A stretch of DNA of 64,000 bases from Clostridia bacterium (lineage in GTDB: Bacteria > Bacillota > Clostridia > TANB77 > CAG-508): contig CAAEVK010000012.1 of assembly GCA_900759475.1 (NCBI GenBank), positions 75,938 through 139,937 on the forward strand, read 5' to 3'. Made by a program: the position numbers and the translations under genes. Shown piece by piece: positions 1 through 64,000 of the stretch. The notes below the pieces were generated by a model, which searched no databases, was not told where the DNA came from, and saw only the letters and a list, made by a program, of their open reading frames with translations. Position 1 is the stretch's first letter. Every line of letters begins with the position of its first letter.

Positions 1-3
1 TTC

Positions 4-315
4 TTGTTAGTAACAGTAGTTGGTGCTCCATTAGCTTTTGTACTTGGATTACTTTGTCTTGTACCACTTACAATTGCTAATACACTATCAGTTATTGCTA
101 TTGCTAGCTTATTAGGAAATAAGGTAAAATTATTTGGAAAAGCACATAATCTATTAGCTATTATCCTTGTTTCAACAGTTATTTGGGCATTAGCATTAAT
201 TCCATACTATGTTGGTTTAGCAATTAGTACTCTTGTCATGCTATTTGGTTTAGGATTATTTGCACAATCTATTTTTACCAAGAAAGAAAAAGTAGAAGAT
301 GTTATTAGTGAATAG
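4..315 (+). CDS. C-terminal part of a multi-pass membrane protein (5' end outside window)
   Basis: Open frame from the window edge with hydrophobic TM-like segments. Followed by a hairpin terminator at 332-364. Confidence 0.4.
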   Translation: MLVTVVGAPLAFVLGLLCLVPLTIANTLSVIAIASLLGNKVKLFGKAHNLLAIILVSTVIWALALIPYYVGLAISTLVMLFGLGLFAQSIFTKKEKVEDVISE

Positions 316-331
316 ATTTTAATACAACACT

Positions 332-364
332 AAAAAAGAAATGGTTTTTTACCATTTCTTTTTT
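332..364. terminator. bidirectional rho-independent terminator
   Basis: aaaaaagaaatggt / accatttctttttt hairpin flanked by A- and T-runs, between convergent genes. Confidence 0.6.
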
Positions 365-388
365 AGTGTTGTATTTTTAATATTTTAT

Positions 389-1045
389 CTAATGTTTCAT
401 CTCTTGTATTGTTTCTTTCATATTATTTGAATTAATAATTGCACTTCCTACCACTGCAATATCTATTCCCGCTTCCTTTAGTTTTTCTATATTTTCTAAA
501 TTAATTCCTCCATCTGCCTCAATAAAACATTCCAGCTTGTTTTCTTCTATATATGTTTTTAATTTACTTATTTTAGGAATAGTAGTGTCTATTAGCTTTT
601 GCCCACCATATCCAGGTTCTACTGTCATAACCAGCACTAAACTTATTTTTTCTAAATAAGGATATAACTTTTCTACAGGGGTATCTGGCTTGATAGAAAT
701 TCCTGCTCTACAACCATTTTGTTTAATATATAAAAGTGTATCTTCTAACTGTTTTTCTTTTTCAAAAGCTTCGTAATGTACTGTAATATATGTTGGTTTT
801 AAATCTATATAGTCTTCTATTTGTTCGCGTGGCTTATTTACCATTAAATGTACATCTAATGGTATGTTTGAAATATGTTTAATTGTAGTTGCATATTCTA
901 ACATATGTAACATTGTATTTTGTTCTACAAATTTTCCATCCATTACATCAATATGAAAATAGTCCGTTTTTGCTACTTCTAAATTATAAAACGTTTGAAT
1001 GGCATTTTGTTGTTCTACAGATAAAATTGATGTTGAGATTTCCAT
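389..1045 (-). CDS. rpe: ribulose-phosphate 3-epimerase
   Basis: 218 aa. Conserved Rpe motifs (HxDVMDG, VMTVEPGYGGQ, EADGGIN). Confidence 0.9.
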   Translation of the reverse strand: MEISTSILSVEQQNAIQTFYNLEVAKTDYFHIDVMDGKFVEQNTMLHMLEYATTIKHISNIPLDVHLMVNKPREQIEDYIDLKPTYITVHYEAFEKEKQLEDTLLYIKQNGCRAGISIKPDTPVEKLYPYLEKISLVLVMTVEPGYGGQKLIDTTIPKISKLKTYIEENKLECFIEADGGINLENIEKLKEAGIDIAVVGSAIINSNNMKETIQEMKH

Positions 1046-1209
1046 GTTTTTTCCTCCTATTGGATTTTAAAAAGAACAAAAATCGGAAAATTAAGAGCAG
1101 AATTTGAAAATATTTTTAAACTTTCTTTCAATTAAAACTCTAACTTCCGACTTTTAATTTTTACACGCATATATTGTAATTTCTGTATAGTAAATTTAAA
1201 TGGTATTTT

Positions 1210-3222
1210 TTATGGAATATCTATTGTATTATTAACATTTAAATCTAATGATTTTGTTGCTTTTACAACGCCATCAATTAATACCCTTATGGTAACATTA
1301 CCTATTCCTTGTATAGTAGCTACTACTTTTTCTGTATCTTCACTATGCGATTCCTTGTATAAAACATCCTCATTTACCTTTACCACTACCTCTACCTTTT
1401 TAGGTGTTACTGATGTTCCACTAGTTGAATTTGTATTGTTTGTAGTATTTGTAGTGTTGGTTGATGGTTTTGATGGTTTATAACCTGTTAATTCTTTTAC
1501 ATTAATATTAACTGTTCCACTCTTAATTTCAGGTAATTTATTTACTGTAATAGCAATAGTTGTACCTTCTTCTACTTGTGTTCCACTATCTATATCTTGC
1601 TTAATTACTACCCCATTTGATTTTGTTGTATCTTCTCCTGTTTTTACGCTTACTTTTAATTTTAAATCTTCAATAGCTTTTTTAGCTTCTGCTTCTGTTT
1701 TGCCTAGTACATCTGGTACTGGCACTTTATTTGTTCCCAAACTTACATAAATTGTAACAACACTATCTTTAGCAACCTCTTCATCTTGTTCTGGCTCTTG
1801 TTTAATAACAACTCCTGCTTCTATTTTGTCATTATTTTCTTCTTTTATTTCATATTTTAATCCTGCATTTTCAAGCATTGTAATAGCAGTGTCTTTTTTC
1901 TCACCAGCTACTTTTGGTACTTTTGTTAATTCTACACCTTTGCTTATAGTAATTTTAACAGTACTATTCTCCAAAACTTTATAGTTAGCTGCATATTTAG
2001 GATCTTGTTTTATTACCTTTCCAGCCTCTTGGTCTGCACTAAATTCTTCTGCAATTACTTCATATTTGATATTGGCTTCTTTTGTTAAGTTTTCTACTTC
2101 TTCTATGGTCTTTCCAACAAGGTTTGGTATTTGTACTTGTTTTGGTCTATTGGCATTTGATACAGCAATTGTAATTCCCATTGCTAGTGCAAATATGGCT
2201 ATACATACTAAAATAATAGCAAACACTTTTAACACTTTATGCTTATTAAAAAATGCTACTAATTTATTTTGTTTTTTAGGATTTTTCCTTTCCTCTGGCA
2301 CTCTGTCTGTATCATTTACTTTTTTCTCATAAACAGTATTAATTTTTTGAGTTGGAAAATCATTAGGATATTTGTCTAATACAACAAAATTTCCATCTGG
2401 ATTTTTACTTACTTGTTTTAAGTCTCTTAACATTTCTGTTGCTGTTTGATATCTTACATTTGGATCTTTTTGCATTGCTTTGGTAATAATTTTATTTAAA
2501 GCAATTGGAATTAGTGGATTAATTTTAATTGGCTCAATTGGTTGTTCTTGCATATGTTTTAAAGCAACTGACACAGGTGTGTCTGCATCAAAAGGTACTT
2601 TGCCTGTTAGCATTTCATACATAACAACACCTAATGAATATAAATCTGACTTTGCATCTGTAAAACCACCTCTTGCATGTTCTGGTGAAAAATAATGAAC
2701 AGAGCCAATAGTAGTTCCAAATGCTGTTATTGTTGAATTTGATACTGCCTTTGCAATTCCAAAATCTGTTACCTTTGCTACCCCATCTTCTGTAATAATA
2801 ATATTATGTGGTTTAATGTCCCTATGTATAATATTATTTCTATGGGCTGTTTCTAAAGCAGATGCAATTTGAATTGCTACATTTACTGACCATTTCCAAG
2901 GTAGTGCCCCATCTTCTGTAATAATTTCTTTTAAAGTTTTGCCTTGAATTAGTTCCATAACAATATAATATATATTTCCTTCATTTCCTACATCATAAAT
3001 TGATACAATATTAGGATGGGTTAAACTAGCTGCCGCTTGTGCTTCTGTATTAAATCTTCTGACAAACTCGGCATCTGTTGTAAATTCATCTCTTAATATT
3101 TTTACTGCTACATATCGATTTAGTACATGGCATTTTGCCTTATAAACTGTTGCCATTCCTCCTATTCCAATTTTCTCTAAAATTTCATAACGATTTCCTA
3201 ATAATCTTCCTTCAAAATTCAT
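1210..3222 (-). CDS. prkC: Hanks-type Ser/Thr protein kinase with PASTA repeats
   Basis: 670 aa. N-terminal kinase domain (GIGGMATVYKA, HRDIKPHN, DFGIA), a TM segment, and repeated PASTA-like C-terminal modules. Confidence 0.9.
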   Translation of the reverse strand: MNFEGRLLGNRYEILEKIGIGGMATVYKAKCHVLNRYVAVKILRDEFTTDAEFVRRFNTEAQAAASLTHPNIVSIYDVGNEGNIYYIVMELIQGKTLKEIITEDGALPWKWSVNVAIQIASALETAHRNNIIHRDIKPHNIIITEDGVAKVTDFGIAKAVSNSTITAFGTTIGSVHYFSPEHARGGFTDAKSDLYSLGVVMYEMLTGKVPFDADTPVSVALKHMQEQPIEPIKINPLIPIALNKIITKAMQKDPNVRYQTATEMLRDLKQVSKNPDGNFVVLDKYPNDFPTQKINTVYEKKVNDTDRVPEERKNPKKQNKLVAFFNKHKVLKVFAIILVCIAIFALAMGITIAVSNANRPKQVQIPNLVGKTIEEVENLTKEANIKYEVIAEEFSADQEAGKVIKQDPKYAANYKVLENSTVKITISKGVELTKVPKVAGEKKDTAITMLENAGLKYEIKEENNDKIEAGVVIKQEPEQDEEVAKDSVVTIYVSLGTNKVPVPDVLGKTEAEAKKAIEDLKLKVSVKTGEDTTKSNGVVIKQDIDSGTQVEEGTTIAITVNKLPEIKSGTVNINVKELTGYKPSKPSTNTTNTTNNTNSTSGTSVTPKKVEVVVKVNEDVLYKESHSEDTEKVVATIQGIGNVTIRVLIDGVVKATKSLDLNVNNTIDIP

Positions 3223-3276
3223 TTTTATCTCTCCTTAATATTTATGCCAGAATCTTCATTGGTGTATTTTTTTATT

Positions 3277-4008
3277 TTAATGATTGTCTATAATAATTAC
3301 TGTAATATTGTCTAAGCCCCCATTATTGTTTGCCATTTGAATTAAATTGTCTGCTGCTGTTTCAACATTAGTCATTAATATACCATAAATTTCGTTTTCT
3401 GAAACAAGGTTTGTTAAACCATCTGAACACATTAGAATAATATCATTTTTTAAAAATCCCTTTACCAGTATGTCTGGCTCAACTGTCTCATCACATCCTA
3501 ATGCTTTTGTTAACATGTTCTTTTTAGGATGTGTATAAGATTCTTCTCTTGTAATTGTTCCATCTTTTACTAATTTTTCTACATAACTATGGTCAATTGT
3601 AAGCTTTCTAATAAACTGCTTTCTAATCCTATAAACTCTACTGTCTCCCATATGTCCTATAAAAACTTTATTATTATAAATTATACATACCTCTAACGTT
3701 GTTCCCATTTCAGACAGTTCTTCTTCTGTTTTTGATTTATTATACACAACTTGATTAGCATATTCAATACTTTGTTTGATAAATGCTGCAATAGCTTCCT
3801 TATTTAATTCTATGCTAGAAAAGTGTTCTTTAACATAATTTATAACAGATTGTACGGCTAACCTACTTGCAATTTCTCCTCCATTATAACCACCCATTCC
3901 ATCTGCTAAAACAAACAACTGAATTGGTTCATCTATTTTGGATATGTAATAACTGTCTTGATTCATGCTTCGTGCTTTTCCTATATCGCTTTTTGCAAAT
4001 ACTTTCAT
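3277..4008 (-). CDS. stp: PP2C-family Ser/Thr phosphatase
   Basis: 243 aa. Motifs GKARSMNQD, DGMGG and DNITVI. Sits immediately upstream of prkC as in the Firmicute stp-prkC operon. Confidence 0.9.
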   Translation of the reverse strand: MKVFAKSDIGKARSMNQDSYYISKIDEPIQLFVLADGMGGYNGGEIASRLAVQSVINYVKEHFSSIELNKEAIAAFIKQSIEYANQVVYNKSKTEEELSEMGTTLEVCIIYNNKVFIGHMGDSRVYRIRKQFIRKLTIDHSYVEKLVKDGTITREESYTHPKKNMLTKALGCDETVEPDILVKGFLKNDIILMCSDGLTNLVSENEIYGILMTNVETAADNLIQMANNNGGLDNITVIIIDNH

Positions 4009-5112
4009 TTATTCACCTCATTTTTTAGGTTCTTTCTTCTTAATTGCCCACAAGCTGCATCAATGTCTGAACCTAGTTCTCTTCTAATTGTAGCTGTTAT
4101 TCCATTACTATTTAAATAGTCTCTAAATTGAATTATATTTTCATTTGTGCTTTTCCTAAATTCTCCATCTTCAATTTTATTAATTGGAATTAAATTTACA
4201 TGTGCTAGCATTCCGCTTTAATAGTTTTACTAATTGCTTTGCATCCTCTAAATTGTCGTTATTTTCTTTTGCTAGTGCATATTCAAAAGAAATTCTTCTA
4301 TTAGTTTTTTCTATATAATATTGGCAAGCTTTTATTAATTCCTCAATTGGATAAACTTTATTAATTGGCATCATATAACTTCTTTTTTCATTGTTAGCAC
4401 TGTGTAGCGAAATAGATAATGTACACTGCAATTTTTCATCTGCTAACTGATATATTTTAGGAACAATTCCACTTGTTGAAATACTAATATGTCTTGCTCC
4501 AATATTTAGCCCTTTGGGATGATTAATTATTTTAATAGCATTTACCACATTTTCATAATTATCTAAAGGTTCTCCAATTCCCATAAAAACAATATTGGAA
4601 ATTCTAATTTTTTCTTCTTTTTCAACAGCTAAAATTTGTTCTATAATTTCACCAGAAGTTAAATTTCTAATAAATTGAACTCCTGTTGATGCACAAAATT
4701 TACATCCCATTTTGCAACCAATTTGAGAAGAAACACAAATACTTTTTCCGAATTTATACTGCATTAAAACTGTTTCAATGGCATTACCATCTAATACATC
4801 AAATAAATATTTAATAGTACCATCTTTTGATACTTGTTTTTTTAATATATTAAATTGGTGAAGTTCAAAATTTTCTTTTAGCTTTTCTCTTAAATTTAGT
4901 GATAAGTTCGTCATTTTATCAAAAGTGTTTACCTTTTCTTGGTATAACCATTGAAAAATCTGCTCTCCTCTAAAAGGTTTCTCTTCTAGTTTTGCTAGTT
5001 CTTCTTTTAATTGTTCTAGGTTATAGTCTTTAATATTTTTCTTCAAAATTTCCTCCCTATATTTTGATTTACTTATATCACATAATTTTATTTTTTTCAA
5101 CTTTGATTTCAT
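4005..5112 (-). CDS. rlmN: 23S rRNA (adenine2503-C2)-methyltransferase RlmN, frame broken by one extra C (plus-strand position 4215)
   Basis: Radical-SAM motif CVSSQIGCKMGCKFC. The 310-aa and 68-aa ORFs are consecutive RlmN segments. Sense strand reads AAG-C-GGA (K R N...). Deleting the C gives LLKGMLAHVNLIP and an exact 368-aa product. The true start may be the TTG near 5043 with a GGAGG SD. Confidence 0.8.
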
Positions 5113-5288
5113 TATTTTTTTGCATTAGTAATATTGAAACTTAATTTATATTGATGATATAATAAGAATTTAATGTGGGATTTTTATTATATTACTAGCA
5201 TCATTGCAGTTCCAATTTATATAGAATAAATGCAACAATTAACTTTTATTCATATTTTTTATTTTACCTCATATATTGACTCTATGAG

Positions 5289-6279
5289 GTGATTACTATC
5301 ATGAAAAAATTAGCAATTGTAGGTGCTACTGGTTTGGTTGGTAAAACTGTTTTAAAAGTATTAGAAGAAAGGAATTTGCCTGATTTACAATATACTTTTT
5401 TTGCATCCAGTCGATCTTCTGGTAAAAAAATAAAATTTATGAATACAGATTATATTGTTCGAGAATTAAAGGAAATTTCTTTTAACGAACGGTTTTGATT
5501 TTGCTATTTTTTGTGCTGGTGGAGAAATTTCTCAAAAATTTGCTCCTATCGCTGTAAAAAAAGAATGTATTGTTATTGATAACAGTAGTGTTTTTCGAAT
5601 GGATAATACTGTACCACTTGTTGTTCCAGAAGTAAATTCTATTGATATACTAACACATAGTGGTATTATTGCAAATCCTAATTGTTCTACTATTCAGGCT
5701 GTAGTTGCCTTAAAACCATTGGATAACACTTATAAAATCAGAAGAATCGTTTATTCTACTTATCAATCTGTTTCTGGTGCTGGTCAAGCAGGTTTAAATG
5801 AATTAATCAATACAACCATTGGATTAACTCCACAAAAATTTTCTCATCCCATTTTTAATAACTGCTTACCTCAAATTGATATTCCAAGTGACAATGGGTA
5901 TTATAAAGAAGAAATAAAACTAATACAAGAAACACAAAAAATATTGCATAACCCTAATTTAAAAGTAACTGCAACTGCTGTTAGAGTACCAATTATGAAT
6001 TGCCATTGTGAAGCTGTTAATATAGAATTTGAAAAAAACTTTGATTTAAAAGAGTTAATAAAAATTTTAAAAAATTCCGAAGGAATTATTGTAGTAGATG
6101 ATTTTGAAAATAATGTTTATCCTATTCCTACAGAAATAACAGGAAAGGATTCTGTTTTTATTGGAAGAATTCGCAGAGATTTTAGTGTTCCATTTGGTAT
6201 TAATTTATGGATTGTAGCAGACAATATTCGAAAAGGTGCTGCTACCAATGCTATTCAAATCCTAGAATATTTGTTGTAA
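5289..6279 (+). CDS. asd: aspartate-semialdehyde dehydrogenase, frame broken by one extra C (5490)
   Basis: N-terminal GATGLVGK NAD-binding motif in the 69-aa ORF and the Asd core in the 226-aa ORF. GAA-C-GGT reads E R F stop. Without the C it reads FNEGFDFAIFCAGG and gives a 329-aa product. Confidence 0.8.
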
Positions 6280-6387
6280 TAATAAATATGAATTCTTTTA
6301 CTAGATAATGTTATAACTATATTTTTTAATAAAATTTACATAATTTTTTCAAAAATAAGTATTCTTTCTAAATAGCTGATTTGTATT

Positions 6388-6485
6388 AGAACAATAATAG
6401 TATTTAAATCCATATATCAAATATGTTGGTTCAAGCTAGTTTCCATTCCATATTTTTATATTGATTTAAATACTATTATTGTTCT
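6388..6485. repeat. 23-bp perfect inverted repeat (6388-6410 / 6463-6485) around a 52-nt loop, in the asd / DUF296 intergenic region
   Basis: The reverse complement of tagaacaataatagtatttaaatc is found 52 nt downstream. Confidence 0.6.
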
Positions 6486-6510
6486 TGTAGAAATCATAAA
6501 TTATAGTATA

Positions 6511-6930
6511 TTAAATGTTCAATAAATTAAGTCCTATTTCTTCGTCAAATCTTCTTCCTACTTCACCTGCTATTTTTCGAATAAAAATTTCTCCTGTTGC
6601 AGATATGTTAGCTCTTACTAAATGTCCTCCCTTTACTTGATTGCTTGCATCACTAAAATTAATATGCAAATGTAAATATGTTTCTTTTTCTTTTGTTGTT
6701 GCATTTCCTATTAATGAAGTAATCTCAAACATTCCCTCTATTACTTCGGTTCTGTATTCTTTTGTATTTACATTAAATAACCCTATTTCAACTAAATTAG
6801 CTGCTCCTAATCCTGTTATTTCTGCTAGTAGAATTTTTTCTTCTTTACACAATTTTTTTATACTTTCTACTACTTCTTCATTTTTCTCTAGTCTTAATAC
6901 ATAGGTATCTTCATAATTAATATATTTCAT
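6511..6930 (-). CDS. PPC/DUF296-domain protein
   Basis: 139 aa. Family-like conservation (LHLHINFSDASNQVKGGHL). Confidence 0.55.
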   Translation of the reverse strand: MKYINYEDTYVLRLEKNEEVVESIKKLCKEEKILLAEITGLGAANLVEIGLFNVNTKEYRTEVIEGMFEITSLIGNATTKEKETYLHLHINFSDASNQVKGGHLVRANISATGEIFIRKIAGEVGRRFDEEIGLNLLNI

Positions 6931-6934
6931 AATT

Positions 6935-8569
<1,635 letters not shown>

Positions 8570-8599
8570 CTATTTTTTTATATGTATTAAAGAAAAAAT

Positions 8600-8637
8600 A
8601 GATTAAAAAATATTTCCTCAAAAGAGGTTTTTTTTTA
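8600..8637 (-). terminator. greA terminator
   Basis: cctcaaaagagg hairpin with a flanking T/A run, just 3' of greA. Confidence 0.5.
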
Positions 8638-8749
8638 ATCTACTTTTTAATTTTATCGTCTTTATTATTTTACAACATCATTTTTCAAATTTCAATCATT
8701 TCTGCTGTTTTTATATAATTAATTTGTTATAAAAATTCAGTATTAGTTA

Positions 8750-9226
8750 TTATTTCATAATTGACAATACTTTATATCTCAGAATTCCTGCTGGAGCTAC
8801 AACTTCTACTTCTTGGTTCTTCTTTGCTCCCATTAAAGCTATTCCAATTGGAGATTCGTTTGATATTTTATTTTGTGATAAATCAACCTCTGTTGAACCA
8901 ACAATTGTATACTCTAATTCATCATTATATTCTAAATCCAATAATTTTACTGTATTTCCTACTTGCACTGTTTTTGTGTCAATTTCAGATTCATCTATAA
9001 TTCTGGCATGTCTTAATTTATTTTCTAATTCAACAATTTTTAATTCATTTTCAGCTTGTGCGTTTTTTGCTTCGTCATATTCTGAATTTTCAGATAAATC
9101 TCCAAATCCTAATGCTACTTTAATACGTTCAGCAATTTCAGCTCTTTTTTCTGTTCTTAAATTTTCTAATTCCTTTTCTAAATTATCATAACCAGCTTGT
9201 GTTAATAATATTTCTTTTTCTTCCAT
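8750..9226 (-). CDS. greA: transcription elongation factor GreA
   Basis: 158 aa. GreA coiled-coil N-terminus (RAEIAERIKVA, GDLSENSEYD) and C-terminal FKBP-like domain. Confidence 0.9.
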   Translation of the reverse strand: MEEKEILLTQAGYDNLEKELENLRTEKRAEIAERIKVALGFGDLSENSEYDEAKNAQAENELKIVELENKLRHARIIDESEIDTKTVQVGNTVKLLDLEYNDELEYTIVGSTEVDLSQNKISNESPIGIALMGAKKNQEVEVVAPAGILRYKVLSIMK

Positions 9227-9367
9227 TTTGTCTACCTCCCAGTATATATAGAAAAAGGCTTCCTTAACAGGATTCCCCTTTCTTTACTCTTTATTTTTTA
9301 AGCATTGTTTGCTTTTCTTACTAATATTAGTTGAATATTTTGATTTTGTCAAGTATTGTATATGAAT

Positions 9368-10192
9368 TTATTGTGAAATTTTGTATTCTCGGTTTTGTAT
9401 TATTCCATTCTTTCCCATGAGATAATCTATTTGGCTTTTATTTTCTTTTATTTTAGTTAAAATATTATCATAATTATCTTTACCATATAAAATACTTTCG
9501 TATAAAATATTATGGTCAAATTCTTCTAACATATGATATTGTTCAAAAATTTCTATATATTCTTTTGGTAATCTAATCTTATAATTAATAATATTTACTC
9601 CTGAAAATTTTTTAGAATATATTTTAATTTCTTCGTTAATATTTAGTATTATAGCTTTATAAGGTAAATTATATTGATTAACTTCTTCTTCTGTAAAGTC
9701 TAAATTAATAATAATATTAGATTTTTTTAGTGCTTTTTTCTTATTATTCGTAATTGTTATCATTATTCCTAATTTACTATATAAATATTCCTCTATTGGT
9801 TTAAATTGATTAAAATGATTTGTTATTATATTCATGTGTTTTACTTTTTGTGACAATTGAATAATATTTTTTAAATTTGTTTCTGAATTGTCATTTGTCA
9901 TTATTGCAATTTCTTGTTCTTGTATAGGAACTTTTTGTTGATTTACAATATAATTAAGAGATGCCTCTAATAAATAATTCCATAACCATTTTCCATCTAG
10001 TATATTGGTATTTTTTTGATACAATTGATTTTTAAATTCTTCTATTTGATATAATTCTTTTGATAAAACTACGTTTGTTCTTGGAATTTGAATAAGATGT
10101 TTAGTTATTTTTTTTAGTTTTTTATAATTTTGTTTTTTCTCAAATGGTAGTATCAATAGTGTATCTTTTCCGTATTTTCTTTTCTGCAACAA
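9368..10192 (-). CDS. hypothetical protein (Lys/Asn-rich)
   Basis: 274-aa ORF with no recognisable motif. Confidence 0.4.
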   Translation of the reverse strand: MLQKRKYGKDTLLILPFEKKQNYKKLKKITKHLIQIPRTNVVLSKELYQIEEFKNQLYQKNTNILDGKWLWNYLLEASLNYIVNQQKVPIQEQEIAIMTNDNSETNLKNIIQLSQKVKHMNIITNHFNQFKPIEEYLYSKLGIMITITNNKKKALKKSNIIINLDFTEEEVNQYNLPYKAIILNINEEIKIYSKKFSGVNIINYKIRLPKEYIEIFEQYHMLEEFDHNILYESILYGKDNYDNILTKIKENKSQIDYLMGKNGIIQNREYKISQ

Positions 10193-10490
10193 TAGTAAAA
10201 ACTTTTTTAATTATATAAATAAAATGGTTTTTTGCAATTTCATTTTCATAGTTTACGTTTTTTATATAAATCATTTGTATTTACCTCCCACAGTTTGTAC
10301 ATTATATGGAAGTAAATTCTGTTTTATTACTATTTATAATTCTTTTATTTAAAAACAGTTTATACAAAATAATATTTCAGACAAAAGTTAGTTTTCAGTA
10401 ATATAAAAAAATAATATATTTTATATGTTCTTAAATATTAAAATAAAAACTCTTTCATTTTTTCATTTGATATCATATATATTTTACAAT

Positions 10491-10522
10491 TTGACATATT
10501 ACTTAAATTATGATAAAATAAT
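10491..10522 (+). promoter_or_regulatory. sigma-A-type promoter (TTGACA-N17-TAAAAT) upstream of the DUF4097 gene
   Basis: Hexamers read directly, with spacing. Confidence 0.45.
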
Positions 10523-10605
10523 TATATTCACACCAATTGGTGTTTTTTATATAGTCCCCTTTTTTAGCAACCTATGTACAAAACAAATTTGAAGGAGGAT
10601 TAACA

Positions 10606-11376
10606 GTGGGTATCTTAAAAAAACTGTTTCTTGTTATCTTCGTTGCTCTTATTGTGCTTGTAAATGGGCTGGCATCTGCTTCAAGCATTTCTGTTGGTGG
10701 CAATATTATTGTTAATGGTAGTATCTATAACAATAGTGTTGTTCAAAGTATCGACATCAATCAAACAGTAGATATTTCGAACTACAAGGGAATTCAAAAT
10801 ATCTATGTAGAGCAACTTTATGGAAGTGTAGAATTCCGGGAAAGCACATGTAACAATATTCGGTTGGTTTTGAAAGGTTCTTCTTCATGCCAATTGTATA
10901 TTGACACATATGTAGCAGAAGATTATCTGGAAGTCTGTGTAAGTACTGAAAAACAAAACTTCAGTTTTGATGGAACATTATACATATATGTTCCATCTGA
11001 CTTAAAACCATCTGTTGATTTGATTACTGTTAGTGGTGATGTTTTATTGCATGATGAAAATATGGAATTTTCTTCATTGGGATTCCAATCAACATCCGGA
11101 AATGTCGAAATTCATAGTGCATTTCAATCATGCATAGTTGAAACAGTTTCTGGAAATATTAATTTGGCACCTTGTGTTCAAAAGAATGTGCAAATTGTTG
11201 CATATTCTATCAGTGGGGATATTTCTATTGAGCTAACTTCGTTTGGCAACTCTGTTTTTAAATGCCAAACTATTTCTGGAAACATTGTCAACAATTATAC
11301 CACTTCTAGCAGTGATAATGGATTTACTGCAGAAGTCACCGCATCTACCGTCAGTGGAAACGTATTAATCAGGTAA
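10606..11376 (+). CDS. secreted DUF4097-like beta-helix protein (putative adhesin)
   Basis: Signal peptide, then repeated (T/V/I)SG(N/D)(V/I) units (TSGNVEIH, VSGNINL, ISGDISIE, ISGNIV, VSGNVLIR). Confidence 0.6.
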   Translation: MGILKKLFLVIFVALIVLVNGLASASSISVGGNIIVNGSIYNNSVVQSIDINQTVDISNYKGIQNIYVEQLYGSVEFRESTCNNIRLVLKGSSSCQLYIDTYVAEDYLEVCVSTEKQNFSFDGTLYIYVPSDLKPSVDLITVSGDVLLHDENMEFSSLGFQSTSGNVEIHSAFQSCIVETVSGNINLAPCVQKNVQIVAYSISGDISIELTSFGNSVFKCQTISGNIVNNYTTSSSDNGFTAEVTASTVSGNVLIR

Positions 11377-11380
11377 CCCC

Positions 11381-11426
11381 AAAAAGCAAGCCATTCTTCT
11401 TTTTAGATGAACGGCTTGCTTTTTTA
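11381..11426. terminator. bidirectional terminator between the DUF4097 gene and dnaE
   Basis: aagcaagcc...ggcttgctttttt hairpin with flanking A/T runs. Confidence 0.5.
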
Positions 11427-11428
11427 TA

Positions 11429-14400
11429 TTATATATCTAAAATTTTAACTCTATTTTTTCCAACAATCTCTTCTAATTCTTCTAAAGTTTCGTTATTTAT
11501 TTTTATTCCACCAGCAGGTTTTAAATCTTGTCCACTTTTTATTTGAATAGCAATATTATTCTTTTCTCCTGAAAAAAATTTTATAAAGCCTCTTAATCTG
11601 TCTTTTGTTTCTTCTGTTAAATCTGTTATATTAATATGTAATATTTTTTTTGTTTGTTTTGTAAATTCAGTAATGTTATTTGCAACTATTTTAGGTTCAT
11701 CATCTTCTCTAATAGATAATCTTCCTTCTACTTTTACAATTGCATCTTCTATTAAAATTTCATTTGTCCTTTGATAGCAACTATCAAACACAATAATTTC
11801 ACATCCACCATACAAGTCCTCTATTCCTATAAATGCCATAATAGTATTATTTTTTGTATATTTCTTTTTTACAGAATTAATAATTCCAATATAGGTTACA
11901 TTCTGCCCATCTTTTAAATTTTCTTCTTCTATATGATGCATTTGTAAAGATGTGATATTAGCAGAAGATAATATAGACTCTCTTAAAGGTTCTAGTGGAT
12001 GTCCAGATATGTAAATTCCTAACATTTCTTTTTCCATAAAAAGTAATTCTTTTGTTGGGAATTCTGGTTCAGTTTTATAACAATATTTTATTTCCTCTAT
12101 GTTTGATTGGGCATTATCCAATTCAAACATACTTACCTGTCCTTTTAGACTTTTTTTCTCGAAATTAATAATTGTGTCTATAATTGTTTCAAAAGATTTC
12201 ATCAAGGTAGCTCTTGTTTGCTCAAATTGGTCAAAGCACCCCGCTTTAATTAATGATTCTATACATTTTTTATTAACCGCTTCTCCATTTATTCTTTCAC
12301 AAAAATCTGTAAAACTATGGTATTTTCCATTTTTTTCTCTTTCTAGAACAATAGCATCTACTGCTGCAATTCCAACATTTTTAATACTACCTAATCCAAA
12401 TCTAATTTTATTGTTACTTACAGTAAATTTAGTAGCACTTTGATTAATATCTGGCTTTAGTATTTCAATTCCTAATTTTTTACATTCGTCAATATATTCT
12501 GGTACTTTGTCTAAATTGCCTAAAAAACTATTTAATGTTGCTGCCATAAATTCTTCTGGATAATAGGATTTTAAGTAAGCTGTTTGGTAAGAAACAACTG
12601 CATATGCTGCTGCATGAGATTTATTAAATGCATATTTTGCAAATTCTGCCATTTCATCAAATATTTTATTGGCAGATGCTTCATCAATTCCATTTCTAAT
12701 GCAACCTGGAATAATAATGTTTCCATTTTCATCGGTTTGTCCATGGATAAAATATTCTCTTTCTTTAGCCATAATATCTAACTTTTTCTTTCCCATAGCT
12801 CTTCTTACTAAATCTGCACGTCCTAAAGAATATCCTGCTAATTCTCTTACAATCTGCATAACTTGTTCTTGGTATACCATGCAACCATAAGTAACATGCA
12901 AAATGGGTTCTAATGCTGGATGTGTATATTCAATATTATCTGGATGTAATTTATTTCTAATATATCTAGGGATTTGATCCATGGGACCTGGACGATATAA
13001 AGATACCCCTGCAATAATGTCTTCCAAACAATCTGGTTTTAGTTCTTTCATAAAGTTTGTCATTCCTTGACTTTCGAATTGAAAAATACCAGAAGAATCA
13101 CCATTTGCCCATAATTTGTATACTTTAGAATCATTCATGTCTTTGTCAAATTCAACATGAATTCCTCTATTTTCTTTTACTAATTTTTTAGCATCTGCAA
13201 TAACAGTTAAAGTTCTTAGCCCTAAAAAGTCCATTTTTAATAGCCCGTAATTCTTCTAATGTGGTCATAATAAATTGAGTTGATATGTTTCCATCTCTTA
13301 CATATAAAGGAACATAGTCTACAACAGGATCTTTTGTAATAACAACTCCACAAGCATGCGTAGATGCCTGCCTAGGAAGCCCCTCTAAAGCAATTGCAAT
13401 ATTTAATAAGTTTCTAATATTTTCATCATCTTCATAAAGTTCTTTTAATTCTATATTTTGCTCCATTGCTTTTTTTATAGTAATGTGTAGCTCATTTGGT
13501 ATCATTTTTGCTAATTTATCTGCTTCTGCATATGGAAAGTCTAATGTTCTTGCCACATCTCTTATTACCATTCTGGCTGACATGGTTCCAAAAGTAATAA
13601 TTTGTGAAACATGATCTTTTCCATATTTTCTAGCCACATAATCTAATACTTCTTGCCTTCGTTCATAACAAAAATCTACATCAAAGTCTGGCATGCTAAT
13701 TCTTTCCGGATTTAAAAATCTTTCAAAAAGCAAATTATATTTAATAGGGTCTATGTCTGTAATTTCAATGGCATAAGCAACAATTGAACCAGCACCAGAA
13801 CCACGTCCTGGACCTACTGGTATTCCATTTTCTTTGGCATAATGAATAAAGTCCCATACAATTAAGAAATAGTCTACATATCCCATTTTTTGGATAACAC
13901 CCATTTCATATTCTACTCTGTCTTTTATTTCTTGAGATATATTTTCTCCATATCTTTTTTGAATTCCATCATCACACAATTTTTTAAAATAGTCATAATG
14001 AGTTGCATATTCTGCTGGCACTTCATAATTGGGCAATATTGTATGTCCAAATTCAAATTCCACATTGCACTTTTGAGCAATTTTTACTGTGTTTTCTAGT
14101 GCTTCTGGAATATTAGGTAGAAAAGCTTGTATTTCTTCTGGGCTTTTTAAATAAAAGTCATCTGTTTCAAAACGCATTCTGTCTGGATCAGACATTTTCT
14201 TTGCGGTTTGCACACAAAGTAATACCTCATGATTATAGGCATCTTCTTTCTTTAAATAGTGTGAATCGTTTGTAATAACAAGTGGTATATTTAATTTTTG
14301 ACTTAGTTGTACAAGTTTTTGATTAACAAGTGCTTGTTCTTTTAAATAATTAGCTTGTAATTCTAAATAATAGTCTTCCCCAAATAGATTTTTATGCCAT

Positions 14401-14879
14401 AAAGCAATGCGTTCTGCTTCCTCGTTGTTTTCTTTTAAAAGAGCAGTTGCTAAACTTCCTCCTAGACAAGCACTGCAGCAAATTAATCCTTCATGGTATT
14501 TTTCTAAAATTTCTAAATCTATACGTGGTTTGTAATAAAACCCTTCTGTAAAACCAAGTGATACTAATTTACTTAAATTTTTATATCCTTCATTGTTTTT
14601 TGCTAATAGTATTAAATGATAGTACTGATTGTCTAGCTTTGGATCTTTATCGAACCTTGTACGTGGTGCAACATAAACTTCGCAACCAATAATTGGCTTA
14701 ATTCCTTCCTTTTTACAAGCTTTATAAAAATCAATTACTCCATACATAACACCATGGTCTGTCAGTGCAATTGCATTCATTCCTAATTCCTTTGCTCTTA
14801 CTGGTAAATCTTTTATACGATTTGCCCCATCTAATAAGCTATATTCACTGTGAACGTGTAAATGTACAAAATTTGGCAT
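11429..14879 (-). CDS. dnaE: DNA polymerase III alpha subunit (DnaE type), frame broken by one extra C (13247)
   Basis: PHP domain at the N-terminus (HLHVHSEYSLLDG) and pol III core motifs. The 563-aa and 601-aa ORFs abut. TTA-C-GGG reads L R A. Without the C it reads EELGLLKMDFLGLRTLTVI, giving 1149 aa. Confidence 0.85.
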
Positions 14880-15084
14880 ATTTTTCTCCTTAACAAACTT
14901 TTGTTTTATTTTATTACAAGATATAACTAAAAGTCAAGTTTATTTTCTATTTTTTGTTGAAAAAATAGTTAGTAGTAATTTTTTTCTATTAACTAAACCA
15001 TTATCTAATACCAAAAAAGTATTATTAACTAGTTGCAAATTGGTAATTTTTATAGTAAACTATTGGCTATAAGGAGATGTTAGT

Positions 15085-16362
15085 ATGATTGATATTAAAT
15101 TAATTAGAGAAAATCCCGAATTGGTAAAAGAAAATATAAAAAAGAAATTTCAAGATAATAAACTTTGTTTGGTAGATGAAGTACTCGCTTTAGACAAAGA
15201 AAATAGAAATGTAAAAGCATATGGCGATGAGCTTAGAATGAACCGAAACTCCCTTAGTTCTACTATTGGTAATTTAATGCGTGAAGGAAAAAAGCAAGAA
15301 GCTGAAGATATTAAAATAAAGGTAAATGAAATTAATTTAAAATTAATAGAAAATGAAAAACAAGAGGTTGAATTATCAGAAAAAATTAAGCAAATTATGA
15401 TGAAAATCCCAAATATTCTTCATGAATCTGTTCCAATTGGTAAAGACGACTCTGAAAATGTAGAAGTTCAAAAATATGGAGACCCCTTGGTTCCAGAATA
15501 TGAAATTCCTTATCATACAGAAATAATGGAAAAGTTATCTGGTATTGATTTAGATTCTGCTCGTAGAGTTGCTGGGAATGGTTTTTATTATTTAATGGGA
15601 AATATAGCTAGACTTCACTCTGCTGTTATTTCTTATGCAAGAGATTTTATGATTCAAAAGGGCTTTATTTATTGTATTCCCCCTTTTATGATACGTTCTG
15701 ATGTTGTTACAGGTGTTATGAGTTTTGAAGAAATGGATGCCATGATGTATAAAATTGAAGGAGAGGACTTATACTTAATTGGTACTAGCGAACATTCTAT
15801 GATTGGTAAATTTAAAGACCAATTATTGCAAAAAAAAGACCTTCCTTATACTATGACTTCTTATTCTCCTTGTTTTAGAAAAGAAAAAGGTGCTCACGGT
15901 ATTGAAGAACGTGGTGTTTACCGTATTCACCAATTTGAAAAACAGGAAATGATTGTTGTATGTGAACCTCAAGACAGTTATACTTGGTATGACAAAATGT
16001 GGTCATATACAGTTGAGTTATTTAGAAGTTTAGATATTCCTGTTAGAACACTAGAATGTTGTAGTGGTGATTTAGCTGACTTGAAATCTAAAAGTGTAGA
16101 TGTAGAAGCTTGGAGTCCTCGTCAAAAGAAATATTTTGAAGTTGGAAGCTGTTCTAATTTAACAGATGCACAAAGTAGACGTCTTGGTATTCGTATTAAA
16201 AGTGAAAAAGGAAATTATTATGCTCATACGTTAAATAATACAGTTATTGCACCTCCTCGTATGTTAATAGCATTTTTAGAAAATAATTATAATGAAGATG
16301 GTAGTGTTCGTATTCCTGAAGTATTAAGACCTTATATGGGTGGACAAGCAATCATTAAATAA
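15085..16362 (+). CDS. serS: serine--tRNA ligase
   Basis: 425 aa. N-terminal coiled coil and class II core motifs. Confidence 0.9.
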   Translation: MIDIKLIRENPELVKENIKKKFQDNKLCLVDEVLALDKENRNVKAYGDELRMNRNSLSSTIGNLMREGKKQEAEDIKIKVNEINLKLIENEKQEVELSEKIKQIMMKIPNILHESVPIGKDDSENVEVQKYGDPLVPEYEIPYHTEIMEKLSGIDLDSARRVAGNGFYYLMGNIARLHSAVISYARDFMIQKGFIYCIPPFMIRSDVVTGVMSFEEMDAMMYKIEGEDLYLIGTSEHSMIGKFKDQLLQKKDLPYTMTSYSPCFRKEKGAHGIEERGVYRIHQFEKQEMIVVCEPQDSYTWYDKMWSYTVELFRSLDIPVRTLECCSGDLADLKSKSVDVEAWSPRQKKYFEVGSCSNLTDAQSRRLGIRIKSEKGNYYAHTLNNTVIAPPRMLIAFLENNYNEDGSVRIPEVLRPYMGGQAIIK

Positions 16363-16401
16363 CACATATTTTTTTATTTATAGGGACAGGAGGTAACTTA
16401 T

Positions 16402-16984
16402 ATGCTAATTAAAAATCCACAATTTGAAATTTCAGCAGTAAGTCCTAAACAATATCCTATTGGAAATTTACCTGAAATTGTTTTAGTTGGGAAGTCTAAT
16501 GTTGGAAAATCCTCTTTTATTAACACTCTTATTAATCGAAAAAATCTAGCTAGAACCAGTAGCCAACCACGGAAAAACTCGTCAAATTAATTTTTATAAT
16601 ATGGACAATCAATTTTATTTTGTAGATTTGCCTGGTTATGGATATAGCAAAATGTCAAAAGAAGAGCAAATTAAATGTGGAAAATTTATTGAAGAATATT
16701 TGGAAATGCGACAAAATATTGCTTTAATTATTCTAGTATTAGACATTCGCCACACGCCTACAGTAAATGATAAAATAATGTATGATTATCTTATCCGTAC
16801 TGGTAGACCATTGATTGCAGTTACCAATAAGGCTGATAAAATTGCAATTACCAAAGTAGAAGAACAGGTTTCTCAAATTGCTCATTTTTTAAATCCCATG
16901 CATGATATTAGTTTTTATCCATTTTCTAGTGAAAGAAAAATTTATACAGATAATGTTTGGAATAAAATAGAAGAATATGTTTAA
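16402..16984 (+). CDS. engB: ribosome biogenesis GTPase EngB/YsxC, frame broken by one extra C (16570)
   Basis: G1 motif [16 protein letters not shown] reads P R K. Without the C it reads [13 protein letters not shown]...[11 protein letters not shown] (G3), giving 193 aa. Confidence 0.8.
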
Positions 16985-17012
16985 AAAAGGAGGGCAACAG
17001 CCCTCCTTTTTT
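16983..17012. terminator. bidirectional terminator
   Basis: aaaaaaggagggcaacagccctcctttttt. Confidence 0.7.
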
Positions 17013-17223
17013 AAGCATACATACTTCTGGGAATTTTGAAGCAGCGATACTTTAATTGGCTAAAGCCAAAACCACTGGTAATTTCTTTGGCTTTACCTTC
17101 CATCTTTGATATTGCCATTATGTTATCCCTCTGGATAATAACCAGTTCATCGTCAAGCGATATGGTAGCCACTCCTGTTTTGCCCAACTTTTGGAATACC
17201 TTGTTCGCTTGTTCCATTGTCAT
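17011..17223 (-). CDS. small protein of unknown function (70 aa) expressed from a consensus promoter
   Basis: RBS gggagtgag, ATG at 17223. A TTGACA-N17-TATAAT promoter lies at 17305-17277 on the minus strand. Confidence 0.45.
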   Translation of the reverse strand: MTMEQANKVFQKLGKTGVATISLDDELVIIQRDNIMAISKMEGKAKEITSGFGFSQLKYRCFKIPRSMYA

Positions 17224-17276
17224 GTTTTTCTCACTCCCAGATTTTATTTTTTACGCCATTGGCGTATATCAATTTT

Positions 17277-17305
17277 ATTATACTCTTTTTATATCTTTAT
17301 GTCAA
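17277..17305 (-). promoter_or_regulatory. consensus sigma-A promoter (TTGACA-N17-TATAAT) for the 70-aa gene
   Basis: Read directly from the sequence. Confidence 0.55.
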
Positions 17306-17317
17306 ATTTCATCACTC

Positions 17318-17372
17318 TTGACTTTATGTACTATTTGTACTATAATTGTATGAGTGGTTCCTTTAAAGGAAC
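17318..17372 (+). promoter_or_regulatory. sigma-A promoter (TTGACT-N17-TATAAT, 17318-17346) followed by a perfect 16-bp palindrome (GTTCCTTTAAAGGAAC, 17357-17372)
   Basis: Divergent from the promoter above. The two -35 elements are 12 bp apart. Confidence 0.55.
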
Positions 17373-17397
17373 ATAACATTGCAGGAGATTGGTATTC

Positions 17398-17628
17398 ATG
17401 ACTCAAGAAAAACAGTTTGGACGTTTCTTGTTTCCTTCCATGAAAGCAGCATGTCTCTTTTTAAAGGATATTGAAGATGTGTTCGCTTCTGGTGTTGCCA
17501 GTATGGTAGGAGCTCAAATTGACGAAGATTATACCGGTATGTTGGAAAATGGAGGCGTTGTTGTTCGGACATTAACTGCACGTGCTTATAAGCTTGCAAA
17601 CCGTGTAGCAACACGGATTGATGATTAG
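17398..17628 (+). CDS. small GC-rich ORF (76 aa) of unknown function with atypical codon usage
   Basis: RBS aggaga, an ATG, a clean terminator, and about 45% GC against a background of about 27%. Contains in-frame CGG, CGT and ACC GGT codons that are rare elsewhere. It could alternatively be a structured RNA. Confidence 0.4.
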   Translation: MTQEKQFGRFLFPSMKAACLFLKDIEDVFASGVASMVGAQIDEDYTGMLENGGVVVRTLTARAYKLANRVATRIDD

Positions 17629-17637
17629 CCACCTCAA

Positions 17638-17674
17638 AGAGACACCCTGTTATCAGGGTGTCTCCACTTTTTTA
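17638..17674. terminator. rho-independent terminator
   Basis: gagacaccctg ttatc cagggtgtctc followed by TTTTTT. Confidence 0.7.
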
Positions 17675-17835
17675 GTAATTACTTTTAATGCTTTTGGTCT
17701 TGGTAATATTACTTCATGACCACAGCCTTGGCATTTTAATTTAAAATCTACTCCTACTCTAGTAATTTGCCAAAGTTGACTTCCACAAGGATGCTTTTTT
17801 TTAGTTTTTACAATATCCCCTATTTCATATCCCAT
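17653..17835 (-). CDS. DUF951 family small protein
   Basis: 60 aa. Conserved GDIV..KK.HPCG...W.I.R.G.D..L.C..CG pattern. Confidence 0.7.
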   Translation of the reverse strand: MGYEIGDIVKTKKKHPCGSQLWQITRVGVDFKLKCQGCGHEVILPRPKALKVITKKVETP

Positions 17836-17851
17836 ATTTTTCTCCTTGTTT

Positions 17852-19504
17852 TTATTGGACTATTTCTTGTATTCTTTTTTCAATAATATCTTTTCCTAAT
17901 ACCTGCATTATTTCGTATAAATCTGGTGTATTTGATTTACTTGTTAATGCTACTCTTAATACTGTACTAATATCACCTACATGTCCTTTATATAACTCTG
18001 GATTTTGTTTATATTCTTTTACTTCTCTTGCATAACCATATTCTTGGCTTAAATCTTTAATTTTATCAAACCATTGTTGTTTGTCATCTGTTTGTTGATA
18101 ATACTTGGTTATATATTTTTGTAAAATTTCCTTTATTTCTTTTAAATTTGTAATTTTTTGGAATTCATAATCTTCTTTATTTGGATGATATAGTTCTTGG
18201 TACATGTAAAAAATATTTTCTTGAAGTTCTGACCATTTTGCAATATCTTTTCTTGGTTTAATATTTCCTCTTTCAATGCTCAATACTTTTTTTGCATAAT
18301 CCGGATTTTTTTCTAATATTGCTTGTAATTCATGATTATATTCTTTTGCCCAAGCTAAAGCTTCTTCATAAACTTGCTCTGCTGTATATTTTGAAATAAC
18401 ATTTTTAGATATATCTAATAATTTTACCATATCAAACACAGCACCACTTACACTCATTTTATTTAATTCCAATTGAAATTCTGAAATATTAGCATCTTTA
18501 TTTCCTTTTCTCCAATTTTCAAAATTAGAATTTGCAATATTTAATAAATATTCTTTTACTGCCTCGTTTGGTATTCCTTCTTCATGATAATAACTAACAG
18601 CTGCTTCTGGGTCTTTTCTTTTACTAATTTTTCTTTTTGCTCCATTATCGTCCTTCATAATTGGTGAAATATGTGCATATTTTGGTTGTTTAAAGCCTAA
18701 TGTTTTAAACAATTCTATATGAAGTGGTATAGAGGATAACCACTCATCTCCACGAATTACTAAATTCGTTCCCATTAAATGGTCGTCTACAGTATGTGCA
18801 AAGTGATAAGTTGGTAATCCATCTGATTTAATAATAACAATATCTTGGTCATTTTCTGGAAAGTCTACATTTCCCTTAATTAAATCATGATGTCTTATTT
18901 TTCTATTTTCATTTCCCATTGATTTTAAACGAATAATATAGCTTTCTCCATTTTTAATTTTCTCAATTGCTTGCTCCGCAGGTAAATTTCTATATTTAGC
19001 CCATATTCCATAACATCCTGGTCTTATTTTTAAGCTTTCTTGCTTTTTTCTCATTTCCTCTAATTCTGCTGGTGTTAAAAAGCATGGGTATGCAAACCCT
19101 TTTTCAATTAAATCTTTGGCATAACTTTGATAAATTTCTTTTCTTAAAGATTGCTTATATGGTCCATATTCTCCTTTTTCGTTTTGATCATCTAACATTC
19201 CTTCGTCAAAAGAAATATCAAAATTATTTAAGGAATTAATAATTTCGCTAACTCCACCTGCTATTTCTCTTTTTTGATCTGTATCTTCTATTCTTAAAAA
19301 AAATATTCCTTTTGTTTGTTTTGCCATTTTATTAGAAATAAGTGCTTGATATAAACTTCCTATATGAATAAATCCTGTTGGACTTGGTGCAAATCTTGTT
19401 ACAATTGCTCCTTCTGGTAAATTTCTTTTTGGATATTTTTCCTCATAATAAGAAATTGGCTTTACTGTAGGGAATATTAAATTTGCTAATTCTATTGTAC
19501 TCAT
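17852..19504 (-). CDS. gltX: glutamate--tRNA ligase (class I, GluRS/GlnRS family)
   Basis: 550 aa. HIGH-type motif PSPTGFIHIGSL and a KMSKS-like KISKRK. Confidence 0.75.
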   Translation of the reverse strand: MSTIELANLIFPTVKPISYYEEKYPKRNLPEGAIVTRFAPSPTGFIHIGSLYQALISNKMAKQTKGIFFLRIEDTDQKREIAGGVSEIINSLNNFDISFDEGMLDDQNEKGEYGPYKQSLRKEIYQSYAKDLIEKGFAYPCFLTPAELEEMRKKQESLKIRPGCYGIWAKYRNLPAEQAIEKIKNGESYIIRLKSMGNENRKIRHHDLIKGNVDFPENDQDIVIIKSDGLPTYHFAHTVDDHLMGTNLVIRGDEWLSSIPLHIELFKTLGFKQPKYAHISPIMKDDNGAKRKISKRKDPEAAVSYYHEEGIPNEAVKEYLLNIANSNFENWRKGNKDANISEFQLELNKMSVSGAVFDMVKLLDISKNVISKYTAEQVYEEALAWAKEYNHELQAILEKNPDYAKKVLSIERGNIKPRKDIAKWSELQENIFYMYQELYHPNKEDYEFQKITNLKEIKEILQKYITKYYQQTDDKQQWFDKIKDLSQEYGYAREVKEYKQNPELYKGHVGDISTVLRVALTSKSNTPDLYEIMQVLGKDIIEKRIQEIVQ

Positions 19505-19517
19505 ACTAATCTCCTTT

Positions 19518-21305
19518 TTAAACTTCCATTATAATTGGTAAAATCATTGGGTTACGCTTTGTTTTTTGATATACGTAATCTCTTAAATTGTCTTTTAAAG
19601 CACTTTTAATTGTTAACCAATCTTTAATATGTTTATCTTCACATTTTCTAATTTCTTCTTTTACTACTCTTTTTACGTCTTCCATTAAATTTTCTGATTC
19701 TTTTACATAAACAAATCCTCTTGATATAACATCTGGTCCTGATACAACCTCTCCTGTTGAAGAATCCATTGTTAAAACTACAATGATTAATCCATCTTGT
19801 GATAAATGTTGCCTATCTCTTAGTACAATATTTCCAACATCTCCTACACCTAATCCGTCTACCATAATTCTTCCAAAAGGAACTGTTCCTGTTAGTTTAG
19901 CTGAATCTGGCATTAGTTCTAGTATTCTTCCATTTGTCATTAAAAATATATTTTGTGCATCTATACCAATTTTTTGAGCAGTATGTGCATGTGCTATTAA
20001 TTGTCTATATTCTCCATGAACTGGAATAAAATATTTTGGTCTTACTAAAGATAACATTAATTTTTGTTCTTCTTGGCAGGCATGTCCTGAAACGTGGATA
20101 TCTGCTAATGAACTATATACTACTTCTGCACCAATTTTCATTAAATCATCAATTACTTTTGATACTAATTTTTCATTTCCAGGAATTGGATTAGCAGATA
20201 TAATAATTAAATCATTAGATGTTATTTCTACTTTTTTATGATCACCTGCTGCCATTCTAGTTAAGGCAGACATTGGCTCTCCTTGACTGCCTGTAGTAAT
20301 AATTACTAATTGCTCGTCTGTATAGTTTTTAATCATATCAATGTCAATAAATACATTGTCTGGAACATTAATATAGCCTAACTCTTTTGCTGTTTCAATC
20401 ATATTAATCATGCTTCTTCCACAAACAGCAATTTTTCGTTTATTCTCTACAGCTGCATTTACAATTTGTTGTACTCTATGTACATTAGAAGCAAATGTCG
20501 CTACAACAATTCTTTTAGTACAATTTAAGAACAGTTTATCTAATACTTCTCCTACGGTTCTTTCTGACATAGTATATCCTTTTCTTTCTGCATTTGTACT
20601 GTCAGATAATAATGCCAATACTCCTTTATTTCCTAGCTCTGCTAATCTTCCAAAATTCATAATTTCCCCATCAATTGGTGTATAATCCACTTTAAAGTCT
20701 CCTGTATGAATTATAGTTCCAATTGGAGTATGAATTCCCAAAATTACAGAATCTGGAATACTGTGAGAACTTCTTATAAATTCTACTCTAAATTTTCCTA
20801 ATGTAATTGTTTGCCCTTTATTTACTTCTTTTAATCTTGTTTTTCTTAATAGTCCATGTTCCTCTAATTTATTTTTAATTAAACCAACTGTTAATTTTGT
20901 TGCATAAATTGGTACATTAATTTGTTTTAAAAAATATGGTATAGAACCTATATGGTCTTCATGACCATGTGTAATAATCATTCCTTTAATTTTTTCTTTA
21001 TTTTTTTCTAAATACATAATGTCTGGTATTACTAAATCAATTCCTAACATATCGTCTTCTGGGAAAGCTAATCCACAATCTACAATAATTATTTGATCTT
21101 CATACTCAAATACTGTCATGTTTTTTCCAATTTCTAATAATCCCCCTAAGGGAATAATTTTTAGTGGACTTTTTTTAAATTCGACTTCTCTCTGTTCTGG
21201 ATTTACTATTTTTTTTCCATTGGTACGATTATATGGTTTATAATTTCTTTTTTTGGGTTTTTGAATAGTCTGTATACTATCCTGTTGTGTATTTTCTGTT
21301 TGCAT
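19518..21305 (-). CDS. rnj: ribonuclease J (metallo-beta-lactamase / beta-CASP)
   Basis: 595 aa. HGHEDHIG motif and a beta-CASP C-terminus. Confidence 0.9.
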   Translation of the reverse strand: MQTENTQQDSIQTIQKPKKRNYKPYNRTNGKKIVNPEQREVEFKKSPLKIIPLGGLLEIGKNMTVFEYEDQIIIVDCGLAFPEDDMLGIDLVIPDIMYLEKNKEKIKGMIITHGHEDHIGSIPYFLKQINVPIYATKLTVGLIKNKLEEHGLLRKTRLKEVNKGQTITLGKFRVEFIRSSHSIPDSVILGIHTPIGTIIHTGDFKVDYTPIDGEIMNFGRLAELGNKGVLALLSDSTNAERKGYTMSERTVGEVLDKLFLNCTKRIVVATFASNVHRVQQIVNAAVENKRKIAVCGRSMINMIETAKELGYINVPDNVFIDIDMIKNYTDEQLVIITTGSQGEPMSALTRMAAGDHKKVEITSNDLIIISANPIPGNEKLVSKVIDDLMKIGAEVVYSSLADIHVSGHACQEEQKLMLSLVRPKYFIPVHGEYRQLIAHAHTAQKIGIDAQNIFLMTNGRILELMPDSAKLTGTVPFGRIMVDGLGVGDVGNIVLRDRQHLSQDGLIIVVLTMDSSTGEVVSGPDVISRGFVYVKESENLMEDVKRVVKEEIRKCEDKHIKDWLTIKSALKDNLRDYVYQKTKRNPMILPIIMEV

Positions 21306-21745
21306 TTTTTCCTCCTTGTAAATTTAAATTCTGTTGAACCTCTTTCGTATAAAACGTATAACATAATGGTATCATTCCATTATGTTCTTTCTTTTATTGT
21401 ATAGGAAAATCCAATATTTTTCTGTATACAACAAGTTAATTTACCTCTAACTGTGCAGATACAAAGTATCGTGTACATCTGACGAAGGCACTTTTCTTAT
21501 TTAATTTTCCGTACATAACATTTGTTATTTTTTTCATAACAAAAAAATTAGTTTAATAATTAAACTAATGATTCTAAACATAATATTTCCGAACATAACT
21601 ATTTTATGCTTTTATGAACCATTTTATACAAATCTCTTATCAACTTGTTAAATTATACTACAAATTGTAAAATATGTCAAATTTGATTTTTCACTAATTA
21701 CACCCACTAACTATAAAACCTTGTTTGAATTCCATTTTAAAATTT

Positions 21746-21782
21746 AAAAGACAAATCAAAAACAAGATTTGTCTTTTTTTCT
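21746..21782. terminator. bidirectional terminator 3' of the ROK kinase gene
   Basis: aaagacaaatc aaaaacaa gatttgtcttt followed by a T-run. Confidence 0.7.
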
Positions 21783-21858
21783 ATATAATACTGTTAAATT
21801 TCCTTGTGCTTTATCAATGTGAAGCGTTGTGTGCACATTGCAAAACCACTTTTCTGAT

Positions 21859-22761
21859 TTATATTACGACAGAACCTATAATTCCTGCATCATTTTTCAT
21901 TTTGGCAAGTGTATATTTTATATCTTTTCTGTTGTTAAAAGTCCTATGGTTTTGTTGCATTTTTTCTTTTAGTCTTTCTAAAAATATTGTCTCATAATAA
22001 GTAAAACTACCACCAATACTAATAATTTCTGGCTCAAACAAATCAATTAATATTCCTAACCCTACACATAAATTTTCTAAATACTCCTCCAATATTTGAT
22101 TCGACTTTTCCGTTTGATTATTTAAAATTTCCATTAATTCTTTACTATGTGTTTCTTGTGGCAATTTGTATTCTTTTTTGATTTTCTCTTTTAGTGCTTT
22201 CATAGAAGCATAATTTTCAAAACATCCTCTTTTTCCACAAGTACATTGTCTTCCGTTTTTTTCTATTATAATATGTCCTATTTCAAAACCTGAGTATTGT
22301 TTTGGTTCTAATAAATAATTTTTTAAAAATATTGCTCCTCCAATACCCGTTCCTAGTGTTAGGAATACACTATCTTGATAATTTTTTAAGCTTCCTATGG
22401 CTTTTTCTGCCAATGCTGCACATTTTGCATCATTTCTAATCATCATTTTAGTAGAAAAATACTTTTTTAATTCTTCTACAATATGAAAATTATATATTGC
22501 TAAATTTCCCGCTCTTAAAATATATCCGTCTTTAATTGTTCCTGGACAAGCTATTCCAATTATGGAAATATTTCCTATCTCCAACTGGTTTCGTTTTAAA
22601 AGATAATTGATATATAGCTTTATTTTTTCTATTATTGTTTTAGGTAAGTCTTTTTTTTCTTCTAATGTATATGTTTCATCAATTTTATCAACAATTCCTA
22701 ATTCTTCATTAATTAGTCCAACTGCTAAATGACTTCCCCCAATATCAATTCCTATTTTCAT
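21859..22761 (-). CDS. glcK: ROK-family sugar kinase (glucokinase-like)
   Basis: 300 aa. N-terminal GIDIGGSH motif and a ROK zinc motif (CTCGKRGCFE). Confidence 0.8.
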   Translation of the reverse strand: MKIGIDIGGSHLAVGLINEELGIVDKIDETYTLEEKKDLPKTIIEKIKLYINYLLKRNQLEIGNISIIGIACPGTIKDGYILRAGNLAIYNFHIVEELKKYFSTKMMIRNDAKCAALAEKAIGSLKNYQDSVFLTLGTGIGGAIFLKNYLLEPKQYSGFEIGHIIIEKNGRQCTCGKRGCFENYASMKALKEKIKKEYKLPQETHSKELMEILNNQTEKSNQILEEYLENLCVGLGILIDLFEPEIISIGGSFTYYETIFLERLKEKMQQNHRTFNNRKDIKYTLAKMKNDAGIIGSVVI

Positions 22762-22849
22762 ACTTTTTCCTCATTTCTAAGGCAATGAATCTTTGCTACT
22801 TTTTGTTATATTTCTATACTACTGTAAATTAGTTCAACATCAATCGTTT

Positions 22850-24223
22850 TTATAAGCCTGCTGCCGAGAATAAGAATGTACCCATATATGCTTGGATAAG
22901 TGGAACTATTACAACAAGCACAAAGAAAATTAGTACAACTCCAACAATAGAATATACAACTTGTGGCATTACTTTCATAATTTTTTCTAAAATATGATTT
23001 ATATCTATTTTTAAATATTCTAACATTTTATTCATCATTTCTGAAAGATCTGTTTGCATTCCAATTTTTAACATTTCTGTCGTCATTGGGCTAGACAATT
23101 CCGATTTTTCAAATGGCTCAATCCATGATTGACCTATTATAATATTATTGATAGAACTTTCTATCATAGATAGCATAACATAATTTGATACTACATTTTT
23201 ACTAATTTCTAGTGCTTCTTGTATTCTCATACCATTATCAATATTTAATAGTACTGCCTTCATTAATCTTTCGAAATCTAAAGCATAAATTAATTTTCCA
23301 AAAATCGGCATGGTATATTTAAAATAATGAAAATTGTATTTTCCTCTTGGAGTTCGAATATAGGCTATAATAGTAAATGCCGCACCAAAAATAAGAAGTA
23401 TTGGTATATACCAAAATTCTATAACCGTATCTAGAAAATTAGAAAACCATATTGTAATTTCTGGTAAGGTATCTTTAGATCCAACTTTGTCGAAAGTATC
23501 TTGTACCATTGGTACTGCAAACAATGTACCCAATATTAAGAGCACAAGAATTCCTACAAACTGTATTATATTTGGCAATAATATATCTTTTACTTTTTTA
23601 GATATTGCTGAAGATTCATCTAAATATTTAATGGCTTGTTCTAATGACCTTGTAAGAGATCCTGAAAGTTCTCCAACTTTTATCATATTAATATAAATAT
23701 AAGGAAAGATTTCTGTATAGTATTCCATAGTTACATACATATTTTCCCCAGCTTCTACACCTGCTAATATGTCTTCTAAAATTCCTCGAAATGATAATTT
23801 TTCTGTACCCTCTATAATAGTATTTAGGGCATGAATATTATTAAAATTTGCTTTTTTTAGTAAATAAAAATTTTGTGTAAAAATCATTAAATCTCTTGTT
23901 GTAATTTTTTCTGTATGTGATGTCCATAAGGCTATTTTTTCTTTCAAAGTTAACTTTCTAGTATTTCTTTTATTTTCTATATCTGTTGTATTTACTTTTT
24001 TTAGTATACTATCTACATCTTGTATATTCTTTTTTTTCTTTTTTTGAACTCTCTGTCCAGAAACCCCAATATTTGATTGAACAACCGAAATGGGTATTAA
24101 CCCGTTTCGTTTTAATTTTTTTATTAAATTTATCCTGCTGCTATCTTCTACTTTATTTTTTACTTCTTGTCCATTTTTTGTTACTGCTCGATAAATATAT
24201 GTTGGCATTGAAGTGTCCTCCAT
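22850..24223 (-). CDS. pilC: type IV pilus assembly platform protein PilC (GspF family)
   Basis: 457 aa. Duplicated T2SS-F domain with three TM regions. Confidence 0.8.
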   Translation of the reverse strand: MEDTSMPTYIYRAVTKNGQEVKNKVEDSSRINLIKKLKRNGLIPISVVQSNIGVSGQRVQKKKKKNIQDVDSILKKVNTTDIENKRNTRKLTLKEKIALWTSHTEKITTRDLMIFTQNFYLLKKANFNNIHALNTIIEGTEKLSFRGILEDILAGVEAGENMYVTMEYYTEIFPYIYINMIKVGELSGSLTRSLEQAIKYLDESSAISKKVKDILLPNIIQFVGILVLLILGTLFAVPMVQDTFDKVGSKDTLPEITIWFSNFLDTVIEFWYIPILLIFGAAFTIIAYIRTPRGKYNFHYFKYTMPIFGKLIYALDFERLMKAVLLNIDNGMRIQEALEISKNVVSNYVMLSMIESSINNIIIGQSWIEPFEKSELSSPMTTEMLKIGMQTDLSEMMNKMLEYLKIDINHILEKIMKVMPQVVYSIVGVVLIFFVLVVIVPLIQAYMGTFLFSAAGL

Positions 24224-24285
24224 TTTTATAATATTTCTTAAATAAATATCATTCTATTTTCCGATTTAGTACATAAGTCGTTACT

Positions 24286-25383
24286 TTATTGTTTTTTTAT
24301 TTTCATTTGCATAATTGTTCTATTTAATGTTTCTATATTTTTTTCTTCTATTTGACTTCTTGCTTGTTCCAATGTAATTTTTTCTTCTACAAACAATTTT
24401 GCAATAGAATTAATTAAGCTGACATTTCCTTTATCAACGTTACTTTGCATTGCATCTTCTAGTTCAGATACACTAAACTTTTCTTTTCTAATACAACCTG
24501 CAATAACGTTATCTACAACCATAACTTCTGGCATAAGAACTAACTCATTATTAGTGCCTCTTAATAGCCTTTGTGAAATAACCAATTTTAATAAGGTTGA
24601 TATTAAATATTTTACTGTTGTTTGATCTCTTATTTCATAGAAATTAATCATTCTATCAATTGTTTCTGCACAAGATTTTGTGTGTAATGTTCCAATTACT
24701 AAATGACCAGATTCTGCCATTTCTATAGCTGCTTCCATTGTATTTTTATCTCTAATCTCTCCAATTACTAAAATGTCACAATCCTCTCTTAAAGAGTTTT
24801 TAACACCATCACTAAAATTTAATATATCTCCACCCATTCCTACTTCTTTTTGAATAACAATAGACTTTTTGCTTGTATGTTTAAATTCTATTGGGTTTTC
24901 TAGTGTCATTATTTTCTTATTCTGATTTTCATTAATTTCGTTAATTAATGCATTTAATGTTGTTGTTTTACCAGAGTTTGTTTTACCAGTTACTAAAATT
25001 AATCCTTGTGGTTGTAATGTCATTCTTCTTACAATATCTGGGACTCCTAGTTCTTCGAATTTTGGTAATGTGTTTTTTATAATTCTTAATGTCATTATTG
25101 GTATTCCGTTTGAATACGATACATTAATTCTAAAACGAATATTTTCATATTCATAAGAAGTATCTAATTTTTTTGTTTTTCTGTAAATTTCATCTTTTTC
25201 TATATTGCCCCTAATAAAATAATCGTATATTTCATACATATCTTCTTCTTTAATAACTGCAAAATCTTCTACTTCTTGTAATATTCTTTTAATTCTAAAT
25301 TTTGGTTTTAATCCACAAATCAAATGAATATCTGAAGCATCTTTTTCTATTGCTATTTTTAAGATTTTTTCTATTTCTATCAT
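24286..25383 (-). CDS. pilT: twitching-motility retraction ATPase PilT
   Basis: 365 aa. Walker A GKTNSGKTTT and the PilT Asp box and His box. Confidence 0.85.
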   Translation of the reverse strand: MIEIEKILKIAIEKDASDIHLICGLKPKFRIKRILQEVEDFAVIKEEDMYEIYDYFIRGNIEKDEIYRKTKKLDTSYEYENIRFRINVSYSNGIPIMTLRIIKNTLPKFEELGVPDIVRRMTLQPQGLILVTGKTNSGKTTTLNALINEINENQNKKIMTLENPIEFKHTSKKSIVIQKEVGMGGDILNFSDGVKNSLREDCDILVIGEIRDKNTMEAAIEMAESGHLVIGTLHTKSCAETIDRMINFYEIRDQTTVKYLISTLLKLVISQRLLRGTNNELVLMPEVMVVDNVIAGCIRKEKFSVSELEDAMQSNVDKGNVSLINSIAKLFVEEKITLEQARSQIEEKNIETLNRTIMQMKIKKQ

Positions 25384-25400
25384 TGGTTTTCCTCCTAAAA

Positions 25401-27031
25401 TTAAAATACTAAAAGCTTTTTATTAATTTCATTTAAATTTGTTTGACCTTCTATTACTTTGTTGATTCCATCAACAATTAAAGGTTTATATCCATGATGA
25501 ATTGCTTCATTTTTTATTTCAAAACTTGATGCATTTTTAATAATTAATTCTTTTATTACGTCATCTAAAGATAAAATCTCAAAAATACCAATTCTATCAT
25601 AATATCCTATATTGTTACAAAATTTACAACCTACAGCATCATAAGTTTTCAGACCGTCTATGTTAAATTCTACATTATACTTCTTTCCTATAGAAGTAAT
25701 AATTTCTTTTTCTTGGTCTGTATAATTTCTTTCTTTTTTGCACTTTGGACACAATCTTCTTACTAATCTTTGTGATATAGATGTAGCTAAAGTACTTGCT
25801 ATATCATAATTTGATATTCCGCAATTTTCTTAATCTAGAAATTACCTCTACACTATCTATTGTATGTATAGTAGACAATACATAGTGTCCTGTCTGCCCT
25901 GATTGCATTGCAATTTCTGCTGTTTCTAAGTCTCGAATTTCCCCTACTAAAATAATGTCAGGGTCTTGTCTTAGAACTGTTCGTAATGAATCAGAAAAAG
26001 TTGCTTTTGCATCAATTTCAATTTGGTTTAATCCTGGAATTCTAATTTCTACTGGATCTTCAATTGTTGTAACATTAATATTAGGACTATTTAAATAGTC
26101 AATAATACTATATAATGTTGTTGTTTTTCCTTCTCCTGTTGGTGCCGCCACAATTGTAATACTATTTCGTTTGTTAAAACTTTTTTCTACCAAAATAGGG
26201 TCATTTGGAAAACCTAACTCAAATATTCTTTTTACATTTGCATTCTTCTTTAATAATCTTAAAACAAATTTTTCTCCATTAATATTTTTTTGTGATGAAA
26301 CACGAATATTGTAATCTGGATAAATTAAAATTCTACCATCTTGTGATTCTTGTTTTTCTTGATGCATATTAGATATTGCTTTTAATCTTCCTATAATTTG
26401 TGATTGCTTTTCTTTAGAAATGCTTGCTACATTATGTAATTCGCCATCAATTCTATAGCGAACTCTTACTTCATTTTCTAAAGGCTCTATATGAATATCA
26501 CTTGCTCTTTTTTCCATTCCAGTTTTAACAATGTTATCTATTAATGTAGTAACGTCCTTGCCAACCATAATATTCTCTGTTGCTGTTCCCTCGAAACTCT
26601 TTAATATTGTTTCTATATTGCTTTCAAAAGTAATGTATTTTTCCATGATTAATCCTTTATTTAATAAAAGAAGTCTTACTGTATCCATTGCTCTTTTATT
26701 AGTAGTATCTGCAAAGCATACTTTTATCCTTCCATTTTGTATTTCAAATGGAATTGCTTTATTTTGTTTAGCAACATCTAAAGAAATATAGTCAGTCAAA
26801 TTAATGGTAATATCTGCATATCTTAATATAATTCCTTTTTCTCCTAAAACATCCCCCATTGCTTCTATTAAAGCATTTTTATCTCCAATATTTAATATAT
26901 TTAGTATATCTCCTATTTTTTTTCCGAGGATGTTCTCTTTGATACTCTAGAGCTCTTTCTATGTCATCTTGTGTAACAATTCCTCTACGGACTAATTCTA
27001 TTCCTATAGGATTCCTTCTATTTTCTGCCAT
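25401..27031 (-). CDS. pilB: type IV pilus assembly ATPase PilB (GspE family), frame broken by two extra C (26926 and 25821)
   Basis: T2SSE_N-like N-terminus (MAENRRNPIGIELV...), Walker A APTGEGKTTT, and a C-terminal CPKC zinc motif. CCT-C-GGA and TTG-C-GGA each create a shift. Removing both gives one 542-codon frame. Confidence 0.8.
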
Positions 27032-27147
27032 ATTTTTGTACTCCTTTCTTTTGTATACTTTTATTATATCTCTTTTTTTATTTTTTTCATATATTTTTAT
27101 ACAAATTTCATAAAATTACCAATTTGCTTTTTATTGTATCTAAATTT

Positions 27148-28999
27148 TTATTTTCCTATTAGTACAACACGAAAACCAGCATACTCATTACATGCTCCGT
27201 TGGTAGGATAAAATGCAAAAATTCCTCCATTTGTTGCTATACTTCCAAAAGAACCTCCGCGAACTAAAAATGTACGTTCTTGATAAGCAAATTCCGAATG
27301 ATCATTGTTCCAACTTGTGTAACCTTCTCCCATTGTTGATGTTTCTAGTATAGCATCTCCATAACCATATTCTGTTGTTTTTAATTGATTATATCTATTC
27401 CAGTTATTGTTAGCATTATCTAATAAAGAATCATATGGATATATAGTAACATCTTTTGTGCTTTTTGTTTTATATGCTTCTTCATCAGCTCCTTCAACTG
27501 AAACATAAGAATTTCCATATTTCAATAACGAATCATTCCCATTAGAAATATATCCTGTTACAAATTCCCATACACATCCGTTTAAATCAAATACGCCACT
27601 CATGTTATTGGTACTACTTGCACTCACTCCATTTGCAACATTTCCTGCATAGCCTGTTACTGCATAAACATTTTTGTTATCCTTATTGTTTAGATTTTTT
27701 GTGTTTTGTACTACTTCTACACCATTTTTTCCATATTTACTTTGTGTTAAATATACAACAGCTCCCCACTCACTGTTTTTCATCATATGACTCTGTGTTT
27801 GGTTGCTATTTAATCCATAAAAACCACTTGTTTCAGCAATTTTTTGTGAAATTGTATAGCAATCTCCTGTACTAATTAAATTATAACTATATGTTAATGG
27901 TTTAAATACTGGATAAGATATTCTTTGTGTTGCATAAGAATTAGAAGATAAATCTTGTCCTAATGCATTATGGGTATTACTATTATTATAACTTGTATAA
28001 GCTTCTTCACTATAAATAATATTTTGGGATGTTGGATAAATTTCCTCTCCATTGGCTTTATGTGTAATTGTTGAATCTTGGAATCCAGCTACATATTTTG
28101 CTACCCAAAATCCATTAATTTCTTCGTTCCATTCCCCATTCGTATAATTTGTATTGGTTCCATTGGTAAAACTTGGATGTACTTTATATCCTTCTTTTTG
28201 TATAATATCTTTTATTTCTGGAACATAATCTATTTTTTCTGTGCCATCTTCGTTTGTTTCAACTACTTTGGTTTCTTCTAAATAATAATTGGTATTTCCA
28301 TATAAAAATTCAATATCTATTGTTTGGTTTGTAATTTTATATGCATATCGTGGTATCCATACAAACATACTTCCTGGTGTTGCTATTTTTTCGCCTACTA
28401 AATCTTTTTTATTTTCTTCCGTTACTTTTTTTCCACTACCGGGTTATTATTCCATCTAAAAGCATTACATTGGCCCATTCATTACTATAATAATTATACC
28501 AATTTGCACTGTCACTAGAAGCAATTACCCAGTATCCTCCTTGTTCCTCCTCTACATATCTTACTGGAACCATTCCCTCCTGCACATCAGGAGCATTTGG
28601 TATTACAGAATTATCTCTTACTTTTGTTTTTTTAAGTTCTATACTTTTTAAATTTTGTCCAACATAATAATTAATTGTAATATTTACTATTTTTATTGTA
28701 TTTTCCGAATTTGTTTCTACTGTTACTTGCTTGTTATATCCTTTTCCAGTTTCTATATCCAATAAATTTTCAGTTGTTACTTCTTCAAATAATAATTGAT
28801 CTATTTTTTCAGCTATTTGCGTAGAATACATCATTGCAGCTGAATACCTTTTTGATTCCATAAAAGAAAGGTAAATATTCATAAAAATTGTACTAATCAT
28901 TCCTATAAAAATTATCATAATTAGTATAGCAACAGAAAGCTCCGCTACTGTGAAGCCTTTCTCATTTTTCATTAATATACCTCTTTTATTTTTAAGCAT
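27148..28999 (-). CDS. prepilin-type protein with a C-terminal FGE-sulfatase/SUMF1-like domain, frame broken by one extra C (28441)
   Basis: N-terminus KGFTVAELSVAIL is a class III signal (G/FTxxE) plus a TM helix. C-terminus has SGVFDLNGCVWEF and RGGSFGS...GFRVV, the FGE-family signatures. ACC-C-GGT reads T R stop. Without the C there is a single 616-aa protein. Confidence 0.7.
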
Positions 29000-29015
29000 A
29001 AAATCTCACCTTAAT

Positions 29016-29786
29016 TTAACAAATTAAAAAATTTTGCAAAATTATCATACAAAGATTACTTATACAAAGATAAAAACCAATTGGTAGTTTTTTCTTTTGT
29101 TTGTTCTCTTTGCTAATAAACTTGATTCCAATAATTAATAAAGTTAGTATTGCTGTATATAACATGCATTCTTTAGTAGAAAATAAAGTTATATATGCAT
29201 ATAAAATTAAAATATCTATTGTATAGTTATTTTTTTTGCTTTTTTTTAGTTGAACAATATTAATTATTGTCAGTAAAATAATAAAGAATAAACATATACC
29301 ATATTTATATAAATTAGCTTTTCCTAATATATATAAATATAGCATATACATTGTAAAAAAAATAATTCCCCAAATAATAACTGACTTTTGAATAGAAACA
29401 TATTCTCTATCAATTCCTGCAATTAATACAAGAGTAACAAAATAAAACATAGCAAAAATAAAATAAACTATTTTGTCTATTTCTATAGTAGTAAAATTTA
29501 ATTTTATAGATATTGCAAATAAGACCAATGCTATTCCTGAAAAAATTTCTATAATGAAATATCTTGGTCTAATTTTTTGATGACAATATTTACATTTTCC
29601 TTTTAAAAAAATATAACTAAAAACAGGAAATAAATCTAAAAGTCCTAATTTGTGTTTACAATTAGGACAATAGGATCTTTCATATGTAATGTTTTGCTTT
29701 AAAGGAATTCTATAAATTGCTAATGTGCAAAAACTGCCCAAAAATGTTCCTGTAATAAAAATAATACTATAAATAAAAAATTCCAT
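29016..29786 (-). CDS. pilD: prepilin peptidase (A24 family)
   Basis: 256 aa. N-terminal CPNC...CKYC zinc motif and polytopic membrane domains. Confidence 0.8.
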   Translation of the reverse strand: MEFFIYSIIFITGTFLGSFCTLAIYRIPLKQNITYERSYCPNCKHKLGLLDLFPVFSYIFLKGKCKYCHQKIRPRYFIIEIFSGIALVLFAISIKLNFTTIEIDKIVYFIFAMFYFVTLVLIAGIDREYVSIQKSVIIWGIIFFTMYMLYLYILGKANLYKYGICLFFIILLTIINIVQLKKSKKNNYTIDILILYAYITLFSTKECMLYTAILTLLIIGIKFISKENKQKKKLPIGFYLCISNLCMIILQNFLIC

Positions 29787-29854
29787 ATTATCCCTTTTTT
29801 AAATTTCTAGGCATATACATAAAAATGTATATGCCTATGAAATTATCTGTTTAG

Positions 29855-30070
29855 TTATGGTGTATGAGTATTAAGGTAATTTAATGCATTATTAATTGCT
29901 TCACCTTCTTGGTTTACTTTATTGTTCCATTCAGTTACAGCATTATTAGCATGATTAAATAAATCTCCTTGATTTACAGCTAATGTAATAGCAACTCCAG
30001 CTAAAATTAGTAATACAATAATTGTAATTACCAAAGCTACTAAAGTAATACCCTTTTGATTTTTAAACAT
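29855..30070 (-). CDS. small pilin-like protein (71 aa)
   Basis: KGITLVALVITII hydrophobic N-terminal helix in a pilin-like position. It lacks the canonical Glu+5 (A instead). Confidence 0.5.
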   Translation of the reverse strand: MFKNQKGITLVALVITIIVLLILAGVAITLAVNQGDLFNHANNAVTEWNNKVNQEGEAINNALNYLNTHTP

Positions 30071-30130
30071 AAGACTTCCTCCTTTATATATTTTTTTGTA
30101 TATATTTAATAAATAAATATAACCTAAATT

Positions 30131-30523
30131 TTATTTTCCTACAGTATTAAAAAGATGCTCCTCGTTGGAATTTGTATTATCATTGCCTGTTGTTATATTA
30201 TTGTCAACTGCAGTATTATTTGTATTAGTTTGACTAGGCATTGCAAAAGGATTTGATTTTCCTTTGTCATAAATACCTATATTTTCATATTTCTTTAAAT
30301 CACTTGTTGTTATTTCATATATTGTTGTCTGTGTAACAAGCTCTTGTACTTCATTTTCTGTTTCTAATTCATTTTTTATGTTTTCTGGTACTGTATAAGA
30401 AATTTTTGTTGGAATAACTTTTGTGATTGGAATATATTCATAAAATACAATTCCTAATACAAGTATAACTGCAATACATAATAATAAAATAATACAAGTT
30501 TCTCTTATAATTATTTTTTTCAT
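30131..30523 (-). CDS. pilus-locus membrane protein (single TM, Asn/Thr-rich tail)
   Basis: 130-aa ORF with one TM helix, in the operon context. Confidence 0.4.
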   Translation of the reverse strand: MKKIIIRETCIILLLCIAVILVLGIVFYEYIPITKVIPTKISYTVPENIKNELETENEVQELVTQTTIYEITTSDLKKYENIGIYDKGKSNPFAMPSQTNTNNTAVDNNITTGNDNTNSNEEHLFNTVGK

Positions 30524-30555
30524 ATTTCCTCCTACTTAAGCTTAATAGTATTTAC

Positions 30556-31257
30556 TTAACTATTTGTATTATTAGTTGTATTTGTTGTGTTTGCATTAAT
30601 TGGAATAGTATTTGTTTCATTTGTAGCTGTATTATTTGTATCTGTTGGATTTACTATTGTTGGATTTGTAATAGAGTTATCTACATCTAGCCTTATTCCT
30701 TTAACATCAAATTCTGCTTTTAAAATTTCTGTACTATCATTTGGTAACATTGTAAAGTTTTCTATTCTAAAATACAAATCTTTATCATTTTCAATATCTC
30801 TTAAAAATTCTGATATAGAATAATATTTTCCTTTTACAATAAAGTGTAAATCTCCTGTTTCTTCAATAGTTCCAGTCATATATTGTAATGTTAAGTCAAT
30901 TCCTTCTTTGGTAGCATAATTTCCTAACTTAACAGATAAAAAAGATTGCTTAAATTCTGCAATTTGTTTTGCTTTTTGAACTTCTTCCGGAGTAGAATAA
31001 GCTATTTTATCTTGATATTGTTCTCTTTCTGTTAATAATCTCTTGGCACTTGTATTCAAGTCACTCATTTTTCCTTGATATGTTGTAGTTGTAATAACAC
31101 TTGCTTCTGCAATTTGTTTGGTAAGTTCTTCATTTGCTTGCTGTATTTCTTTATAAGAATAAATTTGAAAACTTCCAATTTTTATTCCTCTTATTACAAT
31201 AGTTACCATTAAAACAATTAACAAAAACATTAAAAATATCATTAATAATTTTCTCAT
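30556..31257 (-). CDS. PilO/PilN-like pilus assembly protein
   Basis: 233 aa. N-terminal TM helix, coiled coil and periplasmic-type domain. Overlaps the pilM stop. Confidence 0.5.
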   Translation of the reverse strand: MRKLLMIFLMFLLIVLMVTIVIRGIKIGSFQIYSYKEIQQANEELTKQIAEASVITTTTYQGKMSDLNTSAKRLLTEREQYQDKIAYSTPEEVQKAKQIAEFKQSFLSVKLGNYATKEGIDLTLQYMTGTIEETGDLHFIVKGKYYSISEFLRDIENDKDLYFRIENFTMLPNDSTEILKAEFDVKGIRLDVDNSITNPTIVNPTDTNNTATNETNTIPINANTTNTTNNTNS

Positions 31258-32888
31258 GGCATATCTCCTTCTATTGTAATGATAATCATGTTGTCTTGTT
31301 TAACACTACTATTTGATTTAACATTTAGTAATGTTTCTCCTGCCTCTAATGTTCCTATAAATAGTCCAAGGCTTGTATAGTCTAAAGACCTTGCAGTAAT
31401 AGTAATATGCTTGCTTTGTGTGTTTTGTATTTTTAATATTTGTACATTTTTTGGTATAGATGACATAATATTGATTAATAAGTTTGGTATACTATTTTTA
31501 AAGCTATTTTTTTCCTGTATTTGAGCATTTATATTTTCTAAATTTTTAATTAATTGTGTATATTCACTAGTTTTACTATTTAATTTTTGAATATCTGCTT
31601 CTATTGCTTGTATTTGTTTATTACTTTCTGCAATTACTAAATTTGCTTCTTTATTTTTGTCTTGTATCATATTGGCAATTACTGTAGACACAATTACATA
31701 AAAAATTATCGTAAAAATAATAGTAGAACAACCTCGTAATAGACTTCTCTCTATATGATCTAGTTCTCCTTTCAAGTCTAAATTTAAATGAAATTTATCA
31801 CTTTTACTAGTCAATTTTTCTTTTTTTAGTCCTTGAATAGATATATCTTTATTGAATATTTCCTTTATTTTATCTCCTGCTTTAATAGTCTTAAAGTTTA
31901 TTTTTTTAATTCCTTGTCCTAATCCTTGTAATGCCAATGCTATTGCTGAATTTACCTCTATATAATCCTTTATATTAATTTGTGTCATAGATATATTTTT
32001 AGTAAAGTAAGGTTTTAAGACTTCACATTTGATGTCTAAAAAAGATTCTTGGAAATATAAATCAATATTGTTAATCAATGCGCCTGTTCCTGAAATATAT
32101 ATTTTATCTATAGGGAAAAGATACTCTGAAACAATATTTTTTACCTCTGATATAATATTGTATAATGTAGGCATAATATCTTCTAAATATTCATTTTGTT
32201 CTTCCTGAAGTTCTTTTCCTTCTGCTGTATAAATTGTTGTATTTTTTAATATATCGTATACTTTTGCATAAGAATTTTCTTTTTGATTAATTGCCTCTAG
32301 AACTTTATTCATGCCATTTTCTAAAACAACTACTCGGTTAATTTGTCCATTAATAATAATAGTAGCTGTAGCTCGTTCTTCTAAATTAATAATGAGTGCA
32401 TTTTCCTTTACACCAATTTCAATATTGTTTGCTATTGCTAAAGGTAATGGTGCCATTGTTCTTAAATTGTATTTTTGAAATTGTTGAATTTTTTTAACAA
32501 TCTCTGTTTTGTTTAAAGAAATATGCATGGCTGTTATTTTGTCTTTGTTTTCTATATTATTAACTAAAACATTTCTACTATCTAAAGTATTTTTATTGTA
32601 ACCTTTTTCTTCGCATAGTAATTCAAATTCAGTATCAATTGCTTTTTCCATGTCTTTTTCACTTAGCATACTAAACATTTCAAAATAATTGTACTGTTCA
32701 TTGGTAGTATTAATGCTAATTGGAATTCTATAGCTCAATGTTTCATTAACAATTTGTTCTATTGTTTGCTCTAATTGCTCATAAAATTTAATGCCAAAGG
32801 TTTCTAGCTTAACAACGTCACGTTCTTCAGAAACTTTCGCATATTTAATTATGTTGTCTTCAATATATATACCTAAGTAACTTGACAT
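31254..32888 (-). CDS. pilM: PilM-like actin-fold protein fused to a PilN-like TM/coiled-coil region
   Basis: 544 aa. Actin-like ATPase fold at the N-terminus, then a TM segment and coiled coil. Confidence 0.6.
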   Translation of the reverse strand: MSSYLGIYIEDNIIKYAKVSEERDVVKLETFGIKFYEQLEQTIEQIVNETLSYRIPISINTTNEQYNYFEMFSMLSEKDMEKAIDTEFELLCEEKGYNKNTLDSRNVLVNNIENKDKITAMHISLNKTEIVKKIQQFQKYNLRTMAPLPLAIANNIEIGVKENALIINLEERATATIIINGQINRVVVLENGMNKVLEAINQKENSYAKVYDILKNTTIYTAEGKELQEEQNEYLEDIMPTLYNIISEVKNIVSEYLFPIDKIYISGTGALINNIDLYFQESFLDIKCEVLKPYFTKNISMTQINIKDYIEVNSAIALALQGLGQGIKKINFKTIKAGDKIKEIFNKDISIQGLKKEKLTSKSDKFHLNLDLKGELDHIERSLLRGCSTIIFTIIFYVIVSTVIANMIQDKNKEANLVIAESNKQIQAIEADIQKLNSKTSEYTQLIKNLENINAQIQEKNSFKNSIPNLLINIMSSIPKNVQILKIQNTQSKHITITARSLDYTSLGLFIGTLEAGETLLNVKSNSSVKQDNMIIITIEGDMP

Positions 32889-33108
32889 TTTTTTCTCCTT
32901 TGGTATTTATTTTTACTTATATTTTTTGTCATATCTCATTTTCAATACGATGTATTTTTTTTATTTCTTACATTTTTTTTGTTTTTTTTACAGTAAAATC
33001 CTTTTTATATTAATTATGTTTGTCAATATATTTATTATTTTATCTTTTTTGTAGAAAATGTCAATATCTTTAATTGATATGTAATATATTTGTAATATTG
33101 TTGTAATA

Positions 33109-35064
33109 TTATATTTTTTCTTTTATGATTCCCTCTTTATAAGCCGTTAACAACATTTTTAAATCCGCAATTTCTCCTTTAATTCTTGTTCCTATATCTG
33201 TATCAGCTACCAATTTTCGGTTTTTTACTTCCTCTTTTAACCTTATTTGTGATTTAATGTCAATATTTCCATTATTTTTATCCAAATCTTCCACTCTTTG
33301 TATTTCAGAAAGCAATAGTCCGTAAGAATTATAGGTTAAAATGTGCCTTGTTGTCATTGTTTTATTTTTATATTTTTTTGTTAACCCTCCATTAATAACA
33401 ATTAATTTTCCATTTGCCTTAATAGGATTTTGTTTCTTTATATTCGTAGCAACATGTCCATTAATAATTTTTGCCTCTGCATTTTGAATACCAAATTCCT
33501 TTAGAATTTGATTGCAAGTATTTTCCTCTTCAATCCATTGGTAATATGGATTTTCTTTTTCTATATGTGTCTGTTCTTCTTCAATAAAATATCTTTCAAA
33601 CATAGTAGCTTTATTTTTTCCAAATAGTGGTGATTTTTCCCAACACCATAAAAACCACATTGCATCAACTTCTGTTTCATTTGATTTTTCTTTGTCTTGT
33701 AGCTTATATGCTCTATGAACTATTTGTTCTATATAATCAAATAATTCTTTTCCTTTTAGTTTTTTACCCATCCATTCTACTTTTTCTAAATTTCCATCTT
33801 CTGTCATAGGAATGCATCCATGGAATAAAAGATTCGAATTATAAATAGAATACATTCCTCCTTTATTATATAAAATATTAATATGTTCTGCTAATCTTCT
33901 GCTTTGCATAAAAGATGTCTTTAATTTGCTAATCATTTGTAATTCTTCTTTTGTTAATTCATATGGATTTTCTGGATTAATAGTTGGAAAATTATTATCT
34001 TTTAATTTATAAACATTTCCTTCTATTTCTATTGTTCCATTTTTATAATCTATTTTATCCAACAAAAGTCTATCTTCCATATGATATTCTGGATGCTTTG
34101 TTATTAAAAGTCCTTCTAATTTTAATGCTATTATTGTAATTGCCTTATGGATTTTGGAAATAGACATTTTATCACTATTTGTATAATCTTCATATTCATA
34201 TTGTGTAGGCAAAAATTCTCTTGCTTCATCATTGGCATATGTGCTTACAGCAAATGCAGATAACTCTCTTAAATTAATTCCATATCCTTCTTCAATTGTG
34301 TCTAAATTATCGTATCTTAAGCATATTCTAATTACATTAGCAATGCAAGCCTCATTACCACAAAATGCCCCCATCCATAATATATCGTGATTGCCCCATT
34401 GAATGTCGAAACTATGAAACTTTGCCAAATCATCCATAATTAATTCTGGTTTTAATCCTCTATCATAAATATCTCCTAAGATGTGTAAATGATCTACTGC
34501 CATTCTCCTTATTAAGTTGGATAAAGCAATAATAAATGCATCTGCTCTTTTAATTTCTATAATACTTGAAATAATTTTTTTATAATATCTATCTTTATTT
34601 TTGGCATCTCCTTCAATACTTAAAAGTTCTTCAATAATATAGTCAAATCCAGTAGGCAAAGCTTTTCTTACCTTTGACCTAGTATATTTAGAAGTAATAT
34701 TTTTGCATACTTCAATTAATCTGTACAAAGTAATTTGATACCATTCTTCTATGTCTTCTTTTTCCTGTTTAATTTTTTCCAGTTCTCTTTCAGGATAATA
34801 AATTAGGTCAGCTAATTGTTTTCTTTCAAGTTGTCCAATAGTATTTCCAAAAATAAAGTTTATCTTGTCTTGAATAATTCCTGCTCCGCTATTTAAAATA
34901 TTACGAAACGAATCATATTCCCCATGCAAATCACTTAAAAACAGTTCTGTTCCTTTTGGTAAATTTAAAATTGCTTGTAAATTAATAATTTCCTCTGAAA
35001 CTTCTTCTATATTTTTATACTCTTTACTTAAAAGTTTTAAATATTTTTTTATTCCATAATCCAT
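33109..35064 (-). CDS. fbp: fructose-1,6-bisphosphatase class 3
   Basis: 651 aa. Metallophosphoesterase motifs (LHILGDIYDRG, GNHD) typical of Firmicute class III FBPase. Confidence 0.85.
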   Translation of the reverse strand: MDYGIKKYLKLLSKEYKNIEEVSEEIINLQAILNLPKGTELFLSDLHGEYDSFRNILNSGAGIIQDKINFIFGNTIGQLERKQLADLIYYPERELEKIKQEKEDIEEWYQITLYRLIEVCKNITSKYTRSKVRKALPTGFDYIIEELLSIEGDAKNKDRYYKKIISSIIEIKRADAFIIALSNLIRRMAVDHLHILGDIYDRGLKPELIMDDLAKFHSFDIQWGNHDILWMGAFCGNEACIANVIRICLRYDNLDTIEEGYGINLRELSAFAVSTYANDEAREFLPTQYEYEDYTNSDKMSISKIHKAITIIALKLEGLLITKHPEYHMEDRLLLDKIDYKNGTIEIEGNVYKLKDNNFPTINPENPYELTKEELQMISKLKTSFMQSRRLAEHINILYNKGGMYSIYNSNLLFHGCIPMTEDGNLEKVEWMGKKLKGKELFDYIEQIVHRAYKLQDKEKSNETEVDAMWFLWCWEKSPLFGKNKATMFERYFIEEEQTHIEKENPYYQWIEEENTCNQILKEFGIQNAEAKIINGHVATNIKKQNPIKANGKLIVINGGLTKKYKNKTMTTRHILTYNSYGLLLSEIQRVEDLDKNNGNIDIKSQIRLKEEVKNRKLVADTDIGTRIKGEIADLKMLLTAYKEGIIKEKI

Positions 35065-35208
35065 GTTTTTTCTTCCCCTCTATTAATTTTGATTATTATA
35101 TATCTTTCTTTTTAAAAAATCAAATAGGAGTTTGTTGGTATAATTTTATGTATATTTATTCACATTTTGGAAAATATAATCTTAAATTCATTTTATTGGA
35201 GGTTTTTT

Positions 35209-35421
35209 ATGGCTACTGAAAAACATTTAAGATTAACTGGTTCTTCTGAAATTTCATGGAAAGACGCTGTTAACCAAACAATTGCTGAAGCTTCAAAAAC
35301 AATTGACTATTTAACTAAAGTTACCATTTTAGAACAAACTGCAAAAATTTCTGGTAAAAAAATGGTTGAATACTATGTAGAACTTGACTTGTGCTTTACA
35401 ATTGATTCCGATAGAGATTAG
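35209..35421 (+). CDS. dodecin-family protein
   Basis: Start MATEKHL has a GGAGG SD 7 nt upstream. The upstream ATG at 35167 lacks an SD. Small flavin-binding dodecin-like pattern. Confidence 0.55.
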   Translation: MATEKHLRLTGSSEISWKDAVNQTIAEASKTIDYLTKVTILEQTAKISGKKMVEYYVELDLCFTIDSDRD

Positions 35422-35432
35422 GAGGTTTTTTT

Positions 35433-35882
35433 ATGAATCCTTTAGAAACAAAAAAAGACTATCAAAATTATGTAGACAAAAAGTCACCCAATTCTCCTAT
35501 AGGAAAGAATTGTTTCAATGCCTTTTGGGTTGGTGGACTTATTTGTGTTGTTGGGCAATTAATATGGGAAGCATGTAAAATGCATGGATTGGAGCAGCAA
35601 ACTTGTACTACTATTGTTTCCATTATTTTAATATTTATTAGTGCCTTTTTAACAGCATTAAATATATTTAATAAAATTGGAAAGTTTGCTGGTGCAGGTT
35701 CATTAGTTCCTATTACTGGATTTGCTAACTCTATTGTTTCTCCTGCTATGGAATATAAATCAGAAGGATATGTAATGGGAGTTGGTGGGAAAATGTTTAC
35801 TGTTGCAGGACCAGTATTAGTTTTTGGTATTTCCGCTTCCATTGTTGTTGGCATTGTTTATGCAATTTTAAATGGATGTTAA
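35433..35882 (+). CDS. spoVAC: stage V sporulation protein AC
   Basis: 149 aa. SpoVAC pattern (FWVGGLICVVGQ) and four TM segments. Confidence 0.8.
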   Translation: MNPLETKKDYQNYVDKKSPNSPIGKNCFNAFWVGGLICVVGQLIWEACKMHGLEQQTCTTIVSIILIFISAFLTALNIFNKIGKFAGAGSLVPITGFANSIVSPAMEYKSEGYVMGVGGKMFTVAGPVLVFGISASIVVGIVYAILNGC

Positions 35883-35913
35883 AAATATTAAATTTTTATG
35901 AAAGGATAATAAT

Positions 35914-36918
35914 ATGAAAAAAATAGGAAAACATACAATTAAATTTGATACACCTCCCACCATATTAGAAACTGCATGTATTGTTGGACCTAAAGAAGCA
36001 GATGGACCTTTAGCAAAATATTTTGACAAATGTTTAGATGATGAATTCTGGGGAGAAGATTCTTGGGAAAAAGCAGAAAGTAAAATTATAAAAGAAACTG
36101 TTAATACAGCTATTTCAAAATCCAAACTTGCTACTTCGGAAATTGATTATTGTTTTGCTGGTGATTTACTAAATCAATGTATTTCTTCTGGTTTTGGTCT
36201 TCGCGATGTAAACATTCCATTTTTTGGTATATTTGGAGCCTGTTCTACTTTTGTAGAAGGTCTTAGTTTAGCCTCTATTTTTACAGAAGGTCACTTTGCT
36301 ACTAATTGTTTATGTGCTACTTCTAGCCATTTTTGTAGTGCTGAAAAGCAATTTCGATTTCCTTTAGAACTTGGAAACCAAAGACCCCTTTCTTCTCAAT
36401 GGACAGTTACAGGTTCAGGAGCAGCCATTGTTTCTGCTAATGGACAAGGACCTTTTGTTACTACAATTACTCCTGGAAAGATTGTTGATATGGGAATTAA
36501 AGATGCTAATAATATGGGGGCTGCAATGGCACCTGCTGCATTAGATACATTATTAACCCATTTTGAGGATACAAAAAGAAATCCTAGCTATTATGACGGA
36601 ATATTTACTGGGGATTTGGGGCATGTTGGAAAAGAAATTTTAATTGAATTAGCTGAAAAAAGAGGATTTCATATTAAATCTAATTATAATGATTGCGGTG
36701 TTATGATTTTTGATAAAAGTTCTCAAGATACTCATTCTGGTGGAAGTGGTTGTGCTTGCTGCGGTAGTGTATTTTCTGGCTATTTATTTAACCAATTAAA
36801 ACAAAAAAAATTAAAGAAAATATTATTAATTGCAACAGGAGCTTTAATGAACTCTACCTCTTCTCAACAAGGTGAATCTATCCCAAGTATTGCACACGCA
36901 GTATCAATAGAAATTTAA
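35914..36918 (+). CDS. spoVAD: stage V sporulation protein AD
   Basis: 334 aa. Thiolase-like SpoVAD N-terminus (PPTILETACIVGPKEADGPL). Confidence 0.85.
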   Translation: MKKIGKHTIKFDTPPTILETACIVGPKEADGPLAKYFDKCLDDEFWGEDSWEKAESKIIKETVNTAISKSKLATSEIDYCFAGDLLNQCISSGFGLRDVNIPFFGIFGACSTFVEGLSLASIFTEGHFATNCLCATSSHFCSAEKQFRFPLELGNQRPLSSQWTVTGSGAAIVSANGQGPFVTTITPGKIVDMGIKDANNMGAAMAPAALDTLLTHFEDTKRNPSYYDGIFTGDLGHVGKEILIELAEKRGFHIKSNYNDCGVMIFDKSSQDTHSGGSGCACCGSVFSGYLFNQLKQKKLKKILLIATGALMNSTSSQQGESIPSIAHAVSIEI

Positions 36919-36961
36919 ATTCTATTAAATAAATTGCATTTATAGAAAGGAAAAAACTTTT

Positions 36962-37353
36962 ATGCAAGATTTTATTAATAATTTAGATTGGTTTATGTTG
37001 TTAAAAGCCTTTGTAATAGGGGGAATAATTTGTATTATTGGTCAAATTCTAATAGATAAAACCAAATTAACTCCAGCTAGAATTCTTGTTATATTTGTAA
37101 CCACTGGGGCTATATTAGGTGGTTTAGGTATTTATAAATATTTAGTAGACTTTGCTGGTGCAGGTGCTACTGTCCCTTTAACTGGTTTTGGAAACGCTTT
37201 AGCCAAAGGAGCTATTGAAGGTGTTCAAAAAGAAGGTCTAATTGGTATTTTTACAGGTGGAGTAAAAGCTGCTGCCCGGTGGAATAGCAGCTGCTATTTT
37301 CTTCCGGATATCTAGCGGCATTAGTATCAAAGCCTAAAATAAAAAAACAATAA
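36962..37353 (+). CDS. spoVAEB: stage V sporulation protein AEb, frame broken by two extra C (37277 and 37305)
   Basis: SpoVAE pattern (GGIICIIGQIL, FAGAGATVPLTGFG). GCC-C-GGT and TTC-C-GGA create the shifts. Removing both gives ...AAAGGIAAAIFFGYLAALVSKPKIKKQ with the stop at 37353. Confidence 0.7.
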
Positions 37354-37370
37354 ACCATTTCGTTGTTAAA

Positions 37371-37416
37371 AAAGTCCTAAAGAGTAACAGTATTGTTATT
37401 CTTTAGGACTTTTTTA
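37371..37416. terminator. bidirectional terminator between spoVA and rplT
   Basis: agtcctaaaga ... tctttaggact followed by TTTTTT. Confidence 0.65.
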
Positions 37417-37479
37417 AAGTTTTTAACCCATTTGCAAAGCATTTGTCATTCCTTGATTTGTTATTTTGTTCCTTCTATA

Positions 37480-37839
37480 TTATGCTTTTTTTGCAACTTC
37501 TGCAATTTCTGTAAATGCTTTTGGATCACTAATTGCTATTTCAGCTAGCATTTTTCTATTAATCATTACATTTGCTTTTTTTAGTCCAGCAATTAATTTG
37601 CTATAAGTTAATCCATTCATTCTTGCTGCTGCATTAATTCTTGTAATCCATAGTTTTCTAAAATTAGATTTTTTATCTTTTCTTCCAATATATGCATACA
37701 TTCCAGATTTCATAACAGCTTGATTAGCCATTCTAAATCTATAATGTTTTGCTCCATAATATCCTTTTGCTTGTTTTAATATTTTTTTATGTCTTGCTCT
37801 TGTTGTTCTTGCTGTTTTTACTCTTGCCATTTTACTCAC
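37480..37839 (-). CDS. rplT: 50S ribosomal protein L20
   Basis: 119 aa, strongly conserved. Confidence 0.95.
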
Positions 37840-37868
37840 CTTCCTTAAATTTTAGACTTTTTAAATTT

Positions 37869-38069
37869 TTATCCATATGGTAATAACTTTTTAATTCCTG
37901 CTTCACAAGTTTTATCTGCATATGCGTCTTGGATTTTTCCTCTTGATTTTGCTCTTGCTGTTTTATTTCCTAATAAATGTCTTCTATTTGCTTTTGTCCT
38001 TTTTACTTTTCCTGTAGCTGTATAACTATATCTTTTTTTAGCTGCTTTATTTGTTTTTAATTTAGGCAT
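37869..38069 (-). CDS. rpmI: 50S ribosomal protein L35
   Basis: 66 aa, conserved. Confidence 0.9.
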
Positions 38070-38090
38070 AATAAATCCTCCTTTTCTATC

Positions 38091-38621
38091 TTACTTATCA
38101 TTTTTCTTTGATAATATAATAAACATATTTTTGCCTTCTAATAAAGGCTTTTTTTCTACAACTGCAATATCTGAAAGTTCTTCTACAAATTGATTTAACG
38201 TATTTTCCCCTAATTTTACATAATTTAATTCTCTTCCCCTAAAACGAACTGTAATTTTAACTTTATTTCCATCTTCTAAAAATCTTCTAGCATTTTTTGC
38301 TTTAAAGCCAAAATCATGTCCTTCAATATTAGGAGTTACTCTTAATTCTTTTGTTTCAACTATTCTCTGATTTTTTCTTGCTTCCTTTTCCTTTTTTGCT
38401 TGCTCAAATTTATATTTTCCATAATTCATAATTTTACAAACTGGTGGATTTCCAGTTGGAGCAACTAAAACTAAATCTAAATCTTTTTCTTCTGCGACAT
38501 GGATTGCATCATAAATTTTCATGACACCCAATTTTTTTCCTACCTCATCAATTACTTGAACTTCTTTTTCTTTAATTTGTCCATTAATTGGTAATTCTTG
38601 TTTTATACAAAACACCTCCAT
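38091..38621 (-). CDS. infC: translation initiation factor IF-3
   Basis: IF3 N- and C-terminal domains. The ATG at 38621 has no SD. A GGAGGTG SD sits 6 nt before an in-frame ATA at 38606, so a non-AUG start is likely. Confidence 0.85.
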   Translation of the reverse strand: MEVFCIKQELPINGQIKEKEVQVIDEVGKKLGVMKIYDAIHVAEEKDLDLVLVAPTGNPPVCKIMNYGKYKFEQAKKEKEARKNQRIVETKELRVTPNIEGHDFGFKAKNARRFLEDGNKVKITVRFRGRELNYVKLGENTLNQFVEELSDIAVVEKKPLLEGKNMFIILSKKNDK

Positions 38622-39020
38622 TGATTTGGAATTTAAAATTTAGACCATTCCTTTTCTAAATTTTTTCCTTTTTTTCGTATTTTAAATGAAAAAAAACTTT
38701 CTTTATAAAGAAAGTTAATCATTCTACAAAAATAAAAGGTTTAAAAAAACTATTTACTTTTCTAACCTTTTTCCTGTTAAGATAAGGTGAGAAGCGAATG
38801 ACTTCTTCTTTAAAACATATTTATATTACTCTTTTTTTAGAAAATTGTCAATAGTTTTTTTAAAAAATGTTGACTTTTTTGCATTTTTGTATTAGAATAA
38901 TTAAGCATTCTATGAATATTGCTTTTTTAAAATTGCTTCTCCCCGGTAGCATTTTAAAAAAAGCTTAATATTAAATATATTTAAATTTTATAAAATAATG
39001 AATGGAGGGTAAATTTTACC

Positions 39021-39455
39021 ATGAATAATACAACTTATAGTGCTAAAAAAAGCGAAATTGAAAGAAAATGGTATATTATTGATGCAAGTAATAAACCACT
39101 TGGAAGAGTTGCTACTGAAGCAGCTAAACTATTAAAAGGAAAACACAAACCAACATATACACCAAATATAGACACTGGTGACCATGTTATTATATTAAAT
39201 TGTAAAGATGCAGTTTTAACAGGAAAAAAATTAGATCAAAAAGTATATAGACATCATTCAGGCTACATAGGTGGTATGAGAGAAATATCTGCTAGAGACA
39301 TGATGAATAATTCTCCTGAAAAAGCAATGATGTTAGCAATTAAAGGAATGCTTCCTAAAAATAGTCTAGGAAGACAAATGCTTCGTAAATTAAGAGTATA
39401 CGCAGGTTCTGAACATGAAAATATTGCTCAAAAACCTGAAGTTTGGAATTTTTAG
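39021..39455 (+). CDS. rplM: 50S ribosomal protein L13
   Basis: 144 aa, conserved. Confidence 0.95.
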
Positions 39456-39473
39456 GAAAGTGAGGAATGAAAA

Positions 39474-39890
39474 ATGGCAAGAGTAGCAAAATCTAAAACA
39501 GAAAAAGTTATGTTCTACGGAACAGGAAGAAGAAAAAAAGCAATTGCTAGAGTAAGAATTACAGAAGGAACAGGAAATATTACTGTTAATGGAAAAAATA
39601 TAAACGAATATTTTGGAACAGATATATTAAAAGTGACTGTAAAACAACCTCTTACAGCAACAAATACATTAGATAAATATGATGTTATTTGTAAAGTAAC
39701 TGGTGGCGGTTTTACTGGGCAAGCAGGAGCTATCCGTCATGGATTATCAAGAGCTTTATTAAAAGCAAACAGTGAATACAAGCCAACATTAAAACAAAAC
39801 AAATTCTTAACAAGGGATCCTCGTATGAAAGAAAGGAAAAAATACGGTCTTAAAAAAGCTCGTAAAGCTCCTCAATTTAGTAAAAGATAA
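39474..39890 (+). CDS. rpsI: 30S ribosomal protein S9
   Basis: 138 aa, conserved. C-terminus ends in ...KR. Confidence 0.95.
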
Positions 39891-39910
39891 TATTCTTTTT
39901 ATTAAAAACT

Positions 39911-39950
39911 TAAAAGCCTCAGAAGTAATAATACTTTTAAGGCTTTTATT
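39911..39950 (+). terminator. rplM-rpsI terminator
   Basis: aaaagcctc...aaggctttt hairpin followed by a T-run. Confidence 0.55.
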
Positions 39951-39987
39951 GATGAGAGTCTTATTTTTTTTATTTAGATAATATTAA

Positions 39988-40020
39988 AAACACACAGATA
40001 AAAATAAAACCTGTGTGCTT
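39988..40020 (-). terminator. hup terminator
   Basis: cacacag...ctgtgtg hairpin. Confidence 0.5.
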
Positions 40021-40046
40021 ATGAATTCATACAATTTATCATAAAT

Positions 40047-40325
40047 TTATTTTTTGTTTACTAAATCTTTTAATGCTTTACCAGCTTTGAATACTGGAGC
40101 TTTTGATGCAGGTATTTTGATTTCTTCTTTAGTTTGTGGGTTTCTTCCTTTTCTAGCTGCTCTTTTTCTTACTTCAAAAGAACCAAATCCAACAAGTTGA
40201 ACTTTGTCTCCTTTTACTAATGCTCCAGTAACAGTTTCAACAAAAGCATTAACTGTTGCTTCTGCATTCTTTTTTGTGTTTCCTGTTTTTGCAGCTATTG
40301 CCGCAATTAAATCAGCTTTGTTCAT
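40047..40325 (-). CDS. hup: DNA-binding protein HU
   Basis: 92 aa. Conserved HU fold ([20 protein letters not shown]). Confidence 0.95.
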
Positions 40326-40486
40326 TTAAATTACCTCCTATAAGATTTTGTATTTTTATGTAGATTTTTATCTACAATTACATATTCGCCAAATTTAGCT
40401 AAATTCCTTCTTTTTTTCTTATATTTTTCTCGAAAGTTATTTGTTCCGTAGGTTTCCATGACATTATTTTCCTTGAAAGCCTGATT

Positions 40487-42145
40487 TTAAGCCTTTTTGT
40501 AAATTCCTAATTTGTAAAACATTTTGTAGAGTTTTTCTCCACAAGGTAACATATACACTTCCTCTTTTGTAAATACTTTTAAAATAATAAGACATATTCC
40601 ATAAATAACTATTGCTGTCACAATAGACAGTATTGTTGCTATTTTTTGTGCGTTTAGTCCTAATATTATACTAATAGTATTAGGAATACTAGCACCTAAA
40701 TTAATATATACAAACCATGAACATATAACCATTATTATTGTTGCAATTATTGGTTTAATTATACATTTTACATAATTAAAATTTATTTTTATATGTTTAT
40801 TTAAAATAACAAATGAAATCATAAAAGATATTATGTGACATACTACAGAACCAATTATAGCTCCATTTACTCCTATTTCTGGAATTGGAATTAATACAAG
40901 ATTTAAAATTAATTTTGTAAAAGCTCCACAAGCCAATCCTATAATTGGTATCATTACTTTTCCCATTCCTTGTAGAGCACCATTAATTGTTTGTGCTAAC
41001 ATTGTAAATAAAATTGTTAGAGAACTAATTTTTAAAACAGTTGCACCTTCTGCAGCATTAGGAAATAATAAATTTAATATTGGTTCTGCAAACATAAACA
41101 TTCCTACAGTACATGGCAATCCTATTAGTATTGTTAACAATAAGGAATAAAATATTTTTTTTTGTGCTGTATAAATATCCTTTTTAGCAATTGCTGTTGC
41201 TACTGCTGGAACAAGTGCAACTGCAAAAGCAATATTGAATGATAGTGGTAATGAAGTTAGTGTATCTACTTTTCCTCCTAAAATACCATATTGTATTTTT
41301 GCTTCTGCTCCTGTAAGAAATGTTTCTAAACCTCTTACCACTGTAAAAGCATCTATATTTTTATTAACTACTGATAACATAGAACTTAATGAAATTGGTA
41401 TTGCTACCAGCATAGTTTTTCTAATAATTGTTTTTATTCTTTCATTTTTTGTGTTAACAGAAGAATTTACATCTTGCCATACTTCTTTTCTTCTTTCTTT
41501 ATAGTATAAGTGCAAATAAGCAAAGCCTAAAAATGTTGCACAAGTAGTTGCTAAATTTGCTCCTGCTGCCATTAATGTAGTATTGGAACTAGAAAAAGTT
41601 GCAATTATTTCTACAAAAATAATTGTTAATAAAGATTTAAATACTTGTTCTAGTGTTTGCGATTTTGCAGAAGTACTCATTTGCCCTCTACCATTAAAAT
41701 ACCCTCTTATAGCAGATGTAATAGCAACAAAAAATATAGATGGAGATAAAGCTACTAATGTCAATTCTGCTTCTGGTATTCTAAGAAAAGTATTAGCAAT
41801 GTAATTAGCTCCAAAAAATAAAATGCATGTTCCACAAGTTCCAATCAAAGTAAATGTAACAAAAGCAACTTTAAATATTCTATGTGCTCCCTTATTGTCC
41901 CCTATTGCTAATCTTTCAGAAACTAGTTTGGATATTGCATTTGGCACACCTATAGATGATAAAGTAAGTAATAGCGCATATATTTGAAATCCGCTACTAT
42001 AAATAGCATTTCCTTCATCCCCAAATCCTTCTTTGTTGGTTAAATATAACTTATATACTAGACCTAATATTTTTATAATGACTTGTGAAAACATAATGGC
42101 AATAATGCCATGTATAAAGCTTTCTTTTTTTGCTTTTTTTCCCAT
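40487..42145 (-). CDS. SpoVB/MurJ-family polysaccharide flippase (Wzx-like)
   Basis: 552 aa, about 14 TM segments. N-terminal pattern G..Y...F......L...G.P.AISKLV.E as in SpoVB. Confidence 0.65.
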   Translation of the reverse strand: MGKKAKKESFIHGIIAIMFSQVIIKILGLVYKLYLTNKEGFGDEGNAIYSSGFQIYALLLTLSSIGVPNAISKLVSERLAIGDNKGAHRIFKVAFVTFTLIGTCGTCILFFGANYIANTFLRIPEAELTLVALSPSIFFVAITSAIRGYFNGRGQMSTSAKSQTLEQVFKSLLTIIFVEIIATFSSSNTTLMAAGANLATTCATFLGFAYLHLYYKERRKEVWQDVNSSVNTKNERIKTIIRKTMLVAIPISLSSMLSVVNKNIDAFTVVRGLETFLTGAEAKIQYGILGGKVDTLTSLPLSFNIAFAVALVPAVATAIAKKDIYTAQKKIFYSLLLTILIGLPCTVGMFMFAEPILNLLFPNAAEGATVLKISSLTILFTMLAQTINGALQGMGKVMIPIIGLACGAFTKLILNLVLIPIPEIGVNGAIIGSVVCHIISFMISFVILNKHIKINFNYVKCIIKPIIATIIMVICSWFVYINLGASIPNTISIILGLNAQKIATILSIVTAIVIYGICLIILKVFTKEEVYMLPCGEKLYKMFYKLGIYKKA

Positions 42146-42329
42146 TTAAGCACTTCCTTATTTTTACTATTATTTAATTATATTCATATTTCTATTTTTA
42201 TTCAAGTATTTTTATCCATAGTTTAATTATAATATAAATTGGAGTTACAAACTCCAATTTTTCACTATAAATTTATCAAAAAACCTTGTTTTTTTATCGT
42301 TTTTATAGGATAATATATATGTATATTAA

Positions 42330-44660
42330 ATGAAAGTGGTGAAAATTTTGAAATACATTGATAAATTCTTAAAATTTTTAAAAACCGATAGAAATACATT
42401 TTTAACATATATTTTAACTCTTGCAACTATTTATATTGTTGTCGATAGAATAATAGAAATTATTTTTATGATGTTTACAGGAGTTAGTGCTTCTTATTGG
42501 GGACCTATTACCTATACCTTTGCATTAGCTTGTCCTGTTTTTGCTTATTTATTTTCTGGCAGTTCGAAATTCACCAAAGGTTCTAATATGAAAATTTCAT
42601 TTTTTTACCTTTATTGCATTAGTTTATATATTATTGCTCTTTCTATGTTTGTACAATGGATTAATGTTTTTGCTTGGCTTGCTTTTACTTTTGTACCTAA
42701 TTTTGCAAAAATTATTGCAGATTTTTCAGATTTAATTAAGCCGGCATTTTCTGCACTTGCTATTTACTTACCACTTGCTACCTTTTATCCACTATTTAAA
42801 TGGTTGTTTTTAGGTGTAAATGATACTAAAAAATGGAAAGATTCTATTAAGGATTATGGTGGTATAGATTTATCTGCTAAACCAGAAGGCGTAGGTCCAT
42901 ATTCTTGCGAAATTACTATTTGTAAAAATTCCGATACTGCTAAAGCTGTAAAGACTCCTGAACCAAAAAGGTTTGAATCTACATTTGTTTGCGGAAGTTC
43001 TGGAACTGGAAAAACTTCTATGGTATTCGAACCTATGATTGCACAAGATATTGAAAAGAAACGATTTTTTAGAGAAGTCTCTAAAGAAATGGGATTCACT
43101 GCTCTAAAAACTGGTTTAGCAGTTTTAAATACACCATATGATAATGAATATTTAAATAAAAATTTTAATTTAAATATGATTAAACCAAATTCTTATAATG
43201 TAAAACTTTATAATGCTTATATGAAAAAATTAATTGTTTATTCTTCTGAAAACAATTATACTTATAAAGATTTAGGACTTACCTATTTAGCACCAGACTA
43301 TGAATCTGTTAATCGCATGATAGATGTTGCCAATAATTATAACATACCATTTCATATTGTAGATCCTTCTAACAGTAATTCAATTGGTATAAATCCTTTT
43401 ATTCATGAAAATCCTGTAAAAACTGCTATCGCTATTTCTTCTGTTTTAAAAGGAATGTATTTTACTACTCATGTAGAAGTAGAAGAGGCATTTAGAGAAA
43501 ATGTTGTTACTCAAGCAATTGAAAATTTGTGTATTTTGCTAAAAGAAGTATATCCTAAACTACATAATGGAAATATTCCAACACTAGAAGATTTATTAAA
43601 CCTTTTAAATGATTTCGATTTAGTTGAAGAGATGTGTTATGTTCTAGAAAGTGACGAGGAATTAAAAAATCAATATCTTATTCAATTATCTTATTTTAAA
43701 AAGAATTTTTACAAAAATTCTCCTGGTAGAGCAGATACAGAAAAATTTGTATATTCTGCCATTACACAGTTAGATAATTTATTAAGATACCCAGGAATTA
43801 GAACTATTTTATGTAATAGAACTAATAATATTAATTTTGATAAAGCATTACAGAATGGAGAAATTACTTTAGTGTGTACACGACGTGGTGACTTAGGAGA
43901 AACTGCTCACAAAGCATTTGGATTATTCTTTTTATTGCTAATGCAATATTCGGTATTAACAAGACCAGGAAATGAAAAGACACGAATTCCTCATTTCTTA
44001 TATGTTGACGAATTTCCAGACTTTTTGTGTAAAGCAACATCACCTATTTTTACATTATATAGAAAGTATCGCGTTGGAACTATTATTTCGGCACAAACTT
44101 TGTCTCAATTTGGTGCACAAGGAAAAGATAATTATAGGCAAGTAATTTTAAGTAATTGTAGTACAAAAATACTTTTTGGTGGTGGCACACCTGAAGAAAA
44201 TGAATGGTGGTCAAAAGAATTTGGTCAGCACAGAGAATGGATGTGGAATGATTCTTATGATACTAAAAAAGGTGAGTACGATCCTAAATTTAATGGCATT
44301 AAATGGGGATGGAAAACTACATTTGAAGCTAATAAATTAGCTACTCTAAAATTTAAAAAGTGTGCTTATAAAACACGTGATTCTAAAGGAAAGGCTATTA
44401 TTGGTCCAGGTTCAGTTGATTTTCTTTCTTCTAAGTATAAAGAAAAACAAGAAGATGCAACTTATAATTTTTATCGATTTGCTAGCGGTATTCATGATGA
44501 AAATAAAAAATCCACATTAAAGAAAAATAAATCTGTTATAACTAGCTCAGATGATATAAACGAAGAATTTGACCCAATTCAAACAGATACTACAGATGCA
44601 AATTACTTTCTAAATAGTGATGATGGTATTACTATTGATTTAAATAAAAAACAACCATAA
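42330..44660 (+). CDS. TraG/VirD4/TcpA-like type IV coupling protein (membrane-anchored P-loop ATPase)
   Basis: 776 aa. About four N-terminal TM helices, Walker A GSSGTGKTS, Walker B LYVDEFPDF, and a TIISAQTLSQF motif. Confidence 0.55.
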   Translation: MKVVKILKYIDKFLKFLKTDRNTFLTYILTLATIYIVVDRIIEIIFMMFTGVSASYWGPITYTFALACPVFAYLFSGSSKFTKGSNMKISFFYLYCISLYIIALSMFVQWINVFAWLAFTFVPNFAKIIADFSDLIKPAFSALAIYLPLATFYPLFKWLFLGVNDTKKWKDSIKDYGGIDLSAKPEGVGPYSCEITICKNSDTAKAVKTPEPKRFESTFVCGSSGTGKTSMVFEPMIAQDIEKKRFFREVSKEMGFTALKTGLAVLNTPYDNEYLNKNFNLNMIKPNSYNVKLYNAYMKKLIVYSSENNYTYKDLGLTYLAPDYESVNRMIDVANNYNIPFHIVDPSNSNSIGINPFIHENPVKTAIAISSVLKGMYFTTHVEVEEAFRENVVTQAIENLCILLKEVYPKLHNGNIPTLEDLLNLLNDFDLVEEMCYVLESDEELKNQYLIQLSYFKKNFYKNSPGRADTEKFVYSAITQLDNLLRYPGIRTILCNRTNNINFDKALQNGEITLVCTRRGDLGETAHKAFGLFFLLLMQYSVLTRPGNEKTRIPHFLYVDEFPDFLCKATSPIFTLYRKYRVGTIISAQTLSQFGAQGKDNYRQVILSNCSTKILFGGGTPEENEWWSKEFGQHREWMWNDSYDTKKGEYDPKFNGIKWGWKTTFEANKLATLKFKKCAYKTRDSKGKAIIGPGSVDFLSSKYKEKQEDATYNFYRFASGIHDENKKSTLKKNKSVITSSDDINEEFDPIQTDTTDANYFLNSDDGITIDLNKKQP

Positions 44661-44697
44661 AAGAAAAATAGAGTATTGCACTCTATTTTTCTTTTAT
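44661..44697 (+). terminator. terminator after the coupling protein gene
   Basis: aaaatagagt attgc actctatttt. Confidence 0.6.
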
Positions 44698-44847
44698 GGT
44701 TATATTATACCTATTCAGTATAATTTTTTTCTTTTATGGTTTTAACTTCATAAGAAAAGTTACTTCGTCACATGTACACGATGCTTCGCATCGGCACATC
44801 CCAAGGAAACTTAACCTTGTTGTATAAAAATATAATTATTACTCCTT

Positions 44848-45783
44848 TTATCCCAATAATTTAATTGTTGGTTCTTCCATTTTATATTTGTTAGTTGCTT
44901 CATCTAATTTAAATTCCACCAATGTGTTGCTTAAAGTTTCTTGATTTTGCCTTAAATCTGTAGAAAAATATAGCTTAATTCTATCTAACTCTAACTTATT
45001 TTTTATAATTATTTTAAAAGTTTCTGCCATGTGCTTATCATCTTCACAAATAATAATTAGTTGTGGCACTCTTTCATATCCACAATCCATAGTTACAAAA
45101 TTATCGTAAAAATCTTTATATAACTTCATTCTGTCAGAAAATTTCTTTTCCCATTCTTCCTCTCTTCTTACTACTTCAAATAGGAAGTCTATGTTTTTGT
45201 CATTTCTTGTTAATTGAATTCCACCATGTGCCTTAAAAACTTTTCCTACTCTTTTAGCAGATAGTGTAGGCTTTACGGTATAACTATTATATGCTTGTAC
45301 TTTTCTTAAATATGCTAAAATTGTTTGATTTCCAGCTAACCTCTTTTTTACCATTCCCACTGGTTTAGTATTGTCTGTTGGTTGCCAATTACATTCTATT
45401 CCTCTGGAGTTTAGTAAGTATTTTCCCATTTTTTCTAGACAATATACTCTGTAAGTGCAGTCTCCTTCTTCAGAACGAAAAAAATACCTTGTTAAAATCT
45501 TGCATTTTATTAATTGTTCTAACCTAGTATTTAATTTATCTTGTGATGTAATCTCTACTTTTCTTTCTTGCAATATTTGATATAATTGACGTGAAGTAAT
45601 AAATTCAAATTCATTTACGATTTCTATTATTTTAAAGTGTACTTCTGTAATATGTCCAATATTAATTTTATTAATAATTTGATTAATTGACACATAACCA
45701 TCTTTTCCATCAAATACCTTTATTTCATTTGCTCTAACAGCAAATGGTGATGTAGTCGCTTTTATTTCAAAGTCTTCTACCAT
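44848..45783 (-). CDS. replication-relaxation family protein (putative MOB relaxase / Rep)
   Basis: 311 aa. N-terminal wHTH-like segment (EIVNEFEFITSRQLYQIL). Its partner is the coupling protein. Confidence 0.4.
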   Translation of the reverse strand: MVEDFEIKATTSPFAVRANEIKVFDGKDGYVSINQIINKINIGHITEVHFKIIEIVNEFEFITSRQLYQILQERKVEITSQDKLNTRLEQLIKCKILTRYFFRSEEGDCTYRVYCLEKMGKYLLNSRGIECNWQPTDNTKPVGMVKKRLAGNQTILAYLRKVQAYNSYTVKPTLSAKRVGKVFKAHGGIQLTRNDKNIDFLFEVVRREEEWEKKFSDRMKLYKDFYDNFVTMDCGYERVPQLIIICEDDKHMAETFKIIIKNKLELDRIKLYFSTDLRQNQETLSNTLVEFKLDEATNKYKMEEPTIKLLG

Positions 45784-45827
45784 ACAAAAATTCCTCCTAA
45801 TTTAAGATTTTATTTAAACACTATTGC

Positions 45828-45851
45828 GTATATTGTACTAGTACAATATAC
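45828..45851. promoter_or_regulatory. perfect 24-bp palindrome GTATATTGTACTAGTACAATATAC in the promoter region of the relaxation-protein gene (putative operator)
   Basis: The sequence is its own reverse complement. Confidence 0.5.
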
Positions 45852-45913
45852 ATAAACTCATATTTAATAAGCTTATCGTATTTTTATACAAATATATAAC
45901 TATTTTTATTGTA

Positions 45914-46641
45914 TCATATATTTTTTTTATTGTCTAATAAATTCTTAATTTCGTCTTGTTTTAAATATCTCCATTCTCCTAGTTTCATATCTTGTACAGA
46001 TATCATTCCAATTTTACTTCTATGTAGTCTTAATACTTCATACCCTATTGCTTCAAACATTTTTCTTATTTGTCTATTTTTTCCTTCATGAATTGTAATT
46101 TCAATTTCCGTTTTATCTGTTTTTTCATCATATTTTATTTCCTTTATTTTAGCAGGGCTTGTTGTGTAATCTTCTATTTTTACTCCTGCTCTTAATTTTT
46201 TTAATTCTTCTTCTTTTACTTTTCCTTTCATCTTAGCAATATATGTTTTTTCTACTTCATGTTTAGGATGTGTTATTTGATAAACAAATTCGCCATCATT
46301 GGTAAGAATAATTGCTCCGTGAAGTATACATATCTAGTCTTCCTACTGGCACAATTCTTTCTTGTAATGGAATTAAATCTACTATTTTAGGTCTGTTAAA
46401 TTCATCTTTCAATGTTGTAACATATCCTGTTGGCTTATTTAAAAGAATATATATTTTTTCTTTTTGTAAGTTTACTATTTTATTATCAAAATAAACTTTA
46501 TCATTTATTCCTACTTTATCACCCAATCCGTGCAATTTTATTATTTATTTTTACTCTTCCTTTTTCTATGTATTCCTCTGCTCGACGTCTTGAACAAACT
46601 CCTGCTTGACTTAAAAACTTTTGCAATCTTATTTCTGACAT
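45914..46641 (-). CDS. rsuA: 16S/23S rRNA pseudouridine synthase, RsuA/RluB family (S4 domain + PseudoU_synth_2), frame broken by two extra C (46530 and 46309)
   Basis: S4 N-terminus MSEIRLQKFLSQAGVCSRR, VPVGRLD catalytic Asp motif, and the C-terminal piece in the 105-aa ORF. GCA-C-GGA and TCA-C-GGA create the shifts. Removing both gives a single 242-codon frame. Confidence 0.75.
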
Positions 46642-46761
46642 ATTTTTCTCCTTCTTATTATTAAAACATGTACTATTCACATTTTGAAGAAAATTACATA
46701 ATATGTAATATAACTTTTATCTTTTTAGGTAAAAGATCATATAGATTTTCCGGTATAGAGC

Positions 46762-47692
46762 TTATACCGGATTTTTTTGTTTTAGTTTTTTTATTATTTC
46801 TTTAAAATACATTGGCAATGGTGCTTCTATATGTATTTGTTTGCCAGTTGTTGGATGACAAAATTCTAACTTTGCTGCATGCAAACATTGCCCTTTTACC
46901 CCAAATGGATTTTTACCATTTGAATAAACATAGTCCCCTACTACAGGATAACCAATTTCTGCTAAATGTACTCTAATTTGATGGGTTCTTCCTGTATCAA
47001 TTTTTACTTCTAGTAAGGTATAACCGTTCAAACCTCTCTAATACTTTAAAATGTGTTATTGCCTCTTTTCCATTTTTATTAACTGCCATCTTTTTTCTAT
47101 CTTTTGGGCTTCTTCCAATTGGCATGCAAATTGTTGCTTCATTTTCCCTTACATTTCCTCGTACAAGAGCAATATATGTTTTTTGTACCTTCCTTTGTTT
47201 TATTTGTTCACTTATATAAATATGGGCTATATCATTTTTGGCAATAATTAAAAGACCAGATGTATCCTTATCTAGCCTATGAACAATGCCTGGTCTTATT
47301 TCTCCTCCAATACCAGACAAAGAATCTTTGCAAATATTCATCATTGCATTTACTAATGTCCCATCAGGGTTCCCATTTCCTGGATGAACAACTAATCCTT
47401 TTGGTTTATTAACAATAATAATGTCATTATCTTCATAAACAACTTCTATTGGTATATCCTGTGCTTTTAAATTAATCTCCTTTGCTTGCGGTAATTTTAT
47501 TAGTATTTTATCTCCTATTTGTACTTTATAAGAAGATTTTTCTATTTTGCCATTGACAAATATATTTTTTTCTTCAATCATTCTTTGGATAGCTACTCTT
47601 GATAAATCACTATTTTTTTCTGCTAAAATTTTATCTAACCTAATACCTTCTTGGTCAGCAATATATTCTCTTATTTCTTCTTTTTGCATCAT
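46762..47692 (-). CDS. rluD: 23S rRNA pseudouridine synthase RluD (RluA family), frame broken by one extra C (47026)
   Basis: S4 domain, HRLDKDTSG motif and a C-terminal TGRTHQIRVH. GAA-C-GGT reads E R L. Without the C it reads ERFEGYTLLEV, giving 309 aa. Confidence 0.8.
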
Positions 47693-48445
47693 GTATCAAA
47701 TTTCCCCTTAGTTTTGTCTTTTTTTAAAATTAATTTTATAACATATACTGGTAATACTGCCATTCGAACAATTCGACTTGGTTCTATACAAAGTCTCCAA
47801 AACCATTCCATTCCAATTTTTTGTACCCATACAGGAGCTCTTTTTATTCTACCCGCTTCATAATCAAAAGTACCACCTTGTCCTGTTGCTACATCTACTT
47901 TTAGTTCATTGCGATGTTGGTAAATCCATTTTTCTTGCCTAGGTGCACCTGTAGCTACAAATAATACATTTGGTTGTAAATGATTAATTTTTTCTATCAC
48001 TTCTTTTTCTGTTTTTTCATCTAAATATCCATGATGAACTCCTACAATTTTTAATTTTGGAAATAGTTGTAATAAATTTTCTTTTGTTTTTTCTGGTATA
48101 CCTGGTCTTCCCCCTAAAAGATAAAAGGTTAATCCTGCTTGTTCTCCTCTTTTTAATACTTCCCTAAAATATGCTTGTCCGAGGAATTCTTTCTACAAAT
48201 TTTTTTCCTTGTAGCTTAGCTCCTAACATAATTCCAATACTGTCTGGTGTAGCAAGACTTGATAATTTTAAAATATCAAAAAATTCTTTATCTTTTTGTG
48301 CTTTCATAATAAATTCTACATTAGGAGCAAATATCATTTTACATGATTTATTACTTTGCTTTACTAAATCTAATGTTATTTGCCCCGCTTCTTGTTTTGT
48401 TATATTGTCAATTGGCACTCCTAAAATAACAATTCTTTCTTGCAT
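47689..48445 (-). CDS. tagA: WecB/TagA/CpsF-family glycosyltransferase, frame broken by one extra C (48181)
   Basis: ILGVPID...FAPNVEF...PDSIGI motifs. CCT-C-GGA reads P R T. Without the C a continuous 251-aa frame joins to the 103-aa ORF. Confidence 0.75.
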
Positions 48446-48474
48446 TTTTTCCCTCCACCATATAAAACATCAAT

Positions 48475-48987
48475 TTATTTTTCATTCGTTTTAAAATTAT
48501 TCTTACTTATAGTATATTTAATTGTTAGAATTACAAATACAATCCATCCAACTACAATATAAATATCTGCTATATTAAAAATTGGAAACTTAAAAATTGG
48601 TGTAATATCAATAAAATCCACAACATATCCTCTTATTATTCTGTCTAATAAGTTACTAATTCCACCAGCTAAAATAAAACTACCACATAATTTTGTTGTC
48701 CTATTCATTTTATCAAACTGAATAATCATAAAACGAATTACAATTCCTAAAACAATGCTATTTGTAATAATAATACCCCATAAGTTATTTTGTGCTAAGT
48801 TAAAGGCCCCTCCTGTATTTTTAGCAAAAGTAAATTGAAGAACCCCTTCTATTATATTAATTGTATAATTAGTTTTGCTTATAATAAATTTTGTAATTTG
48901 ATCTATTAACAACAATCCTAAAATAACCACGATGATACAAATATATTTTTTTTTCACATTTGTTCCTTCCTTAAAAAAATCTAACAT
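48475..48987 (-). CDS. lspA: lipoprotein signal peptidase (signal peptidase II)
   Basis: 170 aa. Motifs GGAFN, NLLDR, VVDFID, FNIAD. Confidence 0.85.
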   Translation of the reverse strand: MLDFFKEGTNVKKKYICIIVVILGLLLIDQITKFIISKTNYTINIIEGVLQFTFAKNTGGAFNLAQNNLWGIIITNSIVLGIVIRFMIIQFDKMNRTTKLCGSFILAGGISNLLDRIIRGYVVDFIDITPIFKFPIFNIADIYIVVGWIVFVILTIKYTISKNNFKTNEK

Positions 48988-49022
48988 ATTGTCAAATTAA
49001 TAGTGTCCTACTATTGTTTTTG

Positions 49023-50642
49023 TTATTCTGCTCCTTCTGGCATTCTTTCATATACACAAAAATAATTATCAGAATATAGTTGTTTATATTTGTTATCTCT
49101 TGGTAAAAACAAATTAAGCCTTGCATTTTTATGCACAATCACATGAGTAATATCATATTCCTCAAATTTATCCTCATAATGCAAACCTATATTAGCAATA
49201 TTAATAAAATCCGAAAAAATATCCTTTACTTTATTATATTCTTTTGTATATAAGTCACATCTTGAATCAATAAATACTGGTATATCTTGCATTAACAAAT
49301 AACTTCCATAATTATATTCGTTAAATAAACGCATATTTTCCATATCAATATTTTCTTTTATAAATTGTGCTGCTTCTACTGGATACGAAGATTTATCTAC
49401 AAAGGTATTTCCTATTTTAGGCTTAATAATTCCATAGCAAAGAATTGCCACAATTCCGATTGTAATTATTTTTCCTGGCAAAGTAACTACTTTTTTGGTA
49501 AATCTTTCCACTCCACCTTTGTCATACTTGTCAAATATAGAAGTAATTAATCTGTTTAATACTAAAGAACATATTAAAATAAACATAGAAGTTTGTCTTC
49601 TTGTCTTTAAGGCTAATAGTAATAATCCTCCTGTCATAAACAAATCTCTTAAACGAATTTTTGTATCTGTAAACATAAGTATTGCAATAAATAAAACAAT
49701 CAAACATAAAAAGTTTATATCATTAATTAAAGTTAATGGTAAATGTTCATTAATAAATTGTGTTGTATTTCCTCTTAAAGTATCATATAAATATGTATAA
49801 GGCGTTCCATGTAATGGTGTTAATAGTCCTGTTACTACACAAACTAGCATAATTACAATAAGCCATTTTACATTATCATTTTTTACTACCTGTAATTTAT
49901 ATGCTCTTTCGCTTATTTTTTTCTTTCGTTCTTCTATTTCATGAATTTTGTTTTGAATTTCTTCTACTTTAGCAACACTAACATCTGTTTGGATTTTCCT
50001 TGCTTGTATTTTTTTTATCTTCCATTTTCTTAATGTAATTCCCAAATTTCCTAGTAAAGCAATAATATATTCTCCAATATATGGCATAAACAATACAAAG
50101 AAAAATGGCCATACAGCTAAATGGAAGTTAGCAATAATTGTTGGAATAATAAATAGTCCAATTGCATATCTTTTCTTTTTAGTTGCTAAAAATTGTTCTA
50201 TACAATAGATTGTCCATATAAATAAAATAAAGGTTAGTAATTGTGCCCTTGCTGCTATATAATCTTTTAGTAAAAACATTGCTCCTATTGTAATAATAAA
50301 AGAAAGTATATTATTTTTTGTTAATTTTGCATTAACAAAATAAATACTTATTCCCAAAATTGCAGCTAGTATTGCTGTTAATATATATACACCTAAAAAA
50401 CCACCAATACTATATACTAAATAAGTCATTACATCATATGCCCAATGTGGATAGGTATAAGGCAAGTTTTCATGCCAAGAAAATGGATCCATCATATCGA
50501 TGCCATTTTGCATGATATGTTCTCCTACTTTAATTGTATAATAAGTATCATTTTGCAAAGTAATAGGAGTTAATGCAATGCAAAATATTGCAATTAAAAT
50601 AACTGCTAAAATATTAAATTTTATCTTTGTTTTTTTGTCCAT
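49023..50642 (-). CDS. polytopic membrane protein, possibly a GT-C-fold glycosyltransferase (ArnT/PMT-like)
   Basis: 539 aa, 10 or more TM helices. Sits among cell-envelope genes. The family assignment is tentative. Confidence 0.35.
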   Translation of the reverse strand: MDKKTKIKFNILAVILIAIFCIALTPITLQNDTYYTIKVGEHIMQNGIDMMDPFSWHENLPYTYPHWAYDVMTYLVYSIGGFLGVYILTAILAAILGISIYFVNAKLTKNNILSFIITIGAMFLLKDYIAARAQLLTFILFIWTIYCIEQFLATKKKRYAIGLFIIPTIIANFHLAVWPFFFVLFMPYIGEYIIALLGNLGITLRKWKIKKIQARKIQTDVSVAKVEEIQNKIHEIEERKKKISERAYKLQVVKNDNVKWLIVIMLVCVVTGLLTPLHGTPYTYLYDTLRGNTTQFINEHLPLTLINDINFLCLIVLFIAILMFTDTKIRLRDLFMTGGLLLLALKTRRQTSMFILICSLVLNRLITSIFDKYDKGGVERFTKKVVTLPGKIITIGIVAILCYGIIKPKIGNTFVDKSSYPVEAAQFIKENIDMENMRLFNEYNYGSYLLMQDIPVFIDSRCDLYTKEYNKVKDIFSDFINIANIGLHYEDKFEEYDITHVIVHKNARLNLFLPRDNKYKQLYSDNYFCVYERMPEGAE

Positions 50643-50822
50643 GATTTCCTCCTCAATTAAAACTATATCTATATTATCATATTCTTTTTTAGGTTACAAG
50701 AATAAATCTAAAAAAAGCTTATAATAGGAATAATGCTATAAAAATATAAAAGTATAGCTTATAACAATAAATGAAGTGAACATTTTGGTGTTCACTTCAT
50801 TTATACTCTTTTTTGATTTTCT

Positions 50823-51506
50823 TTAAATTGCTTCTTGTGTTGAATTTTCTTCTTCATTATTTTTTTGATTAATTACTTCCATACTAATAACTGACACTTC
50901 ATAAGCAACTTTATTTAATACAGTACCATCTTCTAATTTTTTTTCATATCCTCTGCTTTGGACTCTGCCAACAACTTTAACTTCTGTTCCAACTTCCATA
51001 TTTTGACAAAATCTTGCATTTCTTCCCCAAGCAATACATGGAATATAATCAGATTTATTGTAAGCTCTGTTAACTGCTAATAAAACATCTGCAATTTCTC
51101 TTTTAAATGGCGTTTGCCTGTAAATTGGTTTTTTACATATGTAACCACTTAAAATAACTTCATTAGAAACGTTTTCTTTGCTAATTGGCAACTCTTCCTC
51201 GTCTGGTAATACAGTAATTTCTTTTGCAAATACTGTTAAAATCAATCTACTTTTTTCATTTTCGTAGCCATTGTATGATCTAAACTGGCCTTCTATCACT
51301 GCCTTTTTTCCAACAAATATGTCTATATCTGTTAATAGTCTTTCAGATATTGTAATTGGTATAATATCTGAAGTTTCACTTAGCCTTGGAACTTCTAAAT
51401 TAAATAAATAAAATTTTTCTCCATAAACCTCATGACTAAGCATTTTTTCGCTTACAACTTTCCCCATTAATACTAAATGATTGTTTTCTGAATAATTTGT
51501 AATCAA
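50823..51506 (-). CDS. SSB-like protein with two tandem OB folds
   Basis: 227 aa. The C-terminal half aligns to the SSB OB fold (LAVNR...D...CIAWGR...GRVQSRGYE). The N-terminal half shows the same pattern. Confidence 0.45.
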   Translation of the reverse strand: MITNYSENNHLVLMGKVVSEKMLSHEVYGEKFYLFNLEVPRLSETSDIIPITISERLLTDIDIFVGKKAVIEGQFRSYNGYENEKSRLILTVFAKEITVLPDEEELPISKENVSNEVILSGYICKKPIYRQTPFKREIADVLLAVNRAYNKSDYIPCIAWGRNARFCQNMEVGTEVKVVGRVQSRGYEKKLEDGTVLNKVAYEVSVISMEVINQKNNEEENSTQEAI

Positions 51507-51680
51507 TGTATTTTCCTCCTTAATTTATCTATAGTATTTTTTAATGTTTATACTTTAGAATATTCACGATACGTCCTTATTATACTACTTTTTTTGTGGT
51601 TTGTCTACATAAAATGTTAAATTTGTTAAATTTTTCTTTATATATATTAAATCCTCTCCTTTAAGTAAATTCTTAATAAG

Positions 51681-52178
51681 CTACGCTGCATATAAAAGCT
51701 CTGTAACACATAAACCTATAATTACATCCAGCTCTAATGAAAATTTTTTCTTATCAATGCGAATTTCTTGTGGCTCTATTTTTTTATTTTGCAATGTTGT
51801 AATATTTCTTTGCAAACATAGAATCAATTCTTCATCCTCTATGCTAGACATAGTTACTGTTGCTTTTCCATTAAAACCATACGTAATTGATATTGCATTT
51901 AAATCTTGCAATATCTTTAAATCAACTTTATCTGAATTAACAATAATGTATTTTGCATTTGCAATTATTTTTTTAAATTCTTCTTTATTTTGTAACTTTT
52001 TTACATTGTGATTAATAATAATTGTTTCAAATTTTACATTTTTAATATTAGTAATACTTTTTTCATTAATTGCAATTGCCGGATAAGGAGTAATTTTTTT
52101 TAATTCCTGTTCTACTATATTTTCTTGTTTTTTGTCTACACAAAAACCAATAAAACTCATTTCTTTTTCTCCCATCAT
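51681..52178 (-). CDS. hypothetical protein
   Basis: 165-aa ORF with no motif recognised. Confidence 0.35.
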   Translation of the reverse strand: MMGEKEMSFIGFCVDKKQENIVEQELKKITPYPAIAINEKSITNIKNVKFETIIINHNVKKLQNKEEFKKIIANAKYIIVNSDKVDLKILQDLNAISITYGFNGKATVTMSSIEDEELILCLQRNITTLQNKKIEPQEIRIDKKKFSLELDVIIGLCVTELLYAA

Positions 52179-52227
52179 TTTTTACTTAATGGTCATTTTA
52201 TTGTTATTTTTTCCACTTTTACTAAAT

Positions 52228-52845
52228 TTATTCTTGATGTTGTACTCCATTTACATCAATTTGATAATTTTCTTGATAAATTAAGTCTGACACTTTCACA
52301 ATATCAAAACCTTTTTCTTTAATACTCTTTATAATTCCTTTTAAACTAGATGCTGTATTTTTTGTTCCGTTATGCATTAAAATAATACTTCCATTTTGTA
52401 ATTTTGGTTCAATTCTACTAATCATTTCTTTTTCTGTTAATCCTGTATAGTCTAAACTATCTATTGACCATTGAATTGTAATATGATTTTCTGCTTTAGC
52501 AGCTCTTAAAACAGTATTACTATATTCACCATAAGGTCCCCTATAAAGTGTTGTCTTTTTTCCTGTTATTGCTTCTATTTTTTGACTACATTTTTTTATT
52601 TCCTCCCTATTCTTTTCTTCATTTAGATTGCTAACATGAGGATGTGTATTAGAATGATTTGCTATTTCATGTCCAGCTTCATAAATCTTTTTTACATATA
52701 CCCCATACTTATCCACCCAATCTCCCACCATAAAAAAAGTTATTTTTATTTTACTCTCCTCTAAAGTTTTTAAAATTTCATCAATATCGTCTGCATTCCA
52801 GTCGCAATTTCTTTTGTGATAGATTTTCGTTAAAATTAAAAGCAG
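52228..52845 (-). CDS. polysaccharide deacetylase (CE4/NodB, PdaA-like), 3' portion of a gene interrupted by the intervening element
   Basis: NodB motifs (HEIANHSNTHP, LYRGPYG, ILMHNG). The frame stays open upstream to a TAA at about 52846 with no start codon. The N-terminal continuation is at 63529-63735. Confidence 0.7.
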   Translation of the reverse strand: MLLILTKIYHKRNCDWNADDIDEILKTLEESKIKITFFMVGDWVDKYGVYVKKIYEAGHEIANHSNTHPHVSNLNEEKNREEIKKCSQKIEAITGKKTTLYRGPYGEYSNTVLRAAKAENHITIQWSIDSLDYTGLTEKEMISRIEPKLQNGSIILMHNGTKNTASSLKGIIKSIKEKGFDIVKVSDLIYQENYQIDVNGVQHQE

Positions 52846-52863
52846 ATTTTATCTACTCTAAAT

Positions 52864-54414
52864 TTACACTTTAAATTTGTAATTAATTTTAATATTTTCT
52901 TTATCAGTTATTTCAATACTATCTATTAAATTTAAAATTATATTTCTATCTATGTTTTCAAAACTTACAATTTCTTTTATGTATTTTATTAATTCTCTTT
53001 CTTTTGTATTTTCGTAGTCTTGTAATTTTAGATTTAAATTTTCCGTTTTTTGTATTAATTCTTCTTGCTCTTTTTTGTAACTTTCTGAATATGTAACAAA
53101 TTCATTTGTATCTATTATTCCATTTACTCTATCTTCATAAGCTGTTTTTAGTATTTTGTTAATTTCATTAATCCTTTTTTTATTGTCTGTAATTTTTTTT
53201 TCTATTTTCTTTTTCTCTATATTTATACTGCTTTTATCAATAGAGTCTATTAGTTTTTCCTTATCTATTTTCTCGGTCAAATTTTTTCTTAAATCTTCTA
53301 CTACAAATTTATTCAAAACACTTTCTCTTATTGCTCTTCTTGTACAATAATCTTTTCCATATCTATTATACATACTACAAATTGCAACCATATCATCTTT
53401 TAATCCACTTTGTTTCTGAAATGTATATTTATTATGACATATTGGACAATATAATAGCCCTGCCAATAGATGTTCTGTATTTTCTTTTCTATGAATATTA
53501 TGTGCTTTTCTTTTTAAAATATCTTGTGCTAATTCAAATGTCTTTTTATCAATTATTGCTTCATGAGCATTTTCTTTTATTAGATATTCTGTTTTTGGAA
53601 GTAGCCTATATTTTTTTACTTTATAACTTACCATCTCACCTTTATGTTGTATTAAATCTCCTGTATATACTTTATTTGTTAATATAGATTTTATTGTATT
53701 GTGTCCCCATAAATTAGCAATTGCCTTGCAATGATATCTTGAATTTCTTTGTTTATATACAGATGGGCAGTCTATTTTTCTTTCATTTAATCTATGTGCT
53801 ATATATGCTAAGCCCTTTCCATTTATATATTCATTAAATATATATTTAACTACCTCTGCTGCTTCCTCATCTACAATTAGTTTAGTAATATCATTTGGAT
53901 GCTTTTTATATCCATATGGTGCAAATGCTCCAATGAATTCTCCCTTTTCTGCTTTTGTTCTTTTTACAGTTCTTACTTTTTTAGAAATATCTTTTGCATA
54001 CATATCATTTACAACTGCTAAAAATGGTCCAATATCGTTATTATTTGTTTTTGAAAATGTATCTACTCCATCATTTACGGCAATATACCTAATATTTCTT
54101 GCAGGAAAATAGTTTTCTGTGTAATATCCAACTTGTATATAATCTCTTCCTAAACGAGATAAATCTTTTGTTATTACTAAATCTATTTTTCCGTCATTTA
54201 CATCGTTTATTAATCTTATAAAATCTGGTCTATTAAAATTTGTACCTGTATATCCATCATCTGTATATATATCTACTAAAAACCAGTTAGAATGTTTTGC
54301 AATATATTCGCTCAAGAAAATTTTTTGATTTTTTATACTTTCTGATTCAGTTTTTGAATCATCATCTCTTGATAATCTTAAGTACATTCCGTACTTTGTA
54401 AGTTTTACTTTCAA
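52864..54414 (-). CDS. large serine recombinase (resolvase/invertase N-domain, recombinase domain, zinc ribbon)
   Basis: 516 aa. YLRLSRDDD catalytic-Ser region, a recombinase domain, a CPICHNKY zinc ribbon, and a C-terminal coiled coil. Confidence 0.85.
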   Translation of the reverse strand: MKVKLTKYGMYLRLSRDDDSKTESESIKNQKIFLSEYIAKHSNWFLVDIYTDDGYTGTNFNRPDFIRLINDVNDGKIDLVITKDLSRLGRDYIQVGYYTENYFPARNIRYIAVNDGVDTFSKTNNNDIGPFLAVVNDMYAKDISKKVRTVKRTKAEKGEFIGAFAPYGYKKHPNDITKLIVDEEAAEVVKYIFNEYINGKGLAYIAHRLNERKIDCPSVYKQRNSRYHCKAIANLWGHNTIKSILTNKVYTGDLIQHKGEMVSYKVKKYRLLPKTEYLIKENAHEAIIDKKTFELAQDILKRKAHNIHRKENTEHLLAGLLYCPICHNKYTFQKQSGLKDDMVAICSMYNRYGKDYCTRRAIRESVLNKFVVEDLRKNLTEKIDKEKLIDSIDKSSINIEKKKIEKKITDNKKRINEINKILKTAYEDRVNGIIDTNEFVTYSESYKKEQEELIQKTENLNLKLQDYENTKERELIKYIKEIVSFENIDRNIILNLIDSIEITDKENIKINYKFKV

Positions 54415-55049
54415 TTATACTTGTTTCCATATTGCCAAATTTTCTCCTTCCTCATAGTACATCATTATTACTATGTCTATATAAGAAACAAGTTATTTAG
54501 GATTTTGTGTTTTGAATTCTAACTCTTCTTCCTCTTTATTGCAAGTCTTTTCTTGCAAATATATTGGAAGTAATATTTCCATTAGTTCTTGCAATGTTTT
54601 TCCTTCGTTTGAATAACTTCTTACTACATTCATGTCCACCTCTTTCTTTTTAAATGTATATGTCAAAACATATAATTTATTACTTCAAAAAACAGATATA
54701 AATCATCCTATATCTGTTACAACCAATCAAAAAAGAGTCTAGCACTTTTTGCTAAACTCCATATTTTATATTGGTTAATTTTTGTATCACACTTTTCTTA
54801 CATAAATCTCTAATACACTATTTTTAATACTGTATTAGTAGACTTTTTGATAACACTTTTATTGCATAACTACACTATACAATATTTGATAAACATTGTA
54901 CTTTGCAACTTTTTGCTAACAAATTTTTTATATAAGAAATCTGTAGAGAATTTTTTATTTTCTCTACTTTATGTACCCTATTATATATAGATTTTTATAT
55001 GTTGTCAATGTTTTCATTAGATTTTTAATAAAAAATCTGTAGTATTTCA

Positions 55050-55712
55050 TTAAATAATATCTAATAATTCTTTCATTGATCTTATTTTATAATCTGGCTC
55101 TATTAAAACTTCTTCTTTTTTCTTCCATTTGTTATTTATATTTTGCTCATACCATATAGTCTTTACACCTAATACTTTTACTCCTAATAAATCTTCTAGT
55201 AGCTCATCACTTACAAATGCAATTTTATTGTATTCTTCTTTTGGAATTTCTTCAAATGCTTTCATATATACTTTTAAATTTGGTTTTCTTTCTTTTACTT
55301 CTTCTGAAATAACTACTTTTTTAAAATATTTTCTTATATCTTCACGTTTTAAAATATATTCAACATTCCTAATAGAATTATTACTTATAATTCCTAGATA
55401 ATAACCTTTTTCGTATAATTTAGCAATAGTCTCTCTTGTCTCGCCATCTAAAATATGAGATTCTAATAATAGTATATCAATTTTTTCTAAATCTTCTTCT
55501 GTTATATTTAAAATTGATGATAAATCTTTATATATTTCTTTTTCTGTAATCTTTCCTAGAGAGTTTAAAATTTGATAGTTTTTCCATTTTCCAAATATAT
55601 CATCCCATTTTAAATTATATTTTTCTAATATTTTATTTATTTTATCATCAACATTTTCAAATTTACTGATTAATGTATATCCCCAATCAAAAAATATATA
55701 TTTATATTTCAT
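55050..55712 (-). CDS. HAD-superfamily hydrolase
   Basis: 220 aa. Motif I FFDWGYTL, motif II GIISNNS, Lys motif ERKPNLKVY, and the last motif FVSDE. Confidence 0.6.
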   Translation of the reverse strand: MKYKYIFFDWGYTLISKFENVDDKINKILEKYNLKWDDIFGKWKNYQILNSLGKITEKEIYKDLSSILNITEEDLEKIDILLLESHILDGETRETIAKLYEKGYYLGIISNNSIRNVEYILKREDIRKYFKKVVISEEVKERKPNLKVYMKAFEEIPKEEYNKIAFVSDELLEDLLGVKVLGVKTIWYEQNINNKWKKKEEVLIEPDYKIRSMKELLDII

Positions 55713-55713
55713 C

Positions 55714-56094
55714 TTATCTTTCTTCTCCTTTATCTTTTATATTATTTATTTCTTCAATAATCTCATGTTCGAAAAATCTTTCTTGAAATTCTACTAATGC
55801 CTCAATTTGTTGTTTAGTATATATCTTTTCTTCAGGAGCAATCACTAATTTATCGTCATCATCATCCAATCTATGTATTGCAGCTATACATTTTCCTTCA
55901 TATTCTTCTACTGGTTCAAATATTCCTACTATATATGCATCTAATTCTTCACCATCTCCACTAATTGTATTCGGAACATATCCATAATTAATTGGATATA
56001 TAAAATTCCATTTAGGATGTTTTGAGCCCATTGGTCTATCCATAACAACTTTGACTTTCTTACCTAAAAAATCTTTATAACTTACTTTTTTCAT
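55714..56094 (-). CDS. inorganic pyrophosphatase-like protein (truncated family I PPase fold)
   Basis: 126 aa. MDRPMG...YPINYGYVPNT...DGEELDAYIV resembles the PPase core. Confidence 0.45.
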   Translation of the reverse strand: MKKVSYKDFLGKKVKVVMDRPMGSKHPKWNFIYPINYGYVPNTISGDGEELDAYIVGIFEPVEEYEGKCIAAIHRLDDDDDKLVIAPEEKIYTKQQIEALVEFQERFFEHEIIEEINNIKDKGEER

Positions 56095-56108
56095 TTATTA
56101 TATCCTTT

Positions 56109-57056
56109 CTAATATAATTTATTGTATATCATATCCGATAATTTTTTAATATTACCTCTTGCAGTATATATTCCGGTCTTTTTAACTAATTTCTCTACAA
56201 AATTCATTCTCTTCATTGCTAGTTCTTGATTGTCAAAATTAGGGAATGGATAATTTGTGCTTAATACAATATTTCTATCAGCCCTTATATATTCTGATAT
56301 AGCCTTCATTGTAGCTAATGTCGCAACATCTTCCATTTGTTTTGTTAAATTTGTTTCTTCATCTTTAACTGGATATGTAGCAGTATATAGTATATTTGAA
56401 AGCTTCGCTGTCTTAGTTACTTTTATACCTAACTCTTCAAATTCTGGATTTATATATATTTTGTTTTCCCATGGTCTATTCATTTTCTCTTTGTCAATTT
56501 TACTTATCAAACTTGGAAAATATTCATGTATTACTCCAACTCTAATATGAGTTTGAAGAGTCCCACAGTAAACATATGGTATTCCATCTTCAAGACCTAT
56601 AACTGCTCTATCATTGCATACAAAGTTATAGCCTTTTTCCATACAAAGATACATTGCCAATGTTGTTTTACCCGAACCAGCTTCTCCTGAAATTAATGTT
56701 GCTTTACCATCTTTTTCAACAATTGCACAATGAATAAAATACTTATCTTCTTTGTTTAATTCTTTTGCAAACATTGATAAGGCTAAATATATCAAATCTG
56801 GTAAATACAATTCTCTTTCTGGTACACATATCAATGCTTGGTTCAATTCTGGATTTATTTGTACTAAATTAGGTCTTTTATCTAGGTAAATCAAATAATT
56901 CCCACTCAAATCAGCATTTTCATCAGGTATAATTTCTATTCCAGGTATAGTTTCCGGAACTTGTTCTTCATCTGTCAAAAAATAATTGTAAATCTTTTCA
57001 GAATTTGTTGCAAATATAATTTCTGCGGAATGGCATTTCATCCTTAATTTTTTCAT
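56109..57056 (-). CDS. HprK-related P-loop kinase-like protein
   Basis: 315 aa. Walker A LISGEAGSGKTTLA followed by NDR, like the HPr kinase C-domain. Confidence 0.5.
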   Translation of the reverse strand: MKKLRMKCHSAEIIFATNSEKIYNYFLTDEEQVPETIPGIEIIPDENADLSGNYLIYLDKRPNLVQINPELNQALICVPERELYLPDLIYLALSMFAKELNKEDKYFIHCAIVEKDGKATLISGEAGSGKTTLAMYLCMEKGYNFVCNDRAVIGLEDGIPYVYCGTLQTHIRVGVIHEYFPSLISKIDKEKMNRPWENKIYINPEFEELGIKVTKTAKLSNILYTATYPVKDEETNLTKQMEDVATLATMKAISEYIRADRNIVLSTNYPFPNFDNQELAMKRMNFVEKLVKKTGIYTARGNIKKLSDMIYNKLY

Positions 57057-57074
57057 TTAATACCTCCTTACTAA

Positions 57075-58319
57075 TTAGAAAACAATATCATTTTCTATCA
57101 ATTTTACTATTCTATTCTTCTCTTGAATTATATCACATTCGTCTATAATTTTAAACTTGTAATTTTCTATTATTATTTTCCCATCTTTCATTACTATCTC
57201 AGGCTTATTTCCTGATGTGTAGATTAGGTTTTCTATAATAGATTTTTTATAAGTAAAATTTAAATTATTTCTATTAAAGAATAATATATCTGCCTTATTT
57301 CCCTCAATAATACTTCCCGAATTTATTTTCATATATTTTGCTGGATTTATAGTAATCATATCTAGTAATGTATTGCTATCCAAATTAGTTAATAAAGCTG
57401 TTGTTCTCAAACTATCAAGTAATGATAACGAATCATTTGTTGCAGGTCCATCTGTTGCAACTATTACATTAATTTGATTATCCAATAATTTTTTTATATC
57501 ACATGGCTTATTTTTTAACTTTAAATTACTACTATGGCATGCTACAACTGATACTTTATTATTTTTTATTAACATTATATCATCATTACTTAAATAATTA
57601 CAATGCACTAGTAAAGTATTTTCATTTAATAAATCGTATTTTTTTAGTAATTCGATTGGTGTCATTTTATATTTTTTCTCAATGTATTTTACCTCTTCAG
57701 CAGTTTCGCAAATATGTAGACTTAATTTTATTCTCTTATTGTTTTTTAAAAAATTTGAAATCTCAATTAAAGTCCCTTTTTCTATCCATTTTACTGAATG
57801 TAAACCGATAAAGTATTCTACATTTTTCTTTTTCTCTAAAGAATTAAATTTCTGTTCAAAATTCAATTTATACTCCATCAACTTTTTAGAATTCATCATA
57901 GGGTACCCTAAAAAAGCATTAACTGGGAAACTTGCTACATTCGGCCATCCTCTAACTCCAAACACTGTCAATGTACCATTTTTGATTGATTCTAAAATAA
58001 CATTATTTATAGAACTACTCCTAATCTCATCTATAATACTCTTAAACTTTGTATGAAATTTCTCTCCTAACAAAATGTATTCTTCTGTTGATAGATTTTT
58101 TTTGTATCCTCTTAAAAAATATTCGCCAAAATGAATATGAGCATTTAAAAAAGCTGGTAAAATTATGTATTCTTTTGCTTCAATTACTTTCTTACTCGAA
58201 ATAGCCTTATTTCCCACATATACAATTTTATTATCTTTTATTCCTATATTTGCCTGCTTTATTTCTCTTTTAAAATTTTGAGTTACAATTAATCCGTCCC
58301 TTATTAGCAAATCTAACAT
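57075..58319 (-). CDS. amidohydrolase-superfamily enzyme (MtaD/SAH-deaminase/chlorohydrolase-like)
   Basis: 414 aa. N-terminal HxH metal motif (NAHIHFGEY) and TIM-barrel amidohydrolase pattern. Confidence 0.6.
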   Translation of the reverse strand: MLDLLIRDGLIVTQNFKREIKQANIGIKDNKIVYVGNKAISSKKVIEAKEYIILPAFLNAHIHFGEYFLRGYKKNLSTEEYILLGEKFHTKFKSIIDEIRSSSINNVILESIKNGTLTVFGVRGWPNVASFPVNAFLGYPMMNSKKLMEYKLNFEQKFNSLEKKKNVEYFIGLHSVKWIEKGTLIEISNFLKNNKRIKLSLHICETAEEVKYIEKKYKMTPIELLKKYDLLNENTLLVHCNYLSNDDIMLIKNNKVSVVACHSSNLKLKNKPCDIKKLLDNQINVIVATDGPATNDSLSLLDSLRTTALLTNLDSNTLLDMITINPAKYMKINSGSIIEGNKADILFFNRNNLNFTYKKSIIENLIYTSGNKPEIVMKDGKIIIENYKFKIIDECDIIQEKNRIVKLIENDIVF

Positions 58320-58328
58320 TATTAACTC

Positions 58329-59462
58329 CTACCTTTTTGGTTTTCCAATCCATGTACATAGATAATTTTCATGCACCAATTGTTTTTCTCCCTTTTTATA
58401 TTCAATGCTATCATTAAAATTAATTTCTTTAAAGCAAAATGGATCTCTAGCATATAAATCTTTTTCTCCAGTTTCACATTTTTTATATGTATAAGCCATA
58501 GCAAAACAGCCACCTCTGCAAATTTCTGCTTTATCACAATCTTTGCAACCTTCTATTTTTTCATAATTTTCTTTTCTAATTCTAAAACTCTTGAATTGCT
58601 CTGAATTAACTATATCAAGTATATCATCTTTTAAGAGATTTCCTACTCTATAGTCATGCATATATACACATGGAGATACAGGTATTTTTCCATCTGGTGT
58701 AATTGAATTGATCCTCATAGAATATATGCCACATGAACACCCATGCACTTTGTTATTATCCACTAATCCAGATAAAGTTGGTTCACTCAATTCTACTGTA
58801 TCACATATTTTAAATAAATACTTATAGTTTTCAAGTACTTGATTTTTAGTAGGTACAAGTTCATAATGTTTTTCTTGAATTGGTTTTAATAAATTAAATC
58901 GAATATTTGAATTATATTGCTTTGCTAATTCTAATAAAGCATCTATACGATCCTTGGTAAAATTCCAATTCATCGCACACATTATAATCCCTGATTCTAT
59001 TCCATATTCTTTGCATATTTCCAGAGCTTCTATTGCATATTTGTACACATCTCCTCCTCTATTTTCATTATGTTCTTTTTCATATGGTGAATCTAAACTA
59101 ATATCTACATCATTTAATAACTTTAGACATTCTGGGTAAACATTTTTCAATGCAATTAAACTTATTCCGGATGTTGTAATTCCTACTTTTATGTTCTTCT
59201 TTGTTAATTCTTTCAATATATATGGCAATAGACTATCCTGAACTTTTAAACCATTAGTAAAAATAGGTTCATTACCCCCTAAATTAATTGTCTCCACTCC
59301 TATTCTTTGAACCTGCTCAATTACTTTATCAACAATTTCTTTAGTAAGATTTTTTCCTTTTTCTCTAACACTCATTGAATAACAGTGTTTACATTTGCAA
59401 GGACAATCATTTCCTAATGTCCAACCTATGTTTTTAATTTGTCTACATTCTTTTTCTTCCAT
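58329..59462 (-). CDS. radical SAM enzyme with a C-terminal SPASM/twitch-type cysteine cluster
   Basis: 377 aa. CPCKCKHC fits Cx3Cx2C. GGNEP SAM motif. C-terminal CKDCDKAEICRGGC (Cx2Cx5Cx3C) plus additional Cys. Confidence 0.75.
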   Translation of the reverse strand: MEEKECRQIKNIGWTLGNDCPCKCKHCYSMSVREKGKNLTKEIVDKVIEQVQRIGVETINLGGNEPIFTNGLKVQDSLLPYILKELTKKNIKVGITTSGISLIALKNVYPECLKLLNDVDISLDSPYEKEHNENRGGDVYKYAIEALEICKEYGIESGIIMCAMNWNFTKDRIDALLELAKQYNSNIRFNLLKPIQEKHYELVPTKNQVLENYKYLFKICDTVELSEPTLSGLVDNNKVHGCSCGIYSMRINSITPDGKIPVSPCVYMHDYRVGNLLKDDILDIVNSEQFKSFRIRKENYEKIEGCKDCDKAEICRGGCFAMAYTYKKCETGEKDLYARDPFCFKEINFNDSIEYKKGEKQLVHENYLCTWIGKPKR

Positions 59463-59463
59463 T

Positions 59464-60177
59464 TTAATCCCCTTTCAAAATTTCTTTTTTTACTTTCCTT
59501 ATTTGTTCTTTAATCTTTTCATAGTATGAAAAATTTATATCTAAATTTTTCTTTAGAGCATCTATATATAATTCTTCATACAAACTTAAGTATATTTTAT
59601 ATTGCTTGTATGAATAATATTTATCTGTAATATTCCATAATTTAAATAAATTGTCTATTTCTTTTTCTGTTTTTATATTATTTTTTTGTCGGTCTACCAT
59701 TGATTTTCTATTTGATAATACATAAAGTAAAAATTCACAATCATTTTTTTGTTTTATTTGATTTATAAAATTTAAAATTATTTTTGTCTCATCTTCTATT
59801 ACTCCAACATCATTTAGATGATAGTTATATTCATTTGTTTTTCCAAAATGATTCTCATATATCTTTTTATCGACAATAGTTAATATATTCTTTTTATAAT
59901 TTATAGTAAAAATCTGTCCATATATAATATTGGTATTCTCAATTTGCCCACTTTCATTAATAGCATTAATAAATTTTAAATAATCAAATGTACTTTCTGT
60001 GTACTCCTCTATTTTTTCATTTTTCATAATTTTCTTCATTTCGTCATTTTTCTTCACATTTAATTCTATGTACTCTGTTAACTTTTTGCTATTTATAAGT
60101 TTTTTAATGAACTTTTTATCATCTATTATCTCTATTCCATCATATTTAAAAATGCCAATTTCATTATCGCTCTTCAT
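59464..60177 (-). CDS. hypothetical protein
   Basis: 237 aa, in the operon, no motif recognised. Confidence 0.35.
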   Translation of the reverse strand: MKSDNEIGIFKYDGIEIIDDKKFIKKLINSKKLTEYIELNVKKNDEMKKIMKNEKIEEYTESTFDYLKFINAINESGQIENTNIIYGQIFTINYKKNILTIVDKKIYENHFGKTNEYNYHLNDVGVIEDETKIILNFINQIKQKNDCEFLLYVLSNRKSMVDRQKNNIKTEKEIDNLFKLWNITDKYYSYKQYKIYLSLYEELYIDALKKNLDINFSYYEKIKEQIRKVKKEILKGD

Positions 60178-61069
60178 AATTTAATCCTCCTTGTGTAATA
60201 ATCTTTGCTTTATCCAACCAAGGAGTTATAATTTCTTCAGGTATATTTAAATTTGACCTACCTATACCTATCTCGGAATCAGGAGTACCATGTGAATCAC
60301 TTCCTCCTGAAATATATAAATTATTCTTTTGTGCAAATTCTAATGCAAATCGATGTTGTTCATTTGAATAATATGGATAATATCCTTCTATGCCATCTAA
60401 CATACTTTCACTTATTAATGTTTCTAGTACATCCATTGAATTTTCATTATACTTAAATATATGTGGCATAAAAACTTTCCCCCCACATTGTTTTATCAAC
60501 TGTACAACTTGTTTATATGATGGAATAAGTCCTGAAAAATCAACAAAAAAATCGCTATTAGGATTTGATGTATATGTTAATAGAAAGGTTCTTGCATTAT
60601 CCCACGCTTCTGCTGAGATAAACCTCTTATTTTCTAAATGTCTTTTTATTTCGTCAAATACTGCTCTTTTTCCTCTTTCTTTTTCCGCATCATATATTAT
60701 GTTATGAACATTTATAACTAAACCTTTTTCAATGCACTTTTCTATAATTAAATTAGTCTCATATATATTATAATCTTTTTTCGGAAGATATAATTTTGAT
60801 ATTTTGTCTTGCACTAAATCTGTATCAATATTATAGCCAATTAATTCTATTGGTACATTATTTACTATTGTAGAAAATTCACAACCTGGTATTATTTTTC
60901 CACTATAAAATCTTTCCTCTGATAATTCTTTTAATTCTGCATATGCTTCACATGTATTATTATCTGTTATTGAAATTATAGAAACATTTCTTTTCTCTGC
61001 TATCTGTAATATTTTTATTAAATTATTTTTTCCGCCAGAATAGTTTGAATGAATATGTAGATCTATCAT
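60164..61069 (-). CDS. PHP-domain metal-dependent phosphoesterase
   Basis: 301 aa. MIDLHIHSNYSGG and GGSDSHG PHP motifs. Confidence 0.65.
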   Translation of the reverse strand: MIDLHIHSNYSGGKNNLIKILQIAEKRNVSIISITDNNTCEAYAELKELSEERFYSGKIIPGCEFSTIVNNVPIELIGYNIDTDLVQDKISKLYLPKKDYNIYETNLIIEKCIEKGLVINVHNIIYDAEKERGKRAVFDEIKRHLENKRFISAEAWDNARTFLLTYTSNPNSDFFVDFSGLIPSYKQVVQLIKQCGGKVFMPHIFKYNENSMDVLETLISESMLDGIEGYYPYYSNEQHRFALEFAQKNNLYISGGSDSHGTPDSEIGIGRSNLNIPEEIITPWLDKAKIITQGGLNYEER

Positions 61070-61162
61070 AACAATCTCCTTTTGCTATTTACATAAATAT
61101 CTTACCATATTTTTCCACAAAATTCAACACTTATCCTTAATAATTTACATTTTTTGTATATC

Positions 61163-61735
61163 TTATATTGATTTTATTAACAAGTCAAAAATCAGTCTTT
61201 TTCCATCATCGTCCATTCGAGCATAAGAATCTGAAATCTTTTTATTCACAGTTTGATTAGCTTCATCTTGATTAGTAAACTTTAATAAATACTCGAAAAA
61301 ATATTTTTTATGAAGAATATAAGAAATTATATCTGAATTTATTATTAACTTGCTCATCTGATCAAAATCATCATTTGCATTTTTTCTATGATTCATTATA
61401 GCATGTTTTATTAATTGTATTTTTGTCTCTTTATAGTTATTTTCTCTTAAAAAATCTTCTGCATACTCTGCTCCTATAATCTCATGATTATCTATTTCTC
61501 CTTTAAGCATAAATTTTCCGACATCATGAAATAATCCTGTTAATATAGCGTCTATTTTATTGATTCTCTTTATATATGACATTTCAAAGCAAATCTTTGC
61601 ACAAGGTATAAAATGTTCTTCATAAAAAGGAATTGAACTATTTTCCTTTGCTAATTTACTTATTATTCTAGTTGACTTAACTAAAATTGGATTTGTCTCT
61701 AGTAATTTTTCAAATTCTATATTTCTACTATACAT
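61163..61735 (-). CDS. HD-domain phosphohydrolase
   Basis: 190 aa. H...HD motif (LFHDVGK). Confidence 0.6.
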   Translation of the reverse strand: MYSRNIEFEKLLETNPILVKSTRIISKLAKENSSIPFYEEHFIPCAKICFEMSYIKRINKIDAILTGLFHDVGKFMLKGEIDNHEIIGAEYAEDFLRENNYKETKIQLIKHAIMNHRKNANDDFDQMSKLIINSDIISYILHKKYFFEYLLKFTNQDEANQTVNKKISDSYARMDDDGKRLIFDLLIKSI

Positions 61736-61842
61736 CTTTATCTCCTTCTGATTATGCTTATTTATAATTTTATTTTTTAATTATAATATATATTTCTTAT
61801 AATTACAATTATAAATTACCTTATTAATTATTTCATTATCCT

Positions 61843-62313
61843 TTATTCATTCCTAAACTCTTCTCTATAAACATCTCCTATAATATAAAAATCATATAAA
61901 TCCATTTTAGTCATTCCTTCAGGGTCTTTACTTACATAATAATTCGCTTTTTTTCTTGCATTTTTTAACATTTTATTAAATCTCTCATAATGTTCATCAC
62001 CTAATAAATTTTTCATAACTTCACTATTTAAGTATGTACCAATAGCCATTGTTCTTAAAAATTTTATACTTATTTTTCTTTGTGTCTTTAAAAACTTGTC
62101 CATTTTTTCTTCAATTGGTTTTAAAATTTCTTTAATTAATTCTTCCATTTTATCTTGATATAAATCTAAATTTAATTCCTTATCTATACCACTTCTAATA
62201 ATATCTGCTTCATATCTTCCTTGACTTTTTGCAATATTTTTTATCATATCTTTTTTATATTTTGGTACTCTAATTACCATAGTTACTAATTTTTCTTCTT
62301 CTTTTTCCTTCAA
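61843..62313 (-). CDS. hypothetical protein (possible ribbon-helix-helix N-terminus)
   Basis: 156 aa. TTG start with a GGAGG SD. Confidence 0.35.
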   Translation of the reverse strand: MKEKEEEKLVTMVIRVPKYKKDMIKNIAKSQGRYEADIIRSGIDKELNLDLYQDKMEELIKEILKPIEEKMDKFLKTQRKISIKFLRTMAIGTYLNSEVMKNLLGDEHYERFNKMLKNARKKANYYVSKDPEGMTKMDLYDFYIIGDVYREEFRNE

Positions 62314-62525
62314 CTTTCTTCCTCCTTTTCTTGTTGCTTTTTCTTTTCAAAATTGTTTTTAACAATTTTGCAGGATCAGGGAGATATCTCATCTCCCGCT
62401 TACTGCCTAAAAGCGTGGCTTTTAGCAGGGTGCTTTATACATTTTCGTGATATCCTTTGTATATCTCACTTAATCCTAAAAAAAGCAAGTATAAATTCAA
62501 AAAAATCTATACTTGTTCCTTAATT

Positions 62526-62849
62526 TTATTTTAATTCTTCTTGCAATTTGATTCCATCTTTCAATCCTGATAGATAATATTTTTTATAAAAATAATAACT
62601 TTCATAATCTACTGTTTCAATATAATCTTCTAATACTTTTATAATATCATCTTTTAATTCATTAAGATTGTATGGAATTTTTTCTATTTTTTCGTTTAGA
62701 AAATTATGTTTTTTACTTCTATTGGCTTTATCTTGATTCATAAATCTTTTATCTTCTTCATTTATAAAAGCCAATTCTTCTTCTCTTGCCTCGAATATAG
62801 TTTCTAACATATTAATATTTTTATTTACCATTTTTATCTCACCTCCCAT
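62526..62849 (-). CDS. hypothetical protein
   Basis: 107-aa ORF. Confidence 0.3.
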   Translation of the reverse strand: MGGEIKMVNKNINMLETIFEAREEELAFINEEDKRFMNQDKANRSKKHNFLNEKIEKIPYNLNELKDDIIKVLEDYIETVDYESYYFYKKYYLSGLKDGIKLQEELK

Positions 62850-62900
62850 TGCTGTGTGATGTTAACTCTGTTTAAATAATTATTCAAGTCTTTTTTAGAA

Positions 62901-63311
62901 TTATTTAAAATTATTTGCATATAAACTCATCCAATCAAAATTGCTATAATCTCTATCACTTTTATATTTATATTTTTTATTTATATTATTTGATGGTAAA
63001 AATTCCACAACTTTATTTGCACTTTTTTCATTACCTATATGTAAATTTTCTATATCTTTAGAATATACATCTACAACATATATTTTATATGCTTTACCTT
63101 TTCCTTGATTTTCTTGTTTTATTAATTTTGCCTCTTCTAATTCTTTAAATATTTTTATTACTGTTTTACTACTTGCTTTTAAGTTTTCTCCCATTTCTTT
63201 TCTTGTCATAAAAAGACATATATTTCCATATTCGTCAACTTTGTTGTTCATCCTTGATAAATTTAATCTATCTAGTATAAAAATATATGCTAATTGAGAC
63301 AAAGGGCACAA
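62901..63311 (-). CDS. RepA_N-family winged-helix DNA-binding protein (replication-initiator-A N-terminal domain type, common on Firmicute mobile elements)
   Basis: LAYIFILDRLNLS...DEYGNICLFMTRKEM...KTVIKIFKELEEAKLI pattern. The N-terminus may extend upstream. Confidence 0.5.
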   Translation of the reverse strand: MCPLSQLAYIFILDRLNLSRMNNKVDEYGNICLFMTRKEMGENLKASSKTVIKIFKELEEAKLIKQENQGKGKAYKIYVVDVYSKDIENLHIGNEKSANKVVEFLPSNNINKKYKYKSDRDYSNFDWMSLYANNFK

Positions 63312-63528
63312 AATCGATTTATATGCTCTGCATATAAAATTTTTCTTGGTACTTGACAGAACTTAAAATTAAGTTTTTGATTTATATTTATATACTTCAA
63401 TATTCACCTCATTTCATTTTGAAATTATGCACTCACAATTTCAATAAAAAGGACTACTAACCTAAATTAGTAATCCATTCCAAAATCCTGAAATAACTTG
63501 TTTTTAATTTCTATCATAAAAGTAATTG

Positions 63529-63735
63529 TTACCAAGCACAATTCATTGTTAAGGCTACTTTCTTTTCTGTAGTATCTACAGAATAAATTGGGACTTCTCT
63601 TTCTGTATAAGTTGTTTGAATACTTTCTTCCAAATTGCTTGTTGCACCAAGAACAAATAAAACACTCACTGTTAAAAATGCAATTATATAGGATATTATT
63701 TTATCTTTATTTAACACCAAAAACATACTATTCAC
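63529..63735 (-). CDS. polysaccharide deacetylase (PdaA-like), 5' portion: signal/TM segment up to ...KKVALTMNCAW
   Basis: An N-terminal TM helix and ...VALTxxxxW, the start of the NodB domain. The stop is created at the element junction. Confidence 0.6.
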   Translation of the reverse strand: MNSMFLVLNKDKIISYIIAFLTVSVLFVLGATSNLEESIQTTYTEREVPIYSVDTTEKKVALTMNCAW

Positions 63736-63777
63736 ATCCTTTTTATACCATATGCTCGTTTATATAGTATTAGAACT

Positions 63778-64000
63778 TTAGTCATATACTTCTTCTAATT
63801 TTACTACTAACCTCTGTAAAGCTCCTGTAGTACAAGTAATTAACGTTACTCTTCTTTCTCCTCCGTGTTTCTTGTTCTAGGCAAGTAGTATCATTTGGCA
63901 AAACCTTCTCTATGGCATATACTCGATAAATGCAATATTGTCCATAAAGATCTGTTAATTTTATTTGGTCTCCTATTTCCAGCTTTTTTAATTTCCAAAA
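63778..64000 (-). CDS. sortase (3' part; the gene continues beyond the window), frame broken by one extra C (63865)
   Basis: GDQIKLTDLYGQYCIYRVYAIEKVLPNDTTCLEQ is sortase beta-barrel sequence. ACA-C-GGA breaks the frame. Without the C it reads ...ETGGERRVTLITCTTGALQRLVVKLEEVYD, including the TLITC catalytic Cys motif. Confidence 0.65.

Follow-up and report, generated by a model that had tools for sequence, protein, structure and literature searches.

The window analysed here, that is, the whole stretch of 64,000 nucleotides, comes from an uncultured human-gut Clostridium and carries on its minus strand a gene for a NodB-type polysaccharide deacetylase that is interrupted by an insertion of 10,734 bp. 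The features of the locus are, in the reading order of that strand, as follows.

63533..63726, minus: deacetylase 5′ part, codons 1-64 and the first two bases (TG) of Trp65
63511..63556, minus: attL, with host B arm ...AACAATGAATTGTGCT, TG at 63534-63533 and element P′ arm GTAACAATTACTTTTATGATAG (63532-63511)
52799..63532, minus: inserted element, 10,734 bp with one copy of the TG crossover counted
62901..63311, minus: RepA_N / DnaD-like DNA-binding ORF, 136 aa from TTG or 102 aa from ATG 63209
61843..62849, minus: two ORFs without assignment, 107 aa (62849-62526) and 156 aa (62313-61843)
55050..61735, minus: cargo cassette of eight ORFs, from HD to HAD nucleotidase-like
61735-61163, minus: HD ORF of the cassette
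61069-60164, minus: PHP ORF of the cassette
60177-59464, minus: 237-aa ORF of the cassette, without assignment
59462-58329, minus: radical SAM/SPASM ORF of the cassette
58319-57075, minus: amidohydrolase/deaminase-like ORF of the cassette
57056-56109, minus: ScmC/HprK-like P-loop protein ORF of the cassette
56094-55714, minus: pyrophosphatase-like ORF of the cassette
55712-55050, minus: HAD nucleotidase-like ORF of the cassette
54691..55008, minus: non-coding stretch with a promoter, repeated motifs and two hairpins
54655..54682, minus: TAATAAA-13 nt-CATATACA, a sigma-E-type promoter motif that precedes the ATG of the next ORF by 21 nt
54493..54633, minus: 46-aa acidic ORF (MNVVRSYSNEGKTLQELMEILLPIYLQEKTCN...), candidate recombination directionality factor
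52864..54414, minus: large serine recombinase (LSR), 516 aa, with Resolvase, Recombinase and Zn_ribbon_recom domains
52777..52822, minus: attR, with element P arm CTATCACAAAAGAAATTGCGAC (52822-52801), TG at 52800-52799 and host B′ arm GAATGCAGACGAT...
52228..52798, minus: deacetylase 3′ part, the last base of Trp65, Asn66 to Glu254 and the stop

The 5′ part starts at ATG 63726 (GTG 63735 being an alternative), extends to the TG at 63534-63533, encodes the N-terminal membrane segment and the beginning of NodB motif 1, and ends after 65 aa in ...KKVALTMNCAW, directly followed by a TAA derived from the element (63531-63529). The 3′ part (52798 to 52228) encodes NADDIDEIL...QHQE and contains NodB motifs 2-5; an earlier note had extended it to 52228-52845, of which bases 52801-52845 are in fact the P arm of the element and not host gene. 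In the integrated state, consequently, the gene consists of a 65-aa N-terminal stub and a 3′ fragment separated from its promoter and start codon. When both parts are joined, they give a continuous deacetylase of 254 aa (about 260 had been predicted), which is identical to a protein of the public collection (P0241) found on 46 contigs and, as expected of a single NodB domain, covers the whole PdaB profile TIGR02764 (positions 1-191 of 191) in a single stretch and also matches Pfam Polysacc_deac_1. The sequence that spans the junction, TMNCAWNADDID, is invariant among intact homologues.

The profile scores, although each lies under its curated cut-off, indicate that the interrupted deacetylase is PdaB/YlxY-like (PdaB 189.7 bits, YlxY 158.6), so the PdaA-like identity proposed earlier (123.3 bits) was dropped. 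In C. difficile, PdaA is expressed in the forespore under sigma-G (PMC3789822) and, thus, a PdaA-type target would be ill-suited to a rearrangement confined to the mother cell. As NodB motif 1 reads TMNC instead of TFDD in the target family, which therefore misses the motif-1 catalytic Asp, it is uncertain what the target does biochemically. Separately, about one fifth of the related genes sampled present a recurrent +1 frameshift at CGG, the rarest codon.

Comparison with element-free strains confirmed that the gene is split by the element, well beyond what chance would give. In a relative that is ~92-93% identical (L001), both flanks are collinear and the insert is missing, and the window, once 63532-52799 is removed, aligns without gaps along 4,039 bp to five contigs of its own species that lack the element (L099-L103), the identity being 99.90-99.95%. 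Joining at TG rebuilds exactly the allele of these same-species strains, and the crossover, for which the earlier note had suggested alignment of empty sites, is thereby resolved to this dinucleotide (63534-63533 and 52800-52799), inside codon 65. The duplicated 12-bp core AATTG..TGG postulated before was rejected, as the likeness of AATTGTGCTTGG and AATTGCGACTGG is that of an attB arm to an attP arm. In its reconstructed form, attP has TG flanked by the arms of an imperfect 22-bp inverted repeat, CTATCACAAAAGAAATTGCGAC-TG-GTAACAATTACTTTTATGATAG, which match at 18/22 positions in the window and at 19-21/22 in relatives; in three different elements the centre of this dyad is the TG where attL and attR part from attB. 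The latter is the DNA for the family-invariant TMNCAWNADD, and its conservation is explained by the protein motif encoded there. After excision, the predicted junctions would be ...AATTGTGCTTGGAATGCAGAC... for attB and ...AAATTGCGACTGGTAACAATTAC... for attP.

The rest of the element is formed by genes that vary between relatives. For instance, the RepA_N / DnaD-like ORF is also present in L003 and L090 and missing from some other elements, while the PHP-to-HAD block of the cassette shares ~98% DNA identity with related elements in other species, one cargo protein being 100% identical between host species. Within the non-coding stretch lie a promoter that agrees with the sigma-70 consensus at 12/12 positions (55008-54980), repeated TTA(G/T)CAAAAAGT motifs and terminator-like hairpins at 54760-54734 and 54718-54691. 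In a PHROG comparison, the recombinase fell in phrog_95 ('integrase') and one ORF in a DnaD-like / replication-initiator group, as might be expected of a defective prophage comparable to skin or SPbeta, and the remaining ORFs matched none or PHROGs of unknown function. Against such an origin, no capsid, tail, terminase, portal or lysis genes were found among the ORFs of the element, no relatives of the recombinase with at least 40% identity were found in 50,697 phage and 72,556 plasmid records, and minimal related elements measure just 4.3-4.4 kb. An assembly artefact is contradicted by the recurrence of the same insertion, with the same junctions, in independent assemblies (L097, L098, L105, L107), and we judge a prophage or a chimera very improbable. 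The element is thus a non-phage integrative element, inserted by site-specific recombination at the TG of deacetylase codon 65.

It could also be thought that the insertion is dead, with an immobile element and a deacetylase decaying as a pseudogene in the window strain. Such an outcome would fit the searches of IMG/VR and JGI metagenome contigs, in which no excision product was found (no attP junction in the JGI contigs and one unrelated chance match in IMG/VR), and the existence of fossil relatives such as L110, which has lost the recombinase module and retains a degenerate attL. All displayed locations of the recombinases looked up were integrated ones. By contrast, the window retains an intact recombinase, an intact small ORF and two intact att sites, its gene fragments specify without any change the protein known from the uninterrupted allele, and the element is identical or nearly so across several samples and species, so we consider a dead insertion improbable.

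Among same-species contigs, the element is present in a minority (5-8, as compared with at least 46 with the intact gene), and the flanks of element-bearing and element-free contigs are 99.95% identical. The insertion is therefore recent, mobile and variable between strains rather than a fixed developmental feature. Additionally, no fewer than seven other host species have this codon interrupted by related LSRs (65-98% identity), with varying cargo, and the recombinases are far more alike than the host genes (88.8% and 60.5% identity, respectively, between the window and L006). The element is, in consequence, strain-variable and spreads horizontally. The strain variability, the near-identical flanks and the closer likeness of the recombinases favour an ordinary integrative mobile element, for which the conserved 40-50 bp of the deacetylase gene would be a mere landing site with no developmental role, the carrier gene being knocked out, dispensable or redundant, and excision occurring only with horizontal transfer. 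The attB conservation accounted for by the encoded motif, the absent catalytic Asp and the cargo protein shared between species point in the same direction, as does the cargo of other elements (toxin-antitoxin, ToxN, NUDIX, RepA_N-like), which is typical of mobile islands. Likewise, a 97%-identical recombinase uses a second target, a GH25-3xLysM muramidase gene interrupted in frame, and the fossil cargo of L110 adjoins a regained intact deacetylase gene, an arrangement which suggests that insertion can be costly. We regard this explanation as quite possible, at somewhat below even chances, but it leaves three observations unexplained. Both gene fragments are undamaged in all carriers examined (the family-wide CGG frameshift set aside), and the other two concern promoters.

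Promoter calls were made by consensus matching in DNA of 25% G+C, with consensus sequences known from the literature. The first of these two observations involves the 46-aa ORF, which is found directly upstream of the LSR gene in all related elements, is conserved at the protein level and is, with the recombinase, the only gene common to every one of them. Its sigma-E-type, not sigma-A, motif is identical in the elements of four further species (L005, L006, L008, L090); in L093, the most divergent of the elements, the small ORF is preceded by another sequence that nearly matches the motif, and in L003/L004 a duplication has taken the place of the -35 part. The window has only 17 such motifs in 128 kb (both strands), and, judged by eye, 3 of them have a ribosome-binding site and then a start codon downstream. 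On position, size and conservation, the 46-aa protein is a candidate directionality factor.

The second is that mother-cell-type motifs occur at both known targets. Upstream of the deacetylase orthologues, the sigma-E-type pattern was found in 35 of 67 regions (0.8 expected), the sigma-K pattern in none and a sigma-A-like one in two. With a crude gene call, the motif precedes about half of the deacetylase genes as compared with ~2% of other genes at the same loci, and its carriers (59 of 957 genes called) are mostly the deacetylase. In the window's own clade (window, L001 and L010), the strict pattern was not found upstream of the deacetylase, and the sequence there is TCTAATA-13-CATATGGT. The region upstream of the muramidase gene matches AC-16-CATAnnnTA, a sigma-K-type motif. 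The deacetylase family thus seems to be expressed in the mother cell, although the support is indirect. In C. difficile, three polysaccharide deacetylases and an ssb depend on sigma-E (PMC3789822), and an ssb paralogue lies two genes downstream of the deacetylase in the window. That the host is a spore-former, as supposed before, agrees with spoVAC and spoVAD genes scoring over the curated NCBIfam cut-offs and a spoVAE-like ORF.

Considering these motifs, together with the recurrence of related recombinases at one codon of one gene in several species, the chances are about even that the element is built to leave the deacetylase gene in the spore mother cell, in a skin-like manner. The 516-aa LSR at the attR end would have catalysed integration and could also reverse it, provided that the 46-aa protein is made. 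With the gene for this protein presumably driven from its sigma-E-type motif, we propose that excision would take place in the mother cell early in sporulation, while the forespore chromosome would retain the element. The deacetylase gene, for which a sigma-E-type promoter is likewise seen in most relatives, would thus be rebuilt soon enough for work on the spore envelope or cortex. The module of small ORF and recombinase would thus allow variable cargo, in the window a radical-SAM / nucleotide-hydrolase cassette, to reside in a sporulation gene without much burden on the host, and module and cargo would spread horizontally among gut Clostridia. Of the skin-like reading first put forward, the LSR element and the precise restoration stand, the sigma-E-type motifs lend it indirect support, and the PdaA type and the att core do not stand. 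The recombinase does adjoin the 3′ fragment, but in skin spoIVCA is described next to the 5′ end of sigK (PMC10747680).

Small ORF and motif upstream of the recombinase would mirror, as indirect support by analogy, CD1234 of skin(Cd) and GirX of gin. The former element (CD1231 and CD1234, in sigK of C. difficile) is also an LSR element in a clostridial mother-cell sporulation gene, and both encode a small acidic protein whose gene follows a sigma-E-type promoter at short distance: transcription of the gene for CD1234 (72 aa) begins 14 nt ahead of its ATG (PMC5025042), and here the motif lies 21 nt from the ATG. However, the skin(Cd) target is a sigma factor and not a cell-wall deacetylase, and the elements described here lack phage-like genes, measure 4.3-10.7 kb with variable cargo, have the candidate factor directly upstream of the recombinase and are found in a minority of strains of many species, excision and the role of the factor being predictions. 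The gin element of Bacillus cereus ATCC 10987 (GirC/GirX, in gerE) is similarly a non-prophage element in a sporulation gene, with a serine recombinase, a very small, sporulation-controlled directionality factor (GirX, 42 aa) that has no recognised motif, a central-dinucleotide crossover within an inverted repeat and a conserved recombination unit around which gene content varies (PMC5595907). It differs in host class, target gene and recombinase lineage, and has 31 genes and three recombinases, as compared with one recombinase here and relatives as small as 4.3 kb; its excision has been demonstrated in vivo and in vitro, while the present element is known from its sequence.

Similarly, SPbeta (SprA/SprB, spsM), vfbin (spoVFB), vrin (spoVR) and yin (yabG) have an LSR at one end and target mother-cell-expressed genes for the spore envelope or maturation, and yin is also strain-variable with attB conserved in other strains (PMC4191935, PMC10747680). 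These four are, unlike the present element, prophages or prophage-like, and have other target genes; a deacetylase is absent as a target from the searchable published lists of known intervening elements. Finally, the solved structure nearest to the LSR catalytic domain is that of TnpX (2mhc, E = 7e-32), of the Tn4451/Tn4453 type. These are small non-phage elements that move via a circular intermediate, and TnpX elements are transposon-like, with a looser target choice, and carry resistance genes. By contrast, the recombinase clade described here keeps to a single codon in a single gene, plus one alternative target.

The earlier note's central observation, that a polysaccharide deacetylase gene is split by an element of about 10.7 kb bounded by a large serine recombinase (LSR), is confirmed here, while its boundaries and the family assignment of the gene are corrected. 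The insertion interrupts the gene at codon 65 and is organized as follows.

Features of the interrupted locus (window coordinates)
63726 (ATG) or 63735 (GTG), minus strand: start of the deacetylase 5′ part, which contains a membrane segment and ends ...EKKVALTMNCAW, followed by TAA at 63531-63529
stop at 52228, minus strand: deacetylase 3′ part, an open frame leading from ...YHKRNCDW into NADDIDEILKTL..., about 10.7 kb from the 5′ part
54414-52864, minus strand: recombinase, 516 aa, with the three Pfam domains of the LSR family
54691-55008, minus strand: non-coding stretch of about 330 nt with a perfect sigma-70 promoter (TTGACA-17-TATAAT), repeats and hairpins
attB junction (empty host site): AATTGTGCTTGGAATGCAGAC
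attP junction (reconstructed element site): AAATTGCGACTGGTAACAATTAC

Joined in silico, the two parts encode a 254-aa protein in one ORF, and this join equals, without gaps and at 99.95% DNA identity, the intact allele known from the same species. The decisive evidence for an exact split is, in fact, provided by such same-species empty alleles: the window from which 63532-52799 has been deleted aligns gap-free over 4,039 bp with five element-free contigs (L099-L103; 99.90-99.95% identity), and the predicted joined protein is found letter for letter in the public collection (P0241; 46 contigs, 75 blocks). The search for an uninterrupted gene in related genomes, which had been proposed as a check, also recovered a relative of 92-93% identity (L001) that has no insert and is collinear with both flanks. 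Intact homologues, 254-260 aa in length, are plentiful, and TMNCAWNADDID, which spans the junction, is invariant among them. The inserted form was seen again in independent human-gut assemblies (L097, L098, L105 and L107); as its junctions repeat across these assemblies, an assembly artefact is ruled out. Metagenomes in which the element is present include run ERR688558 and the FENG15 sample SAMEA3136756.

The joined protein matches Pfam Polysacc_deac_1 (PF01522, 114.9 bits) and covers positions 1-191 of the 191 in the NCBIfam PdaB profile (TIGR02764) in one stretch. The gene had been described as PdaA-like, an identity that is not sustained by the profile scores: the PdaA profile (delta-lactam-biosynthetic de-N-acetylase, TIGR02884) reaches 123.3 bits against an equivalog cut-off of 298 and ranks third, after PdaB (189.7 bits, under its curated cut-off of 237.4) and YlxY (TIGR02873; 158.6 bits, under its curated cut-off of 391.5). 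By these profiles the gene is classed as PdaB/YlxY-like, though it is no certified PdaB member. The closest solved structures are 6hpa, 6hm9 and 7bkf, "putative polysaccharide deacetylase" entries. NodB motifs 2-5 can be read by eye in the joined protein (HSNTH, RGPYGEY, DSLDY and LMH). Motif 1, however, is TMNC instead of TFDD, both in this protein and in all close homologues, so that both Asp residues are absent; the closest solved relatives have TIDVAW at this motif or, in 7bkf, TINVAW. As the usual catalytic and metal-binding Asp residues are missing, the biochemical activity of the deacetylase is uncertain.

LSRs characteristically use simple att sites with a 2-bp crossover. When attL and attR were compared with the empty site in three complete elements (that of the window and those of L008 and L003, the last of which interrupts another gene), the switch between host and element sequence was found at the same TG in all of them, and both junctions have only TG(G) in common with attB. 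This refinement against empty sites, also among the checks proposed earlier, places the crossover at TG; the 12-bp shared core previously taken for the crossover is merely a likeness between the left arms of attB and attP, and bases 52801-52845, previously assigned to the deacetylase 3′ part, belong to the element. The reconstructed attP is CTATCACAAAAGAAATTGCGAC-TG-GTAACAATTACTTTTATGATAG, whose 22-nt arms are complementary at 18/22 positions in the window, 19/22 in L008 and 21/22 in L090, another locus with a related element. The symmetry of attB is low (4-7 of 22); as this site codes for the invariant motif, its sequence shows high conservation across 72 distinct intact genes. An imperfect inverted-repeat attP, a non-palindromic 2-bp crossover and the lack of a long target duplication together form the signature of a large serine recombinase.

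The domains of the enzyme itself likewise correspond to the LSR definition, as resolvase catalytic, recombinase and zinc-ribbon domains are predicted with scores above the gathering thresholds (PF00239, 1.3e-18; PF07508, 1.3e-23; PF13408, 7.2e-11). A YLRLSRDD motif is located close to the N terminus, and TnpX is the nearest solved structure for the catalytic (N-terminal) domain. Nothing above 40% identity to the recombinase was found in either the phage or the plasmid collection. The recombinase ORF starts with TTG and has no evident ribosome-binding site (window ~54365-54435, minus strand); overlapping this start is a short out-of-frame ORF (ATGGAAACAAGTATAATTGAAAGT...) with a good AAGGAG site in front of it, an arrangement that could serve for translational coupling or control of the recombinase.

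From attL, the element encodes a RepA_N/DnaD-like DNA-binding ORF and two unknown ORFs, followed by the cargo, the non-coding stretch, a 46-aa ORF (54493-54633, minus strand; hereafter, the small ORF) and the recombinase. The cargo comprises, in order, HD, PHP, an unknown 237-aa protein, radical SAM/SPASM, a nucleoside-deaminase-type amidohydrolase, an ScmC/HprK-like P-loop protein, and pyrophosphatase-like and HAD nucleotidase-like proteins. No phage structural, packaging or lysis genes were found in the element, in which PHROGs matches are limited to the integrase and a DnaD-like/replication-initiator protein, and it has no relaxase either. A prophage or defective prophage is very unlikely, given the missing structural, packaging and lysis genes and the lack of a close recombinase in the phage records searched. 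PADLOC defence models gave only weak generic matches to the cargo (radical-SAM core to pVip, 1.4e-11; HD to Cas3-HD, 5.5e-06), and Rfam gave over 52000-64000 a single match whose E of 0.96 is not meaningful. In the non-coding stretch, the sigma-70 promoter is followed by about 270 ORF-free nt. TTA(G/T)CAAAAAGT occurs three times in them, together with an imperfect direct repeat of 55 nt and a pair of terminator-like hairpins; the stretch could specify a small RNA or provide binding sites for proteins.

The seven genes from PHP to HAD (window 55050-61069) recur as a cassette in related elements from several host species (L109-L115), their DNA being about 98% identical. The ScmC-like protein of this cassette, for which the collection lists 295 blocks, is the same in different host species (100% identity); the gene set suggests that a modified nucleotide is made or turned over. 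Some 7 kb away from the deacetylase locus (window 42330-45783) there are genes for a 776-aa TraG-D_C (coupling-protein-like) protein and for a 311-aa protein with a faint replication-relaxation match, and both are present in element-free and element-bearing strains alike.

Recombinases 65-98% identical to that of the window are common in gut metagenomes. In all contexts examined but one, the recombinase gene precedes, in this order, the conserved P arm, TG, a deacetylase 3′ fragment, a gene of about 160 aa and an ssb paralogue with two OB folds; at least seven other host species are represented among these contexts. The cargo varies between elements (TehB methyltransferase, NUDIX/ASCH, RepA_N, ToxN and toxin-antitoxin genes), the smallest complete elements being of 4.3-4.4 kb. 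Between the window and L006, which carries a related element, the recombinases are 88.8% identical and the host genes 60.5%. As the recombinases are closer than the host genes, and as the ScmC-like protein is identical across hosts, it follows that the elements move horizontally. That of the window is a site-specific, non-phage, horizontally mobile island driven by an LSR.

The exception is L003/L004, where the recombinase is 97% identical, the attP arms are the same, and the interrupted gene encodes a GH25 muramidase with a signal peptide and three LysM repeats. When the host gene is joined at the TG of this element (L003:4757-12305), an in-frame 422-aa ORF is obtained. Upstream of the gene, AC-16-CATATAATA matches a sigma-K-type motif (a single sequence, checked after the fact).

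A fossil element is also found in L110:1-11641 (Logan SRR25035340_79), with cargo 98.4% identical to that of the window. It has lost the small ORF and most of the recombinase, its attL is degenerate (AATTGTGTATAGTAACAATTAC), and remnants of an old 5′ gene fragment are present at 1120-1201 and 3906-3955; directly downstream lies an intact 256-aa deacetylase gene with its own promoter.

Apart from the recombinase, the only gene common to all elements is an ORF of 45-51 aa immediately upstream of it, which is a candidate recombination directionality factor. Its central segment, EGKTLQE(L/M)MEILLPIY, is invariant in six aligned sequences, and the nucleotide changes in this segment are mostly synonymous (DNA alignment, read by eye). 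The proven directionality factors of sporulation elements are of like size, with 42 aa in GirX (PMC5595907) and 72 aa in CD1234 (PMC5025042).

Upstream of the small ORF, at 20-24 nt from the ATG, there is an invariant TAATAAA-13 nt-CATATACA, and the most distant element (L093) has a different sequence that nearly matches the same pattern, TCATAgT-13-CATATATT; in L003, a duplication has removed the -35 part. This block fits a sigma-E-type promoter, for which the fuller B. subtilis consensus is kmATAww-14-CATACAhT. In C. difficile, sigma-E promoters have ATA at -35 and a CATA-type -10 (Saujet et al., PMC3789822). It must be considered that all promoter assignments here are pattern matches in very AT-rich DNA. 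The sigma-E-type pattern occurs 17 times in the whole window on both strands, and in only 3 of the 17 is it followed by a ribosome-binding site and a start codon (printed downstream sequence, read by eye). Two further motifs with both of these signals are located at window 5250-5277 (plus strand) and 10329-10301 (minus strand), one upstream of an aspartate-semialdehyde dehydrogenase-like gene and the other upstream of an unannotated ORF adjoining a 274-aa ORF (9368-10192). A SpoIIID box (TGTAACAGA) considered upstream of the small ORF was rejected, as it is instead one arm of a terminator-like hairpin that is absent from some elements.

The target gene also has the sigma-E-type pattern upstream in 35 of its 67 orthologues, at a distance of 19-33 nt from the ATG, against a mean of 0.8 and a maximum of 4 matches in random windows of the same loci. 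It is carried by 59 of the 957 crudely called genes in these loci, mostly by this deacetylase gene, and the same 67 upstream regions gave no match to the sigma-K pattern and two to a sigma-A-like one. In the window's own clade there is no strict sigma-E match upstream of the deacetylase. In C. difficile, three polysaccharide deacetylases and one ssb are sigma-E dependent, and pdaA is sigma-G dependent (PMC3789822). The description of the host as a spore-former agrees with its genes, as spoVAC (180.9 bits, cut-off 164) and spoVAD (511.9 bits, cut-off 402; 464.8 bits, cut-off 411.8) score above their cut-offs and are accompanied by a spoVAE-like ORF.

The best single explanation for these observations, to which we would give an even chance, is a skin-like one, in which the 46-aa directionality factor, under sigma-E control, would drive excision in the mother cell, and this excision would rebuild a deacetylase gene of the sigma-E class. 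The skin-like arrangement stands as regards the split gene, the LSR element and the exact restoration, but no excised form was found in assembled contigs. A scan of IMG/VR for the excised circle with the attP pattern AATTGYKMCTGGTAACAATTAC returned one match, a high-G+C phage contig (L096) whose flanks are unlike and which is thus a chance match, and the pattern was absent from JGI metagenome contigs. This is weak negative evidence, as human gut is probably poorly covered in these collections. The element is, moreover, present in a minority of this species' contigs, with nearly identical flanks, and is a recent mobile insertion. Minority presence and the lack of an excised form are counted against developmental excision, as are the missing strict sigma-E match in the window's own clade, the loss of the -35 part in L003 and the L110 fossil. 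An ordinary mobile insertion, which would be a clean site-specific island disabling a conserved sporulation gene in a minority of strains, is a serious contender, with a somewhat smaller chance of being right than of being wrong.

One contig of 139.5 kb (L106; ENA k127_50666, run ERR688558) begins with AATTGTGCTTGGTAACAATT (L106:1-12), 10 nt before the attL crossover, and the Logan assembly of the same run spans attL; this contig end could stem from a sample in which attB and attL coexist, or be a quirk of assembly.

To our knowledge, programmed DNA removal from sporulation genes has been shown for only a handful of targets, mostly in cultured Bacillus and a few clostridia. The known rearranged genes are sigK, spsM, spoVFB, spoVR, gerE and yabG (PMC4191935, PMC5595907, PMC10747680), and no description of a deacetylase split by a recombinase element was found in the literature searched. 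Compared with the known cases, the target and the recombinase lineage are new here, and the elements are unusually compact. If excision is confirmed, it would add a new target gene for programmed rearrangement, a new lineage of recombinase whose candidate directionality factor is very small, and evidence that such an arrangement is common and horizontally mobile in uncultured human-gut spore-formers. A broader proposal, which we hold tentatively and at just under an even chance, is that the small ORF and the recombinase act together as a portable "mother-cell excision cassette" that many uncultured Clostridia of the human gut possess. Through a 46-aa directionality factor driven by sigma-E, elements of 4-11 kb would reside in mother-cell genes at no cost to spore formation; the deacetylase and, for the sister element, the GH25-LysM gene would be the targets, and variable cargo, such as the radical-SAM/nucleotide-hydrolase cassette, would be kept in the germline and shuttled between species. 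Were this so, programmed mother-cell rearrangement would be a common lifestyle of small non-phage gut elements, and an early (sigma-E) cell-wall gene would join the list of rearranged sporulation genes. The recombinase sites are also compact, with a near-perfect dyad in an attP of about 46 bp and an attB conserved in hundreds of species, and the recombinase with its putative 46-aa partner is a candidate reversible serine-integrase tool.

A second feature of the deacetylase family may exceed the main finding in novelty. In three carrier lineages, the Ile and Gly codons of motif 2 are separated by an additional C, a change seen in six DNA loci, with and without the element, and in 21 of 101 related protein clusters. 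The following are examples.

Loci with the extra C
L116:3834-3848, extra C
L118:2930-2944, extra C
L005:2335-2349, extra C
L093:11778-11792, extra C
L112:13380-13394, extra C

The window allele has no extra C (GAA ATA GCA, ~52670). Decay of split genes was considered for the frameshift in L005, L093-95 and L112, and it would have argued against regulated restoration had it held; it was rejected, as the same extra C is present in the unsplit, element-free genes of L116-L118 and in those 21 clusters. The extra base always yields AUH-CGG-A. No sense codon is rarer in these genomes than CGG (0.09-0.29 per 1000 codons), while the +1 codon, GGA, is among the commonest, and +1 reading at this point restores exactly the conserved protein. 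Between frameshift-bearing alleles, both halves are under purifying selection (dN/dS 0.05-0.35, dS 0.5-2.7), and such alleles are dispersed over the tree. The extra C thus looks like a candidate programmed +1 frameshift.

Finally, four proteins of the collection (P0348, P0376, P0384 and P0387) are truncated deacetylase ORFs that start M(Y/F)KNIGDAVKKI... or MINIGDAVKKI... and fit neither the recombinase junction nor the CGG frameshift; this class may point to one more site of interruption or frameshifting, close to codon 100.

What the first reader, a model, noticed from the sequence alone, without database searches (positions are those of the whole stretch)
55050..61735. Cargo operon of the element: radical-SAM/SPASM, HprK-like P-loop, amidohydrolase, PHP, HD, HAD and pyrophosphatase-like genes. 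This may be an undescribed nucleotide- or peptide-modification or defence module
Eight co-directional genes sit tightly packed, several with overlapping stop and start codons.

The rSAM protein has both a Cx3Cx2C cluster and a C-terminal Cx2Cx5Cx3C SPASM/twitch auxiliary cluster. HprK-like kinases are known partners of RiPP maturases.

The remaining enzymes are all of the nucleotide, phosphate or ester-processing type. They are a PPase-like protein, a HAD phosphatase, a PHP phosphoesterase, an HD phosphohydrolase and an MtaD-like deaminase/amidohydrolase.

I do not recognise this combination as a known pathway. It lacks MoaA/QueE/viperin signatures and the Mqn-type genes. It is reminiscent of nucleotide-depleting or nucleotide-modifying antiphage cargo, or of a small-molecule/RiPP pathway.

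If the element excises only in the sporulating mother cell, the cargo is carried in every vegetative cell. That is a layout known for defence genes on some intervening elements.
Basis: partly seen in the sequence, partly recalled or inferred. Interest (0 to 1): 0.7.

Follow-up and report, generated by a model that had tools for sequence, protein, structure and literature searches.

The report
Mobile radical-SAM cassette, probably nucleotide-modifying
A tightly packed set of eight enzyme genes carried by a small mobile element in a gut Clostridium is a real, conserved and uncharacterised pathway that most likely makes a modified nucleotide-like compound, but what the compound is and what it is for remain unknown.

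Summary
Window 55050-61735 (minus strand) carries eight intact co-directional genes, and all the domain calls were reproduced.

No protein reaches the trusted cut-off of any specific family, and no known pathway or defence system matches.

Comparison with about 90 related loci shows three things:
- Genes PHP to HAD (55057-61134) form a discrete 6.1-kb module. It sits on at least four kinds of mobile element and in one chromosomal site.
- An almost identical element (96% nt) in the same pdaB-like gene carries a different cargo. That cargo shares only the rSAM and the truncated pyrophosphatase-like gene.
- This rSAM family is about 50% identical from Clostridia to Actinobacteria and Patescibacteria. 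It usually sits beside an OxsB-like B12 radical-SAM enzyme, nucleotide kinases, NUDIX/phosphatases and an MtaD-like deaminase.

There is no precursor peptide, RRE domain, protease or transporter, so a RiPP is unlikely. My best reading (about 0.5) is synthesis of a nucleotide-derived small molecule with built-in phosphate handling and self-protection. Its role, antiviral or antibacterial, is undecided. It is a new variant of a known kind.

The parts
61163..61735 (-). HD-domain phosphohydrolase-like protein (190 aa). It is the first gene of the co-directional block and is shared by elements with different cargo.
   Evidence: Pfam HD, 33.8 bits. The HD motif 'GLFHDVGK' is conserved. The 96%-identical backbone shared with L022 ends exactly at its stop codon. 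It also accompanies the cassette on an unrelated serine-recombinase element, L092/L093, at 76% aa. It is absent from L012, L041, L089 and L090. There is no PDB sequence match, including OxsA.
60164..61069 (-). PHP-family metal phosphoesterase (301 aa), of the TrpH/RNase AM / 3',5'-bisphosphate nucleotidase type.
   Evidence: Pfam PHP, 28.6 bits. NCBIfam RNase RNM 69.5 bits over the full length, and nucleoside bisphosphate phosphatase 51.6 bits, both far below cut-off. PDB matches: 9etk, 3e0f, 7ug9 (5'-3' exoribonuclease) and 2yb1. The N-terminal DLHIH motif is conserved.
59464..60177 (-). Orphan protein 'unk237' (237 aa). It overlaps the PHP gene by 14 bp and forms a conserved pair with PHP.
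58329..59462 (-). Radical SAM enzyme with a full SPASM domain (377 aa). It is the conserved core of the cassette (family 'c0').
   Evidence: Pfam Radical_SAM + SPASM. The best NCBIfam hit is the mycofactocin maturase, 95 bits against a cut-off of 265. 699 homologues were found. Invariant Cys: 20, 24, 27, 242, 244, 306, 309, 315, 319, 343 and 369. About 50% identical orthologues occur across phyla. The AF2 model has pLDDT 89.5. Nearest folds are BlsE, anSME, SuiB, MoaA and viperin, with TM <= 0.65. dN/dS is 0.05.
57075..58319 (-). Amidohydrolase-superfamily deaminase (414 aa), of the MtaD/DadD/aminofutalosine-deaminase group.
   Evidence: Amidohydro_1, 129.5 bits. NCBIfam PRK06038 192 bits and 5'-deoxyadenosine deaminase 158 bits, both below cut-off. 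PDB neighbours: 4dyk/4gbd, aminofutalosine deaminase 7lkj, and MTA/SAH deaminases 4f0r and 1p1m. The HxH and HxxE motifs are conserved.
56109..57056 (-). P-loop NTPase or kinase (315 aa), only loosely HprK-like.
   Evidence: The Walker A motif GEAGSGKT is conserved in 13 variants. HprK_rel_A 33.5 bits, HprK_rel_B 33.2, ScmC 25.8 and FomB 16.6, all far below cut-off. No significant PDB match. hhalign links only its P-loop to the thymidylate- and guanylate-kinase-like proteins of the alternative cargo, at about 80% probability. dN/dS is 0.06-0.08.
55714..56094 (-). Truncated family-I pyrophosphatase-like protein (126 aa). It is the second conserved core gene (family 'c2').
   Evidence: Pfam Pyrophosphatase, 36.2 bits. 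Only residues 31-92 align, to positions about 53-118 of 175-aa PPases; the NYGY, DGxxLD and DDDxDK metal-site motifs are kept. It is found with the rSAM in 42 of 86 loci, including Nocardia, Nitrosomonas, Blastochloris and Patescibacteria.
55050..55712 (-). HAD-superfamily hydrolase (220 aa), YjjG/pyrimidine-5'-nucleotidase-like but with an atypical motif I.
   Evidence: HAD_2, 57.9 bits. TIGR02253 83.7 bits and pyrimidine 5'-nucleotidase PRK09449 76.4 bits, both below cut-off. Motif I reads DWGYT, with Asp+2 replaced by Gly, in all six sequence variants.
55057..61134 (.). The exchangeable 7-gene module (PHP to HAD), treated as one unit.
   Evidence: It is 82.7% nt identical over 6101 bp to L012 (Clostridium sp. 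CAG:343), and the similarity stops at the module ends. In L012 it lies between relA/spoT and cwlD and is bracketed by a 38-bp direct repeat. The same seven genes lie on a Mob_Pre element (L089), beside a tyrosine integrase (L090) and on a second serine-recombinase element (L092).
52798..63531 (.). Context: a 10.7-kb integrated element that interrupts a PdaB-like polysaccharide deacetylase gene. It carries a serine recombinase (52864-54414), a RepA_N-like gene (62901-63311) and two small unknown genes.
   Evidence: The split gene halves end and resume at the imperfect repeat AATTGTGCTTGG / AATTGCGACTGG. The joined protein matches PdaB TIGR02764 over 1-191/191, 190 bits. The recombinase has Resolvase + Recombinase + Zn_ribbon_recom domains. 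The same element and flanks occur in gut metagenome contigs.

Best explanation
The block is a mobile biosynthetic cassette built round two conserved genes: a radical SAM/SPASM enzyme and a truncated pyrophosphatase-like protein. I propose that it converts a common phosphorylated metabolite, most likely a (deoxy)nucleotide, into a modified analogue.

Proposed steps (all inferred; none shown):
1. The P-loop kinase supplies or re-phosphorylates the substrate.
2. The rSAM carries out the radical step on it, and the SPASM clusters handle the electrons.
3. The MtaD-like deaminase either deaminates an adenine-type product or removes the inhibitory by-product 5'-deoxyadenosine.
4. The pyrophosphatase-like protein, PHP(+unk237), HAD-like and HD proteins trim phosphates. 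This either releases the nucleoside or keeps the toxic triphosphate form from accumulating in the producer.

Shown:
- The genes are intact, co-transcribable and under purifying selection.
- The 7-gene module moves as a unit.
- The rSAM + PPase-like pair is the only part kept when the cargo is swapped.
- The rSAM family elsewhere sits with an OxsB-like B12 rSAM and nucleotide kinases and hydrolases.

The biological role is undecided: a conflict function, either an antiviral nucleotide analogue or an antibacterial antimetabolite.
For: - Domain content is confirmed and the catalytic motifs are intact.
- The block has an operon-like layout with an SD before each gene and no internal terminator.
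- dN/dS is 0.05-0.36 for all seven genes.
- Module behaviour: window 55057-61134 matches L012 at 82.7% nt, with breakpoints at the module ends. The element backbone is 96% identical to L022, but the cargo is replaced, keeping only the rSAM (80.5% nt) and the PPase-like gene.
- The alternative cargo is histidine phosphatase, rSAM, B12 rSAM, methyltransferase, thymidylate-kinase-like, guanylate-kinase-like and PPase-like genes.
- The B12 rSAM partner's best solved relative is OxsB, which acts on dAMP/dADP/dATP (E 7e-17; PMC13331322).
- The thymidylate-kinase-like partner hits the viperin-associated kinase VakA and PDC-M51B, and the B12 rSAM hits PDC-M51A.
- More distant cassettes add NUDIX, APH, PNP, ThyA-like, deoxyribosyltransferase, ThiD and TenA genes.
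- The PHP and HAD best hits are nucleotide phosphatases. The deaminase's nearest solved relatives act on 5'-substituted adenosines.
- Precedent for rSAM + kinase + NTPase making a nucleoside antibiotic with self-resistance: thmABC (PMC12691670).
- No RiPP hallmarks were found.
Against: - No substrate or product has been demonstrated.
- The rSAM's best sequence and fold matches are mostly peptide- or protein-modifying SPASM enzymes (MftC, anSME, SuiB), with TM only 0.5-0.65.
- The window cassette lacks the B12 rSAM and the classical nucleotide kinases that make the relatives look nucleotide-directed.
- The same rSAM family also occurs in non-nucleotide contexts: NifH/NifDK-like, PPDK-like and PAPS-reductase-like neighbours.
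- Several accessory genes (deaminase, PNP, APH) could be SAM by-product salvage enzymes and so say nothing about the substrate.
- The HAD protein lacks the Asp+2 general acid of HAD phosphatases.
- The PPase-like protein lacks the N- and C-terminal parts of true PPases.
Confidence: 0.5

Rival explanations
1. Anti-phage defence. The cassette makes a chain-terminating or otherwise toxic nucleotide analogue, or depletes a nucleotide, on infection. This would resemble prokaryotic viperins with their kinases, and the phosphatases would protect the host.
For: - The cassette is carried by at least four kinds of mobile element, with cassette swapping at a fixed cargo site.
- Phyletic distribution is patchy while sequence identity stays high.
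- Relatives' B12 rSAM and kinase weakly resemble the PADLOC candidate PDC-M51 and the viperin-associated kinase VakA.
- A GajB-like UvrD helicase adjoins the B-type and C-type cassettes.
- No cassette protein has a membrane segment, so there is no exporter.
- A defence system with rSAM + PHP exists: Ophion.
Against: - No window protein hits any PADLOC family beyond the generic rSAM core, HD or P-loop.
- The PDC-M51 components are absent from the window.
- 100 flanking proteins from 26 loci gave few defence hits.
- There is no recognisable sensor.
- Constitutive-looking biosynthetic operons fused to bacimethrin-like genes in Actinobacteria, and an MFS exporter in L087, point to secreted metabolites.
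- No phage challenge has been done.
Confidence: 0.25
2. Secreted antimetabolite. The product is a nucleoside antibiotic or antivitamin used against competing bacteria. The phosphatases and PPase-like protein would act as self-resistance, and dephosphorylation would come before release.
For: - Direct precedents exist: thmABC (rSAM + kinase + NTPase resistance), and oxetanocin/albucidin (B12 rSAM + HD, or + a second rSAM).
- The actinobacterial 10-gene operon joins the rSAM core to ThyA-like, deoxyribosyltransferase, ThiD and TenA genes, as in bacimethrin clusters.
- L087 has an MFS exporter inside the operon.
Against: - The window cassette and the alternative cargo have no transporter and no regulator.
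- The cassette is present in Patescibacteria, which have minimal genomes.
- Homology of this rSAM to AlsA was not testable, and AlsA was described as biotin-synthase-like.
Confidence: 0.22
3. RiPP maturation. The rSAM/SPASM enzyme cross-links or modifies a ribosomal peptide, and the HprK-like kinase phosphorylates it.
For: - The best NCBIfam hits are peptide maturases: MftC 95 bits, and GeoRSP, ScmE/F and CbpB.
- There are weak ScmC and HprK-related hits for the P-loop protein.
- Fold neighbours include anSME, SuiB, CteB and PqqE.
Against: - All these scores are 3-10 times below the family cut-offs.
- The rSAM motif starts at residue 20, leaving no room for an N-terminal RRE, and there is no PqqD gene.
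- No conserved small ORF lies in or next to the module in four diverged copies.
- There is no protease or exporter.
- The conserved partners are nucleotide and phosphate enzymes.
Confidence: 0.08
4. Metabolic housekeeping rather than conflict. Options are salvage of SAM by-products (5'-deoxyadenosine, MTA, SAH), an adenosylation-type pathway like MqnE / aminofutalosine deaminase / MqnB, or tailoring of a cofactor (corrinoid or tetrapyrrole).
For: - The deaminase groups with MTA/SAH, 5'-dA and aminofutalosine deaminases.
- Relatives carry PNP_UDP_1 (Pfs/MqnB-type) and APH (MtnK-type) genes.
- The B12 rSAM's best NCBIfam hit is BchE, 151 bits.
- The rSAM has NirJ/AhbC/AhbD hits.
- Some relatives sit with NifH/NifDK-like genes.
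- The family occurs in Patescibacteria, which depend on salvage.
Against: - The cassette is accessory: it is carried by mobile elements and is absent from most relatives of the host.
- No Mqn, Mtn or tetrapyrrole genes lie in the window cassette.
- No riboswitch was found.
- Swapping between alternative tailoring sets is unusual for housekeeping pathways.
Confidence: 0.12

Closest known systems
Oxetanocin-A and albucidin pathways (OxsB + OxsA; AlsB + AlsA)
   Same: Both are small clusters in which radical SAM chemistry acts on deoxyadenosine phosphates, with an HD phosphohydrolase or a second rSAM as partner. In relatives of this cassette the rSAM is paired with a B12-binding rSAM whose best solved relative is OxsB. 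An HD gene heads the window block.
   Different: The window cassette has no B12 rSAM. Its HD protein has no detectable sequence match to OxsA or any PDB chain. AlsA was described as biotin-synthase-like rather than SPASM, and its sequence could not be compared. The PPase-like, PHP, deaminase and HAD genes have no counterpart in those pathways.
thmABC 4'-thiothymidine cluster of Photorhabdus
   Same: The logic is the same: rSAM + nucleoside kinase + nucleotide (tri)phosphatase, with the phosphatase giving self-resistance (PMC12691670).
   Different: That cluster has three genes, no SPASM-type description, and is found in Enterobacterales. This cassette has seven or eight genes, including a deaminase.
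Prokaryotic viperins with associated kinases (pVip)
   Same: Both involve a radical SAM enzyme acting on NTPs, supplied by neighbouring nucleotide kinases, and often on mobile elements. The rSAM core gives weak pVip hits (E 1e-11), and the relatives' kinase hits VakA.
   Different: Viperins lack a SPASM domain. The similarity covers only the generic rSAM core (residues 12-180), and the fold TM is only 0.44. This is not a viperin.
Ophion defence system (rSAM OpnA + PHP OpnB + PRTase OpnC)
   Same: It combines an rSAM with a PHP phosphoesterase in a validated anti-phage system (bioRxiv 10.1101/2025.09.30.679545).
   Different: There is no phosphoribosyltransferase here. OpnA is viperin-related, whereas this rSAM is SPASM-type. 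Ophion is from Gammaproteobacteria.
PADLOC candidate PDC-M51 (B12 rSAM + kinase)
   Same: The B12 rSAM and thymidylate-kinase-like genes of related cassettes hit PDC-M51A and PDC-M51B. Two flanking proteins hit PDC-M51B at 1.6e-25.
   Different: The hits are modest (38-65 bits). PDC-M51 is untested. Neither component is present in the window cassette.
HprK-related kinase / SPASM cassettes (SynChlorMet, GeoRSP, lasso-peptide kinases)
   Same: These also pair a SPASM rSAM with a P-loop protein that has an HprK-type Walker A region.
   Different: Scores are far below the family cut-offs, there is no peptide precursor, and the remaining genes are different.
Sporulation-gene intervening elements (skin-type)
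   Same: The carrier is a serine-recombinase element that splits a PdaB-like sporulation gene, and the joined ORF is full length.
   Different: This concerns the carrier, not the cargo. Excision timing was not tested. The same cargo also rides on elements that split a peroxiredoxin gene, on a Mob_Pre element, and beside a tyrosine integrase.

Membership tests
Radical SAM / SPASM superfamily | A CX3CX2C cluster motif, a C-terminal CX2CX5CX3C motif with further Cys for two auxiliary clusters, and Pfam PF04055 + PF13186 above the gathering score. | tested here: met
   C20/C24/C27 and C306/C309/C315/C319, plus C242, C244, C343 and C369, are invariant. PF04055 scores 61.9 against a cut-off of 29.5, and PF13186 scores 43 against 21.5.
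Mycofactocin maturase MftC (best NCBIfam hit) | A score at or above the TIGR03962 cut-off (265), with MftA and MftB neighbours. | tested here: not met
   The score is 95.3 bits. There is no small precursor ORF and no PqqD-like gene in the block.
Prokaryotic viperin (pVip) | Full-length match to the viperin models, a viperin C-terminal NTP-binding extension, and no SPASM domain. | tested here: not met
   The PADLOC pVip hit covers only residues 12-180 (42 bits). A SPASM domain is present. The fold TM against viperin is 0.44.
HPr kinase/phosphorylase and HprK-related kinases A/B | A score above the Pfam Hpr_kinase_C cut-off (33.3) or the TIGR04352/TIGR04355 cut-off (200). | tested here: not met
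   The scores are 18, 33.5 and 33.2 bits, all limited to residues about 101-174 around the Walker A motif. PDB HprK matches have E = 0.21.
SynChlorMet cassette | ScmC, ScmE and ScmF at or above their cut-offs (125, 400, 400). | tested here: not met
   The scores are 25.8, 62.8 and 58.5 bits.
Family I inorganic pyrophosphatase | A full-length domain of about 170 aa, including the N-terminal (E20/K29/E31/R43) and C-terminal (Y141/K142) phosphate ligands (E. coli numbering, from my own knowledge), and an equivalog score at or above the cut-off. | tested here: not met
   The Pfam domain hit passes (36.2 against 23.5), but only profile positions 31-111 of 153 match. NCBIfam scores 36 against cut-offs of 246 and 200. 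The alignment to PDB PPases covers only chain residues about 53-118. The protein is 126 aa long.
MTA/SAH or 5'-deoxyadenosine deaminase (MtaD/DadD) | Amidohydrolase HxH, H, H and D metal ligands, an HxxE motif, and an equivalog score at or above the cut-off. | tested here: inconclusive
   HIH and HICE are conserved. The scores of 158-192 bits fall below cut-offs of 522-609. The nearest PDB chains are MTA/SAH and aminofutalosine deaminases at 66-83 bits. It belongs to the same subgroup, but the substrate is unknown.
HAD phosphatases | Motif I is DxDx(T/V), with Asp+2 as the general acid/base. | tested here: not met
   Motif I is DWGYT in all six variants. The HAD fold itself is met: HAD_2 scores 57.9 bits.
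Oxetanocin/albucidin-type cluster | An OxsB/AlsB-like B12-dependent rSAM, plus OxsA (HD) or AlsA. | tested here: not met
   No B12-binding rSAM lies anywhere in the 64-kb window. The HD protein shows no match to OxsA. An OxsB-like partner is present only in relatives. The AlsA comparison could not be run.
Ophion | rSAM + PHP + phosphoribosyltransferase. | tested here: not met
   None of the ten element proteins has a PRTase domain.
PADLOC known or candidate defence systems (including ppl and PDC-M51) | Component HMM hits for the system's genes. | tested here: not met
   Only generic hits were found: pVip core, Cas3-HD and P-loop. The PHP, unk237, deaminase, PPase-like and HAD proteins gave no hit.
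Futalosine (Mqn) pathway | MqnA, MqnE, MqnC and MqnD together with aminofutalosine deaminase. | tested here: not met
   Only the deaminase resembles a pathway member (84 bits against a cut-off of 320). No Mqn family appears among the rSAM's listed hits, and no MqnA/D-like gene lies in the block.
Intervening element in a sporulation gene (carrier) | A split host ORF that is restored on precise excision, a large serine recombinase at one end, and excision in the mother cell. | tested here: inconclusive
   The split and the recombinase are met: the joined ORF matches PdaB over 1-191/191. Excision and its timing cannot be tested with these tools.

The most novel reading that the evidence does not exclude
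The rSAM/SPASM + mini-pyrophosphatase pair defines a widespread, unstudied family of enzymes that make nucleotide analogues. The family spans Clostridia, Actinobacteria, Patescibacteria and even an archaeal MAG. Mobile elements shuffle alternative tailoring sets around this pair (PHP/unk237/deaminase/kinase/HAD, or B12 rSAM/methyltransferase/three kinases). Each combination would give a different antiviral or antibacterial nucleotide. In this host the cassette sits on an element that is removed only when a sporulation gene must be restored.
Probability: 0.3. Interest if true: 0.8.

Novelty: new variant of a known kind. Interest (0 to 1): 0.6.

Why it matters
If the product is a new nucleotide analogue, the cassette would add radical-SAM chemistry to the short list of natural routes to such compounds (viperin products, oxetanocin/albucidin, 4'-thionucleosides). 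Several of those are antiviral or antibiotic leads.

The family is abundant in human-gut Clostridia: the exact PPase-like protein is on 246 contigs and the exact rSAM is listed in 33 blocks of the collection. It is conserved at about 50% identity across very distant phyla, yet no member has been studied.

The clean swap of two cargo versions on an otherwise 96%-identical element gives a natural experiment. It separates what is core (rSAM + PPase-like) from what is tailoring.

The orphan protein unk237 and the truncated pyrophosphatase are new protein types with no assigned function.

Tried and rejected
- Megablast of the whole element against the phage and plasmid collections: no match.
- Rfam scan of 52-64 kb for a riboswitch that might name the ligand: nothing significant.
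- Search for a precursor peptide: ORFs of 20 aa or more around the block, and tblastx/blastn of the flanks of four diverged copies. Nothing conserved was found.
- Test of whether PHP+unk237 replace the missing B12 rSAM through hidden homology: blastp and hhalign against the B12 rSAM and the unknown proteins c6 and c8 gave nothing.
- Fold of the rSAM against the PDB: only generic SPASM/twitch neighbours, so it does not decide the substrate.
- Scan for phage carriage: only 1 of 2.9 million viral contigs encodes a relative. That contig looks like a transposon-flanked metabolite cluster, so a phage DNA-hypermodification role was dropped.
- Literature searches for the gene combination and for 'PDC-M51': no description found. 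The albucidin enzymology papers (PMC9561071, PMC12379298) are not held, so AlsA could not be compared.
- PADLOC scan of 100 flanking proteins, used as a rough defence-island test: few hits and no control set, so it is not decisive.
- The ExExK-like N-terminus of c6 in the alternative cargo suggested a CYTH triphosphatase, but Pfam and NCBIfam give no hit. I keep it only as a lead.

Full report
**1. The observation**

Window 55050-61735 holds eight ORFs on the minus strand:
- HD: 61163-61735
- PHP: 60164-61069
- an unnamed 237-aa ORF ('unk237'): 59464-60177
- rSAM/SPASM: 58329-59462
- amidohydrolase: 57075-58319
- P-loop protein: 56109-57056
- pyrophosphatase-like: 55714-56094
- HAD: 55050-55712

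Every gene starts with ATG behind a Shine-Dalgarno-like sequence. The gaps are 93, -14, 1, 9, 18, 14 and 1 bp. The packing is therefore real, although only one pair truly overlaps. No terminator-like hairpin lies inside the block.

The two cysteine motifs of the rSAM are exactly as described and are invariant in homologues. Two qualifications apply:
- The 'HprK-like' label rests on about 55 residues round the Walker A loop, with scores far below the family cut-offs and no significant PDB match.
- One of the eight genes has no recognisable family.

**2. No known pathway or system**

All NCBIfam equivalog hits are 3-10 times below their cut-offs:
- rSAM: best is MftC, 95 bits against 265.
- Deaminase: 192 bits against 609.
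- PHP: RNase RNM, 69.5 bits against 375.
- PPase: 36 bits against 246.

PADLOC returns only generic hits to the rSAM core, the HD domain and the P-loop. There is no riboswitch. There is no nucleotide match in the phage or plasmid collections. Literature searches found no description of this gene set.

**3. The carrier**

The block is cargo of a 10.7-kb element (about 52798-63531) that interrupts a polysaccharide deacetylase gene:
- The N-terminal part of the gene ends at ...AATTGTGCTTGG|TAA.
- The C-terminal part resumes after AATTGCGACTGG|.
- The joined protein matches the sporulation protein PdaB model end to end.
- A large serine recombinase (52864-54414) lies at one end and a RepA_N-like gene at the other.

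Excision timing cannot be tested here.

**4. What belongs together**

Exact copies of the element occur in gut metagenomes. I fetched 80 genome loci that encode relatives of the rSAM, searched them with the window proteins and clustered their ORFs.

Pairwise blastn gives the clearest picture.

*Cargo swap on the same element.* An element in the same pdaB site (L022) shares the backbone at 96% nt:
- on one side, up to the stop codon of the HD gene (window 63579-61165);
- on the other, from 24 nt after the HAD stop onwards (55026 downwards).

Its cargo is different: histidine phosphatase, rSAM, B12-binding rSAM, methyltransferase, an unknown protein, a thymidylate-kinase-like protein, a second P-loop protein, a guanylate-kinase-like protein and a PPase-like protein. 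Only the rSAM (80.5% nt, 84% aa) and the PPase-like gene are common to the two cargos.

*The 7-gene module as a unit.* Window 55057-61134, which is exactly PHP to HAD, is 82.7% identical to a stretch of Clostridium sp. CAG:343 (L012). There it lies between relA/spoT and cwlD and is bracketed by a 38-bp direct repeat.

The same seven genes also occur in three further contexts:
- on a Mob_Pre element (L089);
- beside a tyrosine integrase (L090);
- together with the HD gene, on a different serine-recombinase element (32% identical recombinase) that splits a peroxiredoxin gene (L092/L093).

So the unit is a 7-gene module, and HD is a frequent companion shared by both cargo types. All seven genes are under purifying selection. 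The rSAM and the P-loop protein are the most constrained (dN/dS 0.05-0.08) and unk237 the least (0.32-0.36).

**5. The wider family**

The rSAM belongs to a tight orthologous group. Members are about 50% identical in:
- Streptomyces, Nocardia and Microbispora;
- Paenibacillus, Seinonella and Thermoactinomyces;
- Nitrospirota, Acidobacteriota and many Patescibacteria;
- one Micrarchaeota MAG.

Its most frequent neighbours are:
- a B12-binding rSAM (49 of 86 loci; 18 of the 38 distant ones);
- the PPase-like protein (42 loci, including 11 distant ones).

The B12 rSAM's best solved relative is OxsB, the oxetanocin ring-contraction enzyme that acts on dAMP/dADP/dATP (PMC13331322). Its best NCBIfam hit is BchE.

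Further partners are mostly nucleotide-, phosphate- or SAM-by-product-handling enzymes:
- a thymidylate-kinase-like protein, which hits the viperin-associated kinase VakA and PDC-M51B;
- a guanylate-kinase-like protein, NUDIX, a histidine phosphatase and the MtaD-like deaminase;
- in Mollicutes and Muribaculaceae MAGs, the five-gene set P-loop(HprK-like) / B12 rSAM / rSAM / PPase-like / deaminase.

In Nocardia and Streptomyces the core heads a 10-gene operon. It continues with APH, PNP, thymidylate-synthase-like, deoxyribosyltransferase, ThiD, an FAD oxidase and TenA. This gene set resembles that of the pyrimidine antivitamin bacimethrin (PMC12345177).

The picture is not uniform. Some family members sit instead with a second SPASM paralogue, with PPDK-like and nucleotidyltransferase genes, with a PAPS-reductase-like gene, or with NifH/NifDK-like genes.

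Only one of 2.9 million viral contigs carries a relative. That contig has an IS1595 transposase and an MFS exporter inside the operon.

**6. The individual proteins**

*PPase-like protein.* It keeps the central metal-binding motifs of family I pyrophosphatases. It aligns only to chain residues about 53-118 of 175 and is 126 aa long.

*Deaminase.* It has the HxH and HxxE motifs. Its nearest solved relatives are MTA/SAH and aminofutalosine deaminases.

*PHP protein.* It is nearest to TrpH/RNase AM and to 3',5'-bisphosphate nucleotidases.

*HAD protein.* It resembles YjjG-type pyrimidine nucleotidases, but motif I is DWGYT, with no Asp+2, in all variants.

*unk237.* It is an orphan:
- 43 relatives in the 5.8-billion-protein index;
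- 19 representative clusters in 1.84 billion proteins;
- a confident AF2 model (pLDDT 80) with no fold match.

unk237 forms a conserved pair with PHP, and the pair recurs with another rSAM, a kinase and a methyltransferase in L088.

*rSAM.* Its model (pLDDT 89.5) is nearest to BlsE, anSME, SuiB, MoaA and, for the core only, viperin. TM scores are at most 0.65, which does not decide the substrate.

No cassette protein has a predicted membrane segment.

**7. Interpretation**

*Best reading.* The best-supported reading (about 0.5) is a mobile pathway that turns a phosphorylated common metabolite, most likely a nucleotide, into a modified analogue. The rSAM + PPase-like pair is the invariant engine. 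The remaining genes would be tailoring, by-product removal and self-protection.

This matches the logic of thmABC (rSAM + kinase + NTPase resistance), of oxetanocin/albucidin and of viperin-kinase pairs. It is a member of none of them: each defining feature that could be tested failed (see the membership table).

*RiPP reading (about 0.08).* This is unlikely. There is no RRE, no precursor, no protease and no exporter.

*Role.* The biological role is open:
- For defence: mobile carriage, cargo swapping at a fixed site, weak PDC-M51/VakA links in relatives, GajB-like helicases next to some relatives, and no exporter.
- Against defence: no hit to any defence family for the window proteins, and few defence neighbours.
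- For a secreted antimetabolite: the actinobacterial fusion with bacimethrin-like genes and the exporter in L087.

*Housekeeping reading (about 0.12).* A salvage, cofactor or adenosylation-type reading cannot be excluded. The deaminase, PNP and APH partners are also the enzyme types that clear SAM by-products.

**8. Verdict**

I rate it a new variant of a known kind (radical-SAM nucleotide-analogue cassettes), with interest 0.6. The decisive work is experimental: expression with metabolomics, in vitro rSAM substrate screening, and phage and growth-inhibition assays.

Noticed in passing
window 54726-54973 (-), promoter 55008-54980, terminator 54760-54734: A perfect sigma-70 consensus promoter (TTGACA-17-TATAAT) is followed by a 248-nt stretch without an ORF and then an intrinsic terminator. 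The stretch folds at -61.9 kcal/mol against -33.5 +/- 4.0 for shuffles (z = -7.2). It is 95-98% conserved next to the recombinase in elements with a different cargo. It is probably a backbone non-coding RNA or a recombinase-site region. There is no Rfam match.
   Followed up: partly
window 54493-54666 (-): A small ORF (46 aa from ATG, 57 aa from TTG) lies directly upstream of the serine recombinase. A 71-aa ORF holds the same position in the unrelated L092 element. It is a candidate recombination directionality factor or regulator.
   Followed up: no
window 52798-52800 / 63532-63534 and flanks: The element ends lie in an imperfect 12-nt repeat (AATTGTGCTTGG / AATTGCGACTGG) inside a PdaB-like gene. 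The joined ORF matches PdaB TIGR02764 over its whole length (190 bits; cut-off 237).
   Followed up: partly
L022 (whole locus), L025, L043: The same element backbone in the same pdaB site carries a different 9-gene cargo: His phosphatase, rSAM, B12 rSAM, MTase, unknown, TMK-like, P-loop, GK-like, PPase-like. L022 also has a second serine recombinase and a third PPase-like copy a few kb away, suggesting tandem elements.
   Followed up: partly
L012:7693-7730 and L012:15028-15065: A 38-bp direct repeat (97% identical) brackets the 7-gene module where it sits in the chromosome of Clostridium sp. CAG:343, between relA/spoT and cwlD. It may be the footprint of module insertion.
   Followed up: no
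window 55050-55712 (HAD), residues 9-13: HAD motif I reads DWGYT in all variants. The Asp+2 general acid of HAD phosphatases is replaced by Gly, as in dehalogenase- or phosphonatase-type members, so the enzyme may not be a simple phosphatase.
   Followed up: partly
L058, L059, L052 (Oscillospiraceae/Ruminococcaceae MAGs), about 3900-11100 in L059: Close relatives of the rSAM end an operon of rSAM, methyltransferase, rSAM, NifH-like and two NifD/K-like genes. This is an uncharacterised nitrogenase-like system.
   Followed up: no
L067:8048-18279 (Nocardia arthritidis), also L050, L053, L056, L070: A ten-gene co-directional operon links the B12 rSAM / rSAM / PPase-like core to APH, PNP, thymidylate-synthase-like, deoxyribosyltransferase, ThiD, FAD oxidase and TenA genes. 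This is a bacimethrin-like pyrimidine antivitamin gene set with two extra radical enzymes.
   Followed up: partly
L005, L006, L008 (metagenome copies of the element): Some otherwise near-identical copies have split genes: PHP in L005, unk237 in L006 and the P-loop gene in L008. These are either assembly errors or decay of the cassette in some strains.
   Followed up: no
L024:13822-14481 and L024:15134-15742 (alternative cargo): Two family-less proteins were seen. One has an N-terminal YERELKY (ExExK-like, reminiscent of CYTH triphosphatases). The other has a Walker A motif GMDFSGKT, which would make it a third kinase. Pfam and NCBIfam give no hit for either.
   Followed up: partly
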